Source of the DNA: an uncultured Corynebacterium sp.
GTDB lineage: Bacteria > Actinomycetota > Actinomycetes > Mycobacteriales > Mycobacteriaceae
Direction of reading: 5' to 3'
NCBI RefSeq assembly: GCF_943914615.1
Contig: NZ_CALUCS010000008.1
Span: forward strand, 2,037-66,036
Length of the DNA stretch: 64,000 nt
The position numbers and the translations under genes were made by a program. This document shows positions 1-64,000 of the stretch, piece by piece (the stretch's first letter is position 1; each line of letters opens with the position of its first letter). The notes beneath the pieces are model-generated. The model worked only from the letters and a program-made list of their open reading frames with translations. It was not told where the DNA came from and ran no database searches.

Positions 1-1
1 T

Positions 2-1060
2 GTGGGAGGGCTAGTAAGAAAGGACACTTTCAAGGTGACGAATCCTTCTAATACCCCTCCGTCCCGTTTTGTGGCTGGGGCAGTGGATCTGGGGGCCGTA
101 AAGCAGCAGGCCGAGCAGCGGGCGCAGGCGCAGGCTCGCGCCGCTCAGGCCAGCGCCGCCGCTGGAGCGCCGACCGGGCAGCCGGGTGCGGGTGGCAGCG
201 CTGGTGCTGCGGGCGCTGGAGGATCTGCAGCCTTCGTAAGCACCATTACTCCGGAGAACTTCGAGTTTGACCTTGTGGTCCGTTCGACCCAGGTGCCGGT
301 GGTCACGCTATTGGGTTCTGCCCGTTCCGATGCCTCTGAGCAGATGCGCCAGGACTTCACCAAGCTGGCTGAGTCCCAGCAGGCGCCGACCAAGTGGCTC
401 TTCCGTTACGTGGATGTGGACGCCACCCCGGAGGTCGCCCAGGCATTCGGCGTGCAGGCAATCCCTACCGTCATCGCGCTGGCCGCCGGTCGCCCGCTGA
501 CCAACTTCGAGGGCGGCCAGCCCGCCGCGCAGCTGCACGGCTGGGTAGATGCTGTGGTGCAGGCCGTAGACGGCAAGCTGCGCGGCCTGGCTCCGGAGGA
601 AGACCCGGCTAATGCGGCCGGCGGTGGCGCAGGCGCCGACTCGGATGGTGCTGACGCGAACCAGGATGCGGGTGACCCGCGCCTGGCAGCCGCCGCCGAG
701 AAGCTGGAGGCAGAGGATTACGCGGGCGCTATTGCGGAGTATGACGCCATCCTTGCCAACCCCGCCCAGGCCGATGAAGAGCTCGTAGGGGAGGCCCGCG
801 CGGCGCGTGCCAATGCGCTGCTGATGCAGCGCCTGTCCACGGGTGGGGACGAGTTCGCGGAATCCGACCGCCTGCTGCTGGCGGGCGACAAGCCTAAGGC
901 CTTCGACCTACTGATTGAGGAGCTGCGCCCGTCCGCCGAGAGCAGCGCAGATCACAAGAAGCAGGCGAAGGCTCGTCTGCTGGAGCTGTTCAGCTTGTTC
1001 GACCCGGCGGACCCGGAGGTCATCGCGGGCCGCACCCGCATGGCCTCGGCACTGTTCTAG
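2..1060 (+). CDS. Thioredoxin-domain protein with an Ala-rich, TPR-like C-terminal region (YbbN-like co-chaperone); 5' end truncated by the window edge
   Basis: Thioredoxin-fold segment (FEFDLVV...VPVVTLLGSARSDASEQ...YVDVDATPEVAQAFGVQAIPTV) followed by an Ala-rich helical tail. ORF runs off the window at position 2. Confidence 0.65.
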   Translation: MGGLVRKDTFKVTNPSNTPPSRFVAGAVDLGAVKQQAEQRAQAQARAAQASAAAGAPTGQPGAGGSAGAAGAGGSAAFVSTITPENFEFDLVVRSTQVPVVTLLGSARSDASEQMRQDFTKLAESQQAPTKWLFRYVDVDATPEVAQAFGVQAIPTVIALAAGRPLTNFEGGQPAAQLHGWVDAVVQAVDGKLRGLAPEEDPANAAGGGAGADSDGADANQDAGDPRLAAAAEKLEAEDYAGAIAEYDAILANPAQADEELVGEARAARANALLMQRLSTGGDEFAESDRLLLAGDKPKAFDLLIEELRPSAESSADHKKQAKARLLELFSLFDPADPEVIAGRTRMASALF

Positions 1061-1135
1061 GCGCCAGATCCGCCCAGGCTCGGAGGCTGGGCCGGGTCGG
1101 CCCAAGATGCTCCGGCCGCGAGAGCTGAGTCGGGC

Positions 1136-3271
1136 TTAGCCCTCCAGCACGAACCAGCGCGCGGTGTGCGCCGGGATCTGCAGCACGGCGGAGGTGTCCA
1201 TGCCGTGGGAGCCGGTGGGCTCCGTGTGCAGGTCGCCGTTCACGCGCCCGGCGCCCTCGTATTGCACGTCGTCGGTGTTCAACACCTCGCGCCACGTACC
1301 GGCCTGCGGCAGGCCGATGCGGTAGTTCTCCTGGGTGGTGCCCGAGAAGTTAATTACACACGCCAGCTCGCGCCCACGGTGGCGTCGAATAAAGGAAAGA
1401 ACGTTATTCGCCGAGTCGTCGCTGGCGATCCACTGGAAGCCCTCCGGCGCGTGGTCCTGCCCCAGAGCGGGCTCGGAGTGGTAGAGCTTGTTCAGCTGGC
1501 TGGTCAGGGCGCTGATGCCGCGGTGGAACTCGCCCTCCCAGCCTTCGAGGTTGTGCCAGTCCAGGCCGCGGGACTCGTTCCACTCCTCGGTCTGGCCCCA
1601 TTCCTGGCCCTGGAAGAGCAACTTCTTTCCCGGGTGCGCCCACATGAACGCCAGGTAGCTGCGCACCATCGCCGCCTTATCCCAGGCGGAACCGGCGGGC
1701 ATGCGCGACCACAGGGTTCCCTTGCCGTGCACGACCTCATCGTGGCTGATCGGCAGCACGTACTTCTCGGAGTAGGCGTAGACCATCGAGAACGTGATCT
1801 CGTTGTGGTGGTAGCTGCGGTAGGCCGGGTCGCGCTGGATGTATTCCAGGCTGTCGTGCATCCAGCCCATGTTCCACTTCAGGCTGAATCCCAGGCCGCC
1901 CTCGCTGGTGGGGGCAGTCACGCCCGGCCAAGAGGTCGACTCTTCGGCGATAGTCAGCGAGCCCGGGCACTCGCGGTGCACGGTGGCGTTCATTTCCTTC
2001 AGGAAGTCCACCGCATCGAGGTTCTCGCGACCGCCGTACTGGTTCGGCAGCCAATCATCGCGGGAATAATCCAGGTACAACATCGAGGCCACGGCATCCA
2101 CGCGCAGACCGTCGATGTGGAACTCCTTGCACCAGTACAAGGCGTTGGCCACCAGGAAGTTACGCACTTCGTTGCGGCCGAAGTCGAACACGTAGGTGCC
2201 CCAGTCCGGCTGCTCGCCACGGCGCGGATCCGGGTGCTCGTAGCAGGCCTCGCCGTCGAAGCGTCCCAGAGCCCAGCCGTCCTTGGGGAAGTGGCCCGGA
2301 ACCCAGTCCATGATCACACCGATGCCTGCGCGGTGCAGTGAATCGATCAGGTAGCGCAGGTCATCCGGGCCGCCGTAGCGGTTATTCGGCGCGTAGTAGC
2401 TGGTCACCTGGTAGCCCCAGGAGGGCTCGAAGGGATGCTCGGATACACCCATGAGTTCTACGTGGGTGTAGCCCAGCTTCTGTACGTACTCCACCAGCTC
2501 CGCGGCCAGCTCCCGGTAGTTGCGGCCCTTGCGCCAGCTGCCCAGGTGCATTTCGTAGATGCTCATGGTCTCGTCCACGCCCACGGCGGCGCGGTGGGCC
2601 AGCCACTCGTCGTCGCCCCAGGCGTAGTCGCTGTCCGCTACGACGATGGAGGCGGTCGCGGGGGCGGGCTCGGCCAGGCGCGCCATCGGGTCGGCCTTGT
2701 CCAGGCGCACGCCGTCGCCGGTGGTGATGGAGAACTTGTAGTGCGCCCCGGCGCCCACGCTGGGGATCCACAGCTCCCAGATGCCGCTGCTGCCCAGCGC
2801 GCGCATGGGGTGCTGGTTAGCGTTCCAGCCGTTGAAGTCACCGATCACGGAAACGCCCGCGGCATGCGGCGCCCACACGGAAAAAGCCACGCCACCGCCC
2901 AGCACGTGGGCGCCGAGGACCTTCCACAGCTCCTCGTGCCGGCCCTCGCCGATGAGGTAGCGATCCAGGTCGCCGACGGTAGGCAAACGCCGATAGGGGT
3001 CCTCCAGGGTGGCGGTGGTGCCGCCGGCCCAGTTGACCTCGAAGACGTAGGTGTCTACGAAGTAGTCCACCGTCGCGGTGAATAGCGCCGGATATTCCGC
3101 TGCCGCCTCCATCTGCACCGGCTCGCCGCCGTTGATGCGCACAGCGACGGACTCCGCCCCGCACTGGACAGTGCGGATGGTGGTGGTGCCGTCACTGTTT
3201 TCGTGTGCCCCAAGTACGTCGTGTGGGGCGTGGTGCCTACGTTCTGCGAGCCGGAGGTAATCGTGGTTCAT
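1136..3271 (-). CDS. glgB: 1,4-alpha-glucan branching enzyme
   Basis: 711-aa GH13 branching-enzyme sequence (N-terminal [14 protein letters not shown]..., catalytic GH13 motifs). Convergent with the upstream thioredoxin gene. Confidence 0.9.
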
Positions 3272-3282
3272 ACCCGCCGATT

Positions 3283-5307
3283 CTACCTGCGGGGATCGTA
3301 TTCTTCCTGGGCTCGCATGCAGGCTCGTTCTCGCTCACCCTCACCAAGGGTGGGCAGTCGGAAGATGTGCGCAACCTGGAAATCCGGATCCAGGCGCACG
3401 TAGTTGCTGGCGCCCCAGGTGTAGGTCTGGTTTGTCGGCAGGTCTGTGACCTCGAAGTGCGCATCCTCCGGCGCGCCCAGGCCGAGCGCTTCGGTATCCA
3501 GGTTCACAGACCCCTCAACAATCGCGTTGGGGTTCAGGTTCACCACCACGAGCACCGCGTTGCCGGTGACACCGTCGACCTTCGAGTAGGCGAGGAGGTC
3601 GTCGCTCGTTGTTTCGTGTAAGCGCAGGGTGCGCTGTTGCTGCAATGCCGGGTTTTCTTGACGCCACAGGTTCAGATCCCTGATCCATTCAGCGCAGTTG
3701 TCCACGGAGTAGTCGCGCGGACGCAGCTCGTACTTCTCGGAGTCCAGGTACTCCTCCGAGCCTGCGTGAACCGGCGTGGATTCGTAGAGCTCAAAGCCGG
3801 AATACACACCCCACAGCGGGGAGAGGGTGGAGGCCAGGGCAGCGCGGATGGCGAACATGGCCTTCCCACCGGTCTGCAGGGATTCGTGCAGGATGTCCGG
3901 GGTGTTGACGAACAGATTCGGGCGGAAGACATCGGCGTAGTTGGCTATGTCCCCGGCGAATTCCTCCAGCTCCTCCTTGGTGGTCTTCCAGGTGAAGTAG
4001 CTGTAGGACTGCGTGAATCCCGCCTTGGCCAGGCCGTAGAGGCGCGGCGGGCGGGTGAAAGCCTCAGATAGAAAGACCACGTCCGGATCGGTGGCGTGGA
4101 CCTCGGCGATCAACCACTGCCAGAAGTTCGTGGGCTTGGTGTGCGGGTTGTCCACGCGGAAGATGCGTACGCCGCGGCCGATCCATAGGCGCACTACCTT
4201 CAGTACCTCGCGGTACAGGCCCTCCGGGTCGTTGTCGAAGTTCAGCGGGTAGATGTCCTGGTACTTCTTCGGCGGGTTTTCGGCGTAGGCGATGGTGCCG
4301 TCCGGCAGCACGGTGAACCACTCCGGGTGCTCCTTAGCCCACGGGTGGTCGGGGGCGCACTGCAGCGCCAGGTCCAGGGCGACCTTAAGGCCTTGGTCGT
4401 TGGCTGCGGCGACGAAGTTTTCAAAGTCCTCGACGGTGCCGAGGCGCGGGTGCACGGCCTCGTGGCCGCCGTCCTTGGAGCCGATGGCCCACGGGGAGCC
4501 GACGTCCTCCGGGGTGGGGGTCAGGGTGTTGTTCTTTCCCTTGCGGTTGATCTCGCCGATCGGGTGGATCGGCGGCAGGTACAAAACGTCGAAGCCCATG
4601 TCCGCGATACGCGGCAGGTCCGCGGCAGCGGTGGCGAAGGTGCCGTGCACCGGGTTGCCGTCGGCATCCCAGCCGCCGGTGGAGCGGGGAAACATTTCGT
4701 ACCAGGCACCCACGCCGGCGGTTTTCTCCTCCACCAGCACGTGGAACTCCGGGCCGCGGGTCAGCAGGTCGCGCAGCGGGCGTTTGTCCAAGGCCTCCTT
4801 GATCTCCGGGGAAAGGGCGGTGGCCAGGCGCTCGTCGATGCTCAAAGACTCATCGCGCAGCTGGCCGGGCACGGAGGCCACCAGCTCCCGGTGCTTACGG
4901 GAGGCCTTCTCCGCTGCCCGCTCGAACAGGCGCGCGCCGAGCTCAAAATCGTTGGCCAGGGCCTGGGCATCCTGGCCCGCGGCTACCTTCTTGGTGATTG
5001 CGTTGAACCATGTGGCCGCTGGATCCGACCAGGCGTCAACACGAAAGGTCCACATACCCGGCACATCCGGAACGAACACGGCATGGCGGCGATCGACGTC
5101 CTCGGGATCCGGCGACATCGTGATCTTCGCACGCCCTCCCTCGGCCCCGGCGGGACGACGGACGACGAGGGTGGCAGAAATAGCGTCGTGCCCCTCGCGC
5201 CAGACACTCGCGCTGACCGGGAACACCTGGCCGACGATGGCCTTGGCGGGAGTGGCTCCGTGGGAGATGACGGGGGAGATGCAGTCGATGCCGAGGCGGC
5301 CGGTCAT
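3283..5307 (-). CDS. glgE: Alpha-1,4-glucan:maltose-1-phosphate maltosyltransferase
   Basis: 675-aa GlgE-like GH13 protein starting [23 protein letters not shown]. The ATG at 5307 is preceded by AAGGAG. The ORF-track extension to 5784 lacks similarity and is rejected. Confidence 0.85.
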
Positions 5308-5434
5308 GGTGGAAGCTCCTTTAGATGGCAGTGGGGGATCCGTTGGCAGTTCACATTGGTGCTTACACAGCAAGCCTATGTTGTTGGCACACTTCGCGCG
5401 GATCTTGAGGCACCATGGGGGAGTGAGCGAGAAC

Positions 5435-6340
5435 GTGACGAACTTGATTTCCACCCCGGCCACCGCGCAGGCCGACGAGGACGACCTGATCGTAAACATG
5501 CGCAACGTCTCCGTCGTACGCGACGGGCGGGCCATCCTCGCGCCTATGGATTGGCAGGTGGAGCTGGACGAACGCTGGATCATCGTCGGCCCCAACGGGG
5601 CGGGCAAGACCACCTTGATGCGCCTGGCGTCGGCACAGATGTTCCCGACCACTGGCACCGTGAAGCTCATCGGCGAGCAGGTGGGCAAGGTGGACCTGCG
5701 CGAGCTACGCACCGCCATCGGCATGAGCTCCTCGGCGCTGGCGCAGCGCGTGCCGGGGGATGAGAAGGTCGCGGACATCGTCATCTCCGCCGGTTATGAC
5801 GTGCTGGGCCGCTGGCGGGAAGACTACGACGAGCTGGACTACGAGCGCGCCATCGAGATCCTGGAAACCGTCGGCGCCTACCACCTGGCCGAGCAGACCT
5901 GGAGGACCTTAAGCGAAGGCGAACGCAAGCGCGTGTTGATCGCCCGCGCCCTGATGAACGACCCAGAACTACTACTGCTGGACGAGCCGGGCGCGGGCCT
6001 GGACCTCGGCAGCCGCGAGGACTTGGTGGCGCTGCTGTCAGACCTGGCGGCAGATGCGGACTCCCCGGCGATCGTGATGATCACCCACCACGTGGAGGAA
6101 ATCCCGCCGGGGTTCACCCACGCTCTGCTGCTGGACGAGGGTGAGGTCGTGGCCCAGGGAATCCTGGAAGACGTAATGACCAGCGAGAACCTTACCCGTA
6201 CCTTCCACCAGCCCATCGAAGTCAAACACGAGGACGGCCGCTGGTTCGCCCGCCGCAGCCGCCAGCGCCGAGGCAGCCACCGTTCCGGTGGAGCCAGTAG
6301 CGCCAATGGAGCCGGCCACCGCCGACAGGAAGATCGGTAG
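5435..6340 (+). CDS. ABC transporter ATP-binding protein
   Basis: Walker [11 protein letters not shown], signature [15 protein letters not shown], Walker [14 protein letters not shown]-loop MITHH. Start is uncertain: GTG 5423 or 5435, or ATG 5498. The long upstream ORF-track extension is antisense to glgE. Confidence 0.7.
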
Positions 6341-6350
6341 ACTCTGACGC

Positions 6351-7262
6351 ATGAAGGAAAACCGTTTGGGCCCAGTGCAGCCACGTCACGCGTCAACGGT
6401 GATTCTGTTGCGCGACACGTTGTCGGGGATCGAGGTGTACGTCCAGGAGCGCGCCTCGACCATGAAGTTCTGCGCGGAGATGACGGTTTTCCCAGGCGGC
6501 GGTGTGGATTCCAGAGACATGCCGGGAGACGTCGACGGCGATGGCCACATGTCGCCGGCCATCAATTGGCAGGGTGCGGAGGTCAAGTGGTGGGCCAAGC
6601 GCCTGCAGAAACCGGAATCCATGGCTCGCGCCCTGGTCTGTGCCGCGGTGCGCGAGACCTTCGAGGAGTGCGGCACGCTGCTGGCCACCCACCGCGATGG
6701 CTCACCAGTCGTGGACACCACGCCCTACCAGGAGGAACGCAAGCTGCTGGAGAACCACCAGCTGAGCTTCTCCGACTTCATGAGCAACAACAATCTGGTC
6801 TTGCGCTCTGATCTGCTGCGTCCCTGGGCCAACTGGGTTACTCCAGTGGAGCAGCCGATCCGCTACGACACGGCCTTTTTCGTGGCCGCCATGCCGGAGG
6901 GGCAGGAGACGCGGGCTGATACTCCGGAAGCCACTTCGACGGGTTGGTTCCGTCCCTCCACGCTGCTGGACGGGTGGCGCTCCCGCAAGATTTCCCTGAT
7001 GCCGCCGACGTGGGCACAGCTGAAGTTGCTGGATACCTTCCGCACCGTCGAAGAGGTGTTGGATTTTTCCTCCAGCCTCTCCGTTGATCCGGTGCTCGAG
7101 GAGCCCGTCGACGAGCCGTACATGGCCGAGTACTACCTGATGGAACAGCAGATGTACGGCGCGCCCGCCCGCCAGTTCGCGCCGGGCATGAAGTTCGTCG
7201 TGGACCCCGCCGAGATGCCGGAGAACCCTTTCGCCATCCGCCCCGACTCCTACGAGCAGTAG
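6351..7262 (+). CDS. NUDIX-family hydrolase
   Basis: Nudix-like core (FPGGGVD...RETFEECG) in a 303-aa protein. Confidence 0.6.
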   Translation: MKENRLGPVQPRHASTVILLRDTLSGIEVYVQERASTMKFCAEMTVFPGGGVDSRDMPGDVDGDGHMSPAINWQGAEVKWWAKRLQKPESMARALVCAAVRETFEECGTLLATHRDGSPVVDTTPYQEERKLLENHQLSFSDFMSNNNLVLRSDLLRPWANWVTPVEQPIRYDTAFFVAAMPEGQETRADTPEATSTGWFRPSTLLDGWRSRKISLMPPTWAQLKLLDTFRTVEEVLDFSSSLSVDPVLEEPVDEPYMAEYYLMEQQMYGAPARQFAPGMKFVVDPAEMPENPFAIRPDSYEQ

Positions 7263-7275
7263 GGCATCCGCAAGC

Positions 7276-8505
7276 ATGGCCTTTTCTGTTGCCGAGCTGG
7301 ATTTTCTGCTCGCCGATTGTGCCGCCGGCTCGCCCCTTATTAATGACGCCACTACGTATCAATTGACCAAGAAATCCCTCGTGCAGGACCTTTCCCACCT
7401 GCGCAAGGCACACGGTGAGCACGCTCGCGCCCTGGTGGAACTGGTGCAGGCCCGCCGCGCGGGCAAGCTGCCGAAGAACTGGCTGATGGATAGCGAATCG
7501 GTTCAGCAGGCCACCCCGCCGGTGGTCGCCGCATGGCGTGCGGAGGTGTTGAAAGCCGCCGGGGTGGAGGCCGCCGTGGATGTCACCTGCAGCATCGGCA
7601 CCGAGCTGCACGCACTCTCTGCTGCGGGCCTGCGCGTGCTGGGCGGGGATCTGGACCACCAGCGCCTGCGGATGGCTCGTTTCAACGTGCCGGAGGCTCC
7701 GGTTGTGCGCATGGATGCGCTGCGCCCCGCCTTCGCCAGTGACCTGAAATCCGGCACACTGACATTCGGCGCGCTGAAGTCCGGCGTGGTGGTGGCGGAC
7801 CCTGCACGCCGGAACTCCTCGGGGCGCATCGCCAAGTTGGAAGACCTGCAGCCGTCGCTGCCGACGCTCATGGACTGCTACGACAAACTGGTGGTCAAGT
7901 GCGCGCCGGGTATCGACTACTCCGAGTTCGACGGTCACGTGGAAGTCGTTTCCGTCGACGGGGGAGTAAAGGAGACGTGTTTATATTCACCCGCGATCCT
8001 CGGGCGAGGGCGCCGGGCGGTGGTGATGGGGGCGTCATCAGTTAAAGAAACAGTGACAAGCGACGAACCCGAGGCGAACCGCGTGGGTGGGGCAGGGCGC
8101 TACATCGTGGACCCCGATGGTGCCATCGTGCGCGCCGGGCTGGTGCGCCAGTACGCGGCGCGGCACGGGCTGTGGCAACTGGACCCGCACATCGCCTACC
8201 TGACCGGCGACGAGCTGCCCGCGGGCGTGCGCGGCTTTGAGATTGTCGAGGAAGTGCCGCTGAAGAAGGCGCGGCCCGCTTTGGCCGGACTGGGCGCCAA
8301 GAGCGTGGAAATCCTCGTGCGCGGCGTGGATGTGGATCCCGATGACCTGCGAAAGAAGTGGAAGTTGAAGAAGGGCAGCGCGGGCGCAAGCGGTGCCGGA
8401 GCGGCGGATTCCGCCTATTCAGTGGTGGTCACGCGCATCGGTGAGGGCGGCGCCGCCAAGGCTGTGGCCTTTATCTGTAGAGCCCGCCGCAGCTCGCGGG
8501 GGTAG
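7276..8505 (+). CDS. Class I SAM-dependent methyltransferase, conserved next to etfBA in Corynebacteriales
   Basis: 409 aa with a methyltransferase-fold central region (VDVTCSIGTELHALSAAGLRVLGGDLD). Contains an internal AT-rich rare-codon segment at 7975-8065; see findings. Confidence 0.55.
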   Translation: MAFSVAELDFLLADCAAGSPLINDATTYQLTKKSLVQDLSHLRKAHGEHARALVELVQARRAGKLPKNWLMDSESVQQATPPVVAAWRAEVLKAAGVEAAVDVTCSIGTELHALSAAGLRVLGGDLDHQRLRMARFNVPEAPVVRMDALRPAFASDLKSGTLTFGALKSGVVVADPARRNSSGRIAKLEDLQPSLPTLMDCYDKLVVKCAPGIDYSEFDGHVEVVSVDGGVKETCLYSPAILGRGRRAVVMGASSVKETVTSDEPEANRVGGAGRYIVDPDGAIVRAGLVRQYAARHGLWQLDPHIAYLTGDELPAGVRGFEIVEEVPLKKARPALAGLGAKSVEILVRGVDVDPDDLRKKWKLKKGSAGASGAGAADSAYSVVVTRIGEGGAAKAVAFICRARRSSRG

Positions 8506-8597
8506 TTCTAAAACAATATAAGAAATTTGTGGCGGTGGTCACCTGGTGGTAGGTACTATGGTGCCAAATCACAATACCCAAGCAGGAAGGTCAACGA

Positions 8598-9386
8598 ATG
8601 TCGAACATCGTTGTTCTGGTTAAGCAGGTGCCGGACACCTACTCCGAGCGCAAGCTCACCGACGATGACTTCACCCTCGACCGCGACAGTGCAGACGCTG
8701 TCCTGGACGAAATTAACGAGAACGCTGTTGAGGCTGCACTGCAGCTGAAGGAAGCAGACAGCTCCCGCAACGTCATCGTTCTGTCCGTCGGCCCGGAGCG
8801 CGCAACCGAGGCGCTGCGTAAGGCACTGTCCCTGGGCTGCGACGAGGCCAAGCTGGTTGTCGACGAGAACCTGGCTGGCTCCGACGCACTGGGCACCGCA
8901 TGGACCCTGTCCAACGCCCTGAACCAGATCGAGGACATCGAGCTGATTATCGCCGGTAACGCCTCCACCGACGGTGGCGCTGGCTCCATCCCGGGCCTGC
9001 TGGCTGAGTACCGCCAGATCCCGGCTCTGACGCACATGGAAGAGCTGAGCGTTGAGGGTGGCAAGGTCACCGGTAAGCGCGTTACCGAGGAAGGCGTGTT
9101 CGGCCTGGAGGCTCCGACCCCGGCCATCGTGTCTGTGACTGAGAAGTCCAACACCCCGCGCTTCGCTGCCTTCAAGGGCATCATGGCTGCCAAGAAGAAG
9201 ACCATCGAAGAGCTCTCTCTGGAAGAGATCGGCGTGGACGCTGCAAACGTTGGCCTGGCAAACGCCACCACCTCCGTTTCCGCTTCCACCCCGAAGCCGC
9301 CGAAGTCGGCTGGTGAGATCGTCAACGACGAGGGCGAGGGCGGCAAGCAGCTGGTCGAGTTCCTGGTCAAGGAAAAGCTGGTTTAA
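8598..9386 (+). CDS. etfB: Electron transfer flavoprotein beta subunit
   Basis: MSNIVVLVKQVPDTYSERKL... is a typical EtfB/FixA N-terminus. RBS GGAAGG upstream of the ATG. Confidence 0.9.
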   Translation: MSNIVVLVKQVPDTYSERKLTDDDFTLDRDSADAVLDEINENAVEAALQLKEADSSRNVIVLSVGPERATEALRKALSLGCDEAKLVVDENLAGSDALGTAWTLSNALNQIEDIELIIAGNASTDGGAGSIPGLLAEYRQIPALTHMEELSVEGGKVTGKRVTEEGVFGLEAPTPAIVSVTEKSNTPRFAAFKGIMAAKKKTIEELSLEEIGVDAANVGLANATTSVSASTPKPPKSAGEIVNDEGEGGKQLVEFLVKEKLV

Positions 9387-9407
9387 GGGAAGTAGGGATT
9401 TAAGGAC

Positions 9408-10361
9408 ATGACCAACGTACTAGTACTGGTTGAGCACGGTGAGGGTCAGCTGAAGAACTCCACCGTCGAGCTGATCACCGCTGCACGCGTGTTCGGCACC
9501 GTCGGCGCCGTTGTTGTTGGCGCTCCCGGCACCACCGAGAAGCTGCAGGGCGCACTGGCCGAGGCTGGCGCAGAAACCATCTACGCCGCAGAGTCCGATC
9601 AGGCAGAGTCCCTGCTGGTTACCCCGGAGGTCGACGCACTGTCCGGCCTGGCAGCACAGCTGCAGGTTCCGGTTATCGTCTCTGCTACCGCAACCGGCAA
9701 CGAAGTTGCAGGCCGCGTAGGCGCCCGCGTTGCTTCCGGTGTTCTGTACAACACCAGCAGCATCACCGCCGAGAAGTCCGCTGAGATCAGCATTTTCGGT
9801 GGCGCTTACACCGTTACCGCTTCCGCCGCTGGCGCATCCCCGGTCTTCACCCTGGCCCCGGGCTCCCTGGATCCGGAGCCGCAGGCTGCCGCTGGCAACG
9901 TCCAGCAGGTTGAGCTGCCGGCTGCTGGCCCGACCGCCGTCACCATCACCTCCTTCGCTCCGGCTGAGGCTGGCGACCGTCCGGACCTGACCGAGGCCAA
10001 CATCGTGGTCTCCGGTGGCCGTGGTGTGGGTGGCTCCGAGGGCTTCACCGACGTTGTCGAGCCGCTGGCCGACGTCATGGGTGCCGCTGTTGGTGCTTCC
10101 CGTGCGGCTGTGGACGCAGACTACTACCCGGGCAAGTTCCAGGTCGGTCAGACCGGTGTTACGGTTTCCCCGAACCTGTACATCGCACTGGGTATCTCCG
10201 GTGCTATCCAGCACAAGGCTGGTATGCAGACCTCCAAGACCATCGTTGCTGTGAACAAGGACGAAGAGGCTTCCATCTTCGAGATCGCAGACTTCGGTGT
10301 TGTCGGCGACCTGTTCAAGGTTGCTCCGCAGGCTACCGAGGAGCTGAAGAACCGCAAGTAG
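9408..10361 (+). CDS. etfA: Electron transfer flavoprotein alpha subunit
   Basis: [15 protein letters not shown]... and a C-terminal FAD-binding region ([24 protein letters not shown]). Follows etfB by 21 bp. Confidence 0.9.
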
Positions 10362-10423
10362 TTCTTCGCCCTAGGCTTTAAAGCCGCCCTGTTGCCACTA
10401 CTGGCGCGGGCGGCAGCCATTAA

Positions 10424-10473
10424 CCGGCGCTCTTTCGCTTAGCTTTACGCTGGCGGGAGGCGCCGGTTTTTTA
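10424..10473 (+). terminator. Putative rho-independent terminator after etfA
   Basis: CCGGCGC ... GCGCCGG stem followed by TTTTTT (10467-10472). Confidence 0.45.
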
Positions 10474-10487
10474 CGCCCTGTTCGGTG

Positions 10488-11687
10488 CTACGCGTCCTGC
10501 TGCCGGATGTAATCCTCCATGTACGGCAGCGTGAATCGCACGCGACCGAATCCCGCCGGCTCGATCAGGTCGCGGGTAATGAGTCGGCTCCGCCATGTAG
10601 ACAGGCCTCTTGGCTCTACGCTCAGGTGGGCGGCGATGTCGCCAGTCTTGACAGCTCTCGTTGCCGGTGCTGCTGCGCTCACCGGTTCTGGTTCGGACGC
10701 CCCCTCGTCGGCACTAATCGCAGCCATCGCGCGGAGGAAGTTCATTTCACCCTCCGGCAGGCGGCTGAGTGCGGGCCGGTGAACGTGGCTGGTCATGCGG
10801 TCGATAGCCCGCTGGGAGGCAGTCTCCACATGTGTGGCCTCGATGCTGCCCGAATCGTCGATCCCGGCGGCCGCCCAGGACAGTGCGCCAACCACTTGGA
10901 TGAGGTAGGGGTATCCGCGGCAAATGTCGGTGGCGCGGACTAGGGCGTCATCAGTAAAAGGGCGGCCAGAATCCGCGGCGGTGATGGCGAGGGTCTTCGA
11001 GACTTCCTCAGTCGGCACAGCGTGGAGGTCGACGCGGAAGGCGCGGCGGAGGAACGTGGTGCCCTCGTGTTGCAACAGGGTGTCCACACCGTGGGGTAGG
11101 CCCGCGCAGACGAAGGCGATGTCGCGCTCATCGCGCATGAGGTCTTGGACCGCTGTGGCCAGGCGGTGGAGCTGGTCAAGGTCGGCGGATTGCAGCTCGT
11201 CGAGGGTGATGAGGATGCCGGTGCCGGTGATTGCGTCGGAGAGTTCGCGCAGGCGGGTGATGAGTGTTGGTACGCTGCGGAGCTCTTCAGCTCGGGAGTG
11301 GGCTTCAGTACGGAAGCTGCCCACGCCGGTGATGGAGGCTCCGGAGAGTTTGCGCTCCGGTGGCTGCTCGATGCTGGTGATGGAGGTTGGGATGGTCGTT
11401 TCAACCAGCTCCGCGATCATGTCGCTATTGGGGTAGGCACGCAGGACAATCCAACCCTGGGCGCGGGCTTTGTCCTCGATCTCATTGAGCAGCACCGTTT
11501 TGCCCACGCCACGCAAACCGCTGGCCAAGATCGTGCGGTGCGGGGAGCCGGGACCTTCGGCGAGACTGAGCTCGAAATCCTGCAGCAGCTCGGCCCTGCC
11601 TGCCAGGTAGTATGGCGACGTGCCGAAGCTGGGGCGGAATGGGTTGCGCTGGCCGGGTACGATGGCTTGGTAGGAGGGGTCGGACAT
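10488..11687 (-). CDS. AAA ATPase of the archaeal-ATPase type (PF01637/COG1672-like) with a C-terminal winged-helix domain
   Basis: P-loop GLRGVGKTVLLNEI, Walker B ILITLDELQ, C-terminal wHTH-like RSRLITRDLIEPAGFGRVRFTLPYMEDYI. Antisense to the flanking + operons. RBS GGAGG precedes the ATG at 11687. Confidence 0.7.
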   Translation of the reverse strand: MSDPSYQAIVPGQRNPFRPSFGTSPYYLAGRAELLQDFELSLAEGPGSPHRTILASGLRGVGKTVLLNEIEDKARAQGWIVLRAYPNSDMIAELVETTIPTSITSIEQPPERKLSGASITGVGSFRTEAHSRAEELRSVPTLITRLRELSDAITGTGILITLDELQSADLDQLHRLATAVQDLMRDERDIAFVCAGLPHGVDTLLQHEGTTFLRRAFRVDLHAVPTEEVSKTLAITAADSGRPFTDDALVRATDICRGYPYLIQVVGALSWAAAGIDDSGSIEATHVETASQRAIDRMTSHVHRPALSRLPEGEMNFLRAMAAISADEGASEPEPVSAAAPATRAVKTGDIAAHLSVEPRGLSTWRSRLITRDLIEPAGFGRVRFTLPYMEDYIRQQDA

Positions 11688-11717
11688 GTCTTACACCATA
11701 GTGAAAGCCTGGCGTTT

Positions 11718-11780
11718 TTGTTAGATCTGTTAGATCTCGGTGTGCTTGTTAGAAGTGTTAGATCTGGGATCTTTCGATCC
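11718..11780. promoter_or_regulatory. Triple direct repeat TGTTAGATCT plus palindrome GGATCtttcGATCC; candidate operator for the AAA ATPase and/or nifS
   Basis: gtTAGATCTgtTAGATCTcggtgtgcttgttagaagtgtTAGATCTgggatctttcgatcc. Lies in the 228-bp divergent intergenic region. Confidence 0.4.
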
Positions 11781-11978
11781 GGCTGTGCCCGTGCCAGTGT
11801 CCTTCTTGTACCTCCGAAGCATGAAGCATATAGATGATCGCGATGAGCAGGGCAGGAACTGCAAGGACAAGACCCATTGTTATCGCTCTTGCAGCTATCG
11901 ACTCCGACTACCTGAATGGTATCAAGAGGCAACGATCCCGTGAGCGATGTGCGGTGCCCAAGAAGTAGGGTAGGGGGC

Positions 11979-13223
11979 GTGAACAAAACCAACCACGCAA
12001 CGAAGAGCCCAGTTCCAGGATCGCCGACTGGTGCAGCGGGCGCGCGGGGGCGCCTGTACGTGGACAACGCGGCGTCCCAGGCGCTACGCCCCGAGGCGCA
12101 AGAGGCGATGGAGCGCGCCGCGGGACTGCTGAACCCCGCTGGCCAGTACAGGACCGGCCGCGATGCCCGCCGCAGCCTCGAGGACGCCCGCGAGCAGATC
12201 GCCGAGCTCCTCGGCGCGGATGCAGCAGAGGTGATCTTCACCGGCTCCGGCACGGAGGCCGACAACATTGCTATCCAAGGCCTCGCATACGGCTCGAAGG
12301 CCCACCGGGGCGCGCACGTGATCGCGAGCTCCGACATTGAACACCCCGCCGTGGTCGAGTCCGTCGACTGGCTCACCATGGGGCCGCTCGATCTGGGCTT
12401 TGAACGTGCGGTTCTTCCTGTGGACGCCGCCGGCCGCATCCGCGCCGAAGACTGGATTGCCGGCCTAGAAAGCGGCGCGGGCGCGCCCAGCGACCTCGCG
12501 CTGCTGACTTGCATGTGGGCCAACAACGAAACCGGCGCGATCCAGCCGGTGGAGCAACTCGCTAGCTTTGCTCGCAACAACGGCGTGCCTTTCCACACCG
12601 ACGCAGTGCAGGCCGTCGGCCACATCCCCGTTGACTTCCACGCCCTCGGCGCCACCACGCTCGCCGCCAGCGCCCACAAGTTCGGCGGCCCGAAGAACAC
12701 GGGCCTTCTGCTTGCCCGCCGGGACGCGGACATCTTAAGCCCCGTGCGCGGAGGCGGTCAGGAGCGAAAGCTCCGCTCCGGCACCGTAAACGTGCAGGGT
12801 GCGGTGGGATGCGCGGCGGCATTGGCGTCATCAATTAAAGAACTAGAACAAGCAACCGCCAGAATGCGCGTGGCGCGCGAGGTGCTGCGCGCGGCGGCGC
12901 AGGGCATCGATGGTGTGCGGATCTGGACTCCCGAGGTCGGCGCGCTGCCCGGGCACCTGCACATGAGCTTCCCCGGCGCTGAAGGCGACTCACTGATCAT
13001 GCTTTTGGACGCCGCCGGGGTGGACGCATCGACGGGCTCCGCCTGCAGCGCCGGGGTGAACCGCGCCAGCCACGTGCTGACCGCCATGGGCGTGCCAGTG
13101 GACGTGGCAAGGGGAGCGCTGCGGCTAACCCTGGGCGCGGACATCACCGACGACCAGGTCGAGTACCTGGCGGGCATCCTGCCGCGCGTGGTCGAGCAGG
13201 CCCGCGCTGCCGGAATGGCCTAG
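11979..13223 (+). CDS. Cysteine desulfurase (NifS/IscS family)
   Basis: LYVDNAASQ..., the SGTEADN motif and the PLP-lysine region [12 protein letters not shown]. Start placed at GTG 11979 after AGGGTAGGGGG; the ORF-track ATG at 11916 is also possible. Confidence 0.85.
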
Positions 13224-13291
13224 CTGGGTGGTCCAGCGGAATGGCTCAGCGGAATGGCCTAAGAGGCCGGTACGCGAGTAGGGTGCCAAAC

Positions 13292-14515
13292 ATGCGAGTA
13301 GTAGCAGCAATGAGTGGCGGTGTGGATTCCGCCGTGGCGGCCTCCCGAGCGCTCGAGGCCGGACACGAAGTGATCGGCGTACACCTGGCGCTATCCCAGT
13401 CTCCCGAGGCCGTGCGGGCGGGTTCGCGCGGGTGCTGCTCCCTGGAGGACTCCGCGGACGCGCGGCGCGTGGCCGACAAGCTGGGGATCCCTTTCTACGT
13501 GTGGGACTTCTCCGACCGCTTCAAGGCCGACGTGATCGACGACTTCGTGGATTCCTACGCCATTGGCGAGACCCCGAACCCGTGCCTGCGTTGCAACGAG
13601 AAGATCAAGTTTGAGGCGCTGCTGGACCGTTCCATCGCGCTGGGATTCGACGCGGTGGTGACCGGCCACTACGCCCGCCTGCACGACGGTGTGATGCGCC
13701 GCGGCGTAGACGCCAACAAGGACCAGTCCTACGTTCTGGGCGTGCTTACCGACGAGCAGCTGGCGCACTGCATGTTCCCGGTCGGCGACACAGTTAAGCC
13801 GGAGATCCGCGAGGAGGCGAAGGACCGCGGTTTCGGCGTGGCCTCCAAGCCGGATTCCCACGACATCTGCTTCATCCCCGACGGCCAGACGCAGGCGTTT
13901 CTAGGCAAGAAGATCGGCCTGCGGCCGGGGTTGATGAAGGACCAGGACGGCTCGACCGTTGCCGAACACGACGGCGTGTACGGCTTCACCATCGGCCAGC
14001 GCAAGGGGTTGGGGTTGCCGCGCGAGGGCCTGGACGGCAAGCCGCGCTATGTGACGGATATTGACGCCGCCACGGGCACCGTGACCATCGGTCAGCGCGA
14101 CGACCTACGGGTCGGTGGGATCACGGCCGATCGACTGAAGCGCCTGGACCCTTCCGTGCATGGCCGCGAGTTTGAGTGCGAAGTACAGGTGCGCGCCCAC
14201 GGTGGGGTAGTGCCCGCCACCGCGCGGCTGGTGGACGACCCGGAGGGGACCACGCCGGCGGGGCGCGTCAAGAAGGAGGGCGAGAGCCCGTGGCGCCTGG
14301 AGCTGGACCTGCACGAGCCGCTGCAAGGTGTGGCGCGCGGTCAGGCCGCCGTGGTCTACCAGCCGGACGTCGACGGCGACATGCTGCTGGGCAGCGGCAC
14401 CATTCGCGCTACTGCGCCGTGGAGCGATGCGGGTGATCCCGCGCCGCGGGATAGCGTGGCGAATGTCGGAGCCGCTGGCAGCGCGGGTGAGAGCGCAACG
14501 CCAGCAGAGGCGTAG
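13292..14515 (+). CDS. mnmA: tRNA-specific 2-thiouridylase
   Basis: [17 protein letters not shown] (PP-loop SGGVDS) and the [10 protein letters not shown] motif. Start at ATG 13292. Confidence 0.85.
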
Positions 14516-14522
14516 CGCGGCG

Positions 14523-15638
14523 ATGGCAGGCAACACCGCGCAGTCGGAGCCGATCGGGCGCCTGGGCTGGTGGGAGAACACCGTCACGGACCACGCGGAG
14601 GTGCGCGCAGCGATCCAGTCCGCGCTGACCCGCACGTGCGACGTGGACGAGGACACGGGCGTGCCTCCAGCTCTGTCGCTTCCGCGCTGTGGCCGGGCGG
14701 GGGACCTCACGGCGCTGACGGCCAGCTTCGCGCAGCTGCCGATCCGCGCTAATACCCGCGGGTGGGAGCTGACTACCCATCCGAGCCTGGAATCCCGCCG
14801 CATGGACGGCTGGGTACGCGAGGCGACGGATGCCGCCGAGGAGCTGCTAGCGGGCAAGGTCGAGCGGCTGATGCTGCACGTCACCGGCCCGTGGACCTTC
14901 GGTGCGGACGTGGAGTTCCGCGGCCACCCAGTTTTGCGCGACCGCCCGGCGTTTAAGGACTGCGCCCTGCACCTGGGTTTCGGCGTAGAGCAGGTCGCGG
15001 GCGCGCTGTCAGCGGCGCTCGGCTGCGAAGTCATCATTGCGCTCCACGAGCCGCGCGTCCGCGAGGTCATGGGTGGCCTGCCCGGCGCCACCCGCTTCGA
15101 TACGATCCCCGCCGTCGACCGTGAGTTCATCTACGGGGTGTGGGAGCGCTTCCAGCAGCAGGTCTCGCGCCCGGTGGTGCTGGACACGGGGTCTTTGATC
15201 GATGACGCCCTCTCGCACGCGCCCGGCTTCCACCGCATCGTGGTGCCCGCGGATCAGTTGCGGACAACCAGCGGCAAAGACCTGGTTGGCGGGATGATCG
15301 GACGCGGCCAGGGGATTGGCTGGGCGGTGCCCCAGATGGCGCCGCCGGTTGGCAGGGAGACTGCCGGCGGTCGAGGGCATGCTGTCGGGCATCCGGAGCC
15401 AGCCGGTGGGGAGAGTGTCGGCGCCTCTGCCGAGGACGTCAGCGGGGCCGACGTGGAGGCCGCCGCGGGCGACATCGCCCGCGCCGTCCTAAGTCAGTGG
15501 GCGCAATGGACCCTGCCCGCCGATGAACTGCCGGGGCTGGTGGACATCGTGGTGCCCGAGGGCAAGCGCACCGCCGCGCAGGCCTCCGTGGCTGCGGCGC
15601 GGGCGCGCCACGCGGCGGCGCTGCTCTGGCGCAATTGA
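14523..15638 (+). CDS. Conserved hypothetical protein downstream of mnmA
   Basis: 371-aa ORF with coding-like periodicity and no recognised motif. Start at ATG 14523; the track extension would overlap mnmA. Confidence 0.5.
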   Translation: MAGNTAQSEPIGRLGWWENTVTDHAEVRAAIQSALTRTCDVDEDTGVPPALSLPRCGRAGDLTALTASFAQLPIRANTRGWELTTHPSLESRRMDGWVREATDAAEELLAGKVERLMLHVTGPWTFGADVEFRGHPVLRDRPAFKDCALHLGFGVEQVAGALSAALGCEVIIALHEPRVREVMGGLPGATRFDTIPAVDREFIYGVWERFQQQVSRPVVLDTGSLIDDALSHAPGFHRIVVPADQLRTTSGKDLVGGMIGRGQGIGWAVPQMAPPVGRETAGGRGHAVGHPEPAGGESVGASAEDVSGADVEAAAGDIARAVLSQWAQWTLPADELPGLVDIVVPEGKRTAAQASVAAARARHAAALLWRN

Positions 15639-15731
15639 TTGTGCAACTGGTGCTGCTCTAGCGCAGACCCGGCGCGCCTGAGCGCGGCCTGCACAGCCGA
15701 GCGCAACTGGGCGCGGCGCACGCCAGCCGCG

Positions 15732-16562
15732 CTAGAACTCCTCGTAGACTGCCGGATCCTGGTTCTTCCGGCGCCCGTCCGGGCGGCCCAGCGCCGGGAT
15801 GGCCTCGATCTCCGCGTCACTCAGCGTCACGTTCAGCGAGTCCAAGTTTTCGCGCTGCCGATCCTCTGAGGCAGCCTTCGGGATCGCCAACACCCCGCGG
15901 CCGCGGTGCCACGCGAGGACGACCTGCCCGGGGGTTGCGGAGTGGGCGTCAGCAATCTCGGCAATGACCGGCTCCTCCAGAACCGCGCCGCGCAACAGCG
16001 GCGACCAGGCCTGCGTCACGATGCCCAGCTCGCGGTGTGCCGCGACGGCCTCGGCCTGCGGGAAGTGCGGGTGCAGCTCGATCTGGTTGACCACCGGGTA
16101 CTCGCCAGTAGCGGCGTGGACGGCCTCCAGGTGCTCGGGTAGGAAGTTGCACACGCCCACGTGGCGGATCAGCCCGCGTTCGCGCAGCTCCAGCAGCGTT
16201 TCGAAGGCTTCGACGTAGTGGCCCTGCTTGGGATTCGGCCAGTGGATGAGGTGCAGGTCGATGCGATCCAGCCCCAAACGGAAGAGGGATTCCTCGACGG
16301 AAGCTACAGCGTCGTCGTGCCGCTGATAACGGCCGGGCAGCTTGGAGGTGACGATCACCTCGTCGCGGCGGATCCCGCCGGCGCCGGTCGCAGCGCGGAC
16401 GCCCGCGCCCACCGCGCCCTCATTTTCGTAGTTGTAGGCCGTGTCGATCAAACGGTAACCCGCGCGGATGCCTGCAGCCACGGAGTCCGCGCCCGCCTGA
16501 CCCTGCATCTTGTAGGTGCCGAGCCCGATCTCCGGGAGGGAAAGTGCTGTGGTTTCAGTCAT
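15732..16562 (-). CDS. Aldo/keto reductase (2,5-diketo-D-gluconate reductase-like)
   Basis: LGTYKM..., IDTAYNYENE, LIHWP and IPKAASEDRQRENL motifs. Confidence 0.85.
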   Translation of the reverse strand: MTETTALSLPEIGLGTYKMQGQAGADSVAAGIRAGYRLIDTAYNYENEGAVGAGVRAATGAGGIRRDEVIVTSKLPGRYQRHDDAVASVEESLFRLGLDRIDLHLIHWPNPKQGHYVEAFETLLELRERGLIRHVGVCNFLPEHLEAVHAATGEYPVVNQIELHPHFPQAEAVAAHRELGIVTQAWSPLLRGAVLEEPVIAEIADAHSATPGQVVLAWHRGRGVLAIPKAASEDRQRENLDSLNVTLSDAEIEAIPALGRPDGRRKNQDPAVYEEF

Positions 16563-16576
16563 TCGTTCCTGCCTTT

Positions 16577-20636
<4,060 letters not shown>

Positions 20637-20853
20637 GGGGGATCAGCGCCTTTCTATTGTCTTTGTTGTCTGCGAATTTTTACAAGGGTGGGACGCAACG
20701 CGGGCGCATAATGTTCCCAGCGCGGAAAAAGTTCCCGGTAAAAGAATTTTGTTGTGAAGAAAATACTAGGAAACAAAGCTTTGACCCGCATGAAAAGCGT
20801 TCTTTTTCGAACGGTAACGAGGGGTGTCCGGGGGCACCTATAAAGTGGTCAGC

Positions 20854-21528
20854 ATGACTGCACCGCATTTTGACCCGGCACACATGCTGAGCTTCGACCT
20901 GGAAACCACTGGAGTAGACCCGAAGACCGCTCGTATCGTCACCAGCGCACTCGTGACCATCAAGGGGCGCGAGCGAAATGACATCGAGATGCTCGCCGAT
21001 CCCGGCGTCGAGATTCCGCAGCAGGCCTCCGACGTCCACGGGATTACCACCGAATACGCCCGCGAGCACGGCCAGGATCATGGAGAAGTGCTGGCCAAAA
21101 CCATCGAGGGCATCCGGGAGGCATGGCGCTCCGGCGCCACGCTGATTGTTTACAACGCCGCCTATGACCTCAGCGTTCTGCGCGCCTTGGAACCCAGCTT
21201 CACTGTCGACGGTCCGGTATTCGATCCCTATGTGGTTGATAGGGCAAAGGATCAGTACCGCAAGGGCAAACGGACCCTGGAAAGCGTGTGCCAGCACTAT
21301 GGTGTGAGCTTGGACAACGCCCACGAGGCGACGGCAGATGCGGTGGCCGCCGCCCGCGTGGCGTGGATGCTGGCGCGCAAGTATCCCGAGCTGACGCAGA
21401 TGCCAGCGGATGAACTGATGCTTTCGCAGGCCACGTGGTTCTACGAGTCTCAGAAAGGACTGCAAGAGTGGTTCCAGAAGAAGGGCAAGGACGTGCAGGT
21501 CAACACCGCTTGGCCGCTCGCCGAGTAG
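20854..21528 (+). CDS. DnaQ-like 3'-5' exonuclease (DNA polymerase III epsilon-like)
   Basis: Exo I FDLETTG, Exo II YNAAYDLSVL, Exo III HEATADAVAAARV. Start at ATG 20854, or 20824. Confidence 0.75.
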   Translation: MTAPHFDPAHMLSFDLETTGVDPKTARIVTSALVTIKGRERNDIEMLADPGVEIPQQASDVHGITTEYAREHGQDHGEVLAKTIEGIREAWRSGATLIVYNAAYDLSVLRALEPSFTVDGPVFDPYVVDRAKDQYRKGKRTLESVCQHYGVSLDNAHEATADAVAAARVAWMLARKYPELTQMPADELMLSQATWFYESQKGLQEWFQKKGKDVQVNTAWPLAE

Positions 21529-21748
21529 TTTGGCGAAATCCTATAGCAGCGCCTATTTGTTTCTTATCTTCCCCAAGTAGCACAATAAAGGTGTTAGGGT
21601 CCTTTTCCTGTTTCTTTCTGACGCCCACTCGGCCCCGGCCGAACCCGAAGGGAAGTCACTGTTGCGGCAGGGGATGAAGACCGACGCTTCAAGAAGACAG
21701 CTGAATACAGAGATCATCTGAATACACCGAAATGGGGCACTAGGGATC

Positions 21749-23200
21749 ATGGACGATAAAAGAAATCCCCAGGGCGCTGCTCCTGGATACGCAGTCGCTT
21801 CCACTCCGAAGATCGCGGAGTCTAAGAGGGAGAAGAAAGACAACACCCACTGGCTGTACATTGCCGTGATCATTGCCGTGATCGCCGGCATCATCTTCGG
21901 CCTAGTGGCTCCAGATACCGCCAAGGGCTTTAAAGAGCTGGGCACCACTTACGTCAGCCTGATCAAGATGATCATCGCCCCGGTGATCTTCTGCACGATC
22001 GTGCTGGGAATCGGCTCGGTGAGGTCTGCGGCGTCAGTAGGTAAAGCAGGCGGCCTGGCACTGACCTACTTCGTTACGATGTCCACCTTCGCCCTCGCGG
22101 TGGGCCTGGTGGTCGGCAACATCCTGCAGCCGGGCGATGGCCTGAACCTGCACGCCGGCGGGAGTAGCACCTTCGGCAACGGCGAAGAGCAGAAGGCCGA
22201 AGGACTGGTTGGCTTCGTTCAAGGCATCGTCCCGGACACCTTCTTCGGCGCCTTCACCAGTGGCCAGATCCTGCAGGTGCTTTTCATTGCTCTACTGGTG
22301 GGCTTTGCCACGCAGTCGATGGGCAAGGCCGGCGAACCGATCCTTAGCTTCGTGGCTACGCTACAGAAACTGGTATTCAAGATTCTGTCCTGGATCCTGT
22401 GGCTCGCCCCGATCGGCGCCTTCGGTGCCATGGCTGGTGTAGTCGGCGGCACGGGCATCAAGGCAGTTCTGCAGCTGGGCGTGCTGATCCTCGGCTTCTA
22501 CATCACCTGTGTGATTTTCGTATTCGGCATCCTGGGCCTCATCCTGCGGGTATTCACGGGCTTCAACATCTTCAAACTGGCGAAGTACCTGGGTCGCGAA
22601 TACCTGCTGATCTTCGCCACCAGCTCCTCGGAGTCTGCACTGCCGAACCTGATGCGCAAGATGGAGCACATCGGTGTGGACAAGTCCACGGTCGGCATCG
22701 TCGTGCCGACGGGCTACTCCTTCAATCTAGACGGCACCGCCATCTACCTGACGATGGCCGCCATCTTCATCTCGGACGCCATGAATATCCACATGGGACT
22801 CGGCGACCAGATCAGCCTGCTGGTGTTCATGATCATCGCCTCCAAGGGCGCGGCGGGCGTGTCCGGCGCGGGCATCGCCACGCTGGCAGCCGGCCTGCAG
22901 TCCCACCGCCCGGAGCTGCTGGGTGGCGTGGACATCATCGTCGGCATCGACCGCTTCATGTCCGAGGCCCGCGCGCTGACCAACTTCTCCGGCAACGCAG
23001 TGGCCACCCTGCTGGTCGGCAAGTGGACACACACCATCGACAAGGAACAGGTCAAGCGCGTGCTGAACGGCGAGGACCCGTACGTGGATGCCGGGGACGA
23101 CCACAACGTCGACCTCAAATACCCGTCGGTGAAGAACCCGGCTACGGCACACCTGCAGCCAACCCCGCAGGTAAACCTGGACGACTACCGTCAGCAATAA
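21749..23200 (+). CDS. dctA: Dicarboxylate/amino acid:cation symporter (DctA/GltP family)
   Basis: About 10 TM segments and DAACS-family motifs (GFATQSMGKAG, SSSESALP, VPTGYSFNLDGT). Confidence 0.8.
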   Translation: MDDKRNPQGAAPGYAVASTPKIAESKREKKDNTHWLYIAVIIAVIAGIIFGLVAPDTAKGFKELGTTYVSLIKMIIAPVIFCTIVLGIGSVRSAASVGKAGGLALTYFVTMSTFALAVGLVVGNILQPGDGLNLHAGGSSTFGNGEEQKAEGLVGFVQGIVPDTFFGAFTSGQILQVLFIALLVGFATQSMGKAGEPILSFVATLQKLVFKILSWILWLAPIGAFGAMAGVVGGTGIKAVLQLGVLILGFYITCVIFVFGILGLILRVFTGFNIFKLAKYLGREYLLIFATSSSESALPNLMRKMEHIGVDKSTVGIVVPTGYSFNLDGTAIYLTMAAIFISDAMNIHMGLGDQISLLVFMIIASKGAAGVSGAGIATLAAGLQSHRPELLGGVDIIVGIDRFMSEARALTNFSGNAVATLLVGKWTHTIDKEQVKRVLNGEDPYVDAGDDHNVDLKYPSVKNPATAHLQPTPQVNLDDYRQQ

Positions 23201-23393
23201 CCCAGCGGGCGGTAGCCTGCCGGGTGCGAGTGCGCGGCTTGAACACGGCGCAGCAGGCGCTGGGCAAGTCCGACCGCTGGCCGTGCCCGGCAGGTGGCGG
23301 ACACCGTGGCCCGGGCAAGCGCGCAGTAGTCACTGGGCGGCAGCAGGGGACTGCCGCGTAAGGGGGATCACCGGCAGGACTATACTGAAGCGC

Positions 23394-25061
23394 ATGTCAC
23401 ATGAAGCTTCACGTCGCGTACGCGAGGAGAACGCCCCGGCAGGGCAGGCCCCAAACACAGAAGAAAACGCCGGCACGGAAGCCGCCGCAGCGGAAGCCGT
23501 TGTCGGTGCTGATTCCAACACAGACACGGAGGCCATCTCCGGTGCGGAGTATCTAAAGAAGATCGTCTCCGCACCCGTCTACCGCGTGGCCACGAACACG
23601 CCACTCGAAGACATGGAAACGCTGTCGAAGCGTATCGGCAACGAAGTGTTGGTCAAGCGCGAAGACCTACAGCCCGTGCACAGCTTCAAGATCCGCGGTG
23701 CATTCAACCGCATGTCCCAGCTCACGGACGAAGAACGCGCCCGTGGAGTCGTCGCCGCCTCCGCCGGCAACCACGCCCAAGGCGTAGCGCTATCCGGCAC
23801 GGAACTTGGCATCCGCACCGTTATCGTTATGCCGGAAGTGACCCCCAGCATCAAGATCGACGCCGTTCGCAGCTTCGGCGGGGAAGTGCTGCTGCACGGC
23901 GCGAACTTCGACGAAGCCAAGGCCAAGGCCATGGAACTCTCCGAGGTTGAGGGCATGGTGTGGGTCGCCCCCTTCGACGACGAAGCCGTCATCGCTGGTC
24001 AAGGCACCGCAGGGCTGGAGATCTTCCAATCCCGCCCCGACGTCGACCGCGTCTTCGTACAGGTCGGCGGCGGCGGACTGGCCGCCGGGATCTCCGTGCT
24101 GCTCAAAAACCTAGATCCCAACATCCAGGTCATCGGCGTGGAGCCGGAGGAATCCGCCTGCCTCACCCACGCACTCGCCGCCGGGCACCCCGTGGCCCTC
24201 GACCACGTCAGCCTCTTCGCCGAAGGCGTGGCCGTTAAGCAGATTGGCAGTGAAACCTTCCGAGTCTGCCGCGAATACCTCGACGACGTCATCACCGTCA
24301 GCTCCGACGAGATCAGCGCTGCTATCAAGGACATCTTCGACGACACGCGCGCCATCGCCGAGCCAGCCGGCGCTGTCGCCCTGGCAGGCCTGAAGCGCTA
24401 CGCCGCCACCCATCAGGTCGAAGGGGAGACCCTGGCACACGTCCTGTCCGGCGCGAACGTGAACTTCCACTCCCTGCGCTACGTCTCCGAACGCGCGGAA
24501 ATCGGCGAGGGCGGCGAAGGCATCTTCGGCGTGAGCATCCCCGAGCGCGAGGGAGCCTTCCTTGAATTCTGCAAAATCCTCGGCCACCGTGCCGTCACAG
24601 AATTCAGCTACCGAGTCGGCCAGCGCGATGGGGAAAAGCCCGCCCGCATTTTCGTGGGCGTCAAGCTCAAAAACGGCGAAGACGAGCGCAAGGCCATCGC
24701 CGAAGACCTCCGCGAGGCAGGCTACGGCGTGGTCGACCTGTCCGACGACAACGTGGCGAAGGAACACGTCCGCTACATGATCGGCGGCACTCCCGGCCAG
24801 CACGTCGACGAAACCGCCTACAGCTTCGAATTCCCCGAAAACCCGGGAGCCCTGCTGCACTTCCTGGAAGTGCTGGGAACCCGCTGGAACATCACCGGTT
24901 TCCACTACCGCAGTTTCGGCATGGACCACGGGCGTGTGCTGGCGGCTTTCGAGGACGTCTCCGGCGACGCGGAATTCCAGGAGCACCTGCAGCAGCTCGG
25001 CTACCACGCCACGGACGTGACGGACAGCCCGGCCTACGACTTTTTCATCAGCGCCGAATAA
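23394..25061 (+). CDS. ilvA: Threonine dehydratase, biosynthetic, with a low-complexity N-terminal extension
   Basis: PLP fold (SFKIRGAF, SAGNHAQGVA, GVQVGGGGL) and two C-terminal ACT-like regulatory domains. Start at ATG 23394; the ORF-track start at 23283 is rejected. Confidence 0.85.
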   Translation: MSHEASRRVREENAPAGQAPNTEENAGTEAAAAEAVVGADSNTDTEAISGAEYLKKIVSAPVYRVATNTPLEDMETLSKRIGNEVLVKREDLQPVHSFKIRGAFNRMSQLTDEERARGVVAASAGNHAQGVALSGTELGIRTVIVMPEVTPSIKIDAVRSFGGEVLLHGANFDEAKAKAMELSEVEGMVWVAPFDDEAVIAGQGTAGLEIFQSRPDVDRVFVQVGGGGLAAGISVLLKNLDPNIQVIGVEPEESACLTHALAAGHPVALDHVSLFAEGVAVKQIGSETFRVCREYLDDVITVSSDEISAAIKDIFDDTRAIAEPAGAVALAGLKRYAATHQVEGETLAHVLSGANVNFHSLRYVSERAEIGEGGEGIFGVSIPEREGAFLEFCKILGHRAVTEFSYRVGQRDGEKPARIFVGVKLKNGEDERKAIAEDLREAGYGVVDLSDDNVAKEHVRYMIGGTPGQHVDETAYSFEFPENPGALLHFLEVLGTRWNITGFHYRSFGMDHGRVLAAFEDVSGDAEFQEHLQQLGYHATDVTDSPAYDFFISAE

Positions 25062-25153
25062 GTAGCGGGGCGCCGGGAATGCCGGCCGCGGGGCGGCGCA
25101 CCGGGCCGATGCTGTACGCGCGGCACGCGGATGGCACGCCTAAGCGTGCAGCG

Positions 25154-25825
25154 CTAGCTGAAGAACGCGCCGAAGATCGAGCCGAGCTGGCGCAAATGCT
25201 CAACCTCGCTGAGCAGAAAGTCCGGCCCACCCGGACGACCAATGATCAGCAGCAGGCTCGTACCCTCGATCGGCGTGCCCGCCAGTGCAGAATCCATGAC
25301 CGCCCAGTTCTCGGGAATCCAATCCTCGCGCTCTGGGTTCAACACGCGCGCCTCGTCCAACGGCGGATGATCCAGCTCCTTCCCGTTGTCCTCCGGCGCA
25401 GCGGGAGAAGCCGCCGCCCGATGAGTCCGCGGCAACGTATCCAGCACGACCGCCCAGCCTGCCGTCATGGAGCGCGGCAGGTCCTGCATCATGATCTCTA
25501 GCGCCTTTTCTTTGTGACGACGCTTCTCCGCCACCCCGGACAGCATCTGAATCTGGCCACGTCGGTCGATAGAACCTGTAAAGGGGCGAATCGAGTCGAC
25601 GTAGAAACCGTCGAGCTCCTGTGTGGCCGTGATCAGGCTGTCGGGCAAGTGCCCAGACGGCAAGGAGACGACAATGTCGTCCATAACGAAGTCGGGCTCA
25701 TCCTGTTCCGCCTGGCCGACAATGTCCACACCGCGAATGTTTCCGCCGACTGTCCCCAGCGCCATGGCCAGCAGACCAAGGGAGCCGGGAGTATCGGGCA
25801 TACGCACACGCATAAGGAAAGACAT
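25154..25825 (-). CDS. ACT-domain protein (conserved partner of gatCA in Corynebacteriales)
   Basis: 223-aa protein with an ACT-like fold, divergent from gatC. Confidence 0.6.
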   Translation of the reverse strand: MSFLMRVRMPDTPGSLGLLAMALGTVGGNIRGVDIVGQAEQDEPDFVMDDIVVSLPSGHLPDSLITATQELDGFYVDSIRPFTGSIDRRGQIQMLSGVAEKRRHKEKALEIMMQDLPRSMTAGWAVVLDTLPRTHRAAASPAAPEDNGKELDHPPLDEARVLNPEREDWIPENWAVMDSALAGTPIEGTSLLLIIGRPGGPDFLLSEVEHLRQLGSIFGAFFS

Positions 25826-25888
25826 GGAACCGATACTAGCGACACCTGAAGTCCACGGGGGCTACTTGCCTTGGCTAGAGTAGAACCC

Positions 25889-26194
25889 ATGTCTGAGATT
25901 TCGCGCGAAGATGTTGCCCACCTGGCCCGCCTGGCCCGCCTGGACCTGGGGGAGCAGGAATTGGATGAATACGCAGCTCAGATCGACGGGATTGTCGATC
26001 ACGTGGCCGCGATCGGGAAGGTAGACACCGAAGGCGTTGAGCCGCTGAGCCACCCCACTCAGAACGTTGACGGCGATGTCGCCGTCATGCGTGAAGATGT
26101 GGTCGTTCCGAGCCTCACCGCAGAGCAAGCCCTGGACCAGGCGCCGAAGCAGAGCGAGCAGCGCTTTGAGGTGCCGCAGATTCTCGCGGACTAG
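25889..26194 (+). CDS. gatC: Glu-tRNA(Gln) amidotransferase subunit C
   Basis: MSEISREDVAHLARLARLDLGEQELDEYAAQIDGIV... is a typical GatC. Start at ATG 25889. Confidence 0.85.
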   Translation: MSEISREDVAHLARLARLDLGEQELDEYAAQIDGIVDHVAAIGKVDTEGVEPLSHPTQNVDGDVAVMREDVVVPSLTAEQALDQAPKQSEQRFEVPQILAD

Positions 26195-26248
26195 GACAGC
26201 CTCAGAGGAACGTTAGCGTCACTGGGGCTGCGGCATAGTTGCCGCGGG

Positions 26249-26350
26249 TGGCGTCAAAAAGCTAAAAGACCGTTAGAGCAACGAACGTTTAGAACTCCAA
26301 GCTTTAAAGAGTTCAAGCTTTAAAGAACTAAAGAACTTAAAGAACCAAAG
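26249..26350. repeat. AT-rich spacer between gatC and gatA: a GGCGTCA-family element followed by tandem CTTTAAAGA / TAAAGAAC units
   Basis: ggcgtcaaaaagctaaaagaccgttagagcaacgaacgtttagaactccaagctttaaagagttcaagctttaaagaactaaagaacttaaagaacc. Confidence 0.7.
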
Positions 26351-26367
26351 GAACTGTAGGAACACTC

Positions 26368-27870
26368 ATGGCTGAGAACAAGTACATCGTCGGTTCCCGG
26401 GACGACTCGGACTTCACCACCTGGACCGCCGCCGAACTGGCGGAGAAGATCCACGCGCGCGAGATCAGCTCCCAGGAAGTTACGCAGGCCCACCTGGACC
26501 GCATCGGTGAGGTCGACGGCGACATCCACGCATTCCTCCACGTCGGCACCGACGAAGCGCTGGCGGCAGCCTCCAACGTTGACGACGCGCTGGCCGCCGG
26601 CGACCAGCCGACCAGCAAGCTGGCCGGCGTGCCGCTGGCGCTGAAGGACGTTTTCACCACCACCGACGCGCCGACCACGTGTGCCTCCAAGATGCTGGAG
26701 GGCTACATGAGCCCCTACGACGCAACCGTCACCATGCGTCTGCGCGCCGCCGGCATCCCGATCTTGGGCAAGACGAACATGGACGAGTTCGCCATGGGCT
26801 CCTCCACCGAGAACTCCGCCTACGGCCCGACGAAGAACCCCTACGACCTGGAGCGCACGCCAGGCGGCTCCGGCGGCGGTTCGTCGGCGGCGCTGGCCGC
26901 GGGCATGGCTCCGCTGGCCATCGGCACGGACACGGGTGGCTCCATCCGCCAGCCCGCCGCGCTGACCAACACCGTCGGCGTGAAGCCGACCTACGGCACC
27001 GTTTCCCGTTACGGCCTGGTGGCCTGCGCCTCCTCGCTGGACCAGGGCGGTCCGACGGCGCGCACAGTCCTAGATACCGCGCTGCTGCACGAGGTTATTG
27101 CGGGGCATGACGCCAACGACTCGACCTCCTCCTCCCACGCCGTCGCGCCGGTTGTCGAGGCTGCGAAGCAGGGTGCCTCCGGAGACTTGAGCGGCGTGAA
27201 GCTGGGTGTGGTTAAGCAGTTCGAGCGGGCCGAGGCCTTCCAGCCAGGCGTGCTGGAGACCTACCACGCCAACCTGGAGCAGCTGAAGTCCCAGGGAGCT
27301 GAGCTGGTGGAGGTCGACTGCCCGAACTTCGACCACGCACTAAACGCCTACTACCTGATCCTGCCCTGTGAGGTCAGTTCCAACCTGGCCCGCTTTGACG
27401 GCATGCGCTACGGCCAGCGCCGCGGAGACGACGGCTCCCGTTCCGCCGACCAGGTGATGAGCAAGACCCGCGCCGAAGGCTTCGGCCCGGAGGTCAAGCG
27501 CCGCATCATGCTGGGCACCTACGCCCTGTCCGTCGGCTACTACGACGCCTACTACCTGCAGGCTCAGCGCGTCCGCAACCTGATTTCCCAGGACTTCGCC
27601 AAGGCCTACGAGCAGGTCGACGCGATCGTCGCGCCCGTGACGCCGTCCACTGCCTTCAAGCTGGGCGAGAAGGCCGACGACCCGCTGGCAATGTACATGT
27701 TCGACCTGTTCACCCTGCCGCTGAACCTGGCGGGCGTGTGCGGCATGTCCGTGCCCGCTGGCTTCGCCAGCGACTCCGGCCTGCCGACCGGCCTGCAGAT
27801 CATGGGCCCGGCACACGGCGACGACCGCCTGTACCGCGTCGGCGCGGCCTTCGAGGCCGGCCGCGCCTAG
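26368..27870 (+). CDS. gatA: Glu-tRNA(Gln) amidotransferase subunit A
   Basis: Amidase signature (GGSSGGSAAA), 500 aa. Confidence 0.95.
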
Positions 27871-27990
27871 CCGGTCGCGCATAGCTGGCTGCCCCTGAAT
27901 TGGCGGGCAGGGCGGACGGTCGCAAACCGACCGGGCAAAGCTGCCGGCGACGGAGGCCTCGGCGAGCACATCCTGGGCCGGCGTGCGGAA

Positions 27991-28731
27991 ATGGTCAGGC
28001 CCGGGCGCCCCGCGGCGAGCGTCGCGGATCAGCGTATGGTGGGGGACATGGGTAAAATTCCCGAACTTTACACAGGCGACGGCTTCGTCGAAGACCCCGA
28101 CGGATCCCGACGTTGGGGAGTCCTCGGCGCGGCGGGACTGTTCCTCGTCACCGACGACCGCCACGTCCTGATGCAGCACCGCGCCAAGTGGACCAACCGC
28201 GGCGGCACCTGGGCTCTGCCCGGCGGCGCCATCGACGTCGGCGAAACACCCACCGACGGCGCCCTCCGCGAAACGTGGGAAGAGACAGGCGTGGGGGCGT
28301 CATCGGTAAAGGTGCACCAAGAAATCGTCACCTCCACCGTGCCCGTCAAGGTTGCGTACTGCCGCCTGCCCGTCCGCGACGACGAGTGGCACCTCTTCGC
28401 CGACATCGAAAAAATCATCGAACGGAACGGAGACCCCCGCAAGGCTCTGCAGGACTTTCCAGTCCGACACCCCAGCCTCGACGCATCGCTAAATGCCCAC
28501 GGAATCTTCGGACTCGGCGGCACATTCTGGTGGCAATACGAAAACCCGGAAATCAACGAGTGGACATACACCACCGTCCTGGCCACCTGCTCCGAACATC
28601 TGGAGCTGCACCCGACCGCCGAATCACTGGAGCTACTGTGGCAGCCCATCGACCAGCTCGAAGAACTGCCACTGATGCCGGAGTTTAAGGCCAGTTTGCC
28701 CGCCATCCGGGCAGCAGTAGACTCCCTTTAA
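27991..28731 (+). CDS. NUDIX hydrolase
   Basis: Nudix box GGAIDVGETPTDGALRETWEETG. Confidence 0.8.
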   Translation: MVRPGRPAASVADQRMVGDMGKIPELYTGDGFVEDPDGSRRWGVLGAAGLFLVTDDRHVLMQHRAKWTNRGGTWALPGGAIDVGETPTDGALRETWEETGVGASSVKVHQEIVTSTVPVKVAYCRLPVRDDEWHLFADIEKIIERNGDPRKALQDFPVRHPSLDASLNAHGIFGLGGTFWWQYENPEINEWTYTTVLATCSEHLELHPTAESLELLWQPIDQLEELPLMPEFKASLPAIRAAVDSL

Positions 28732-30120
28732 GTGAAATACCCCGCGCTGCCGCTTCCACTGCCACAAGCATGGCGCGCCCTCGTGGCGCTGTGCATCGGC
28801 TTCTTTATGATCCTGCTGGATCAAACGATTGTCGCCGTCGCCACGCCCGCATTCCAAGCCGACCTGCACGCCGACTACGGCCAAGTGCTGTGGGTCACCA
28901 GTGCCTACCTGCTGGCGTTCGCGGTGCCTCTGATGGTCACCGGCCGGCTCGGCGACCGCTTCGGCCCGAAGAACCTCTACATCGCGGGCATGACGATCTT
29001 CACGCTCTCGTCACTTGCCTGCGGACTGGCCGGCAGCATAGAAACGCTAATCGCCGCCCGCGCCGTGCAAGGTATTGGCGGATCTTTATTGACGCCCCAG
29101 ACCATGAGCGTGATCAACCGTATCTTCCCGCGAGACAAGCGCGGGGCCGCACTGGGCATCTGGGGTGCCACGGCGGGAATATCCACGCTCGCCGGACCAC
29201 TGCTCGGAGGCCTCATCACCCAGTACGCAACCTGGCAGTGGGTGTTCTTCATCAACGTACCCATCGGTGTGCTGTCCGTGGTGATGGTCGCCCGCTGGGT
29301 CCCACGTTTCCAGCCGACCGAGGAACGCATCAACGTGCCGTCGATCCTGCTTTCCATGGTGGCGATGACGATGGTGATCTACGGCATCCAAGAAGGCGAC
29401 CCCGCCGGCTGGGCGCCGTGGATCTGGGCACTGCTGCTCGGAGGCGTAGCGCTGCTGGTGGCCTTCGTCTGGCTGCAATCCCGCCTATCCGCAGGCAGCG
29501 CGCTGGTTCCGATCTCCCTGTTCGCACGCCGCCACTTCGCATTCGGCAACGCATCCATCTTCACCATGGGCTTCACCGTCGCCGGCATGATGGTGCCAGT
29601 GATGATGTATCTGCAGGAAGTTCACCGTTTCAGCCCGATGAAGGCATCCATCGTTGTGACCCCCATGGCCATCATCGCTGGAATTATGGCGCCGTTCGTC
29701 GGCCGGCTGGTCGACCGCTACGAGCCCAGGCGCTTCGCCGTCCTCGGATTCTGCCTAATGGCCACCGGCGTGGCCGCGTTGGTGTTCTCCATGCGCCCCG
29801 AACGCCCACTATGGATGATGATCGGAGCGTTCGTGATCCTCGGATTCGGAAACTCCTTCGTCTGGGCCCCGAACTCCACCACCACCCTGCGCGACCTGCC
29901 GCCCCAGTTCGCCGGAGCGGGCTCTGGAATGTACAACGCCACCCGCCAACTCGGCGCCGTTACAGGAGCCGCCGTTATCGCCGCAGTCGTCCAAGCACGC
30001 GTCAGTGCCGTCGGTCCTCAGGCCTTCGGTGACTCCCTGCTGCCCGCGGTGATCATGCTGATCCTCGGCGCAGTGGCCTCCGGCATGGCTCGGCCAGAGG
30101 GCAGTCGCGGAGACGAGTAG
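28732..30120 (+). CDS. MFS transporter (DHA2-like drug:H+ antiporter)
   Basis: About 14 TM segments and an MFS motif (GRLGDRFGPK). GTG start is adjacent to the NUDIX stop codon. Confidence 0.8.
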   Translation: MKYPALPLPLPQAWRALVALCIGFFMILLDQTIVAVATPAFQADLHADYGQVLWVTSAYLLAFAVPLMVTGRLGDRFGPKNLYIAGMTIFTLSSLACGLAGSIETLIAARAVQGIGGSLLTPQTMSVINRIFPRDKRGAALGIWGATAGISTLAGPLLGGLITQYATWQWVFFINVPIGVLSVVMVARWVPRFQPTEERINVPSILLSMVAMTMVIYGIQEGDPAGWAPWIWALLLGGVALLVAFVWLQSRLSAGSALVPISLFARRHFAFGNASIFTMGFTVAGMMVPVMMYLQEVHRFSPMKASIVVTPMAIIAGIMAPFVGRLVDRYEPRRFAVLGFCLMATGVAALVFSMRPERPLWMMIGAFVILGFGNSFVWAPNSTTTLRDLPPQFAGAGSGMYNATRQLGAVTGAAVIAAVVQARVSAVGPQAFGDSLLPAVIMLILGAVASGMARPEGSRGDE

Positions 30121-30238
30121 GCGTCAATAATAAAGACAATAAAGACCGGAAAACCAGTAGAGGCCAGCTAAACCCCCGAAACCGTCACGAAAACATCCCG
30201 CCCGGCAGATCCGGCGGGGTATCGCTAAACTTTAAAAC

Positions 30239-31267
30239 ATGCGTATTGCGACCTTGACCAGTGGTGGAGACTGCCCAGGATTGAACGCCGTCATCCGAGG
30301 CATCGTACGGACAGCGGCCGGGGAAGGCCATACCGTCGTCGGATTCGAAGACGGCTGGCAGGGACTGCTGGAAGACCGCCGCGTGCAACTGTATGACGAC
30401 GACTTTATCGACCGGATCCTGCGCCGCGGAGGCACCATCCTCGGCACCGGACGCCTGCACCCCGACGACTTCATGGCCGGCATCGACCGAGTCAAAGCCA
30501 ACCTCGCGGACGCAGGCATCGACGCACTGATCCCCATCGGCGGCGAAGGCACCCTGAAGGGCGCGCGCTTCCTGCACGATAACGGCGTGCCAGTGGTCGG
30601 CGTGCCGAAGACCATCGACAATGACGTCAACGGAACCGACTACACCTTCGGCTTCGATACCGCCGTCGCCGTCGCCACCGACGCCATCGACCGCCTGCAC
30701 ACCACCGCCGAATCACACGACCGCGTGATGATCGTGGAAGTCATGGGCCGCCACGTCGGCTGGATCGCACTGCACGCAGGCATGGCCGGCGGGGCCCACG
30801 AAATCCTGATCCCGGAGTTCCCGTTCGACATCGACGACGTCTGCCGCCGCATGGCTCGCCGATTCCAGCTGGGGGAGAAGTACGGCATTATTGTCGTCGC
30901 CGAAGGCGCACTGCCGAAGGAAGGCACCCTGGACGTCGCCGAACGCGAAGTTGACCAGTTCGGCCACGAGAAGTTCCAAGACATGTCCGCGCTGATCGCC
31001 AAGGAGATCGAAAACCGCCTGGATACCGACGTACGTTCCACCGTGCTGGGGCACATCCAGCGCGGCGGAACTCCCACGGCGTTTGACCGCGTTCTGGCAA
31101 CGCGCTTTGCCGTGAATGCCACCAAAGCCGCCATCCGGGGAGAATTCGGCAAGGTCGTTGCGCTCAAGGGCGGCAGCATCGAGCTGATCGACTTTGAAGA
31201 AGCCGTCGGCACGCTGAAGGAAGTTCCCGAGAGGCGCTACGAAACGGCGCGCTCGCTGTTCGGCTAG
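30239..31267 (+). CDS. pfkA: ATP-dependent 6-phosphofructokinase
   Basis: [26 protein letters not shown] and PKTIDNDV motifs. Confidence 0.95.
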
Positions 31268-31282
31268 CGAGTGCCAGCGAAC

Positions 31283-31386
31283 GCCGTGGCGTGCTGTGGC
31301 GCGCCGGGCAGCCGTGCCTGACGTGCTGTGGCGCGCCGGGCAGCCGCGGCTGACGTGCTGTGGCGCGCGGGACAGCCGCAGCTGAC
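31283..31386. repeat. Three tandem copies of a 32-bp GC-rich repeat (GTGCTGTGGCGCGCCGGGCAGCCGYGSCTGAC) just downstream of pfkA
   Basis: Copies at 31291-31322, 31323-31354 and 31355-31386 with 2-4 mismatches. Confidence 0.8.
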
Positions 31387-31605
31387 TTGGCAAAACTCTC
31401 ACGCAGAGGACCAGGTCAGGTGCCACGATTGGTTCCGATCCGGCTGAAATTGACGGTCGACGAGGTGCGACGCCACACAGGCGTAGGGGTTTTGTCAAGG
31501 GGGAGTTGAAATGCCTGTGGAAAACGCCCGCGAAGGGGACGAGTTATCCACAGGAGGTCGCGCGGGGCGGGGCAGAAATTTTGCGCATAGTTTAGCGTTC
31601 GGGGC

Positions 31606-33240
31606 ATGGAGAAATTGCAGCAGCTCGCGAAGCTCAAGCGTCAAGTGGCGGACGCGCAGCGCCACGGCGTGGAGCTGCTGACAGAAGCCATCGGAACGCC
31701 CGCCGAGCAGCTCCCGCTGGAGCGCGAGTATGCGCGAAGTGTGGCGCGGGCAGCGGAACATTTCTCCGGGGCGGCGTACTCGCGTTATAAGAAGCGGGCT
31801 TTGGAGGCCGCCCAGCGCAACGGACACGGTCTGGATGTGCTGATACTGATCGCCGAACGAGCTCGGGCACTGGGGATCAAACAGCGTTACGTGTTTACGG
31901 AAACGCTATGCAACACTGCCGGAGACTATGCGGCAATTTCGCGCCGGGCGACGCAACTGCGGCGCGAAATGCAAGGGCCGCGGGTGCCCGACGACGGAGG
32001 ACGCCGCATCATGCACGGCACGAAGACCACTATCCAGTTCACGGGGCCGTCGCACCGCATGTCCGAGATCTGGGACTCTGCACGCCTGGACCCACTTGCG
32101 TGGCTCACGGAGAATCGCACCATTCAACGCAGCACTCTGACCACCAACGTTGTGGTCAACCTGGATGACTACATTCAGGTACTCAGCGGCCAAGGGGATG
32201 AGATCGAGCTGCGGGCCACCAATGGGGCCGTCCTCACCGGGGCGGAATACGTCGCCCGTCGCCTAGAAAACGCCGGGTTTCCCCGCCAGCTATCCACGCC
32301 AATCGCTGACGCTTCAGTCGCCGACGTTTCAACTGCCGAGACCCCAATCGTCGACGGCTCGGTCGCCGACGCCTCGACTATCGACGGCTCGGTCGCCGAC
32401 GCAGCGGTGACACCGGCGCCTACACCTGATATTGCTACTCAAGCTGGGGCCTTTGAAAAATGGCACGGAGGCAGTGTGGTCGACGCGGCGGGCGGAGTGC
32501 CGTCTCCGGGGCAGCCGCCAGGCGCTGGACGGCCACCGGGTGTTGAACTGTCGTCGGGCGCTGAACGGTCGTCGGGCGCTGAACCGTCGGCGGGCTCTGA
32601 GCCGGCGCTGGGCGCTGAGCCGGTGCCCGCGGGCGTGGCAGATAGTATCTCGGCCAGCTCGGCGGAGACGGCGCTTACGGCGAGGCCAGCCGGTGTGGCA
32701 GGTATTGCGGGCGCGGCAGGTGTTGCGGGCGCGGCAGGTGTTGCGAACGCGGCAAAGACGGCAAGCGTGATGCTGAAGGATGGAGATTGCATCACCTTGA
32801 TAGCTCCGGAGCAAGGGCCGGTGAATTTATACAGGGTGAAGCGGTTGGCGTCACCAAAACAGCGCCGAATGTTGGAAGCCGAAACGACGCGATGTGCCTG
32901 GCCGGGATGTGGGCGTCCGGCGAGTGAATGCCAAGTTCACCACCTGCAGGAATTCGCGAAAGGCGGAGAAACAAACCCCGAAAACATGACACTCCTGTGC
33001 CCGTATCACAATGGCGTGAACGGGCAACGCGGCCGCGGGCGGATGGTGCGCGAGGGCGGGCGCGTCACCTGGCTGCCGCCGGACCCGCCGGGACGTGGGG
33101 AACCGCCGGACCCGCCGGGGCCGCCGGGCCGCGGGGAACCGGCGGAACTGCCGGAAATGCCGGGCCCGCTGGGACGCGGGGAACCGCCCAGACGCGCGGC
33201 CGCGCTGGGAGACGTCGGGGTGTCCGAAGAAGGGGCGTAG
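31606..33240 (+). CDS. DUF222 / HNH-endonuclease domain protein (REP13E12-like family) with repeat-rich inserts
   Basis: C-terminal HNH motif [41 protein letters not shown]. Internal tandem nucleotide repeats encode (V/I)[19 protein letters not shown] and [10 protein letters not shown] units. Confidence 0.7.
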
Positions 33241-33338
33241 GTGGGCATTGGCGCGCTGAAATGCGAGGGAGGCGCGCGGAGGCGCGGCCGCGTGCACCCA
33301 GCGACCCTAACGCCACACAGTTACGCATACGTATTAAG

Positions 33339-34865
33339 ATGGCTGGCATGACTGCGCCTGTCTACGATTACTCCGATGATGTGATGGACTTCGACGAAGT
33401 GCTGGAGCACTTCGACCCGGTAATGGGCATGGAAGTTCACGTCGAACTCGCCACGAAGACGAAAATGTTCTCCACGTCCTCTGCGGAATTCGGCGACGCA
33501 CCAAACAGCAACGTCGACCCATGCAGCCTCGGCCTACCGGGCGCGCTGCCAGTTGTAAACAAGCTCGGCGTGGAATGGGCCATCAAGATTGGCCTGGCGC
33601 TGAACTGCGAGATTGCTCCGAAGTCCCGCTTCGCACGCAAGAACTACTTCTACCCAGACCAGCCGAAGAACTACCAGATCTCCCAGTACGACGAGCCCAT
33701 CGCCTACGACGGGTACCTCGACGTCGTATTGGAAGACGGTACCGAATGGCGCGTGGAGATTGAACGCGCCCACATGGAAGAAGACACCGGCAAGCTGACC
33801 CACCTCGGCGGTGCAGACGGTCGCATCCACGGCGCCACCGCCTCCCTCGTGGACTGCAACCGCGCAGGCGTGCCACTGATCGAAATTGTGACCAAGCCGA
33901 TCGAAGGCGCCGGCGAACGAGCACCAGAAGTTGCGAAGGCATACGTCTCCGCACTCCGCGACCTCGTCAAGGCACTCGGCGTATCCGACGCGCGCATGGA
34001 TCAGGGCTCCATGCGCGTGGACTCCAACCTGTCCCTGCGCCCCGTCGGCACCACCGAATACGGCATGCGCACCGAAACGAAGAACATCAACTCGCTGAAG
34101 TCCGTCGAGCAGGCCGTGCGCTTTGAAATGCAGCGCCAGGCAGCCTGCCTCGTCAACGACGTGGAAATCGTTCAGGAAACCCGCCACTACCAGGAAACCG
34201 ACGGCACCACCTCCAAGGGGCGCCCGAAGGAAACCATGGCGGACTACCGCTACTTCAACGACCCAGACCTGCCGCCCGTACTCGCCCCCGCAGAGTGGGT
34301 CGAAGAAATCCGCTCCACCCTGCCGGAAATGCCGTGGATCCGCCGCGCCCGCATCCAGGAGGAATGGGGCCTGAAGGACGAAGAAATGCGCGACCTGGTC
34401 AACGCCGGCGCTCTGGATCTAGTGGTCGACACCGTCGAAGCAGGCGCCAAGCCCGACGAAGCTCGCTCCTGGTGGGTCTCCTACCTCGCAGGCAAGGCAA
34501 ACGAACAAGGCGTAGAACTTACCGGTCTCGACATCACGCCGGCTCAGGTGGCGCGGGTGGCGTCACTAGTAAACGAAGGCAAGCTCACCACCAAGCTTGC
34601 ACGTCAAGCAGTCGACGGAGTGCTGGCAGGCGAAGGCGACGTCGACGAGGTTGTCGCAGCGCGTGGCCTGGAAGTCGTGCGCGATGACGGCGCCATCGAA
34701 GCAGCCGTCGACGAAGCCCTGGCCGCAAACCCGGACATCGTCGAAAAGTACCGTGCGGGCAACAAGAAGGTTACCGGTGCGATTGTCGGTGCCGTCATGA
34801 AGGCCACCAAGGGTAAGGCAGACCCCGCACAGGTTAACCAGCTGATCGCTAAGAAGCTCAGCTAG
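33339..34865 (+). CDS. gatB: Asp/Glu-tRNA amidotransferase subunit B
   Basis: [37 protein letters not shown]... and a C-terminal GatB/YqeY domain. Start at ATG 33339; the track start at 32928 is rejected because it overlaps the HNH gene. Confidence 0.85.
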
Positions 34866-34954
34866 CGGCGCCAGGGCTGCGGAAGCCCAGTGGTCGCTCG
34901 GCGGCAGTCCGGCGGGAACACCGACGATGGAATACGTCATCGGAGACATGCCGA

Positions 34955-36541
34955 GTGACCTCCCGCACAAATCGTGCTGGTCAGAATACTGTGGAGTGCG
35001 TGAATAACAACGCGAAGCCCAACAGTTCAGACGACGCTTTGTTCGGCAACTCCGCGGATGATCTAGCGGATGACCTGAATAACGATATCGACGTGCCCGT
35101 CTACCGTCGGGACGCGCAGAAACCCGCTGGCGCCACGCCTTCCGCCAAGGCGTCCAAAATTGACAAGCCCGGTGAAGAGACTGTGGAGGCGCCGACCGAG
35201 TCGGGCTCTGCGGCAGCTGTGGCGGCCGAGGACAGTTCGAACAAGGACGCTGGCTCAGACGGTGCGTCGGCGGATCCGTCAGCTGGCGCATCGGCTAAAA
35301 CTCCAGAGAATGAAACTCCAAAGACTGCGGCTCCCGTAGAGGAGAAGCTCGCCAAGCGGGACATTTATGCGGTACTTGGTCGGGCCCGTCCGCAGCGTAT
35401 TGAGAGCCGCCCGCCGGAGCCGGAAGTGGACCTGTCGAAGCTAGACGCCTCCCAGCCCGCTGCGGGAGCGGGTGTGGCTGGGGCCGACTCAAACGCTGAC
35501 GCTCGCGCTAATGTCGGTGATACCAACGGGCCGTCCGACCGTTGGGGCAAGGTTGATGACGCCAACCCGGCGGAGCGGGACACCGCCTTCAACCGACAGC
35601 CGAAGAGCAGCGTCGACGCTGCCGCAGGCGCTGACCGGGATCGTGATGCAGCTGCGGCTGGTGTAACTGGAGCTGGTGCGACTGGAGCTGGCGCGGCCGG
35701 TGCGGCAGTCGCGTCTGGCGCGGGCACGGTGGGTGCCGCTGATGACTCTGAGATTGGCGGCACCGACACGACGGGATCGGCTACTGGCGCGGTTACCGCC
35801 CCTGAAACGGCGCCAAACGCTGACCGGGATCGCGATGCAGCTGCGGCCGCTGGGGCTGGCGCTGCCGGCGCGGGTGCAGTGGCAGGCGCTGACCGGGATC
35901 GTGATGCAGCTGCGGCCACGGGCGCTGAAGTTGGCAGTGCTGACACGGCGGCCGGCGCTGACACGGCGGCTGGAGCTGACACGGCGGCTGGAGCGGGCGC
36001 GGCGACCGGCGCGGGCGCAGAAGTTAAGCGCGGTACCACCAGCTTCGGACTGTTCATTCTGCGCGCGGTGCTGGGCGCGTACCTGCTGGTACGCGGCCTG
36101 CAGACCCTGTTCGCCTTCGGCGGAGACCCGGGCGTCGACGTATTCCAGAGCCAGCTTGAGAACTACAACTTCACCGACATCCTCGCCGTCGGCATTCCCG
36201 TCGCGGAGGTTGTCGCCGGTGGCCTACTTCTCCTTGGCCTCGTCACGCCTTTCGGCGCGGCCCTCGCCACTATCGTCGGTGGATTCATGGCGTTCCACAA
36301 CCTCGACAGCTTCCAAGGAACCCTATGGCCATACGGCCTGAACCCACACGTCCAGCTGTGGGCGGCGCTGACGGTGGCGTCAATAAGCCTCATCTTCCTC
36401 GGCCCCGGCCGAATCAGCCTCGACCGCAGTAGGGGATGGGCAACCCGACCGTTGGCGTCTGCATGGATTTTCTTCGTAGTCGCAGCGGCGGCCACCGCCG
36501 GGCTTTGGCTCGGCGTCGGCGGAGGCAACCCGTTCAATTAA
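34955..36541 (+). CDS. DoxX-family membrane protein with a roughly 340-aa low-complexity N-terminal region
   Basis: C-terminal 4-TM DoxX-like domain (FGLFILRAVLGAYLLVRGLQ...). N-terminal region is Ala/Asp/Gly-rich with three ADRDRDAAAA nucleotide-level repeats. Confidence 0.6.
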   Translation: MTSRTNRAGQNTVECVNNNAKPNSSDDALFGNSADDLADDLNNDIDVPVYRRDAQKPAGATPSAKASKIDKPGEETVEAPTESGSAAAVAAEDSSNKDAGSDGASADPSAGASAKTPENETPKTAAPVEEKLAKRDIYAVLGRARPQRIESRPPEPEVDLSKLDASQPAAGAGVAGADSNADARANVGDTNGPSDRWGKVDDANPAERDTAFNRQPKSSVDAAAGADRDRDAAAAGVTGAGATGAGAAGAAVASGAGTVGAADDSEIGGTDTTGSATGAVTAPETAPNADRDRDAAAAAGAGAAGAGAVAGADRDRDAAAATGAEVGSADTAAGADTAAGADTAAGAGAATGAGAEVKRGTTSFGLFILRAVLGAYLLVRGLQTLFAFGGDPGVDVFQSQLENYNFTDILAVGIPVAEVVAGGLLLLGLVTPFGAALATIVGGFMAFHNLDSFQGTLWPYGLNPHVQLWAALTVASISLIFLGPGRISLDRSRGWATRPLASAWIFFVVAAAATAGLWLGVGGGNPFN

Positions 36542-39379
36542 CTAGCTTCTTTCCGCCAATACTCGCCCCGTCGCGGTGTCCGTCTGAGCTACCGTGGCGG
36601 GGCTTCCGTCTGCCACAACCTGACCGCCCCGCGCGCCAGCCCCCGGGCCCATTTCGAGCACCCGGTCCGCCTGCGCGGCAACTCGCATGTCATGCTCCAC
36701 AACCACCACGGTGTTCCCGTTGTCGACCAACCGCTGGAGCTCCGTCACGAGCAGATCCACGTCCGCGGGGTGCAGGCCGGTGGTCGGCTCATCCATGAGG
36801 TACACGGTGTGTCCCCGCTGAGCCCGCTGCAGCTCCGTAGCCAACTTGATCCGCTGGGCCTCGCCACCGGACAGCTCCGTGGCCGGCTGCCCGAGCCGGA
36901 GGTAGTCCAACCCGACAGCCGACAGAGCCCGCAGCGCCCGGGCGATTGCCTCTTCGTCGGCGAAGACCTCCCGCGCCTCAGCGACGGTCAATTCCAGCAC
37001 GTCCGCAATTGTCCGCCCGTTCCAGGTGACTTCCAGCGTTTCAGCGTTGTAGCGCGCGCCGTGACAGTCGGGACAGGGAGTGTAGCTGCCGGGCAGGAAC
37101 ACTAGCTCGACTTCAATTTGCCCTTCTCCGCTGCAGGTGGGGCAGCGTCCTTGGTTGACGTTGTACGAGAATCGGGAGACGGTCCAGCCGCGCCGTTTCG
37201 CTTCGTCGGTCTGTGCGAAGAGTTTCCGTACGCGGTCGAAGAGTCCGGTGTAGGTTGCGAGGCAGGATCTGGGTGTCCGGCCGATGGGCTTTTGTGAGAT
37301 TTGCACCAACCGATTGACGGTGATGCCTGCGCTGAGCTTAGCCGTTGCTTTTTCTTCGGGGTCTTTATCTTTTGACGCCACGTCTCCGTCGTCGACCGAT
37401 GTCTTCACCTGTTTGCGCAGAGAGTTGGCCAGCGTGTGCAGGAGCGTGGATTTGCCGGAACCCGAAACGCCCGTGATCGCGGTGAACGCGCCGAGGCCGA
37501 ATTCCACGTCGAGGCCGTTCAGGGTGCGTTCGTTGATGTCCGTGAGGCTGAGAGCGCCGGAGGGGGTGCGCGCTTCGGCGTCGGTGGTCAGTTTCAGTGG
37601 CCCTGCGGCGAGGGCCCGCCCGGTGGGGCAGTCCATTCCCGCCAGGGCAGCCCTGTCGGCGCCGCCAGTGTCAGGGCAAGTGTTAGCACGGTCGGCTTCA
37701 GCGGCGCCAGCGCCGTTGGCACTCTGGTTGGCGCCCGGACCCGCATTTGCGACGGCGCTGGCGTCTGCGGCCGCGTTGGAATTACCGGCCGGGCCCGCGC
37801 TTTCGGACGGGATCTGGAATGTGCCCTGGCCGGGATCCCCGACCGCAGCGGCGGTAGTCGCTGAGTTTTGGGATGTGTCCGGCGTTTGAGATGCGTGCGG
37901 CGTTTGAGGCTTGGCCGGGCCGGAGTAGAGGATCTCCCCGCCGAGCTCGCCTGCGCCGGGGCCGACGTCGACGATCCAGTCGGCCTCCGCAACCAGGTGC
38001 ATGTCGTGTTCGACCAGCAGGACACTGTTGCCCGCGTCCAGGAAACCTCGAATCAGCCGCATCACTGCGCGGCGCTCCTCGGGGTGCAGACCCGCGGACG
38101 GCTCGTCCAGAACGTATGCCACTCCGAAAAGTCCCGACCGCAGCTGAGACGCCAATCGCAGCCGCTGCAGCTCACCTGCCGACAGGGTGGAAGTGGCACG
38201 GTCCAGGCTCAGATGGCCCAAACCGAGATCCACCACAGACTCCAGCGTAGGGATCGCCTGGTCCAGCAGAATCCGCTCCGCCTCCGCGCTGGCGGAACCC
38301 CCACCGGTGGACGCGGCCGCGCTGGAACCTCCACCGGCGGGCGCGGCCGCGCTGGAATCCCCGCCGGCGGGAGATTCCGCAGCATCCGTTGTGGCCTCAG
38401 TGGCTGAAGTTACTGAGGTTTCGGTTGTTTCTCGCCTTGTTAAAGTGCAGCGTTCAGCGAAGCGAGAGAGAACGTCCTCCAAAGGAAGCGCCCCAAGGCT
38501 ATCGATGGGGAGGCCGAGGTATTCCACGGAAAGGGCGTCGACAATAAGGCGACGACCGTCGCACACCCCACAGCGGGAAGACTTCATAAACGACAGGACT
38601 CGGCGTCGCGTGGAATCGGAACCCGTCTCCGCCAACGTCTTCCGCAAATAAGAGGCCACCGAACGCCAGGTGCCCTCATACGTCCGCTGAATCTGATCCG
38701 CACCCCGGTGAGGGTGGATCGTCACCACCGGCCGCTCGTCCGTGAAAAGGATCCAATCCCGGTCGGCCCGCGGGATATCTCGCCACGGAATGTCCATAGG
38801 GAAGCCAAGCTCCGCGACAATATCGTGGAAGTTCTTCCCCAACCACGCGCCGGGCCAAGCGGCAATAGCACCCTCTTCGATGGAAAGCGACGGGTCCGGA
38901 ACCATGGACTCCTCCGTCGGCTCATGCACCACGCCCGTGCCCTGACACTCCGGGCACATCCCCGCCGTCGTATTAGGGGAGAAGCTATCCGAATCCAGAC
39001 GCCCACCGTGGCGCTCGCGAACTCCCGCCGCGTAATCGCCGCAGCGAGAATACAGCAGGCGAATCGTGTTCGACAGGTTCGATGCGGTACCCACCGTCGA
39101 GCGCGCTCCGCCCGCCTTCGCCCCCTGCTGCAGGGCGACAGTCGGCGGCAGCCCCTCCACGGACCCCACCCGCGGGTCTACCGCTCCGCCGATCAGCCGG
39201 CGTGCGAATGGTGCGACGGACTCCAGATACCGCCGCTGAGCCTCCCCGTGCAGCGTGCCGAACGCCAGCGAAGATTTCCCCGACCCGGATACGCCCGTCA
39301 CTGCCACCAGGGCGTTGCGGGGCAGCGAGACGTCCTGGTGCTTGAGGTTGCGCAAGTGTGCATCGCGGACACGGATCAT
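36542..39379 (-). CDS. UvrA-paralogue ABC ATPase (UvrA2-like) with two low-complexity insertions
   Basis: [40 protein letters not shown] and a second Walker [14 protein letters not shown], plus Cys-x2-Cys zinc modules. Start at ATG 39379; the track extension to 39733 is rejected. Confidence 0.8.
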
Positions 39380-39798
39380 CCCATCGTCGCCGGCGCGGAC
39401 GCCGCGAGCGCTGTCGCCGCTGACGCACCTGCCGGCGGCGCTAGTGCCGTCGGTGCTACGGACGCCGCGAGCGCTGTCAGCCTCGGCTGCAATGGAGTCT
39501 GCGCGTTCTGCATCGGGCTGGAGATGTAAATCATGCATGCCCTCCAGCCTACGGCCGTCCGGGAGGCCACGACCCAGGGGGGATGCTGGCTTTTGCGGGG
39601 AGTCAGCGCCCCGGTCGGGCGTCAGGCCGCGATCCGGAGGTGTAGGCCGGGGCGGGGCGACAGCGCCACCGTTAGGGGCGTGCAGCTGGGTGTGCCGGCT
39701 GCAGCGTGCGGTCGAGCGTGCGGAGGGGCACACGACCGCTGGAGAGTGCGGCCACGCGCCTACGGCCCCCGCGCGCGTCGGCAGCCGGGCGGTGGGGG

Positions 39799-41646
39799 TT
39801 ATTTCACTTCGCGGACGGCTCCGCGGTCAGCGGAGGTTGCCATCGCGGCATAAGCTCGCAGCGCCTTGGTGACCTTGCGCTGGCGAGTGGTGGGAGTCCA
39901 CGGCTTGTCGGAAGCTTCCATCTCGGCGCGGCGGCGCTGGATCTCCTCGTCGGAGACGTCCAGCTGCAGAAGGCGCTCGTGCACGTCGATGGTGATCGGA
40001 TCCCCGTCGCGGACCAGGCCGATCAGGCCGCCGTGCGCAGCTTCAGGGGAGATGTGGCCGACGGACAGTCCGGACGTGCCACCGGAGAAGCGACCGTCGG
40101 TGATCAGCGCGCACTCCTTGCCGAGCCCGGTGCCCTTGAGGAAAGCGGTCGGGTGCAGCATTTCCTGCATTCCCGGCCCGCCGGCGGGGCCTTCGTAGCG
40201 CACGACCACAACGTGACCCGGCTTGACCTTCTTGTCGAGGATCACGCGCACGGCTTCCTCCTGGGATTCGACGACAAGTGCAGTGCCTTCGAAGTGCCAG
40301 ATAGACGGATCGACGCCCGCGGCCTTGATCACAGCGCCGTCTTCGGCGAGGTTGCCGCGGAGGACAACCAGACCGCCATCGGCCGTGTACGCATGCTCTA
40401 CGTCGCGAATGACGCCACCTTCTGCGTCGGTGTCCAAGCTGGACCAACGGTTCTCAGTGCTGAATGGCTCGGTCGTGCGGACTCCGCCGGGGGCGGCGTG
40501 GAACAACTCGATGGCTTCCTCAGTTGCAGCCCCGGAGCGGATGTCCCAGGACAGCAGCCATTCCTTCAGCGTGGCGGAGTGAACGGAGTGCACGCCTTCG
40601 TTGAGTTTGCCGGCGCGGTAGAGCTCGCCGAGGATGGCTGGGATGCCGCCTCCGCGGTGGACGTCTTCCATGTGGTAGTCGGAGTTCGGGGACACCTTCG
40701 ACAGGCATGGCACTTCGCGGGACAGCTGGTCGATGGAGTGCAGGTCGAAGTCGACCTCACCCTCCTGGGCGGCTGCGAGGATGTGCAGCACGGTGTTGGA
40801 GGATCCGCCCATGGCCATGTCCAGCGCCATGGCATTTTCGAAGGCCTCGCGGGTGGCGATGTTGCGCGGCAGGACGGAGGCGTCTCCCTCGCCGTAGTAG
40901 CGGCGGCACAGTTCAACGATGGTGGTGCCAGCCTGGCGGAACAGGTCGCGTCGCTTGGCGTGAGTCGCCAAGGTGGAACCATTGCCCGGCAGAGACAGGC
41001 CAAGCGCCTCGGTCAGGCAGTTCATGGAGTTGGCGGTGAACATGCCGGAGCAGGAGCCGCACGTCGGGCAGGCGGCGGACTCAACTTCCAGCAGTGCCTG
41101 TGCGTCGACCTTGTCGGACGCGGAGGCGGAGATGGCGGTAATCAGATCCGTGGGAGCCTGTACGACACCATCAACTGCCACGGCCTTGCCAGCCTCCATC
41201 GGTCCGCCGGAGACGAACACCACCGGAATGTTCAGGCGCATGGCGGCGTTCAGCATGCCGGGCGTGATCTTGTCGCAGTTGGAGATGCACACCAGCGCAT
41301 CGGCGGCGTGGCCGTTGACCATGTATTCGACGGCGTCAGAAATGACCTCGCGGCTTGGCAGCGAGTAGAGCATGCCCGAGTGTCCCATTGCGATGCCGTC
41401 GTCGACGGCGATGGTGTTGAACTCTCGGGGAACGCCACCGGCTTCGCGGATGGCGTCCGCGACGATGTCTCCCACGTCCTTCAGGTGCACGTGGCCCGGT
41501 ACAAACTGCGTGTACGAGTTCGCAATGGCGATGATGGGCTTCTCGAAGTCCTGGTCCGTCATGCCTGTCGCACGCCACAGGGCGCGGGCGCCGGCGGCGT
41601 TGCGGCCTTGGGTGGTGACGGCGGATCTCAATGGGATGGCGTTCAT
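39799..41646 (-). CDS. ilvD: Dihydroxy-acid dehydratase
   Basis: MNAIPLRS...[18 protein letters not shown]... and the Fe-S ligand region CDKITPGM. Start at ATG 41646; the track GTG at 41655 is also possible. Confidence 0.95.
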
Positions 41647-41717
41647 ACTATTCACGGTTCTCTTCTCGTCGTTCTTATTCTCTGCGTTTAATTTTTCTGC
41701 GTTTATACTCTCGGCGT

Positions 41718-42341
41718 TTAGCGGTCGGCATTGCCCTTGTCCTGCGCGCCTGCGCCGGACGCACCCTCACCCTGGACGGTGGAATCGTGAGCGCCGGTAT
41801 CTGGCGCGCGATCAGCCTGCGCGCCTGCGTCCGGCGCGTCGACTCCCGCTTCGAGGCGGCGCTGCTTTTCGTATTCCTTGTACTCGTCCTTGTCCATGAG
41901 TACGGCGTAGCCGTCCTTGTTGACGACCTGCACCTTGTCGTCCGTGGCTGCGCGGGCTGGGCTGACGGGATCGGGGATGCGCCCGCCGCTGACCTTGTGC
42001 AGGTCGATCAGGGAGTTGAAGGTCACGCCGGGAAGCCAGATGCTGTTCTCCTGGTTGTCCACGGCGTAGGCGCGTCCGGCTCGGTTGAAGCGGAGCGCGC
42101 GGAAGTCTTCCCACTGCATGGTTTTGCCTGCGCGGAAGAGGTAGCGCGTGGTGATGGCTCTGTCAGTGACGGTGGTGCGTACCCACAAAGTCCACAGAAT
42201 AAACACTAGTGGTATTAGCGGAACCCAGAAAAACCAGGCGACCTTGTAGCCAGTGAAAAGCAGGCAGATCAGGAACATGACGAACCCGCCGAGGATGTGT
42301 TCGCGGCTGGGGTGGAAAACCTTCGAGTTCATGGTGTTCAT
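41718..42341 (-). CDS. PH-domain-like small membrane protein
   Basis: Two N-terminal TM helices followed by a bPH-like soluble domain. Start at ATG 42341, so it does not overlap the MscS stop codon. Confidence 0.5.
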
Positions 42342-42345
42342 TAAA

Positions 42346-44478
42346 TCAGCCGTGGGTGGTGTCGGTCGCATTGGGCGTACCCGTCGCACCCATGGCGCGG
42401 GGTGCAGCGCCGTTCACGCTGTTGCCGCCGGTGCCGCTGTTGGAATTGTTGTTGGAGTTTTGGGGGCCTGCTGGTTGCGAGGGTTGACTACTGGAATCTG
42501 CGCCGGAGTTCGTTTCGGGGCTGTTGACGTTGGAGTCGCTGGTCGGTTCGTTGGTCCCTCCGCTGGGCGAGCCGTTGTTTGAGCCGCTGTTTTGGTTGTT
42601 AGTGGGCTGGCCGTTGGAGTCGGTGTTTGTGTTGGAGTTCGGGTCAGAATTTGGGTCGCCGGTGGGGTTGTTCTGACCGGTGGCGTTTTCGCCGGATTGG
42701 TCGTTTACTTCGGAGTTCTCGGAGTCTTCGGTGGACGCGCTGTTGGAGGGGCGGTCGCGCCAGTAGTCGGGGGAGAGCCAGCCGGTGTCTCCGCCCTCTG
42801 GGTTCGAAGAGGCTAGCGCCAGACCGCCGACTAGAAGTAGCGCCAGAATAAGTCCGGTGGTGGAAGGGCGGGTGCGGCCGCCGACACTCATGATCCTCTT
42901 GAACTTGGAGGCGTGCTGTTCGTTGCGCCAGATGCTCTGGAATTTCTCCTTCTTTTCAGTGTCCTTCGCACCAACGGGGATATCCGGACCGTCGCCGTGG
43001 GCCTCCGTTAGGCCGGTATCTTCGTCAGAACTGGAGGCGGAATCGGCAGTAGCGCTAATGCGAGCGTTCGCGCCAGTGCGATCTTCCGCGCCAGCGCGAG
43101 CGTTCGCGCCCAAGCGAGCGTGCTGGGAAGGAGCCGCCTGCGTCTGGCCGATGGTTCCATCGCTGTCAAGGGGACGGACTCCCGGGCCGTCAGTCGTAGG
43201 AGCCCCCGCGGGCAGATTAGTCTTTTCGCCCCGGCCAGTCGGTTCAGCCTGGCCGGGGCCGCCGGTCGGTTCAGCCTGGCCGGGCCGTGCAAGTTGGCCA
43301 GGCCGGTCAGCCAGTTCAGCCTGGTCGGGCCGTGCAAGTTGGCCAGCCCGGTCTGCCCCTTCAGCCTGCACGGCATCCATAGCGGCAGTTTCCAGCGCCG
43401 ACGCGGTTCCGTGCACCGCTGAAGCCTCGCTCCCCGGTGCGGACCCGTGCGACTTGTCTCCGTTCACTGAATCAGCGATTCCTGCAGAGCCGCTCTGTGA
43501 ACCATCAGCCACCGAAGCTGACCGGTTGCGCGAGGCGTGCTGGGCGGGCAAGACCTCCGTAGGTGCCAGCGCGGATTCCGCAGCCACAGCCTTTCTGGGG
43601 TCGGCAGCGGGGGAGGAGTGGGCGTCAGAACCATCAAGAAAGACCCGCGGCATGTCATAACGGTCCCAGAAGACATTCACCAAAGCCGAGCGCAGAACAC
43701 GCTCCACAGCCCACTGACGCGCCGGGTTCACCACGACCATGACTCGGAAATTAACCTGCCACGACTGACCCGCCGCAGTAGGAGCGACGATATCCGTAGC
43801 CGGCAAAACCTCCAGCTCGCCGGTGACGTCCCCGGCGATAGTCGGATCCCCCAGAGCCTTCGCAGCCGTGGCCTCCACGCGATCCGTCAGCTGCGACATG
43901 GACTCGCCCGGCTGCAGTGGAACAGCCAAGTCCACCACCGCCCGAGACCAATCCTGTGAATAGTTTGTGATTACACCCGCGGAGCCGTTCGGGATGGTCA
44001 CCACCTCGCCGGAGGCAGTACGGACCTTCGTCGCGCGCAACGTCAGCGCCACAACCGTGCCCGAAATGTCACTGGACGTACCGTCAAAGGCGACGAAGTC
44101 TCCCACGCCGAACTGACGCTCCGAGATGATGAAGAACCCCGCCAGAAAATCGCCGATCACGTTCTGAGCGCCGAAACCAATAGCAGCTGAAACGACCGTT
44201 GCGGGCAGGGCGGCGCCCATGGCGGGTACGCCCAGGTTCGTCAGCCCCAGCATGATGATCGCGAAGTACGCAATCGCCTGGAGCACGTACACCAGCGCAC
44301 CGACCAGGGCGAGGCGGGATTTGGTGGCCTCCCCGCCCTCATCGAAACGGTTGCTGACAATGCGAATCGCCAAACGCCCCACGCGGGGGATCAAAATTGC
44401 GATAATTACCAGTGCAGTCAAGGGAAGGCCGTGGACGACCAGCCATTCCCAGAGCTGGAAAGCATAGAACTTCAACAT
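42346..44478 (-). CDS. MscS-family mechanosensitive channel with a long C-terminal extension (MscCG/YggB-like)
   Basis: MscS core (about 3 TM + beta domain: GDFVAFDGTSSDISGTVVALTLRATKVRTASGEVVTIPNG), then about 420 aa of low-complexity sequence containing a fourth TM (GLILALLLVGGLALA). Its position upstream of ilvB matches yggB in C. glutamicum. Confidence 0.75.
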   Translation of the reverse strand: MLKFYAFQLWEWLVVHGLPLTALVIIAILIPRVGRLAIRIVSNRFDEGGEATKSRLALVGALVYVLQAIAYFAIIMLGLTNLGVPAMGAALPATVVSAAIGFGAQNVIGDFLAGFFIISERQFGVGDFVAFDGTSSDISGTVVALTLRATKVRTASGEVVTIPNGSAGVITNYSQDWSRAVVDLAVPLQPGESMSQLTDRVEATAAKALGDPTIAGDVTGELEVLPATDIVAPTAAGQSWQVNFRVMVVVNPARQWAVERVLRSALVNVFWDRYDMPRVFLDGSDAHSSPAADPRKAVAAESALAPTEVLPAQHASRNRSASVADGSQSGSAGIADSVNGDKSHGSAPGSEASAVHGTASALETAAMDAVQAEGADRAGQLARPDQAELADRPGQLARPGQAEPTGGPGQAEPTGRGEKTNLPAGAPTTDGPGVRPLDSDGTIGQTQAAPSQHARLGANARAGAEDRTGANARISATADSASSSDEDTGLTEAHGDGPDIPVGAKDTEKKEKFQSIWRNEQHASKFKRIMSVGGRTRPSTTGLILALLLVGGLALASSNPEGGDTGWLSPDYWRDRPSNSASTEDSENSEVNDQSGENATGQNNPTGDPNSDPNSNTNTDSNGQPTNNQNSGSNNGSPSGGTNEPTSDSNVNSPETNSGADSSSQPSQPAGPQNSNNNSNSGTGGNSVNGAAPRAMGATGTPNATDTTHG

Positions 44479-44536
44479 GCTTTCCCACCGTAGTCCCGGA
44501 AAGGTCGGGGAGTGTGCGCCCGCCAGGATTCGGACG

Positions 44537-44594
44537 GGATTCTGACCAGACTCTGACCAGATTCTGACCCGATTCTGACCCGATTCTGATTCGT
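44537..44594. repeat. Five tandem 10-bp units ((G/C)(A/C)TTCTGACC) in the mscS-ilvB intergenic region
   Basis: gggattctgaccagactctgaccagattctgacccgattctgacccgattctgattcg. Confidence 0.7.
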
Positions 44595-44658
44595 TTCCAG
44601 TCGGGGCTCCCAGTCGGATTCACGGGTCGCGTTCAGACGCGCGCCCTGCGGCTCGCGG

Positions 44659-44758
44659 GCGACCGTGGCTACCGCGCAGCGAAGCGACCGTGGCTACTGC
44701 GCCGCGGGGCGACTGTGGCTACCGCGCAGCGAAGCGACCGTGGCTACTGCGCCGCGGG
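44659..44758. repeat. Four tandem copies of a 25-bp repeat (GCGACCGTGGCTACYGCGC + AGCGAA or CGCGGG)
   Basis: 50-bp unit duplicated exactly except for 2 mismatches; each unit is itself an internal duplication. Confidence 0.75.
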
Positions 44759-44852
44759 TCGCGGAAGGGTTGAAGTACAGGTCGGGGCCGTTTTGCGCCG
44801 TCCAGTAGATGAGATGGGGGCATCATACTTTGGGAAACAAGTGGTCAAAAGC

Positions 44853-44881
44853 TTGACTACTTTTGGGAAAGGCGCTAAATT
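44853..44881 (+). promoter_or_regulatory. Putative sigma-A promoter for the ilvB leader (TTGACT-N17-TAAATT); the implied transcript would be leaderless
   Basis: -35 TTGACT at 44853-44858, a 17-nt spacer, -10 TAAATT at 44876-44881, leader ATG at 44889. Confidence 0.4.
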
Positions 44882-44888
44882 TAGAGCC

Positions 44889-44939
44889 ATGGAATTCACG
44901 CAACTAGTACGAGTACTCATTATCGAGGGGCGCCACTAG
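44889..44939 (+). CDS. ilvBNC leader peptide (MEFTQLVRVLIIEGRH), rich in Val/Leu/Ile
   Basis: 16 codons with clustered branched-chain codons LVRVLII, immediately upstream of a terminator hairpin. Confidence 0.6.
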   Translation: MEFTQLVRVLIIEGRH

Positions 44940-44962
44940 CTACCTCATCGAGCTCGACACGG

Positions 44963-45013
44963 CGCCCCCGACAACTGACGCAGTAGCGTCGGCAAGTTGG
45001 GGGCTTTTGTTGT
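44963..45013 (+). terminator. ilvB attenuator terminator
   Basis: GCCCCCGAC...GACGCagtaGCGTC...GTTGGGGGC hairpin followed by TTTTGTTGTG. Confidence 0.6.
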
Positions 45014-45341
45014 GTGGAGGACATGCACCTAACCGAACAAGCGATTCCACACCGAAGATTTTTCGGCCTTTTCGCTTCCAGGTAATGCCAGCTCGCCAGA
45101 GCGCGAACGCTGTGGCGGGCTGCAGCGCAGGCGACGCAGCGCTGAAACACGTAGCAATGCGTGTCGCGCTGTGTTGATGCGCGGCGCGTGCTGAGGCGTG
45201 AGCTGCGCGGCGCGTGCTGAGGCAGACGTCGAGGCGCGTGACGTGCGCCGCGGCGCGGCGCGACGGCAGGAAACCGGGAAGCGGAGGGGGCAAAGAATTG
45301 AAGGCAGGACGGATTCAAGGACTCAAGGAGCGAAGGAAAAC

Positions 45342-47204
45342 GTGACACACACATCACGCTCGCAACCCAGCCCCGCCACCTTGGCGAACAACTCCCGCGG
45401 CAAGCGGCCAGAGCGAATTAACGGCGCACAGGCCGTAGTCCGCTCCCTAGAAGAGCTAGGCACCGATGTTGTATTCGGCCTGCCCGGAGGCGCCGTGTTG
45501 CCGCTCTATGAGGCGCTGTACGACTCCGAGAAGCTGAACCACATCCTCGTCCGCCACGAGCAGGGCGCCGGCCACGCCGCCACCGGCTACGCTCAGGCCA
45601 CCGGCCGCGTGGGCGTGTGCATCGCAACTTCCGGCCCCGGTGCAACGAACCTGGTCACCCCCATCGCTGACGCCAACATGGACTCGGTGCCTCTGGTCGC
45701 CATCACCGGCCAGGTTGGTAAGGGCCTTTTGGGTACTGACGCCTTCCAGGAGGCGGACATTCGCGGCGTGACCATGCCAATCACCAAGCACAACTTCATG
45801 GTGACCCGCCCCGAGGACATCCCCGGCGCCATCGCCGAGGCTTTCCATGTGGCTTCCACCGGCCGCCCCGGCGCGGTTCTGGTGGATATTCCGAAGGACG
45901 TGCAGAACGCAGAGCTGGAATTCAACTGGCCGCCGAAGTACGAGCTGCCCGGCTACCGTCCGGTCACCAGTCCGCACCCGCGCCAGGTAGAGGAAGCTGT
46001 GCGCATGATCAGCGCGGCGAAGCGCCCGACGCTGTACGTCGGCGGCGGCGTGATCAAGGCGGAAGCGCACGCAGAACTGCTGGAGTTTGCAGAAGCCAAC
46101 GACATCCCAGTTGTCACCACCCTCATGGCTCTGGGCAGCTTCCCGGCCTCCCACCCGCTGTACATGGGCATGCCCGGTATGCACGGAAGTGTCCCGGCGG
46201 TCGCAGCCCTGCAGCGCTCCGACCTGCTGATTACCATCGGCGCCCGCTTCGACGACCGCGTCACCGGCCACGTGGACAGCTTCGCCCCGGATGCGAAGGT
46301 CATCCACGCCGACATCGACCCGGCGGAAATCGGCAAGATCCGCGAAGCCAACGTGCCGATCGTCGGCGACGCCCGCGAGGTACTGGCCGCACTCCACCAG
46401 GCGATGCGGAACCCGGACCTGAAGAAGCCCGCCACCGTCGGCTGGCTGAACTACCTGAACAAGCTGAAGCAGGACTTCCCCCGCGGCTACGACGAGCAGC
46501 CCAACGGCAAGCTCGCCCCGCAGTACGTCATCGAAACTCTGTCCAAGACCGTCGGCCCGGACGCTATCTACGTCGCCGGCGTGGGGCAGCACCAGATGTG
46601 GGCGGCACAGTTCGTGGACTACGAAAACCCGCGCACCTGGCTGAACTCCGGTGGCCTTGGCACGATGGGTTACTCCGTGCCCGCTGCCATGGGTGCAAAG
46701 GCCGGCAAGCCCGACACTTCCGTCTGGGCCATCGACGGTGACGGCTGCTTCCAGATGACCAACCAGGAGCTCGTCACCTGCGCGGTGGAGAAGCTGCCGA
46801 TCAAGGTCGCCCTCATCAACAACGGAAACCTCGGCATGGTCCGCCAGTGGCAGACGCTGTTCTACGACCAGCGGTACTCGCACACCAACCTGAAGCCGGG
46901 GGAGACTTACCTGCCGGACTTCCTGATGTTGGCTGAGTCCATGGGCTGCGCGGCGTTCCGCGTCACTAAGCCAGAGGATGTAGAGCCGACCATCCGCAAG
47001 GCCGAAGAGATCAACGACCGCCCCGTCGTCATCGACTTCATCGTCGGCGAGGATGCGCAGGTGTGGCCGATGGTCGCCGCCGGCACATCCAACGAGGAAA
47101 TCCAGTACGCACGCAACCTGCGGCCGCTGTTCGACGAGGAATCCTCGGCGGCAGAATCGCCCGCGGAGATCCACGAGGTCACCCAGGAAGGTGAAGAAGA
47201 CTAA
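45342..47204 (+). CDS. ilvB: Acetolactate synthase large subunit
   Basis: Thiamine-diphosphate enzyme motifs. GTG start at 45342 preceded by AAGGAGCGAAGGAAAAC; the N-terminus aligns with C. glutamicum IlvB. The track extension to 45198 is rejected. Confidence 0.9.
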
Positions 47205-47722
47205 TGAGCACGAACAAGGTACAGGTCCACACCCTGTCCGTCCTGTGTGAGGACGTCGACGGTATCATCTCGCGAATCTCCGGCATGTTCACCCGCCGCG
47301 CGTTCAGCATCATCTCGATCAGCTCTGGTCGCACGGAGGTCGAGGGGATCAACCGCATCACCATCATCGTCGAGGGCGAGGATCACGTGGTGGAGCAGAT
47401 CACCAAGCAGCTGAACAAGCTCATCCCCGTTATTAAGGTCACGCGCCACGACCCGGAGTCAATCGTCTCCCGCGGCCTGATGATGGTGAAAGTTTCCGCT
47501 GACAACGCGAACCGCACACAGGTGGTGGAGTCCGCGAAGCTGTTCCGCGCACACGTGGTGGACGTCGGCCCGGAGTCGGTGATCATCGAGTGCACAGGTA
47601 CGCCGTCGAAGCTGCAGGCTCTGCTGGATGTTTTGGAGCCGTTCGGTATCCGCGAGCTTGTCGAGGCGTCGCCGACTGCGATCAGTCGCGGTCCTCGCGC
47701 CATGTACCCGGCGAATCTCTAG
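47204..47722 (+). CDS. ilvN: Acetolactate synthase small subunit
   Basis: ACT-domain N-terminus; the ATG overlaps the ilvB stop (TAATG). Confidence 0.9.
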   Translation: MSTNKVQVHTLSVLCEDVDGIISRISGMFTRRAFSIISISSGRTEVEGINRITIIVEGEDHVVEQITKQLNKLIPVIKVTRHDPESIVSRGLMMVKVSADNANRTQVVESAKLFRAHVVDVGPESVIIECTGTPSKLQALLDVLEPFGIRELVEASPTAISRGPRAMYPANL

Positions 47723-47854
47723 GTTCTTTGGTGACGCCTTTAGTCGGCAGCCGGGTGGGCGTCACTACCTACGAAAGAGGGCAGCAGCCCAAAAGAGTTC
47801 ACTATGTGGACGCCAAAGTCTCACCAAATGAAATAAAGTCTGCTATAAAGGTAG

Positions 47855-48895
<1,041 letters not shown>

Positions 48896-49138
48896 AGCGG
48901 CCCGGCTGAAGCGGCCTGGCCGAAACAGCCCGGTCGAAACTGCCCGACCGAAACAGCCTGCTTAAAGCGGTCTGGCTGAATAACTGAATGCTTTAGATCT
49001 CCAAGTTTAGGGATTCTGAATTTGGAATCTGTTTAGCGGGGGGCTCATGTTCTGGCCGCCAATGGCGAGCCGTTCTGGCTCCCCGTCTTTGTTTTCAGTA
49101 ATTTGTCAATAAGGGATGTGGCTGCCTAAAGTGAGGGT

Positions 49139-50260
49139 ATGGACGACCCCGCAAGCGCAGCTCAGCAACAACCACAGGACCGTGGTGGTGCCGACGTGCA
49201 CCGCCACGGTTCTGCGCGTTCCAGCGAGTCCGCGCCTGCTGGCGCACCTGCGCCCCAGCCGGTGCTGGCCGGCGCATCTGAGGGCGGTCGCGGGCGTTCG
49301 CGCAGCCATGCACACTCCCACGATTCCGGCTATGCAGATTCGCACGACTCCGGTCACGCACACTCTCACGGGCATTCGCATTCTGCGCCGACGGATGCCC
49401 CGCTGCGCGCGCTGCTTATTGTGCTTGGCGTTACTGGCACAGTCTTCTTTGCAGAGCTGATCGGCGGTCTGATCACCGGCTCCGTCGCGTTGCTGGCCGA
49501 TGCGATGCACATGCTTTCGGACGCTGCCGGCCTAATCATCGCAGTCGTTGCCATTTTGATCGGTCGCAGGGCCGCAACTGCGCAGGCGACCTTCGGTTAT
49601 CGCCGGGGGGAGGTGCTCGCTGCGCTCGTCAATGCGGTCACTGTGCTGGGGATTTCGGTCTGGATAGTGGTCGAGGCGTTCCAGCGCCTCAGCGAGCCGG
49701 TGGAGATCATGGCCGGCCCGATGATGATCGTCGCGGTTATCGGCCTGCTAGCCAACATCATTTCCGCGTGGATCTTGAATCGCCAGCGGGAGCATTCGGT
49801 CAATGTCCAGGGCGCATTCCTGCACGTGCTGGCGGACATGTTGGGTTCCGTCGCGGTGCTCGTGGCTGGCGGCGTGATCATTCTGACCGGCTGGCAGTAT
49901 GCGGACGTTATCGCCTCGCTGGTGATTGCCGCGCTGGTGCTGCCGCGCGCCTGGCAGCTGATGATGCAGGCCTTGCGCATTCTGCTCGAGCAGGTGCCTC
50001 CGGGTTACCAGCCTGCTGAGGTTGATGCTCTGCTGCGACAAGTCGACGGTGTGCTGGACGTGCACGATCTCCACCTGTGGTCGCTGGACGGCACGAGCGC
50101 GTTGGCTTCCGTGCACTTGGTGGTTCCGGAAGGTCGCGACCCGGCTGCGGTGCTGTGCGCGGCACAGGCCGCGCTGCAGGAGCGGGGGATTGCGCACGCC
50201 ACCATTCAGGTGGAACGCGCCAGCCACGCCGACCACGAGGGCTCGCAGAACGTTTGCTAG
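49139..50260 (+). CDS. Cation diffusion facilitator (CzcD-like) metal efflux transporter with a His-rich N-terminus
   Basis: HSHDSGYADSHDSGHAHSHGHSHS tract and six-TM CDF core motifs (LLADAMHMLSD, HVLADMLGS). Confidence 0.8.
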   Translation: MDDPASAAQQQPQDRGGADVHRHGSARSSESAPAGAPAPQPVLAGASEGGRGRSRSHAHSHDSGYADSHDSGHAHSHGHSHSAPTDAPLRALLIVLGVTGTVFFAELIGGLITGSVALLADAMHMLSDAAGLIIAVVAILIGRRAATAQATFGYRRGEVLAALVNAVTVLGISVWIVVEAFQRLSEPVEIMAGPMMIVAVIGLLANIISAWILNRQREHSVNVQGAFLHVLADMLGSVAVLVAGGVIILTGWQYADVIASLVIAALVLPRAWQLMMQALRILLEQVPPGYQPAEVDALLRQVDGVLDVHDLHLWSLDGTSALASVHLVVPEGRDPAAVLCAAQAALQERGIAHATIQVERASHADHEGSQNVC

Positions 50261-50401
50261 CGGATAGATAGGCAATGGCCGCGGGCGGCTGGATAAACAA
50301 CGGCCGCCAACGGCTGGGTCGATAACGACCGGCGCTGGCTGGGTCGATAACGACCACTAACGGTTGACGAAACTCTTAGCAACCGGAGCCGACCTAAGAG
50401 G

Positions 50402-50430
50402 GTAGGTTCACCTTGCTTAGGGTAACCTAA
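50402..50430. promoter_or_regulatory. Two overlapping DtxR/IdeR-like iron boxes upstream of the siderophore ABC operon
   Basis: cTTGCTTAGGGTAACCTAA matches about 14/19 of TTAGGTTAGCCTAACCTAA. gTAGGTTCACCTTGCTTAG is a second, partial match. Confidence 0.45.
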
Positions 50431-50449
50431 TTCTGATAGCGTCTGGGGA

Positions 50450-51346
50450 ATGATGAACTCTCGAAACTCTCAGCGTCGCTCCCTGCGCCGTACCTTTGCC
50501 CTCCTTGTTGCGACGATTCTCGGCGCCACGGCCCTTGTTGCCTGTGGCGCCGGTGACGGTGACAACGGTGGAGGCGGTAAAGACGGCGAGCCAAGGGTGG
50601 TCGCGTTGGACTGGCGATATGAGGAAATCCTCGAGGCACTGGGCGTAAAGCCTGTCGGCATTGTAGAGATCGGCAAGTCCGCCGGGCCGAAGACTCTGGA
50701 GGGCAAGCTCGAGGGTATCGAATCGGTTGGACAGGCAAAGCAGCCGAATCTGGAGGTCATTCAGTCTCTTGAGCCCGACCTGATCCTCGCTAGCCCAACG
50801 CGGCAGGAATCGATCATGCCGCAGCTGGAGGAAATTGCAGAGACGAAGTCCTACAGCGACGCCAGCTACACCGACGTCCTTGACTCCATGGATGACATCG
50901 CAAAGAAGCTGGGCAAGGAAGATAAAGCTAAGGAAGTGCGTGAGCGTATCGAAGACAAGGTCGAAGAGGCAAAGAAACTCGTCAAGCCGAACACTCGTGC
51001 AGCGCTGGTCGGATGGTCGAAGGGCACTCTCTACACCTGGATCAAGGATTCCTTTGCAGGCTCTCTTCTTTCTGACGCCGGTTACGTTTACGGCTACGAC
51101 GGTTCCCGTACCGCTATCGAGTCCAAGACTGACGTTGCCGAAATGACGGGTGATAAGCTCCCCTCAATGAAGCTGGACCGGATGTACTTGTACAACGACA
51201 TCGAGGGCTTTAAGTCCAGCCCATATAAGGATGTGGTGAAGGACATCGTGGACGTGGAGCAGGACACCTGGTCCCGTTCTCGTGGCCCGCTGGCCGCAGA
51301 AGCAATGCTGGATCAGATCATTGAAACGGAGAACGCTCGTAAGTAG
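50450..51346 (+). CDS. Iron-siderophore ABC transporter substrate-binding lipoprotein
   Basis: Lipobox LVAC after a signal peptide; FecB/FhuD-like fold. Confidence 0.75.
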   Translation: MMNSRNSQRRSLRRTFALLVATILGATALVACGAGDGDNGGGGKDGEPRVVALDWRYEEILEALGVKPVGIVEIGKSAGPKTLEGKLEGIESVGQAKQPNLEVIQSLEPDLILASPTRQESIMPQLEEIAETKSYSDASYTDVLDSMDDIAKKLGKEDKAKEVRERIEDKVEEAKKLVKPNTRAALVGWSKGTLYTWIKDSFAGSLLSDAGYVYGYDGSRTAIESKTDVAEMTGDKLPSMKLDRMYLYNDIEGFKSSPYKDVVKDIVDVEQDTWSRSRGPLAAEAMLDQIIETENARK

Positions 51347-51382
51347 GCGCACCTTCGCGCGTTTACGACCTAAGGAAGTTAA

Positions 51383-52381
51383 GTGCAACGAGGGCTAAAA
51401 CCACGCCTTACACAACTAGCGATTCTGCTGGCGCTGGGATTGGCTGTAATTCTTGTGGTGTGGGTCTGGCGCATGAGCAGCGTGGAGGTGCCGACTAACG
51501 TGCCAGAACTCGCGGGGGAGATGCACTCCGTCATGCGCGACCGGCTCTTGGCAGCGACGGTGATCGGCATGGCTTTGGGCGCGGCGGGCGTGCTGCTGCG
51601 CACGGCTACAGGCAACCCGCTGGCGGATCCGGAAATCACCGGCGTGAATTCCGGTGCGGCTTTCGGCGCTGTGCTGTGCACGACGATCACGGGATCTGTG
51701 TCGGGCGCAGCTGTGTTGCCGGGGGCGTTGTGTGGTGCAGCGCTTGGAGCTGCGATCACGGTAGGCATCGGGATGCGCGTGACGGTGGGGGATCCGACTG
51801 GTGCTCAGTCGGTGCAGCGGATGATTTTGCTGGGCATAGCCGTTTCCGCATTGTTCTCGGCGTGTACCGCGATCATTTTGGTCATCGATGAGGCTCAGCT
51901 TTCGACCGTGCTGTCCTGGCTTTCGGGGCGCTTGGGTGGGGTTCGTCTCCCAGACATAATGCCCTGCATTATTGCGGTGGCGGTGGTTCTGCCGTTTACC
52001 ATTGCTGTTGGTCGGGGGCTGGATACTCTTTTTGCTGGTGACGCCCTCTCGTCTTCCGTCGGCGCGAACCCCCACCGGCTGCGCATTTTGGCAGTGGTGG
52101 GCGCAGTGCTGTTGATCGCACCGGCAGTTGCGGCTGCCGGACCCATTGGTTTCCTTGGCTTGATGGCGGCGGTTGTCTCGTATCGGGTGGCAGGCCCGCG
52201 TCACCGATTGAGCTTAGTGATCGCCCCCGTGGTGGGCGCAGCGGTTCTGCTGGTGGCGGATTCCGTTGCGCAGGCTCTGTGGGCGCCGGCGGAAACTCCA
52301 GTGGGCGTGGTTACTGCCATCGCAGGCGTGCCTTTGCTGCTGTGGGGAATTAATCGTTTGCAACCGGGAGGTGAGCGCTGA
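51383..52381 (+). CDS. Iron-siderophore ABC permease (FecCD family)
   Basis: About 9-10 TM segments; FecCD-type conserved Gly-rich TM regions. Confidence 0.8.
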   Translation: MQRGLKPRLTQLAILLALGLAVILVVWVWRMSSVEVPTNVPELAGEMHSVMRDRLLAATVIGMALGAAGVLLRTATGNPLADPEITGVNSGAAFGAVLCTTITGSVSGAAVLPGALCGAALGAAITVGIGMRVTVGDPTGAQSVQRMILLGIAVSALFSACTAIILVIDEAQLSTVLSWLSGRLGGVRLPDIMPCIIAVAVVLPFTIAVGRGLDTLFAGDALSSSVGANPHRLRILAVVGAVLLIAPAVAAAGPIGFLGLMAAVVSYRVAGPRHRLSLVIAPVVGAAVLLVADSVAQALWAPAETPVGVVTAIAGVPLLLWGINRLQPGGER

Positions 52382-53547
52382 TGAACCGCAGGCTGAATCG
52401 TAAACGAACCTTCCGGAGAGGCGTTTCCCAGCCCGGAACTGCGGCGCCGCAGAATGACACTCCAGCGCCGCAGGGTAATACTGCAGCGCCGCGGCGTGAT
52501 ACTGCGGCGCCGCGACGAAGCAGTGGTTTCGGCGTGGCCCGCGTTGTAGCGGTGTATGCAGCGCTGCTGGCTTTGCTGGCGTTCGCGATCGTCCTGGGCT
52601 TAAGTGTCGGTGCTGTCATGAAGCCCCCGGCAGAGACCATCCACGATATCTTCACCGGTGGGAAACTCATATGGCGCTACCGGATGCCCCGTGTGCTCGT
52701 GGGGATCCTCGCTGGTGCAGCGATGGCGGTCTCCGGCGCGTTGCTGCAGCTAGCCTTGCGTAATCCGCTGGCGGCTCCGGACACTGTGGGCGTCACCGCA
52801 GGAGGGGGCTTGGCGGCCGTGGCAGCTCTGTTGAGTGTCGGTTCCTTGCCGGCGCAGGCCCTGACTCCCGTGGCTTTTGTTGGTGCACTGGTGGGTGCAG
52901 GCCTGGTGCTGGTGCTCGCGGGAAAGGGAGCAACGGATCCGGTGCGGCTCACCCTCACTGGCGTAGCGGTTTCTGTAGGTCTGGGTGCGCTGACTCAGTT
53001 GTTATTGGTCAAGGCTGCTCCGGAAGCCGGCGCGGCGATGACCTGGCTTAAGGGGTCGCTTTACGCCCGCACTCTCACGGATGCGCAAGTCGTAGGGCCA
53101 GTGGTGTTGGTGGCTATCGTCGTAGCCGTCGTGCTCTCGAGGCACCTGGACATGCTGAACCTGGACTCTTCTGCCATGGCGGGAGTAGGCGTCAGTGAGC
53201 GAACGTGGCGCACCGTGGCGGTGCTGTTTGCGATCCTGTTGGGAGCTGCCGCTGTGGCTGCGGCGGGGGTGTTGGGATTCGCAGGACTAATCGTGCCGCA
53301 TGCTGCTCGACTGCTGGTTGGCGGTGCTGCCAGGCGAGTGTTGCCAGTGTCTGCGCTGGCTGGCGCGGGGTTGGTCGTTTTTTGTGACGCCCTTGGCCGC
53401 TGGGCATTTGCACCCACCGAAATCCCTGTGGGTGCGTTGATTTCCGTTGTCGGCGCCCCGTACTTCATTTATCTTCTGCTGAGTATGTCTCGCACCCCTG
53501 CGGGAGCCCCCGCGGTGTCCACGACAGATGAAAGGAGCTCCCGATGA
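52381..53547 (+). CDS. Iron-siderophore ABC permease (FecCD family), second subunit
   Basis: Start overlaps the upstream stop (TGATG). Ala/Pro-rich N-terminus followed by FecCD TM domains. Confidence 0.8.
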   Translation: MNRRLNRKRTFRRGVSQPGTAAPQNDTPAPQGNTAAPRRDTAAPRRSSGFGVARVVAVYAALLALLAFAIVLGLSVGAVMKPPAETIHDIFTGGKLIWRYRMPRVLVGILAGAAMAVSGALLQLALRNPLAAPDTVGVTAGGGLAAVAALLSVGSLPAQALTPVAFVGALVGAGLVLVLAGKGATDPVRLTLTGVAVSVGLGALTQLLLVKAAPEAGAAMTWLKGSLYARTLTDAQVVGPVVLVAIVVAVVLSRHLDMLNLDSSAMAGVGVSERTWRTVAVLFAILLGAAAVAAAGVLGFAGLIVPHAARLLVGGAARRVLPVSALAGAGLVVFCDALGRWAFAPTEIPVGALISVVGAPYFIYLLLSMSRTPAGAPAVSTTDERSSR

Positions 53548-54323
53548 GTGAACCTGCCTTGCATGCCGAGACCATCACGGTAGGCTACGGCGGCCCGGAT
53601 GTCTTGCGAGATGTCTCTCTCCAGGTTCCGGAGGGGAAGATTACCGCCCTCATAGGCCCCAATGGCTGCGGAAAATCTACGCTGCTGCGAGCGTTGGGGC
53701 GTCAACAACCAATCTCGAAGGGGCAGGTCTACCTAGGCGATCGCTCCATCCGCAAGATGAGCGCGCGTGAGTTTGCCCGGCACGTTGCGTTCTTGCCGCA
53801 ACAGCCCGTTACTCCCGAAGGGGTGAGCGTGCGGGAAGTTATCGCGTACGGCCGGTATCCGTATACAGGGGCGTTTGCGTCGTTGGGAGCGGAGGACCAC
53901 CGCGCGGTGGAGGAGGCGGCGGAACGCGCCGGGGTGACCGCCCTGCTCGAAGTTCCAGCGACGGATCTGTCGGGCGGTCAGCGCCAGCGAGTGTGGGTGG
54001 CAATGACCGTGGCTCAGCAGACTCCGGTGTTGCTTCTTGACGAGCCAACGACGTACCTCGATCCCGCCCACCAGATCGCGATTCTGGACTTGGTGCGAGA
54101 CCTCAACTCCGCCGGCCGAACTGTGGTGATGGTCGTGCACGACATGACGCACGCGGCCCGTTTCGCCGACTCCATCGTTGCTATGCGTGACGGTCAGGTG
54201 CTGGCAGCGGGGGAGACGGAAGACGTTATGTCTGCGAAGCTCGTTGAGGATCTTTTCGGGATTTCCTGCCTGGAAGTTAGGGATCCGGAAACGGGGCGAA
54301 CTTTGCCGATTCCGTATCGCTAA
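53544..54323 (+). CDS. Iron-siderophore ABC transporter ATP-binding protein
   Basis: GPNGCGKSTLLR, LSGGQRQRVWVAM, LLLDEPTTYLD. Start overlaps the preceding stop. Confidence 0.9.
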   Translation: MSEPALHAETITVGYGGPDVLRDVSLQVPEGKITALIGPNGCGKSTLLRALGRQQPISKGQVYLGDRSIRKMSAREFARHVAFLPQQPVTPEGVSVREVIAYGRYPYTGAFASLGAEDHRAVEEAAERAGVTALLEVPATDLSGGQRQRVWVAMTVAQQTPVLLLDEPTTYLDPAHQIAILDLVRDLNSAGRTVVMVVHDMTHAARFADSIVAMRDGQVLAAGETEDVMSAKLVEDLFGISCLEVRDPETGRTLPIPYR

Positions 54324-54395
54324 AGACGTTAAAGACGCTAAAGGCGCTAAAGATAGGGTCGTTAGAAGTATTTCGAAGTGCAGTTCCGGCGTCAC

Positions 54396-54416
54396 TAATG
54401 AAAACGACTTGCAATA
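54396..54416. promoter_or_regulatory. Zur-box-like palindrome upstream of the COG0523 GTPase
   Basis: TAATGAAAACGACTTGCAATA matches 17/21 of the corynebacterial Zur consensus TAATGAAAATGATTTTCATTA. Confidence 0.45.
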
Positions 54417-54435
54417 ACGTGTAGGGTGACGGGCT

Positions 54436-55650
54436 ATGAGACATACACATAGCCATTCTTCCGACCACCTAGCTTCCGAAGTTGCTGCTTCTGGCGAGGC
54501 CCTGCGCCAGAGAAGTGGGGTGCCTGCGGACGTCGCGCCGACCGCCACCGCCGCGAGCGCCACACCTGTCACGGTGTTGTCCGGATTCCTTGGGTCGGGC
54601 AAGACAACACTGCTCAACGACTTGCTCGCCAACCGGGGCGGCCGCCGCATCGCGGTGATCGTCAACGACTTCTCGGAAATCAACATCGACGCCGCCCTCA
54701 TCGCCGGCGAAGGTCACCTCACGCGCGGCGAAGACCGCTTCGTCGAACTCACTAACGGCTGCATCTGCTGCACACTGCGTGAAGACCTGGTGGAATCCGT
54801 CGGCACGCTCGCGCGCAGCGGCAACTTTGACCACATCGTCATCGAATCCACGGGAATCTCCGAGCCCATGCCCGTCGCCGCAACTTTCGAATGGCGTTGG
54901 GAGGACGGCACTCGCCTCGCGGACGTTGCGCCGATCGACACTATGGTCACTCTTGTTGACGCCGCCCAGTTCCTGCCGCAAATAGGGCAGAAGAAGCTGC
55001 TCACAGAAGCGGACCTGCAAGCAACTGCGGACGATGAGCGCACCATCGCAGATCTTTTGGTCGATCAGGTTGAGTTCGCGGACGTCATCTACGTCACCAA
55101 GTCGGACCTCGTCAGTGAAGAGCGCTACCGCGCGACGGTAGCGCTGCTGCGCCGAATGAACCCGCGGGCGCGCATTGAAAAGCTCCTCCACGGCCGCATC
55201 GCCGACGGCGCAGCTGCGGGGCGGTCGGCGGTCGAGGACATTCTCGGCGCAAACCTCTACGACGAGGCGACGGCCCGCGCCTATGAGGGCTACCTCGACG
55301 AGCTGGAAAACCCGCACACTCCAGAGACGGAAGAGTACGGCATCAGCTCCGTTGTTTTCCGCGGGGATCGCCCCTTCGACAGGGAGCGCCTGATCAAGGC
55401 TCTGCGCTCCACGACCGGGCTGGTGCGCTCCAAGGGGTACTGCTGGATCGCCGATCGCCCGGAGCTTGCCCACGTCTGGCACCAAGCTGGCCCCGACCTG
55501 CGGATACAGCCGGCGGGCGGGTGGCGCCAGGTGGGGCTGCCCCCCTCCAGTGAGGTGGTACTTATTGGCGTCAATTTCGATACAGACAGAGCGGTACAGC
55601 AATTCTCTAAGGCAATGCTGAGTGACGCAGAGGTAAGAGTTATGCTGTAA
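54436..55650 (+). CDS. COG0523 (CobW/ZigA-like) G3E-family GTPase, putative zinc metallochaperone
   Basis: His-rich N-terminus MRHTHSHSSDH, Walker A GFLGSGKTTLL, CxCC motif GCICCT. Confidence 0.8.
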   Translation: MRHTHSHSSDHLASEVAASGEALRQRSGVPADVAPTATAASATPVTVLSGFLGSGKTTLLNDLLANRGGRRIAVIVNDFSEINIDAALIAGEGHLTRGEDRFVELTNGCICCTLREDLVESVGTLARSGNFDHIVIESTGISEPMPVAATFEWRWEDGTRLADVAPIDTMVTLVDAAQFLPQIGQKKLLTEADLQATADDERTIADLLVDQVEFADVIYVTKSDLVSEERYRATVALLRRMNPRARIEKLLHGRIADGAAAGRSAVEDILGANLYDEATARAYEGYLDELENPHTPETEEYGISSVVFRGDRPFDRERLIKALRSTTGLVRSKGYCWIADRPELAHVWHQAGPDLRIQPAGGWRQVGLPPSSEVVLIGVNFDTDRAVQQFSKAMLSDAEVRVML

Positions 55651-55748
55651 GGGTCGCACGTCACATTTGGATGGCGTGGTCCCTTCCCGCGTCGGCGCGG
55701 TCGTTTCGGCGTGGGCGAGGCAATGTCGCACTTTAGGGAGAAACATTC

Positions 55749-57338
55749 GTGAGTAACACCCGTCCGGTAGTCCTCATCGCCGACAAGCTGTCCCAGTCCA
55801 CCGTCGATGCCCTCGGCGATTCCGTCGAGGTTCGCTGGGTCGACGGCCCGAACCGCCCCGAACTGCTGAAGGCAGTCGCAGACGCGGACGCGCTGCTGGT
55901 CCGCTCTGCAACCACCGTCGACGCCGAGGTGCTCGAGGCAGCGCCGAAGCTGCAGATCGTCGGCCGCGCAGGCGTGGGCCTGGACAACGTTGACATCGAC
56001 ACCGCTACCTCCCGCGGTGTGATGGTCGCCAACGCTCCGACCTCCAACATCCACTCTGCCTGCGAGCACGCAATCAGCCTGCTGCTGTCCACCGCCCGCC
56101 AGATCCCCGCCGCCGATAAGACCCTGCGCGACGGCGAGTGGAAGCGCTCCTCCTTCAAGGGTGTGGAGATCCTGGGCAAGACCGTCGGCATCGTTGGCTT
56201 CGGCCACATCGGCCAGCTGTTTGCACAGCGCCTGGCCGCTTTCGAGACGGACATCATCGCCTACGACCCGTACGCTAACCCCGCCCGCGCTGCACAGCTG
56301 GGCGTGGAGCTGGTGGAGCTGGAAGAGCTGATGAGCCGCTCCGACTTCGTGACCATCCACCTGCCGAAGACTAAGGAAACCGCGGGCATGTTCGACGCGG
56401 ACCTGCTGGCAAAGTCCAAGAAGGGGCAGATCATCATCAACGCCGCCCGCGGCGGCCTGGTGGACGAGGCAGCCCTGGCGGAGGCCATCAAGTCCGGCCA
56501 CATCCGCGGCGCCGGCTTCGACGTGTACGCCTCCGAGCCGTGCACCGACTCCCCGCTGTTTGAGCTGGAAGAGGTCGTCGTTACCCCGCACCTGGGCGCT
56601 TCCACCGTGGAGGCACAGGACCGCGCGGGCACCGACGTTGCCGCTTCCGTTCTGAAGGCCCTGGCCGGCGACTTCGTGCCGGACGCCGTTAACGTCTCCG
56701 GCGGCAAGGTCTCCGAGGAAGTTGCCCTGTGGCTGAACCTGGCCACCAACCTGGGTCGCGTTGCCTCCGAGCTGCTGAACAGCGCCCCGAACACTGTGAC
56801 CGTCACCGCCCGCGGCGAGCTGTCCTCCGAGTCCGTCGACGCGCTGGGTCTGGCTGGTCTGCGCGGCGTGTTCTCCGGCGTGATCGACGAGCAGGTCACC
56901 TTCGTCAACGCCCCGCAGATCGCCGAGGAGCGCGGCGTGGAGCTGGACGTGAAGACCCAGGACGAGTCCGTCAGCCACCGCTCCATCCTGGAGGTTCAGG
57001 TAGTCGCCGCCGATGGCACCACCGCCACCGTCGCTGGCGCGCTGACCGGCCTGGAGCACGTGGAGAAGATCGTCCGCATCAACCACCGCGGCCTGGACCT
57101 GCGCGCCACTGGCACGAACCTGTTCCTGGCATACCCGGATCAGCCGGGCGCGCTGGGCAAGGTCGGTACGCTGCTGGGTAACAAGGGCATCAACATCGAC
57201 GCCGCCGCGCTGTCCCCAACGGACGATGAGCAGACGGCAACGCTGGTTCTGCGCGTAAGCGAGAACCTGGACCAGCAGCTGGTCGAAGAGGTCAAGGCAG
57301 AGCTGAACGCCTCCAACGCATTCGTTCTGAACCTCTAA
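55749..57338 (+). CDS. serA: D-3-phosphoglycerate dehydrogenase
   Basis: NAD-binding GFGHIGQ, catalytic region and C-terminal ACT domain. GTG start after TAGGGAGAAA. Confidence 0.95.
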   Translation: MSNTRPVVLIADKLSQSTVDALGDSVEVRWVDGPNRPELLKAVADADALLVRSATTVDAEVLEAAPKLQIVGRAGVGLDNVDIDTATSRGVMVANAPTSNIHSACEHAISLLLSTARQIPAADKTLRDGEWKRSSFKGVEILGKTVGIVGFGHIGQLFAQRLAAFETDIIAYDPYANPARAAQLGVELVELEELMSRSDFVTIHLPKTKETAGMFDADLLAKSKKGQIIINAARGGLVDEAALAEAIKSGHIRGAGFDVYASEPCTDSPLFELEEVVVTPHLGASTVEAQDRAGTDVAASVLKALAGDFVPDAVNVSGGKVSEEVALWLNLATNLGRVASELLNSAPNTVTVTARGELSSESVDALGLAGLRGVFSGVIDEQVTFVNAPQIAEERGVELDVKTQDESVSHRSILEVQVVAADGTTATVAGALTGLEHVEKIVRINHRGLDLRATGTNLFLAYPDQPGALGKVGTLLGNKGINIDAAALSPTDDEQTATLVLRVSENLDQQLVEEVKAELNASNAFVLNL

Positions 57339-57373
57339 ACCGCGAGGCTGGGCTTCACGCCCAGTACGTGTGA

Positions 57374-57404
57374 GGCCGGGCAGTTGTTGCCCGGCCTTTT
57401 TCTT
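57374..57404 (+). terminator. Rho-independent terminator of serA
   Basis: GGCCGGGCAGTTGTTGCCCGGCC hairpin followed by TTTTTCTT. Confidence 0.75.
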
Positions 57405-57452
57405 GCGTTCTTTTATGGATTGATCTTTTATGGACGCCCCCCGGTCGCGCGA

Positions 57453-59099
57453 CTACAGGTACTGCTGCACCTTCTGCGCGATATCCGGCCACTTGAGGTC
57501 GAGCCTGCGGGAGGCGCGACGATTCATGATCCAGGCGGCGCCGACGACGATCACCCAGTGCAGCAACACGCCCAGCCAGCTGAGCAGGGGAATGGCGGCA
57601 ATGCTGTTTTTCGCTCCGTCTGCCGTGGCTAGCGGAATCAGCGCTAATAGCCCGCCCGGCAGGAAAGAGACGGTCAGGATCAGCATCGTCACCAGCGCGG
57701 AGATTATTGCGTTGCTGCCCCCGTTGCGCTGCTTGAAGGAGTTGGTTCCCGGCGCGGTGGTTTGAGCGGGGAAGCGGGTGGCGCTGAAGTTCGCCATTGC
57801 GGAGGCGATGACGATGCACCCCAGGGTGAGAAGGCTAACCAGTAACCAGGTAGCGCTAAAGCCGTCGATGGCTCCGGCGGCGATGCAGACGACAAGCCAG
57901 ATCGGCAGTAGTACCGTCACGGTGGAGAGGCTGCGGCTGGCGACAATCTGCCTGCCGCGCACTCCGGCGACCATGTGCACCCAGTTGGAGGGGCCGTCCA
58001 TGCCCAGGGAATTGCCAGCGACCTGCTGCGGCCCGAGGGATACGAAGAACAGGGCGAACCACAGCATCCAGTGGCTGGTCTCGTTGAGCATTCCCATCAG
58101 TAGGTACAACCCGCAGATGACGACCACGACCATCAGGCTCATCATGAAGCGGTTGTCCCGGCGCCAGAAGCGAATCTCGCGGGAATACAGCGCGCCGACG
58201 GGGGAGCCAGGGACACGTGGCAGCAGCAGGCTATCGCCCTTCGCAGCGCGAGTGGCGTGCTGCGGAGGCAGTGGGTTGTTGAGGTCGTGCTTGACCGCCA
58301 CGCGCATTATGTAAGCCACGGCGAGGATCGCCACAAGGCAGATCGCGCCCTTGGCAAGGCCGGTGCCGACGCCACCGTCTCCGACACCGGCCATGTCAAC
58401 AGCCGCTCCGGCTGCGGCGGCGAAGGGTGTCCAGGAAAGGACGTCAGCACTGGTCTTGATGGCCGCGGTGGGGTCGGTTCCGTCGGCCAGCAACTGAGGT
58501 AAGAGGTACAACGCAAGGAAGCCGAAGGTGACGATGAACCCGGCGACGTTTCCCCACAGTTCGTTGAACTTGGTGGCAATACTGCTGAGCGCGGCGGCCA
58601 GCGCCTCGCCCGCCAGCAGGGTGATCACCAGCTGGAGTACGCATGCCAGCACCCACAGTGCGCCGGCGCCCGCGGAGGCTACCTCCGCGAATGCGAGATA
58701 TCCGAGGGTGGCCATGATGATGGTGTTCACCAGCGAGATCACCGCCCGCGAGTTGATGAACATCGCCGTGACCATGCCCGGCAAGATGTCCCGGTCGGTC
58801 AGGGGCAGGGAGCTGAACATGCGTGGGTCCAGCATCCGTTCCTCGCTGGGGAAAATGGCCGACATGGCTAGGTAGAGCACGCTGCCGAGCCCCATCGTCA
58901 GCACGAACATCGCTGGGTCTCCATCGTTGACAAGCACCCCGTAGCTGCTGAAGCCTAGCCCGATACAGCCCATCACTGCAGTGATGGTTATGGCCACCGA
59001 GGCGATGATCATCTGCAGGTTGCCCACGAACGCGTGCGCCCACAGTTTGCAGTGGAGTTTCAGGAGGGTTTTAGTCTTCGACACCGGCCTGCCCCTCAT
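57453..59099 (-). CDS. ABC-2-type transporter permease (about 12 TM)
   Basis: Large polytopic membrane protein immediately downstream of the ABC ATPase. The annotated start overlaps the ATPase stop by 29 bp, so the true start may be an internal Met. Confidence 0.6.
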   Translation of the reverse strand: MRGRPVSKTKTLLKLHCKLWAHAFVGNLQMIIASVAITITAVMGCIGLGFSSYGVLVNDGDPAMFVLTMGLGSVLYLAMSAIFPSEERMLDPRMFSSLPLTDRDILPGMVTAMFINSRAVISLVNTIIMATLGYLAFAEVASAGAGALWVLACVLQLVITLLAGEALAAALSSIATKFNELWGNVAGFIVTFGFLALYLLPQLLADGTDPTAAIKTSADVLSWTPFAAAAGAAVDMAGVGDGGVGTGLAKGAICLVAILAVAYIMRVAVKHDLNNPLPPQHATRAAKGDSLLLPRVPGSPVGALYSREIRFWRRDNRFMMSLMVVVVICGLYLLMGMLNETSHWMLWFALFFVSLGPQQVAGNSLGMDGPSNWVHMVAGVRGRQIVASRSLSTVTVLLPIWLVVCIAAGAIDGFSATWLLVSLLTLGCIVIASAMANFSATRFPAQTTAPGTNSFKQRNGGSNAIISALVTMLILTVSFLPGGLLALIPLATADGAKNSIAAIPLLSWLGVLLHWVIVVGAAWIMNRRASRRLDLKWPDIAQKVQQYL

Positions 59100-59961
59100 G
59101 TCGTGCGCTTGGCTGCTCGCCGCCGCGTAGCCAGCTGAAGGATTCCGTGTTCAGCTGTTTGCCACCCACGGCCTCGACGAAGCGCTCGGATAGCGACTTG
59201 CCCGCACGTACCTGCTCGGTGGTTCCAGCGGCGACGACGGTGCCCTGGTTAATGATCGCCACGTGGTCGCACAGCCCCTCGACCAGCTCCATCACGTGCG
59301 AGCTGAGGATCACGGTGCCGCCGGCTGCCACGTAGCGTCGTAGGATCGTGCGGATCACCTCGCCGGATACCGGATCCACGGCCTCGAAAGGCTCGTCCAG
59401 GATCAGAACCTCCGGGCTGTGCAGCAGGGCGCCGGCCAGCAGGATCTTTTTCTTCATGCCCGCGGAGTAGTCGGCGATGTACTTCTTGCCCGCGTCCTCT
59501 AGGTCGAGTGCCTGCAGCAGGTCTGCGATGCGCTGCTGCAGTTCCTCACCGGGGATGTCGCGCAGGTAGCCCAGGTATTCCAGATATTCCTTGCCGCTGA
59601 GGCGTTCGAACACGGGGAGTCCGTCGACCAGCAGCCCATAGCTGCGCTTGGCCGCCAGAATTTCCTCTTCTACCTGCGTGCCTTCGGCGGGGTCGGCCCA
59701 CAGGGGGTGCCCGGCGACCCAGGAGTTGCCACTGTCGGGCCGAATGATGCCCGTTGCTGCGAGGATGGCGGTGGTCTTGCCCGCCCCGTTGGGGCCGACG
59801 ATGCCGTAGAAGCTGCCCTTCGGCACGGTCAGGTTGAGGCTATTCACCGCGACTTTGTTCGCGAAGGTTTTCACCAGGTTGCGGATGACCAGCGCTGCGT
59901 CACCGACCTCCGCGTTGGGGGATGAGTGTGAGGGATATGGCTGAAAAGTCATGCGCGCCAT
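59071..59961 (-). CDS. ABC transporter ATP-binding protein (ABC-2 exporter type)
   Basis: GPNGAGKTT, signature YSAGMKKKILLAGAL, ILDEPFEAVD. Confidence 0.85.
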   Translation of the reverse strand: MARMTFQPYPSHSSPNAEVGDAALVIRNLVKTFANKVAVNSLNLTVPKGSFYGIVGPNGAGKTTAILAATGIIRPDSGNSWVAGHPLWADPAEGTQVEEEILAAKRSYGLLVDGLPVFERLSGKEYLEYLGYLRDIPGEELQQRIADLLQALDLEDAGKKYIADYSAGMKKKILLAGALLHSPEVLILDEPFEAVDPVSGEVIRTILRRYVAAGGTVILSSHVMELVEGLCDHVAIINQGTVVAAGTTEQVRAGKSLSERFVEAVGGKQLNTESFSWLRGGEQPSARHEGQAGVED

Positions 59962-60042
59962 TTTATGTTGGTTCGCGAGCGGTGTCCGGACGACATGCTA
60001 TTGTTCTAGGTGACCAACTAGTGAGACAAAGGAGTTCATACA

Positions 60043-61059
60043 GTGAAACTCGCAGTGATTGCCGGCGATGGCATCGGCACCGAAGTGACCGCCGAGGCCC
60101 TGAAGGTTCTGCACGCTCTGCGTGATGACGTGGAGACCACCGATTACGACCTCGGCGCCCGCCGCTACCTGCGCAATGGTGAACTCCTGACTGACAAGGA
60201 TCTGGACTCCCTGCGCGAGCACGACGCTATCCTGCTCGGCGCCATCGGCGACCCCCGCACCGTGCCCGTCGGCGTGCTGGAGCGTGGCCTGCTGCTGCCG
60301 CTGCGCTTCAAGCTGGACCACGCGGTGAACCTCCGCCCGTCGAAGCTGTACCCGGGTTCCTCCAGCCCGCTGGCCCACCCGGGCGACATTGACTTCGTCG
60401 TCGTGCGAGAGGGGACCGAGGGCCTCTATTGCGGTAACGGCGGCACACTGCGTGCGGGCACTGACTACGAGGTGGCGTCCGAAGTATCCCAAAACACCTA
60501 CTACGGCGTGGAGCGCGTGGTGCGCGATGCGTTCGAACGTGCGCAGAGCAGGCGTAAGAAGCTGACCTGGGTACACAAGACGAACGTGCTGGTGAACGCT
60601 GGTTCCCTTTGGCAGCGCGCCATCGAAACGGTGGGGCAGGAGTACCCCGAGGTGCAGGTGGACTACAACCACATCGACGCAGCGACGATCTACATGGTCA
60701 CCAAGCCGCAGGAGTACGACGTGATCGTCACGGATAACCTGTTCGGCGACATCCTGACCGACCTGGCGGGCGCCGTGACCGGCGGCATCGGCCTGGCGGC
60801 CTCCGGCAACATTGATCCCTCGCGGAAGAACCCCTCCATGTTCGAGCCGGTGCACGGCTCTGCGCCGGACATCGCGGGCCAGGGTATTGCCGACCCGTGC
60901 GCGGCGATCCTGTCGGTGGCGCTGATGCTGCGCCACCTGGGCGACGATGCCAACGCAGAGCGCATCGAGGCGGCCGTGCTGGCCGAGGCCGGTTCGCGCG
61001 ACGGCGGCCCGGTGAAGACCGCGGAGGTCGGCGACCGCGTGGTCGCAAACCTCAAGTAG
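60043..61059 (+). CDS. leuB: 3-isopropylmalate dehydrogenase
   Basis: [15 protein letters not shown]... and the NLFGDILTD motif. Confidence 0.95.
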
Positions 61060-61129
61060 TCCGACGGCTAGCTGGTGGCAGCCTGCGCCCGCTCGCGGTG
61101 CGCCCTGCTACCACGCCTGCAGCCTGCGG

Positions 61130-62827
61130 CTACTGCGCGCGCAGCGTCTTCGACCACAGCTCCTTGCCACGGGTGGTGAACAGGCGGACGGTCAGATCCT
61201 TCGACCCGCCGTCGATGTCCACCTCTCCGAAGTGCTGGAAATCATCCAACGGCGAGGAGTTTTGCTTATCCTTCGCCGGAGCGTGCACGTAAACGACCTC
61301 CGGGCCGAAAGTGCCGTCCATGTCGTTCGGGCCGAAGCCGCCGGCGTTCAGCGGGCCGGTGACGAACTCCCAGAACGGTGCGAAATCCTGGAAGTCCGCA
61401 CGATCCGGCGAGTAGTGGTGGGCGGCGGTGTAGTGCACGTCGGCGGTCAGCCACACCACGTTGCGCACGTCCTTGATTCCGCTGAGCACGCGCCCGATCT
61501 CCGCCTCGCGGCCGACGGCCTTGCCGCCCGCTCCGTTGGACACGCCCTCCTGGTCGTCCCCATCCGGCACCACGATGCCCAGTGGTAGGTCGTTGGCGAT
61601 GATCTTCCACGTGGCGGTGGAGTTCTTTACTCCCTCAATCAGCCACTTTTCCTGCTTGGCTCCCAGGATCTGCCCCGGCTTTGTGGCAGAAGCTCCGCTG
61701 TCAGGGTTGCGGTCCTTGTAGCTGCGCATATCCAGCACGAAGATGTCCAGCAGGGAGCCGTAGGAAATCTTGCGGTACACGCGGCCATCCACGGCCATCT
61801 TCCGGTCCAGTGGCTGCCACTCGTGGAATGCCTGGAAGCCGCGCTGTGCCAGCAGATTCACATCCTTGACCTGGTACTTGTCGTCCTCCAGGATCTCGCC
61901 GGGATACCAGTTGTTCGTAGTCTCGTGGTCGTCCCACTGCACCACCTGCGCGACCTGAGAATTGAAACGCTTGTAGTTCTCGTCCAGCAGGTTGTAGGCG
62001 TGCTGACCGCGGAACTCCTCTAGGGTCTCGGCCACCTTGTTCTTGTACGGGCTGGTGAGGTTCTTGAATACTCGCCCGTCATCCATCTTGTGGTTTTCCT
62101 CGATCGGCCCGTCGGCGTAGACGGTATCGCCGGAGTGGATAAACAGGTCCGGGTTGCGGTCTGCCATCGTCTTCCAGCAGTACATGCCGCCGATGTCCGG
62201 GTTGATGCCGTAGCCCTGGCCCGCCACGTCGCCGGACCAGTGCAGGCGGATGTTCTTCGGCGCCTGGTTGGTGGAAGGCGCGGTGGTGAAGCTGCCGATC
62301 ACCGGCACGGAGCGTGCGGCGGTGTGCTGATCCTCCATGGTCACGCGGTAGTGGATCTTCTGGCCGGGTTCCATGCCAACCAGGCGCAGCCGCCCGGTGC
62401 CGTCGCTCTCCGGGGTGAGGGTGGCGCCGCGGAAAGTCTTGGTCTTGTGGCGCGGGAATGTCGGATCCGTTGATGCTTCTACGACCATGCGCGCCGGTCG
62501 ATCGACGCGCGCCCATACAAGGCCGCCGTCGGGTCGGACATCGCCGGTAGCGACGCCATGAGTGATCACCGGCCGGGAGCGCTGCAACCCAACTGAGCCG
62601 ATCGCCCCGCTGGAACCTACTGAGGATCCGGCGGCGGAGCCAGCCACACTGCCGGCCTGCGAGCCGAGAGCGTGCGCCACGCCCGTGCCCAGTAGGGCAG
62701 CGCCGGTGGCGCTGGCGCCGGCCAGGAACGTGCGGCGGGTGGTGCTGCGGGAGTTGGAAGGGGTTGAGGAATTAGGGAGTTGTGGATTAACGCTGCGATT
62801 CGTCATAGCGGCCAAGCTAACGGCCAA
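61130..62827 (-). CDS. phoD: PhoD-family alkaline phosphatase/phosphodiesterase, Tat-secreted
   Basis: Twin-arginine signal TRRTFLAGASATGAALLG and a PhoD metallophosphatase core. Confidence 0.8.
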   Translation of the reverse strand: MAVSLAAMTNRSVNPQLPNSSTPSNSRSTTRRTFLAGASATGAALLGTGVAHALGSQAGSVAGSAAGSSVGSSGAIGSVGLQRSRPVITHGVATGDVRPDGGLVWARVDRPARMVVEASTDPTFPRHKTKTFRGATLTPESDGTGRLRLVGMEPGQKIHYRVTMEDQHTAARSVPVIGSFTTAPSTNQAPKNIRLHWSGDVAGQGYGINPDIGGMYCWKTMADRNPDLFIHSGDTVYADGPIEENHKMDDGRVFKNLTSPYKNKVAETLEEFRGQHAYNLLDENYKRFNSQVAQVVQWDDHETTNNWYPGEILEDDKYQVKDVNLLAQRGFQAFHEWQPLDRKMAVDGRVYRKISYGSLLDIFVLDMRSYKDRNPDSGASATKPGQILGAKQEKWLIEGVKNSTATWKIIANDLPLGIVVPDGDDQEGVSNGAGGKAVGREAEIGRVLSGIKDVRNVVWLTADVHYTAAHHYSPDRADFQDFAPFWEFVTGPLNAGGFGPNDMDGTFGPEVVYVHAPAKDKQNSSPLDDFQHFGEVDIDGGSKDLTVRLFTTRGKELWSKTLRAQ

Positions 62828-62990
62828 ACTTGTCGGAGCCGTGGCAAGCGCGTTAATCGCGGATTACGTGAAAACAAATTCATGGTTAATGGTCGGGGAG
62901 AAGGCGGCGTCATAAAGAAGAACAAGGACAAGACCGCAAAGAAGGGGCATAGCAAGAGGTAGAAGGGGCAATGGAGTAGGGTGTGGAAAC

Positions 62991-63803
62991 ATGCGTATTG
63001 CTCGAATTGCACACCCCGAGGGCATGGCCTTCGCGATCGTGGAAGGCGGCCAGCCGGACGGCACCGGCGCTACCCTCCGCGAGATCGCAGGCCACCCGTT
63101 CGGACAGCCCGAATTCACCGGAAAATCCTGGCCTATCGAAGACGTTCGACTGCTGGCCCCGATCCTGCCGTCGAAGGTTATTGCCGTCGGGCGCAACTAC
63201 GCTGACCACGTCGAGGAGGTGTTCAACAAGAGCGCCGAGCACCTGCCGCCGACGATCTTCCTGAAGCCCCCGACAGCCGTCGTTGGCCCCGAGGCGCCTA
63301 TCCGTATCCCCGAGTGGGCCACGCGCGTGGAGTTCGAAGGCGAGATGGCGATCGTTATCGGCCGTCCGTGCAAGGACGTCAACCGGAACAACTGGAAGGA
63401 CGTGGTGCTGGGGTTCACCGTCGTCAACGACGTTTCCTCTCGCGACCTGCAGTTCCAGGACGGTCAGTGGTCCCGTGCGAAGGGGCTGGATTCCTTCTGC
63501 CCGCTGGGCCCGTGGATCGAAACGGCTGTGGACAGCATCGACATCGACAATCAGCCGATCCTGGCGCACCTCACCCACGAGGGCAAGACGGAAACCAAGC
63601 AGGATTCCAACTCCAACCAGATGATCAAGTCCATCCCGGAGATCGTCGAGTGGGTTTCCTCCGCATTCACGCTGCTGCCGGGCGATGTGATCTGCACCGG
63701 CTCGCCCGCCGGCACCGCAGAGATGGTTCCGGGCGACCGGATTGAGGTGGAGATTCCGGGGCTAGGCAAGCTGGCCAACCCGGTTCAGGCCTACGGCAAG
63801 TAG
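62991..63803 (+). CDS. Fumarylacetoacetate hydrolase (FAH) family protein
   Basis: The FEGEMAIVIG motif and C-terminal metal-binding region typical of the FAH / HpcE-like fold. Confidence 0.8.
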   Translation: MRIARIAHPEGMAFAIVEGGQPDGTGATLREIAGHPFGQPEFTGKSWPIEDVRLLAPILPSKVIAVGRNYADHVEEVFNKSAEHLPPTIFLKPPTAVVGPEAPIRIPEWATRVEFEGEMAIVIGRPCKDVNRNNWKDVVLGFTVVNDVSSRDLQFQDGQWSRAKGLDSFCPLGPWIETAVDSIDIDNQPILAHLTHEGKTETKQDSNSNQMIKSIPEIVEWVSSAFTLLPGDVICTGSPAGTAEMVPGDRIEVEIPGLGKLANPVQAYGK

Positions 63804-64000
63804 GCCCAGCGTGCGGCCGGTGGCTTCTCGCGCGCCCCGGCTCGCCAGCCGCGTGGTCAGCACCGGTCGGCTTTGTTGTGGTCTTCTGGGACGAGGGCGT
63901 TGACTTTGGCGAGTTGATCTCGTCCGAAATTGCACTGCATGGCGATCTTAAGTGGATCGTCGGGCGGCTGTTTTTTGAGGCAGGTACCACTCGAGCATTT

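What the first reader, a model, noticed from the sequence alone, without database searches (positions are those of the whole stretch)
8030..8060. Dispersed family of AT-rich rare-codon elements with core GGCGTCA-(W-rich)-TAAAGA(A/C), inside CDSs and at gene ends
Seen directly in the sequence: at least 16 close copies and several looser ones, in both orientations.

Close copies (1-based, + strand coordinates):
- 8030 GGCGTCATCAGTTAAAGAAACAG (methyltransferase)
- 10943 GGCGTCATCAGTAAAAGGG (antisense in the AAA ATPase)
- 12823 GGCGTCATCAATTAAAGAAC (nifS)
- 28296 GGCGTCATCGGTAAAGGTG (NUDIX)
- 22031 GGCGTCAGTAGGTAAAGCAGG (dctA)
- 34558 GGCGTCACTAGTAAACGAAGG (gatB)
- 54388 GGCGTCACTAATGAAAACGAC (overlaps the Zur box)
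- 26249 GGCGTCAAAAAGCTAAAAGACCGTTAGAGCAACG (gatC-gatA spacer)
- 30120 GGCGTCAATAATAAAGACAATAAAGACC (directly after the MFS stop)
- 62906 GGCGTCATAAAGAAGAACAAGGACAAGACC (phoD/FAH intergenic)
- 21598 and 51067, minus strand: GGCGTCAGAAAGAA(A/G)(C/A)AG (17/19 identical)
- 29080, minus strand: GGGGCGTCAATAAAGATCC (inside the MFS gene)
- 37341-37382, minus strand: GTGGCGTCAAAAGATAAAGACCCCGAAGAAAAAGCAACGG (inside uvrA2; very similar to the 26249 copy)
- 57406-57442, minus strand: GGGGGGCGTCCATAAAAGATCAATCCATAAAAGAACG (after the serA terminator)

GCGTCG variants occur at 1381 and 38527, and a TTAATAAGGGG variant at 7336. A possibly related subfamily (GGGGCGT(C/G)AACAA..CCAA...CGAAG) occurs at 11971 and 53694.

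In a roughly 65% GC genome with strong GC3 bias these are conspicuous AT-rich islands. In six of the copies that lie on a coding strand (8030, 12823, 28296, 22031, 34558, and 37341 on the minus strand), GCG-TCA is read in frame as Ala-Ser followed by (Val/Ile/Lys)-x-Lys, using codons (TCA, GTT/ATT, AAA) that are otherwise rare here. Near-identical copies also occur antisense and intergenically, so the similarity is at the DNA level and is not explained by protein homology.

Possible interpretations: a miniature in-frame insertion element or recombination scar; a recognition site for a DNA-binding protein (nucleoid protein, partition or defence component); or an internal promoter-like element.
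Basis: seen in the sequence. Interest (0 to 1): 0.78.

Follow-up and report, generated by a model that had tools for sequence, protein, structure and literature searches.

The report
Maintained GGCGTCA plus A-tract DNA word
A short DNA word, GGCGTCA followed by an A-rich stretch, occurs about once every 2-3 kb in either orientation across genes and spacers of this Corynebacterium jeikeium-group genome, and it is actively kept there at the cost of rare codons, much like the uptake signal sequences of Haemophilus and Neisseria, although its function here is unknown.

Summary
GGCGTCA occurs 45 times in 64 kb, against about 16-24 expected. In 21 of the 45 copies the next 14 bases hold at least 6 A (background 3.7%, p about 1e-18). 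No one-mismatch variant at core positions 1-6 shows this tail. An unbiased scan of all hexamers ranks GGCGTC first for an A-rich tail. The association replicated in flanking sequence not used to define the motif, and in C. falsenii and C. auriscanis, where the seventh base is G instead of A.

The copies are not insertions. Orthologous proteins align without gaps, and the word is written into conserved genes through rare synonymous codons and replacements at variable residues. Synonymous positions in the core and tail are much better conserved than controls. The same gene positions carry the word in the window and in C. falsenii, each with its own seventh base, even where the proteins are only 52% identical.

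There is no bias by strand or by gene orientation. Copies are about 3-fold enriched in spacers. Promoter, RNA-level, insertion and chance explanations are rejected.

The most likely reading is a clade-specific recognition word for a DNA-handling protein. Its layout is closest to uptake signal sequences (core plus AT-rich flank, dialects). The function is unproven.

The parts
8031..8051 (+). Anchor copy GGCGTCA TCAGTTAAAGAAAC, sense in the THUMP-like methyltransferase (Ala-Ser-Ser-Val-Lys-Glu)
   Evidence: No indel against homologues. C. falsenii has GGCGTCG plus an A-rich tail at the same place, encoding a different peptide.
1381..1401 (+). GGCGTCG AATAAAGGAAAGAA, antisense in glgB
   Evidence: Identical in C. 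falsenii. The seventh base is held at G by an Arg CGA codon.
3645..3665 (-). GGCGTCA AGAAAACCC, sense in glgE
   Evidence: Absent at the orthologous falsenii site.
5032..5052 (+). GGCGTCA ACACGAAAGG, antisense in glgE
   Evidence: The falsenii orthologue reads GGCGTCG ACACGAAAAG.
7330..7350 (-). GGCGTCA TTAATAAGGGG, antisense in the THUMP-like methyltransferase
   Evidence: The falsenii orthologue reads GGCGTCG GATAAAGAGGAAGG.
10944..10964 (+). GGCGTCA TCAGTAAAAGGG, antisense in the AAA_16 ATPase (codons TTT ACT GAT GAC GCC)
12408..12428 (-). GGCGTCC ACAGGAAGAACC, antisense in iscS
   Evidence: The falsenii orthologue has GGCGTCG.
12824..12844 (+). GGCGTCA TCAATTAAAGAACT, sense in iscS
   Evidence: The falsenii orthologue reads GGCGTCG GCGATAAAGGAG.
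12993..13013 (-). GGCGTCC AAAAGCATGATC, antisense in iscS
   Evidence: Not present in falsenii.
15189..15209 (-). GGCGTCA TCGATCAAAGACC, antisense in a hypothetical gene
21605..21625 (-). GGCGTCA GAAAGAAACAGGAAAAGG, in the spacer between the exonuclease gene and dctA
22030..22050 (+). GGCGTCA GTAGGTAAAGCAGG, sense in dctA (weaker tail)
   Evidence: Relatives use GCC TCC GTG at this place.
24657..24677 (+). GGCGTCA AGCTCAAAAACGG, sense in ilvA
26250..26270 (+). GGCGTCA AAAAGCTAAAAGACC, in the gatC-gatA spacer, upstream of a TAAAGAAC tandem array
28296..28316 (+). GGCGTCA TCGGTAAAGGTG, sense in the NUDIX gene (weak tail)
   Evidence: C. falsenii has GGCGTCG at the same place.
29076..29096 (-). 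GGCGTCA ATAAAGATCC, antisense in the MFS gene (Leu-Leu encoded TTA TTG)
30120..30146 (+). GGCGTCA ATAATAAAGACAATAAAGACC, overlapping the MFS stop codon
34559..34579 (+). GGCGTCA CTAGTAAACGAAGG, sense in gatB (VASLVNEGK against VAALVSEGK in relatives)
35149..35169 (+). GGCGTCC AAAATTGACAAGC, sense in the DoxX-domain gene
37359..37379 (-). GGCGTCA AAAGATAAAGACC, sense in the uvrA-like gene
38534..38554 (+). GGCGTCG ACAATAAGGCGAC, antisense in the uvrA-like gene (weak member)
43621..43641 (+). GGCGTCA GAACCATCAAGAAAGACC, antisense in the MscS-like gene
47718..47778 (.). Head-to-head pair of copies (cores at 47732-47738 on - and 47758-47764 on +), each with its tail pointing outward, in the ilvN-ilvC spacer
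   Evidence: Folds to -32.2 kcal/mol, z = -2.6, with no T-tract after the stem.
51059..51079 (-). GGCGTCA GAAAGAAGAGAGC, antisense in the periplasmic-binding-protein gene
52025..52045 (-). GGCGTCA CCAGCAAAAAGAG, antisense in a FecCD permease gene
53371..53391 (-). GGCGTCA CAAAAAACGACC, antisense in a FecCD permease gene
53698..53718 (+). GGCGTCA ACAACCAATCTCG, sense in the ABC ATPase gene (weak member)
54943..54963 (-). GGCGTCA ACAAGAGTGACC, antisense in cobW (weak member)
57418..57438 (-). GGCGTCC ATAAAAGATCAATCCATAAAAGAACG, directly after the stop codon of the minus-strand gene, next to the serA terminator
   Evidence: Conserved in L019 and L020.
60474..60494 (+). GGCGTCC GAAGTATCCCAAAAC, sense in leuB (weak member)
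62906..62926 (+). GGCGTCA TAAAGAAGAACAAGGAC, in the divergent phoD / FAA-hydrolase spacer
   Evidence: Conserved in L019 and L020.
54388..54408 (+). GGCGTCA CTAATGAAAACGAC: a doubtful member
   Evidence: The core is not kept in L019 or L020, while the A-rich part (the Zur-box-like sequence) is.

Best explanation
What is shown. The family is a real, clade-specific, non-palindromic DNA word of about 17-20 bp. It consists of a GGCGTC core, a lineage-specific seventh base (A, less often C, in the jeikeium group; G in C. falsenii and C. auriscanis), and within 0-12 nt an A-rich, T-poor tract that usually contains AAAG(A). It occurs about once per 2-3 kb in either orientation, in genes and, with about 3-fold preference, in spacers. 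It is not inserted DNA. It is written over pre-existing, often conserved coding sequence by rare A/T-ending codons and by replacements at variable residues. It is then maintained: the same gene positions carry it in species whose proteins have diverged to 52% identity.

What is inferred. The word is read on duplex DNA by a sequence-specific DNA-handling protein whose specificity differs by one base between lineages. The word is kept genome-wide by selection or by a molecular drive linked to that protein.

Working model. The best fit is a self-DNA tag of the uptake-signal type: a GC core for specific recognition and an easily deformed A-tract beside it, spread by biased uptake plus recombination.

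My estimates: about 0.9 that it is a maintained DNA-level element, about 0.6 that it is a protein recognition word, and about 0.3 that it is specifically an uptake-type tag.
For: Specificity:
- The tail follows GGCGTCA in 21/45 copies, against 3.7% background and about 0 for every one-mismatch core.
- GGCGTC is first of all hexamers for an A-rich tail.
- The association replicates in hold-out flanks, 6/7 against 3/150.
- It is not explained by codon usage: synonymous shuffles give 23.6 heptamers and about 2 coding copies with a tail, against 45 and 15 observed.

DNA level, not RNA or protein:
- Tail-bearing copies split 12 antisense, 10 sense and 7 in spacers.
- They split 16 on + and 13 on - in a window with uniform positive GC skew.

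Maintenance:
- Third codon positions inside the core change in 0/32, 1/30 and 2/32 cases against three relatives. One-mismatch control words change in 24-40%.
- A/T-ending third positions in tails diverge 8-25%, against 32-53% for other A/T-ending third positions.

Dialects with positional conservation:
- In C. falsenii, GGCGTCG carries the tail in 10/18 and 7/22 copies, GGCGTCA in 0/6.
- In C. auriscanis, GGCGTCG carries it in 6/11.
- At eight orthologous sites, six read A in the window and G in falsenii. One reads C against G. One is G in both, where a CGA codon forbids A.
- At 8031 the encoded peptides differ (ASSVKET against ASGQQEI) but both DNAs keep core plus tail.
- In each lineage the whole class with the right seventh base is shifted towards A-rich tails, while the other seventh bases look like background.

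Patchy clade distribution: the signal is absent from C. bovis, C. variabile, C. anserum, C. urogenitale and a 92%-GatA MAG.

From my own knowledge of uptake signal sequences: a core plus AT-rich flank, equal strands, preference for spacers, accommodation in particular reading frames, positional stability between species, and dialects are all described for Pasteurellaceae and Neisseriaceae. Their genomic over-representation is stated in PMC1939737.
Against: - No protein partner, competence gene or uptake data were examined. Natural transformation is not reported for Corynebacterium in the literature I could search.
- Over-representation of the bare heptamer is only 2-3-fold, and the hexamer core is not over-represented at all. 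This is far less extreme than for the 9-12-mers of Haemophilus or Neisseria.
- The spacing between the core and the AAAG box varies from 1 to 12 nt, with modes near 2 and 7, which is loose for a rigid binding site.
- Tail sequences at orthologous sites keep their composition rather than their sequence. A continuing sequence-directed mutational process could also produce that.
- Only about 64 kb plus about 20-kb samples of relatives were seen, so the genome-wide distribution is unknown.
Confidence: 0.35

Rival explanations
1. The word is a binding site for an abundant chromosomal DNA-binding protein with no role in DNA uptake, such as an architectural, segregation or condensation factor, or a defence-related marker of self DNA. 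The protein would read a GC core plus the narrow minor groove of the A-tract.
For: The same evidence for a maintained, orientation-independent duplex-DNA word applies. There are about 1000 sites per genome by extrapolation. One head-to-head pair looks like a dimer site. Small tandem arrays of TAAAGA units with a period of 8-9 bp lie next to some copies.
Against: To my knowledge, nucleoid proteins are not known to impose specific words of about 20 bits on housekeeping genes at the cost of rare codons. The known genome-wide site families (parS, matS, and the Noc and SlmA sites) are palindromic and regional. No candidate protein was identified.
Confidence: 0.3
2. The pattern is the footprint of a sequence-directed mutational or repair process. 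An enzyme that recognises GGCGTC(A/G), for example a nicking or Type IIS-like restriction or repair enzyme, would trigger repeated short-patch resynthesis just 3' of the site with a bias towards A, so that tails build up wherever coding constraints allow.
For: - The hexamer itself is not over-represented; only its 3' context is unusual.
- The effect is strictly one-sided and starts right after the core.
- Orthologous tails keep A-richness rather than sequence.
- A continuing process would also mimic conservation of A/T third positions.
- Single-base changes of specificity between lineages are typical of restriction-modification enzymes (my own knowledge).
Against: - The changes that build tails include G to A, C to A and C to T, not one mutation class.
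- First codon positions, and hence amino acids, are also shifted.
- AAAG(A) is enriched 3-fold over generic A-rich DNA.
- Synonymous positions inside the core are conserved well below half of the control divergence, which a downstream mutational process does not explain.
- No precedent is known to me.
Confidence: 0.2
3. The word is an RNA-level or transcription element: an internal promoter, a pause or terminator signal, a Shine-Dalgarno-like translation signal, or an RNase site.
For: The tails resemble AAAGGA-type ribosome-binding sequences. Their complement, TTCTTT, matches the TTNTTT pause motif known from other bacteria (my own knowledge). Several spacer copies lie upstream of genes in the same orientation (26250, 30120, 62906).
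Against: - There is no sense or antisense preference: 10 against 12.
- TAnnnT hexamers are rare in tails.
- The T-tract would lie before, not after, any stem.
- There is no Rfam match.
- Sense copies sit in the middle of essential genes.
Confidence: 0.05
4. The copies are miniature in-frame insertion elements, MITE remnants or recombination scars.
For: Near-identical 18-20-nt copies occur in unrelated genes (8031, 10944, 12824). Spacer copies sit next to small duplications.
Against: Orthologous proteins have the segment without gaps. One copy overlies the ligase KxDG active-site motif. There are no terminal repeats or target duplications.
Confidence: 0.02
5. The pattern is a chance or compositional artefact of codon usage in a GC-rich genome, noticed because AT-rich islands catch the eye.
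For: GAC-GCC and GCG are favoured codons, so the core is common. One listed copy (54388) is probably coincidental.
Against: p is about 1e-18 in the window. Codon-preserving shuffles do not reproduce the pattern. It replicates in hold-out DNA and in two other species with a different seventh base.
Confidence: 0.01

Closest known systems
Uptake signal sequences of Pasteurellaceae (USS, core AAGTGCGGT plus AT-rich flanks)
   Same: Both have a non-palindromic GC core followed on one side by AT-rich tracts. Both occur about once per 1-3 kb, equally on both strands and independent of gene direction, in genes and preferentially in spacers. Both are accommodated in particular reading frames and at variable protein positions. 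Positions are stable between related species, and related lineages have dialects (USS properties from my own knowledge; window data).
   Different: The core here is shorter and only 2-3-fold over-represented. The spacing between core and A-box is variable. The host is an actinobacterium with no known competence, and no uptake data or receptor are available.
DNA uptake sequences of Neisseriaceae (DUS, GCCGTCTGAA and its dialects)
   Same: Lineage-specific dialects differ by single bases. Inverted pairs occur in spacers. Copies lie within housekeeping genes. There is even a superficial resemblance (GGCGTCAGAA at 21625, 41332, 43621 and 51079), which I regard as coincidence.
   Different: DUS is a fixed 10-12-mer without an A-tract. 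It is bound by the minor pilin ComP of type IV pili (my own knowledge). Nothing comparable has been shown here, and only one inverted pair was seen.
HIP1 (GCGATCGC) of cyanobacteria and other hyper-abundant words of unknown function
   Same: Both are clade-specific words maintained in coding and non-coding DNA, with conservation beyond what codon usage predicts and with function unsettled. A repair-linked drive has been proposed for HIP1 (my own knowledge).
   Different: HIP1 is a palindrome and has no one-sided AT-rich flank.
Chi and KOPS-type polar motifs
   Same: All are short, asymmetric, over-represented words read by DNA translocases or nucleases.
   Different: Chi and KOPS are strongly co-oriented with replication. 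Here the split is 16 on + and 13 on - in a window of uniform GC skew.
Asymmetric restriction-modification sites (Type IIS, IIG and III)
   Same: Both involve asymmetric recognition of 5-7 bp, an effect at a short distance on one side of the site, and specificity that shifts by single bases between lineages (my own knowledge). GGCGTC is one form of GRCGYC and contains GCGTC.
   Different: Restriction sites are usually avoided or neutral. They are not coupled to a maintained A-tract or conserved at synonymous sites. No cognate enzyme was examined.

Membership tests
Uptake signal sequences (USS/DUS) | A short non-palindromic word over-represented throughout the genome | tested here: inconclusive
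   The heptamer is 2-3-fold over expectation. Core plus tail is roughly 10-fold over expectation in coding DNA, and 29 tail-bearing copies were seen where about 3.4 are expected. Only 64 kb plus samples of relatives were seen, and the enrichment is much weaker than for known USS or DUS.
Uptake signal sequences (USS/DUS) | Equal use of both strands, with no polarity relative to replication or transcription | tested here: met
   16 on + and 13 on -; 10 sense, 12 antisense, 7 in spacers.
Uptake signal sequences (USS/DUS) | Lineage-specific dialects with copies at homologous positions in related species | tested here: met
   The seventh base is A in the window and G in C. falsenii at six of eight shared sites. 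The class-wide switch is shown.
Uptake signal sequences (USS/DUS) | Preferential uptake or transformation by DNA carrying the word | not testable with these tools
   This needs uptake competition experiments.
Uptake signal sequences (USS/DUS) | Competence machinery and a sequence-specific receptor encoded in the genome | not tested
The literature searches gave no report of competence in Corynebacterium.
Chi / KOPS polar motifs | Strong co-orientation with the direction of replication | tested here: not met
   Uniform positive GC skew across the window, with 23+/22- for all copies and 16+/13- for tail-bearing copies.
MITE / REP / mini-insertion elements | Extra DNA relative to empty orthologous sites, with terminal or palindromic repeats | tested here: not met
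   Codon and protein alignments show no gaps at the copies. The copies have no palindromic structure.
Sigma-70-type promoters | A -10 hexamer of TAnnnT type, with orientation related to the downstream gene | tested here: not met
   TAnnnT occurs in 2/29 tails on the motif strand, and in 8/29 on the other strand against 17% in controls. There is no orientation preference.
Known RNA families | A match to a curated covariance model | tested here: not met
   No Rfam hit at gathering thresholds and no tRNA in the window.
Asymmetric restriction-modification target | A cognate enzyme and methylation of the site, with the site usually avoided | not tested
   No methylation data or enzyme gene were examined. 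Conservation of the word argues against avoidance.

The most novel reading that the evidence does not exclude
GGCGTC(A/G) plus an A-tract is the first uptake-signal-like self-DNA tag found outside the Proteobacteria. On this reading, the C. jeikeium, falsenii, auriscanis and resistens lineage of mycolate-bearing actinobacteria carries out a sequence-selective DNA transaction, such as natural transformation or another form of DNA import or exchange. The receptor would have changed its specificity by one base between species.
Probability: 0.25. Interest if true: 0.9.

Novelty: new variant of a known kind. Interest (0 to 1): 0.72.

Why it matters
If the word is read by a protein, it marks a genome-wide DNA transaction in a group of multidrug-resistant skin corynebacteria that nobody has described. 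It is strong enough to force rare codons and amino-acid changes into housekeeping genes such as ligA, gatB, iscS and ilvA.

If it is an uptake-type tag, it would predict natural transformation in Corynebacterium. It would also give a direct handle, in the form of motif-bearing DNA, for testing that prediction and for improving genetic manipulation of these species.

If instead it is a mutational footprint, it would reveal a new sequence-directed mutagenic or repair activity.

In either case, the single-base dialect between species is a ready-made comparative experiment for finding the partner protein.

Tried and rejected
- Literature searches for the heptamer in either orientation returned only primer sequences.
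- A paper on spaced motifs mentions C. jeikeium only for CRISPR repeats.
- Searches for uptake sequences or competence in Corynebacterium found nothing relevant.
- The Rfam and tRNA scans were empty.
- I looked for alternative cores in species that lack the signal (GGGAAG in C. anserum, GTACCG in C. variabile, CAACGC in C. urogenitale). Inspection showed only noise.
- Upstream purine richness, which looked striking by eye, is weak: 0.55 against 0.48-0.51.
- The apparent position-specific pattern of A in the tail largely follows codon phase, because most coding copies share one phase. I do not claim a rigid register.
- The possible subfamily with GGCGTGA at 11976 was not supported. That heptamer class has a tail in 1/21 copies.
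- The idea that the head-to-head pair at 47732-47764 is an intrinsic terminator was dropped, because no T-tract follows the stem.
Full report
**Source of the window.** The window comes from a Corynebacterium of the C. jeikeium group. The AAA_16 ATPase at 10488-11687 has 88-97% identical orthologues in C. jeikeium, C. evansiae, C. macclintockiae and unnamed relatives. G+C is 64% and GC skew is positive throughout. Gene order (glgB, glgE, etfBA, iscS, mnmA, ligA, gatCAB, pfkA, ilvBNC, serA, leuB) was confirmed with Pfam and by synteny.

**Checking the observation.**
- Every listed copy exists within a few bases of the stated coordinate.
- GGCGTCA occurs 45 times. Expectations are 16 from dinucleotide shuffles, 15 from an order-2 Markov model and 23.6 +/- 3.6 from shuffles that preserve each protein and its codon usage.
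- The hexamer GGCGTC is not over-represented (97 against 111). What is abnormal is its 3' context.
- The next base is A in 46% of cases, against 15-20% after comparable hexamers.
- The following 14 nt hold at least 6 A in 21/45 GGCGTCA, 5/19 GGCGTCC and 3/26 GGCGTCG copies. Background is 3.7%, and essentially no one-mismatch variant at core positions 1-6 shows it.
- GGCGTCA is first of 1420 frequent heptamers for downstream AT content. In an unbiased scan of all hexamers, GGCGTC is first with p = 1.4e-18.
- The tails are enriched in AAAG(A): 59% against 18% of generic A-rich stretches. AAAG lies within 12 nt of the core in 22/97 copies, against 13/691 for controls. Spacing is variable, with modes near 2 and 7 nt.
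- In 19 kb of flanking DNA fetched afterwards, GGCGTCA had the tail in 6/7 copies and control hexamers in 3/150.
- Caveats. Part of the raw TAAAGA excess comes from three small tandem arrays. The 54388 copy is probably a chance core beside the Zur box.

**The level at which the signal acts.**
- Tail-bearing copies are 10 sense, 12 antisense and 7 in spacers. Spacers are 8% of the window, so this is a 3-fold enrichment, p = 0.007. The strand split is 16 on + and 13 on -.
- Coding copies mostly sit in one phase, G|GCG|TCA in sense and xxT|GAC|GCC in antisense. These are the phases that favoured codons allow.
- The element is therefore a property of duplex DNA, not of the mRNA or the protein.

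**The copies are not insertions.**
- Around 8031 the THUMP-like methyltransferase aligns without a lineage-specific gap to homologues down to 51% identity.
- In ligA the copy lies on the KxDG motif: DGASINLLY is encoded GCG TCA ATA AAC here and GCG TCG ATC AAC in C. bovis.
- In the MFS gene, Leu-Leu is TTA TTG here and CTG CTG in C. bovis.
- In gatB the word is created partly by replacements at variable residues: VASLVNEGK against VAALVSEGK.

**The word is maintained.**
- Against three of the more distant group members, third codon positions inside the core of GGCGTCA copies changed in 0/32, 1/30 and 2/32 cases. One-mismatch control words, ascertained in the same way, changed in 24-40%.
- A/T-ending third positions are normally the fastest-changing sites in this GC-rich genome, at 32-53% divergence. 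Inside the tails they diverge only 8-25%.

**Dialects.**
- In two independent C. falsenii loci the tail follows GGCGTCG (7/22 and 10/18) and never GGCGTCA (0/6). In C. auriscanis it follows GGCGTCG in 6/11. A C. resistens-like contig shows both forms.
- In each lineage the whole class with the right seventh base is shifted to A-rich tails, and the other three classes look like background.
- At orthologous positions the window and C. falsenii both carry the word, each with its own seventh base. The pair is A/G at 5032, 7350, 8031, 12824, 14068 and 28296. It is C/G at 12428. It is G/G at 1381, where an Arg CGA codon forbids A.
- At 8031 the peptides differ (ASSVKET against ASGQQEI), yet both DNAs keep core plus A-rich tail.
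- The signal is absent from C. bovis, C. variabile, C. anserum, C. urogenitale, a MAG with 92% identical GatA, and an unrelated control.

**Interpretation.**
- A lineage-specific heptamer with a one-sided A-tract, conserved at synonymous sites, indifferent to orientation and switching one base genome-wide between species, is best explained as a recognition word for a sequence-specific DNA-handling protein.
- Among known systems, the architecture and population behaviour match uptake signal sequences best. This rests on my own knowledge of USS and DUS; their over-representation is stated in PMC1939737.
- Membership cannot be claimed. Uptake bias and competence genes were not testable. Competence is not reported for Corynebacterium. 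The enrichment is modest, and the spacing between core and A-box is loose.
- Two rivals remain serious. One is a site for a chromosomal binding protein unrelated to uptake. The other is a sequence-directed mutational or repair footprint. The second is favoured by the normal frequency of the hexamer and by conservation of composition rather than sequence in tails. It is disfavoured by the mixed mutation classes, the shifts in amino acids, the AAAG enrichment and the conservation of the core.
- Promoter and RNA-level explanations fail on orientation and on the lack of -10-like hexamers. The head-to-head pair at 47732-47764 forms a stable stem but has no T-tract.

**Verdict.**
- The insertion and promoter ideas are rejected, and the recognition-site idea is supported.
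- The function remains open.
- I rate it as a new variant of a known kind (a clade-specific maintained genomic word of USS-like design), with high interest.

Noticed in passing
window 26320-26355, 30129-30146, 54318-54353: Small tandem arrays with a period of 8-9 bp, built on TAAAGA (TAAAGAAC x4, AATAAAGAC x2, CGCTAAAGA x4), lie in spacers close to motif copies. The gatC-gatA spacer is 173 nt here, against 22-97 nt in five other Corynebacterium species. The 54318 array is missing in L019.
   Followed up: partly
window 31282-31386; L011 14831; L013 13464 and 13498: A 32-bp tandem repeat (3.2 copies) follows the pfkA stop codon here. In C. resistens-like and C. auriscanis contigs the pfkA stop codon is instead directly followed by GGCGTCG plus an A-rich tail. 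In C. auriscanis this is duplicated in tandem together with the last codons of the gene.
   Followed up: partly
window 31606-33240: An ORF with an HNH endonuclease domain sits between pfkA and gatB, where several relatives encode a DUF4261 protein. It contains 18- and 36-bp tandem repeats (32516-32627, 33076-33188) and has a lower GC3 than its neighbours.
   Followed up: no
window 11719-11765: Repeated TGTTAGATC / TTAGATC units lie in the spacer between the AAA_16 ATPase gene and iscS. AGATCT and GATCTA also stood out in the same region of relatives L008 and L009. This is possibly an operator.
   Followed up: no
window 47715-47790: Two motif copies head to head form a stem of -32 kcal/mol (z = -2.6) ten bases after the ilvN stop codon. 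No T-tract follows the stem, so it is not a classical terminator.
   Followed up: partly
window 44527-44758: An 11-bp repeat (5.7 copies) and a 25/50-bp repeat (about 4 and 2 copies, up to 98% matching) lie upstream of ilvB.
   Followed up: no
window 54391-54415: The A-rich sequence CTAATGAAAACGACTTGCAATAACG upstream of the cobW-like gene is conserved in L019 and L020, while the adjoining GGCGTCA core is not.
   Followed up: partly
L021 13269-13994 (just left of the window): The mismatch endonuclease gene nucS and the ATP synthase operon flank the window on the left. Motif copies with tails also occur there.
   Followed up: partly
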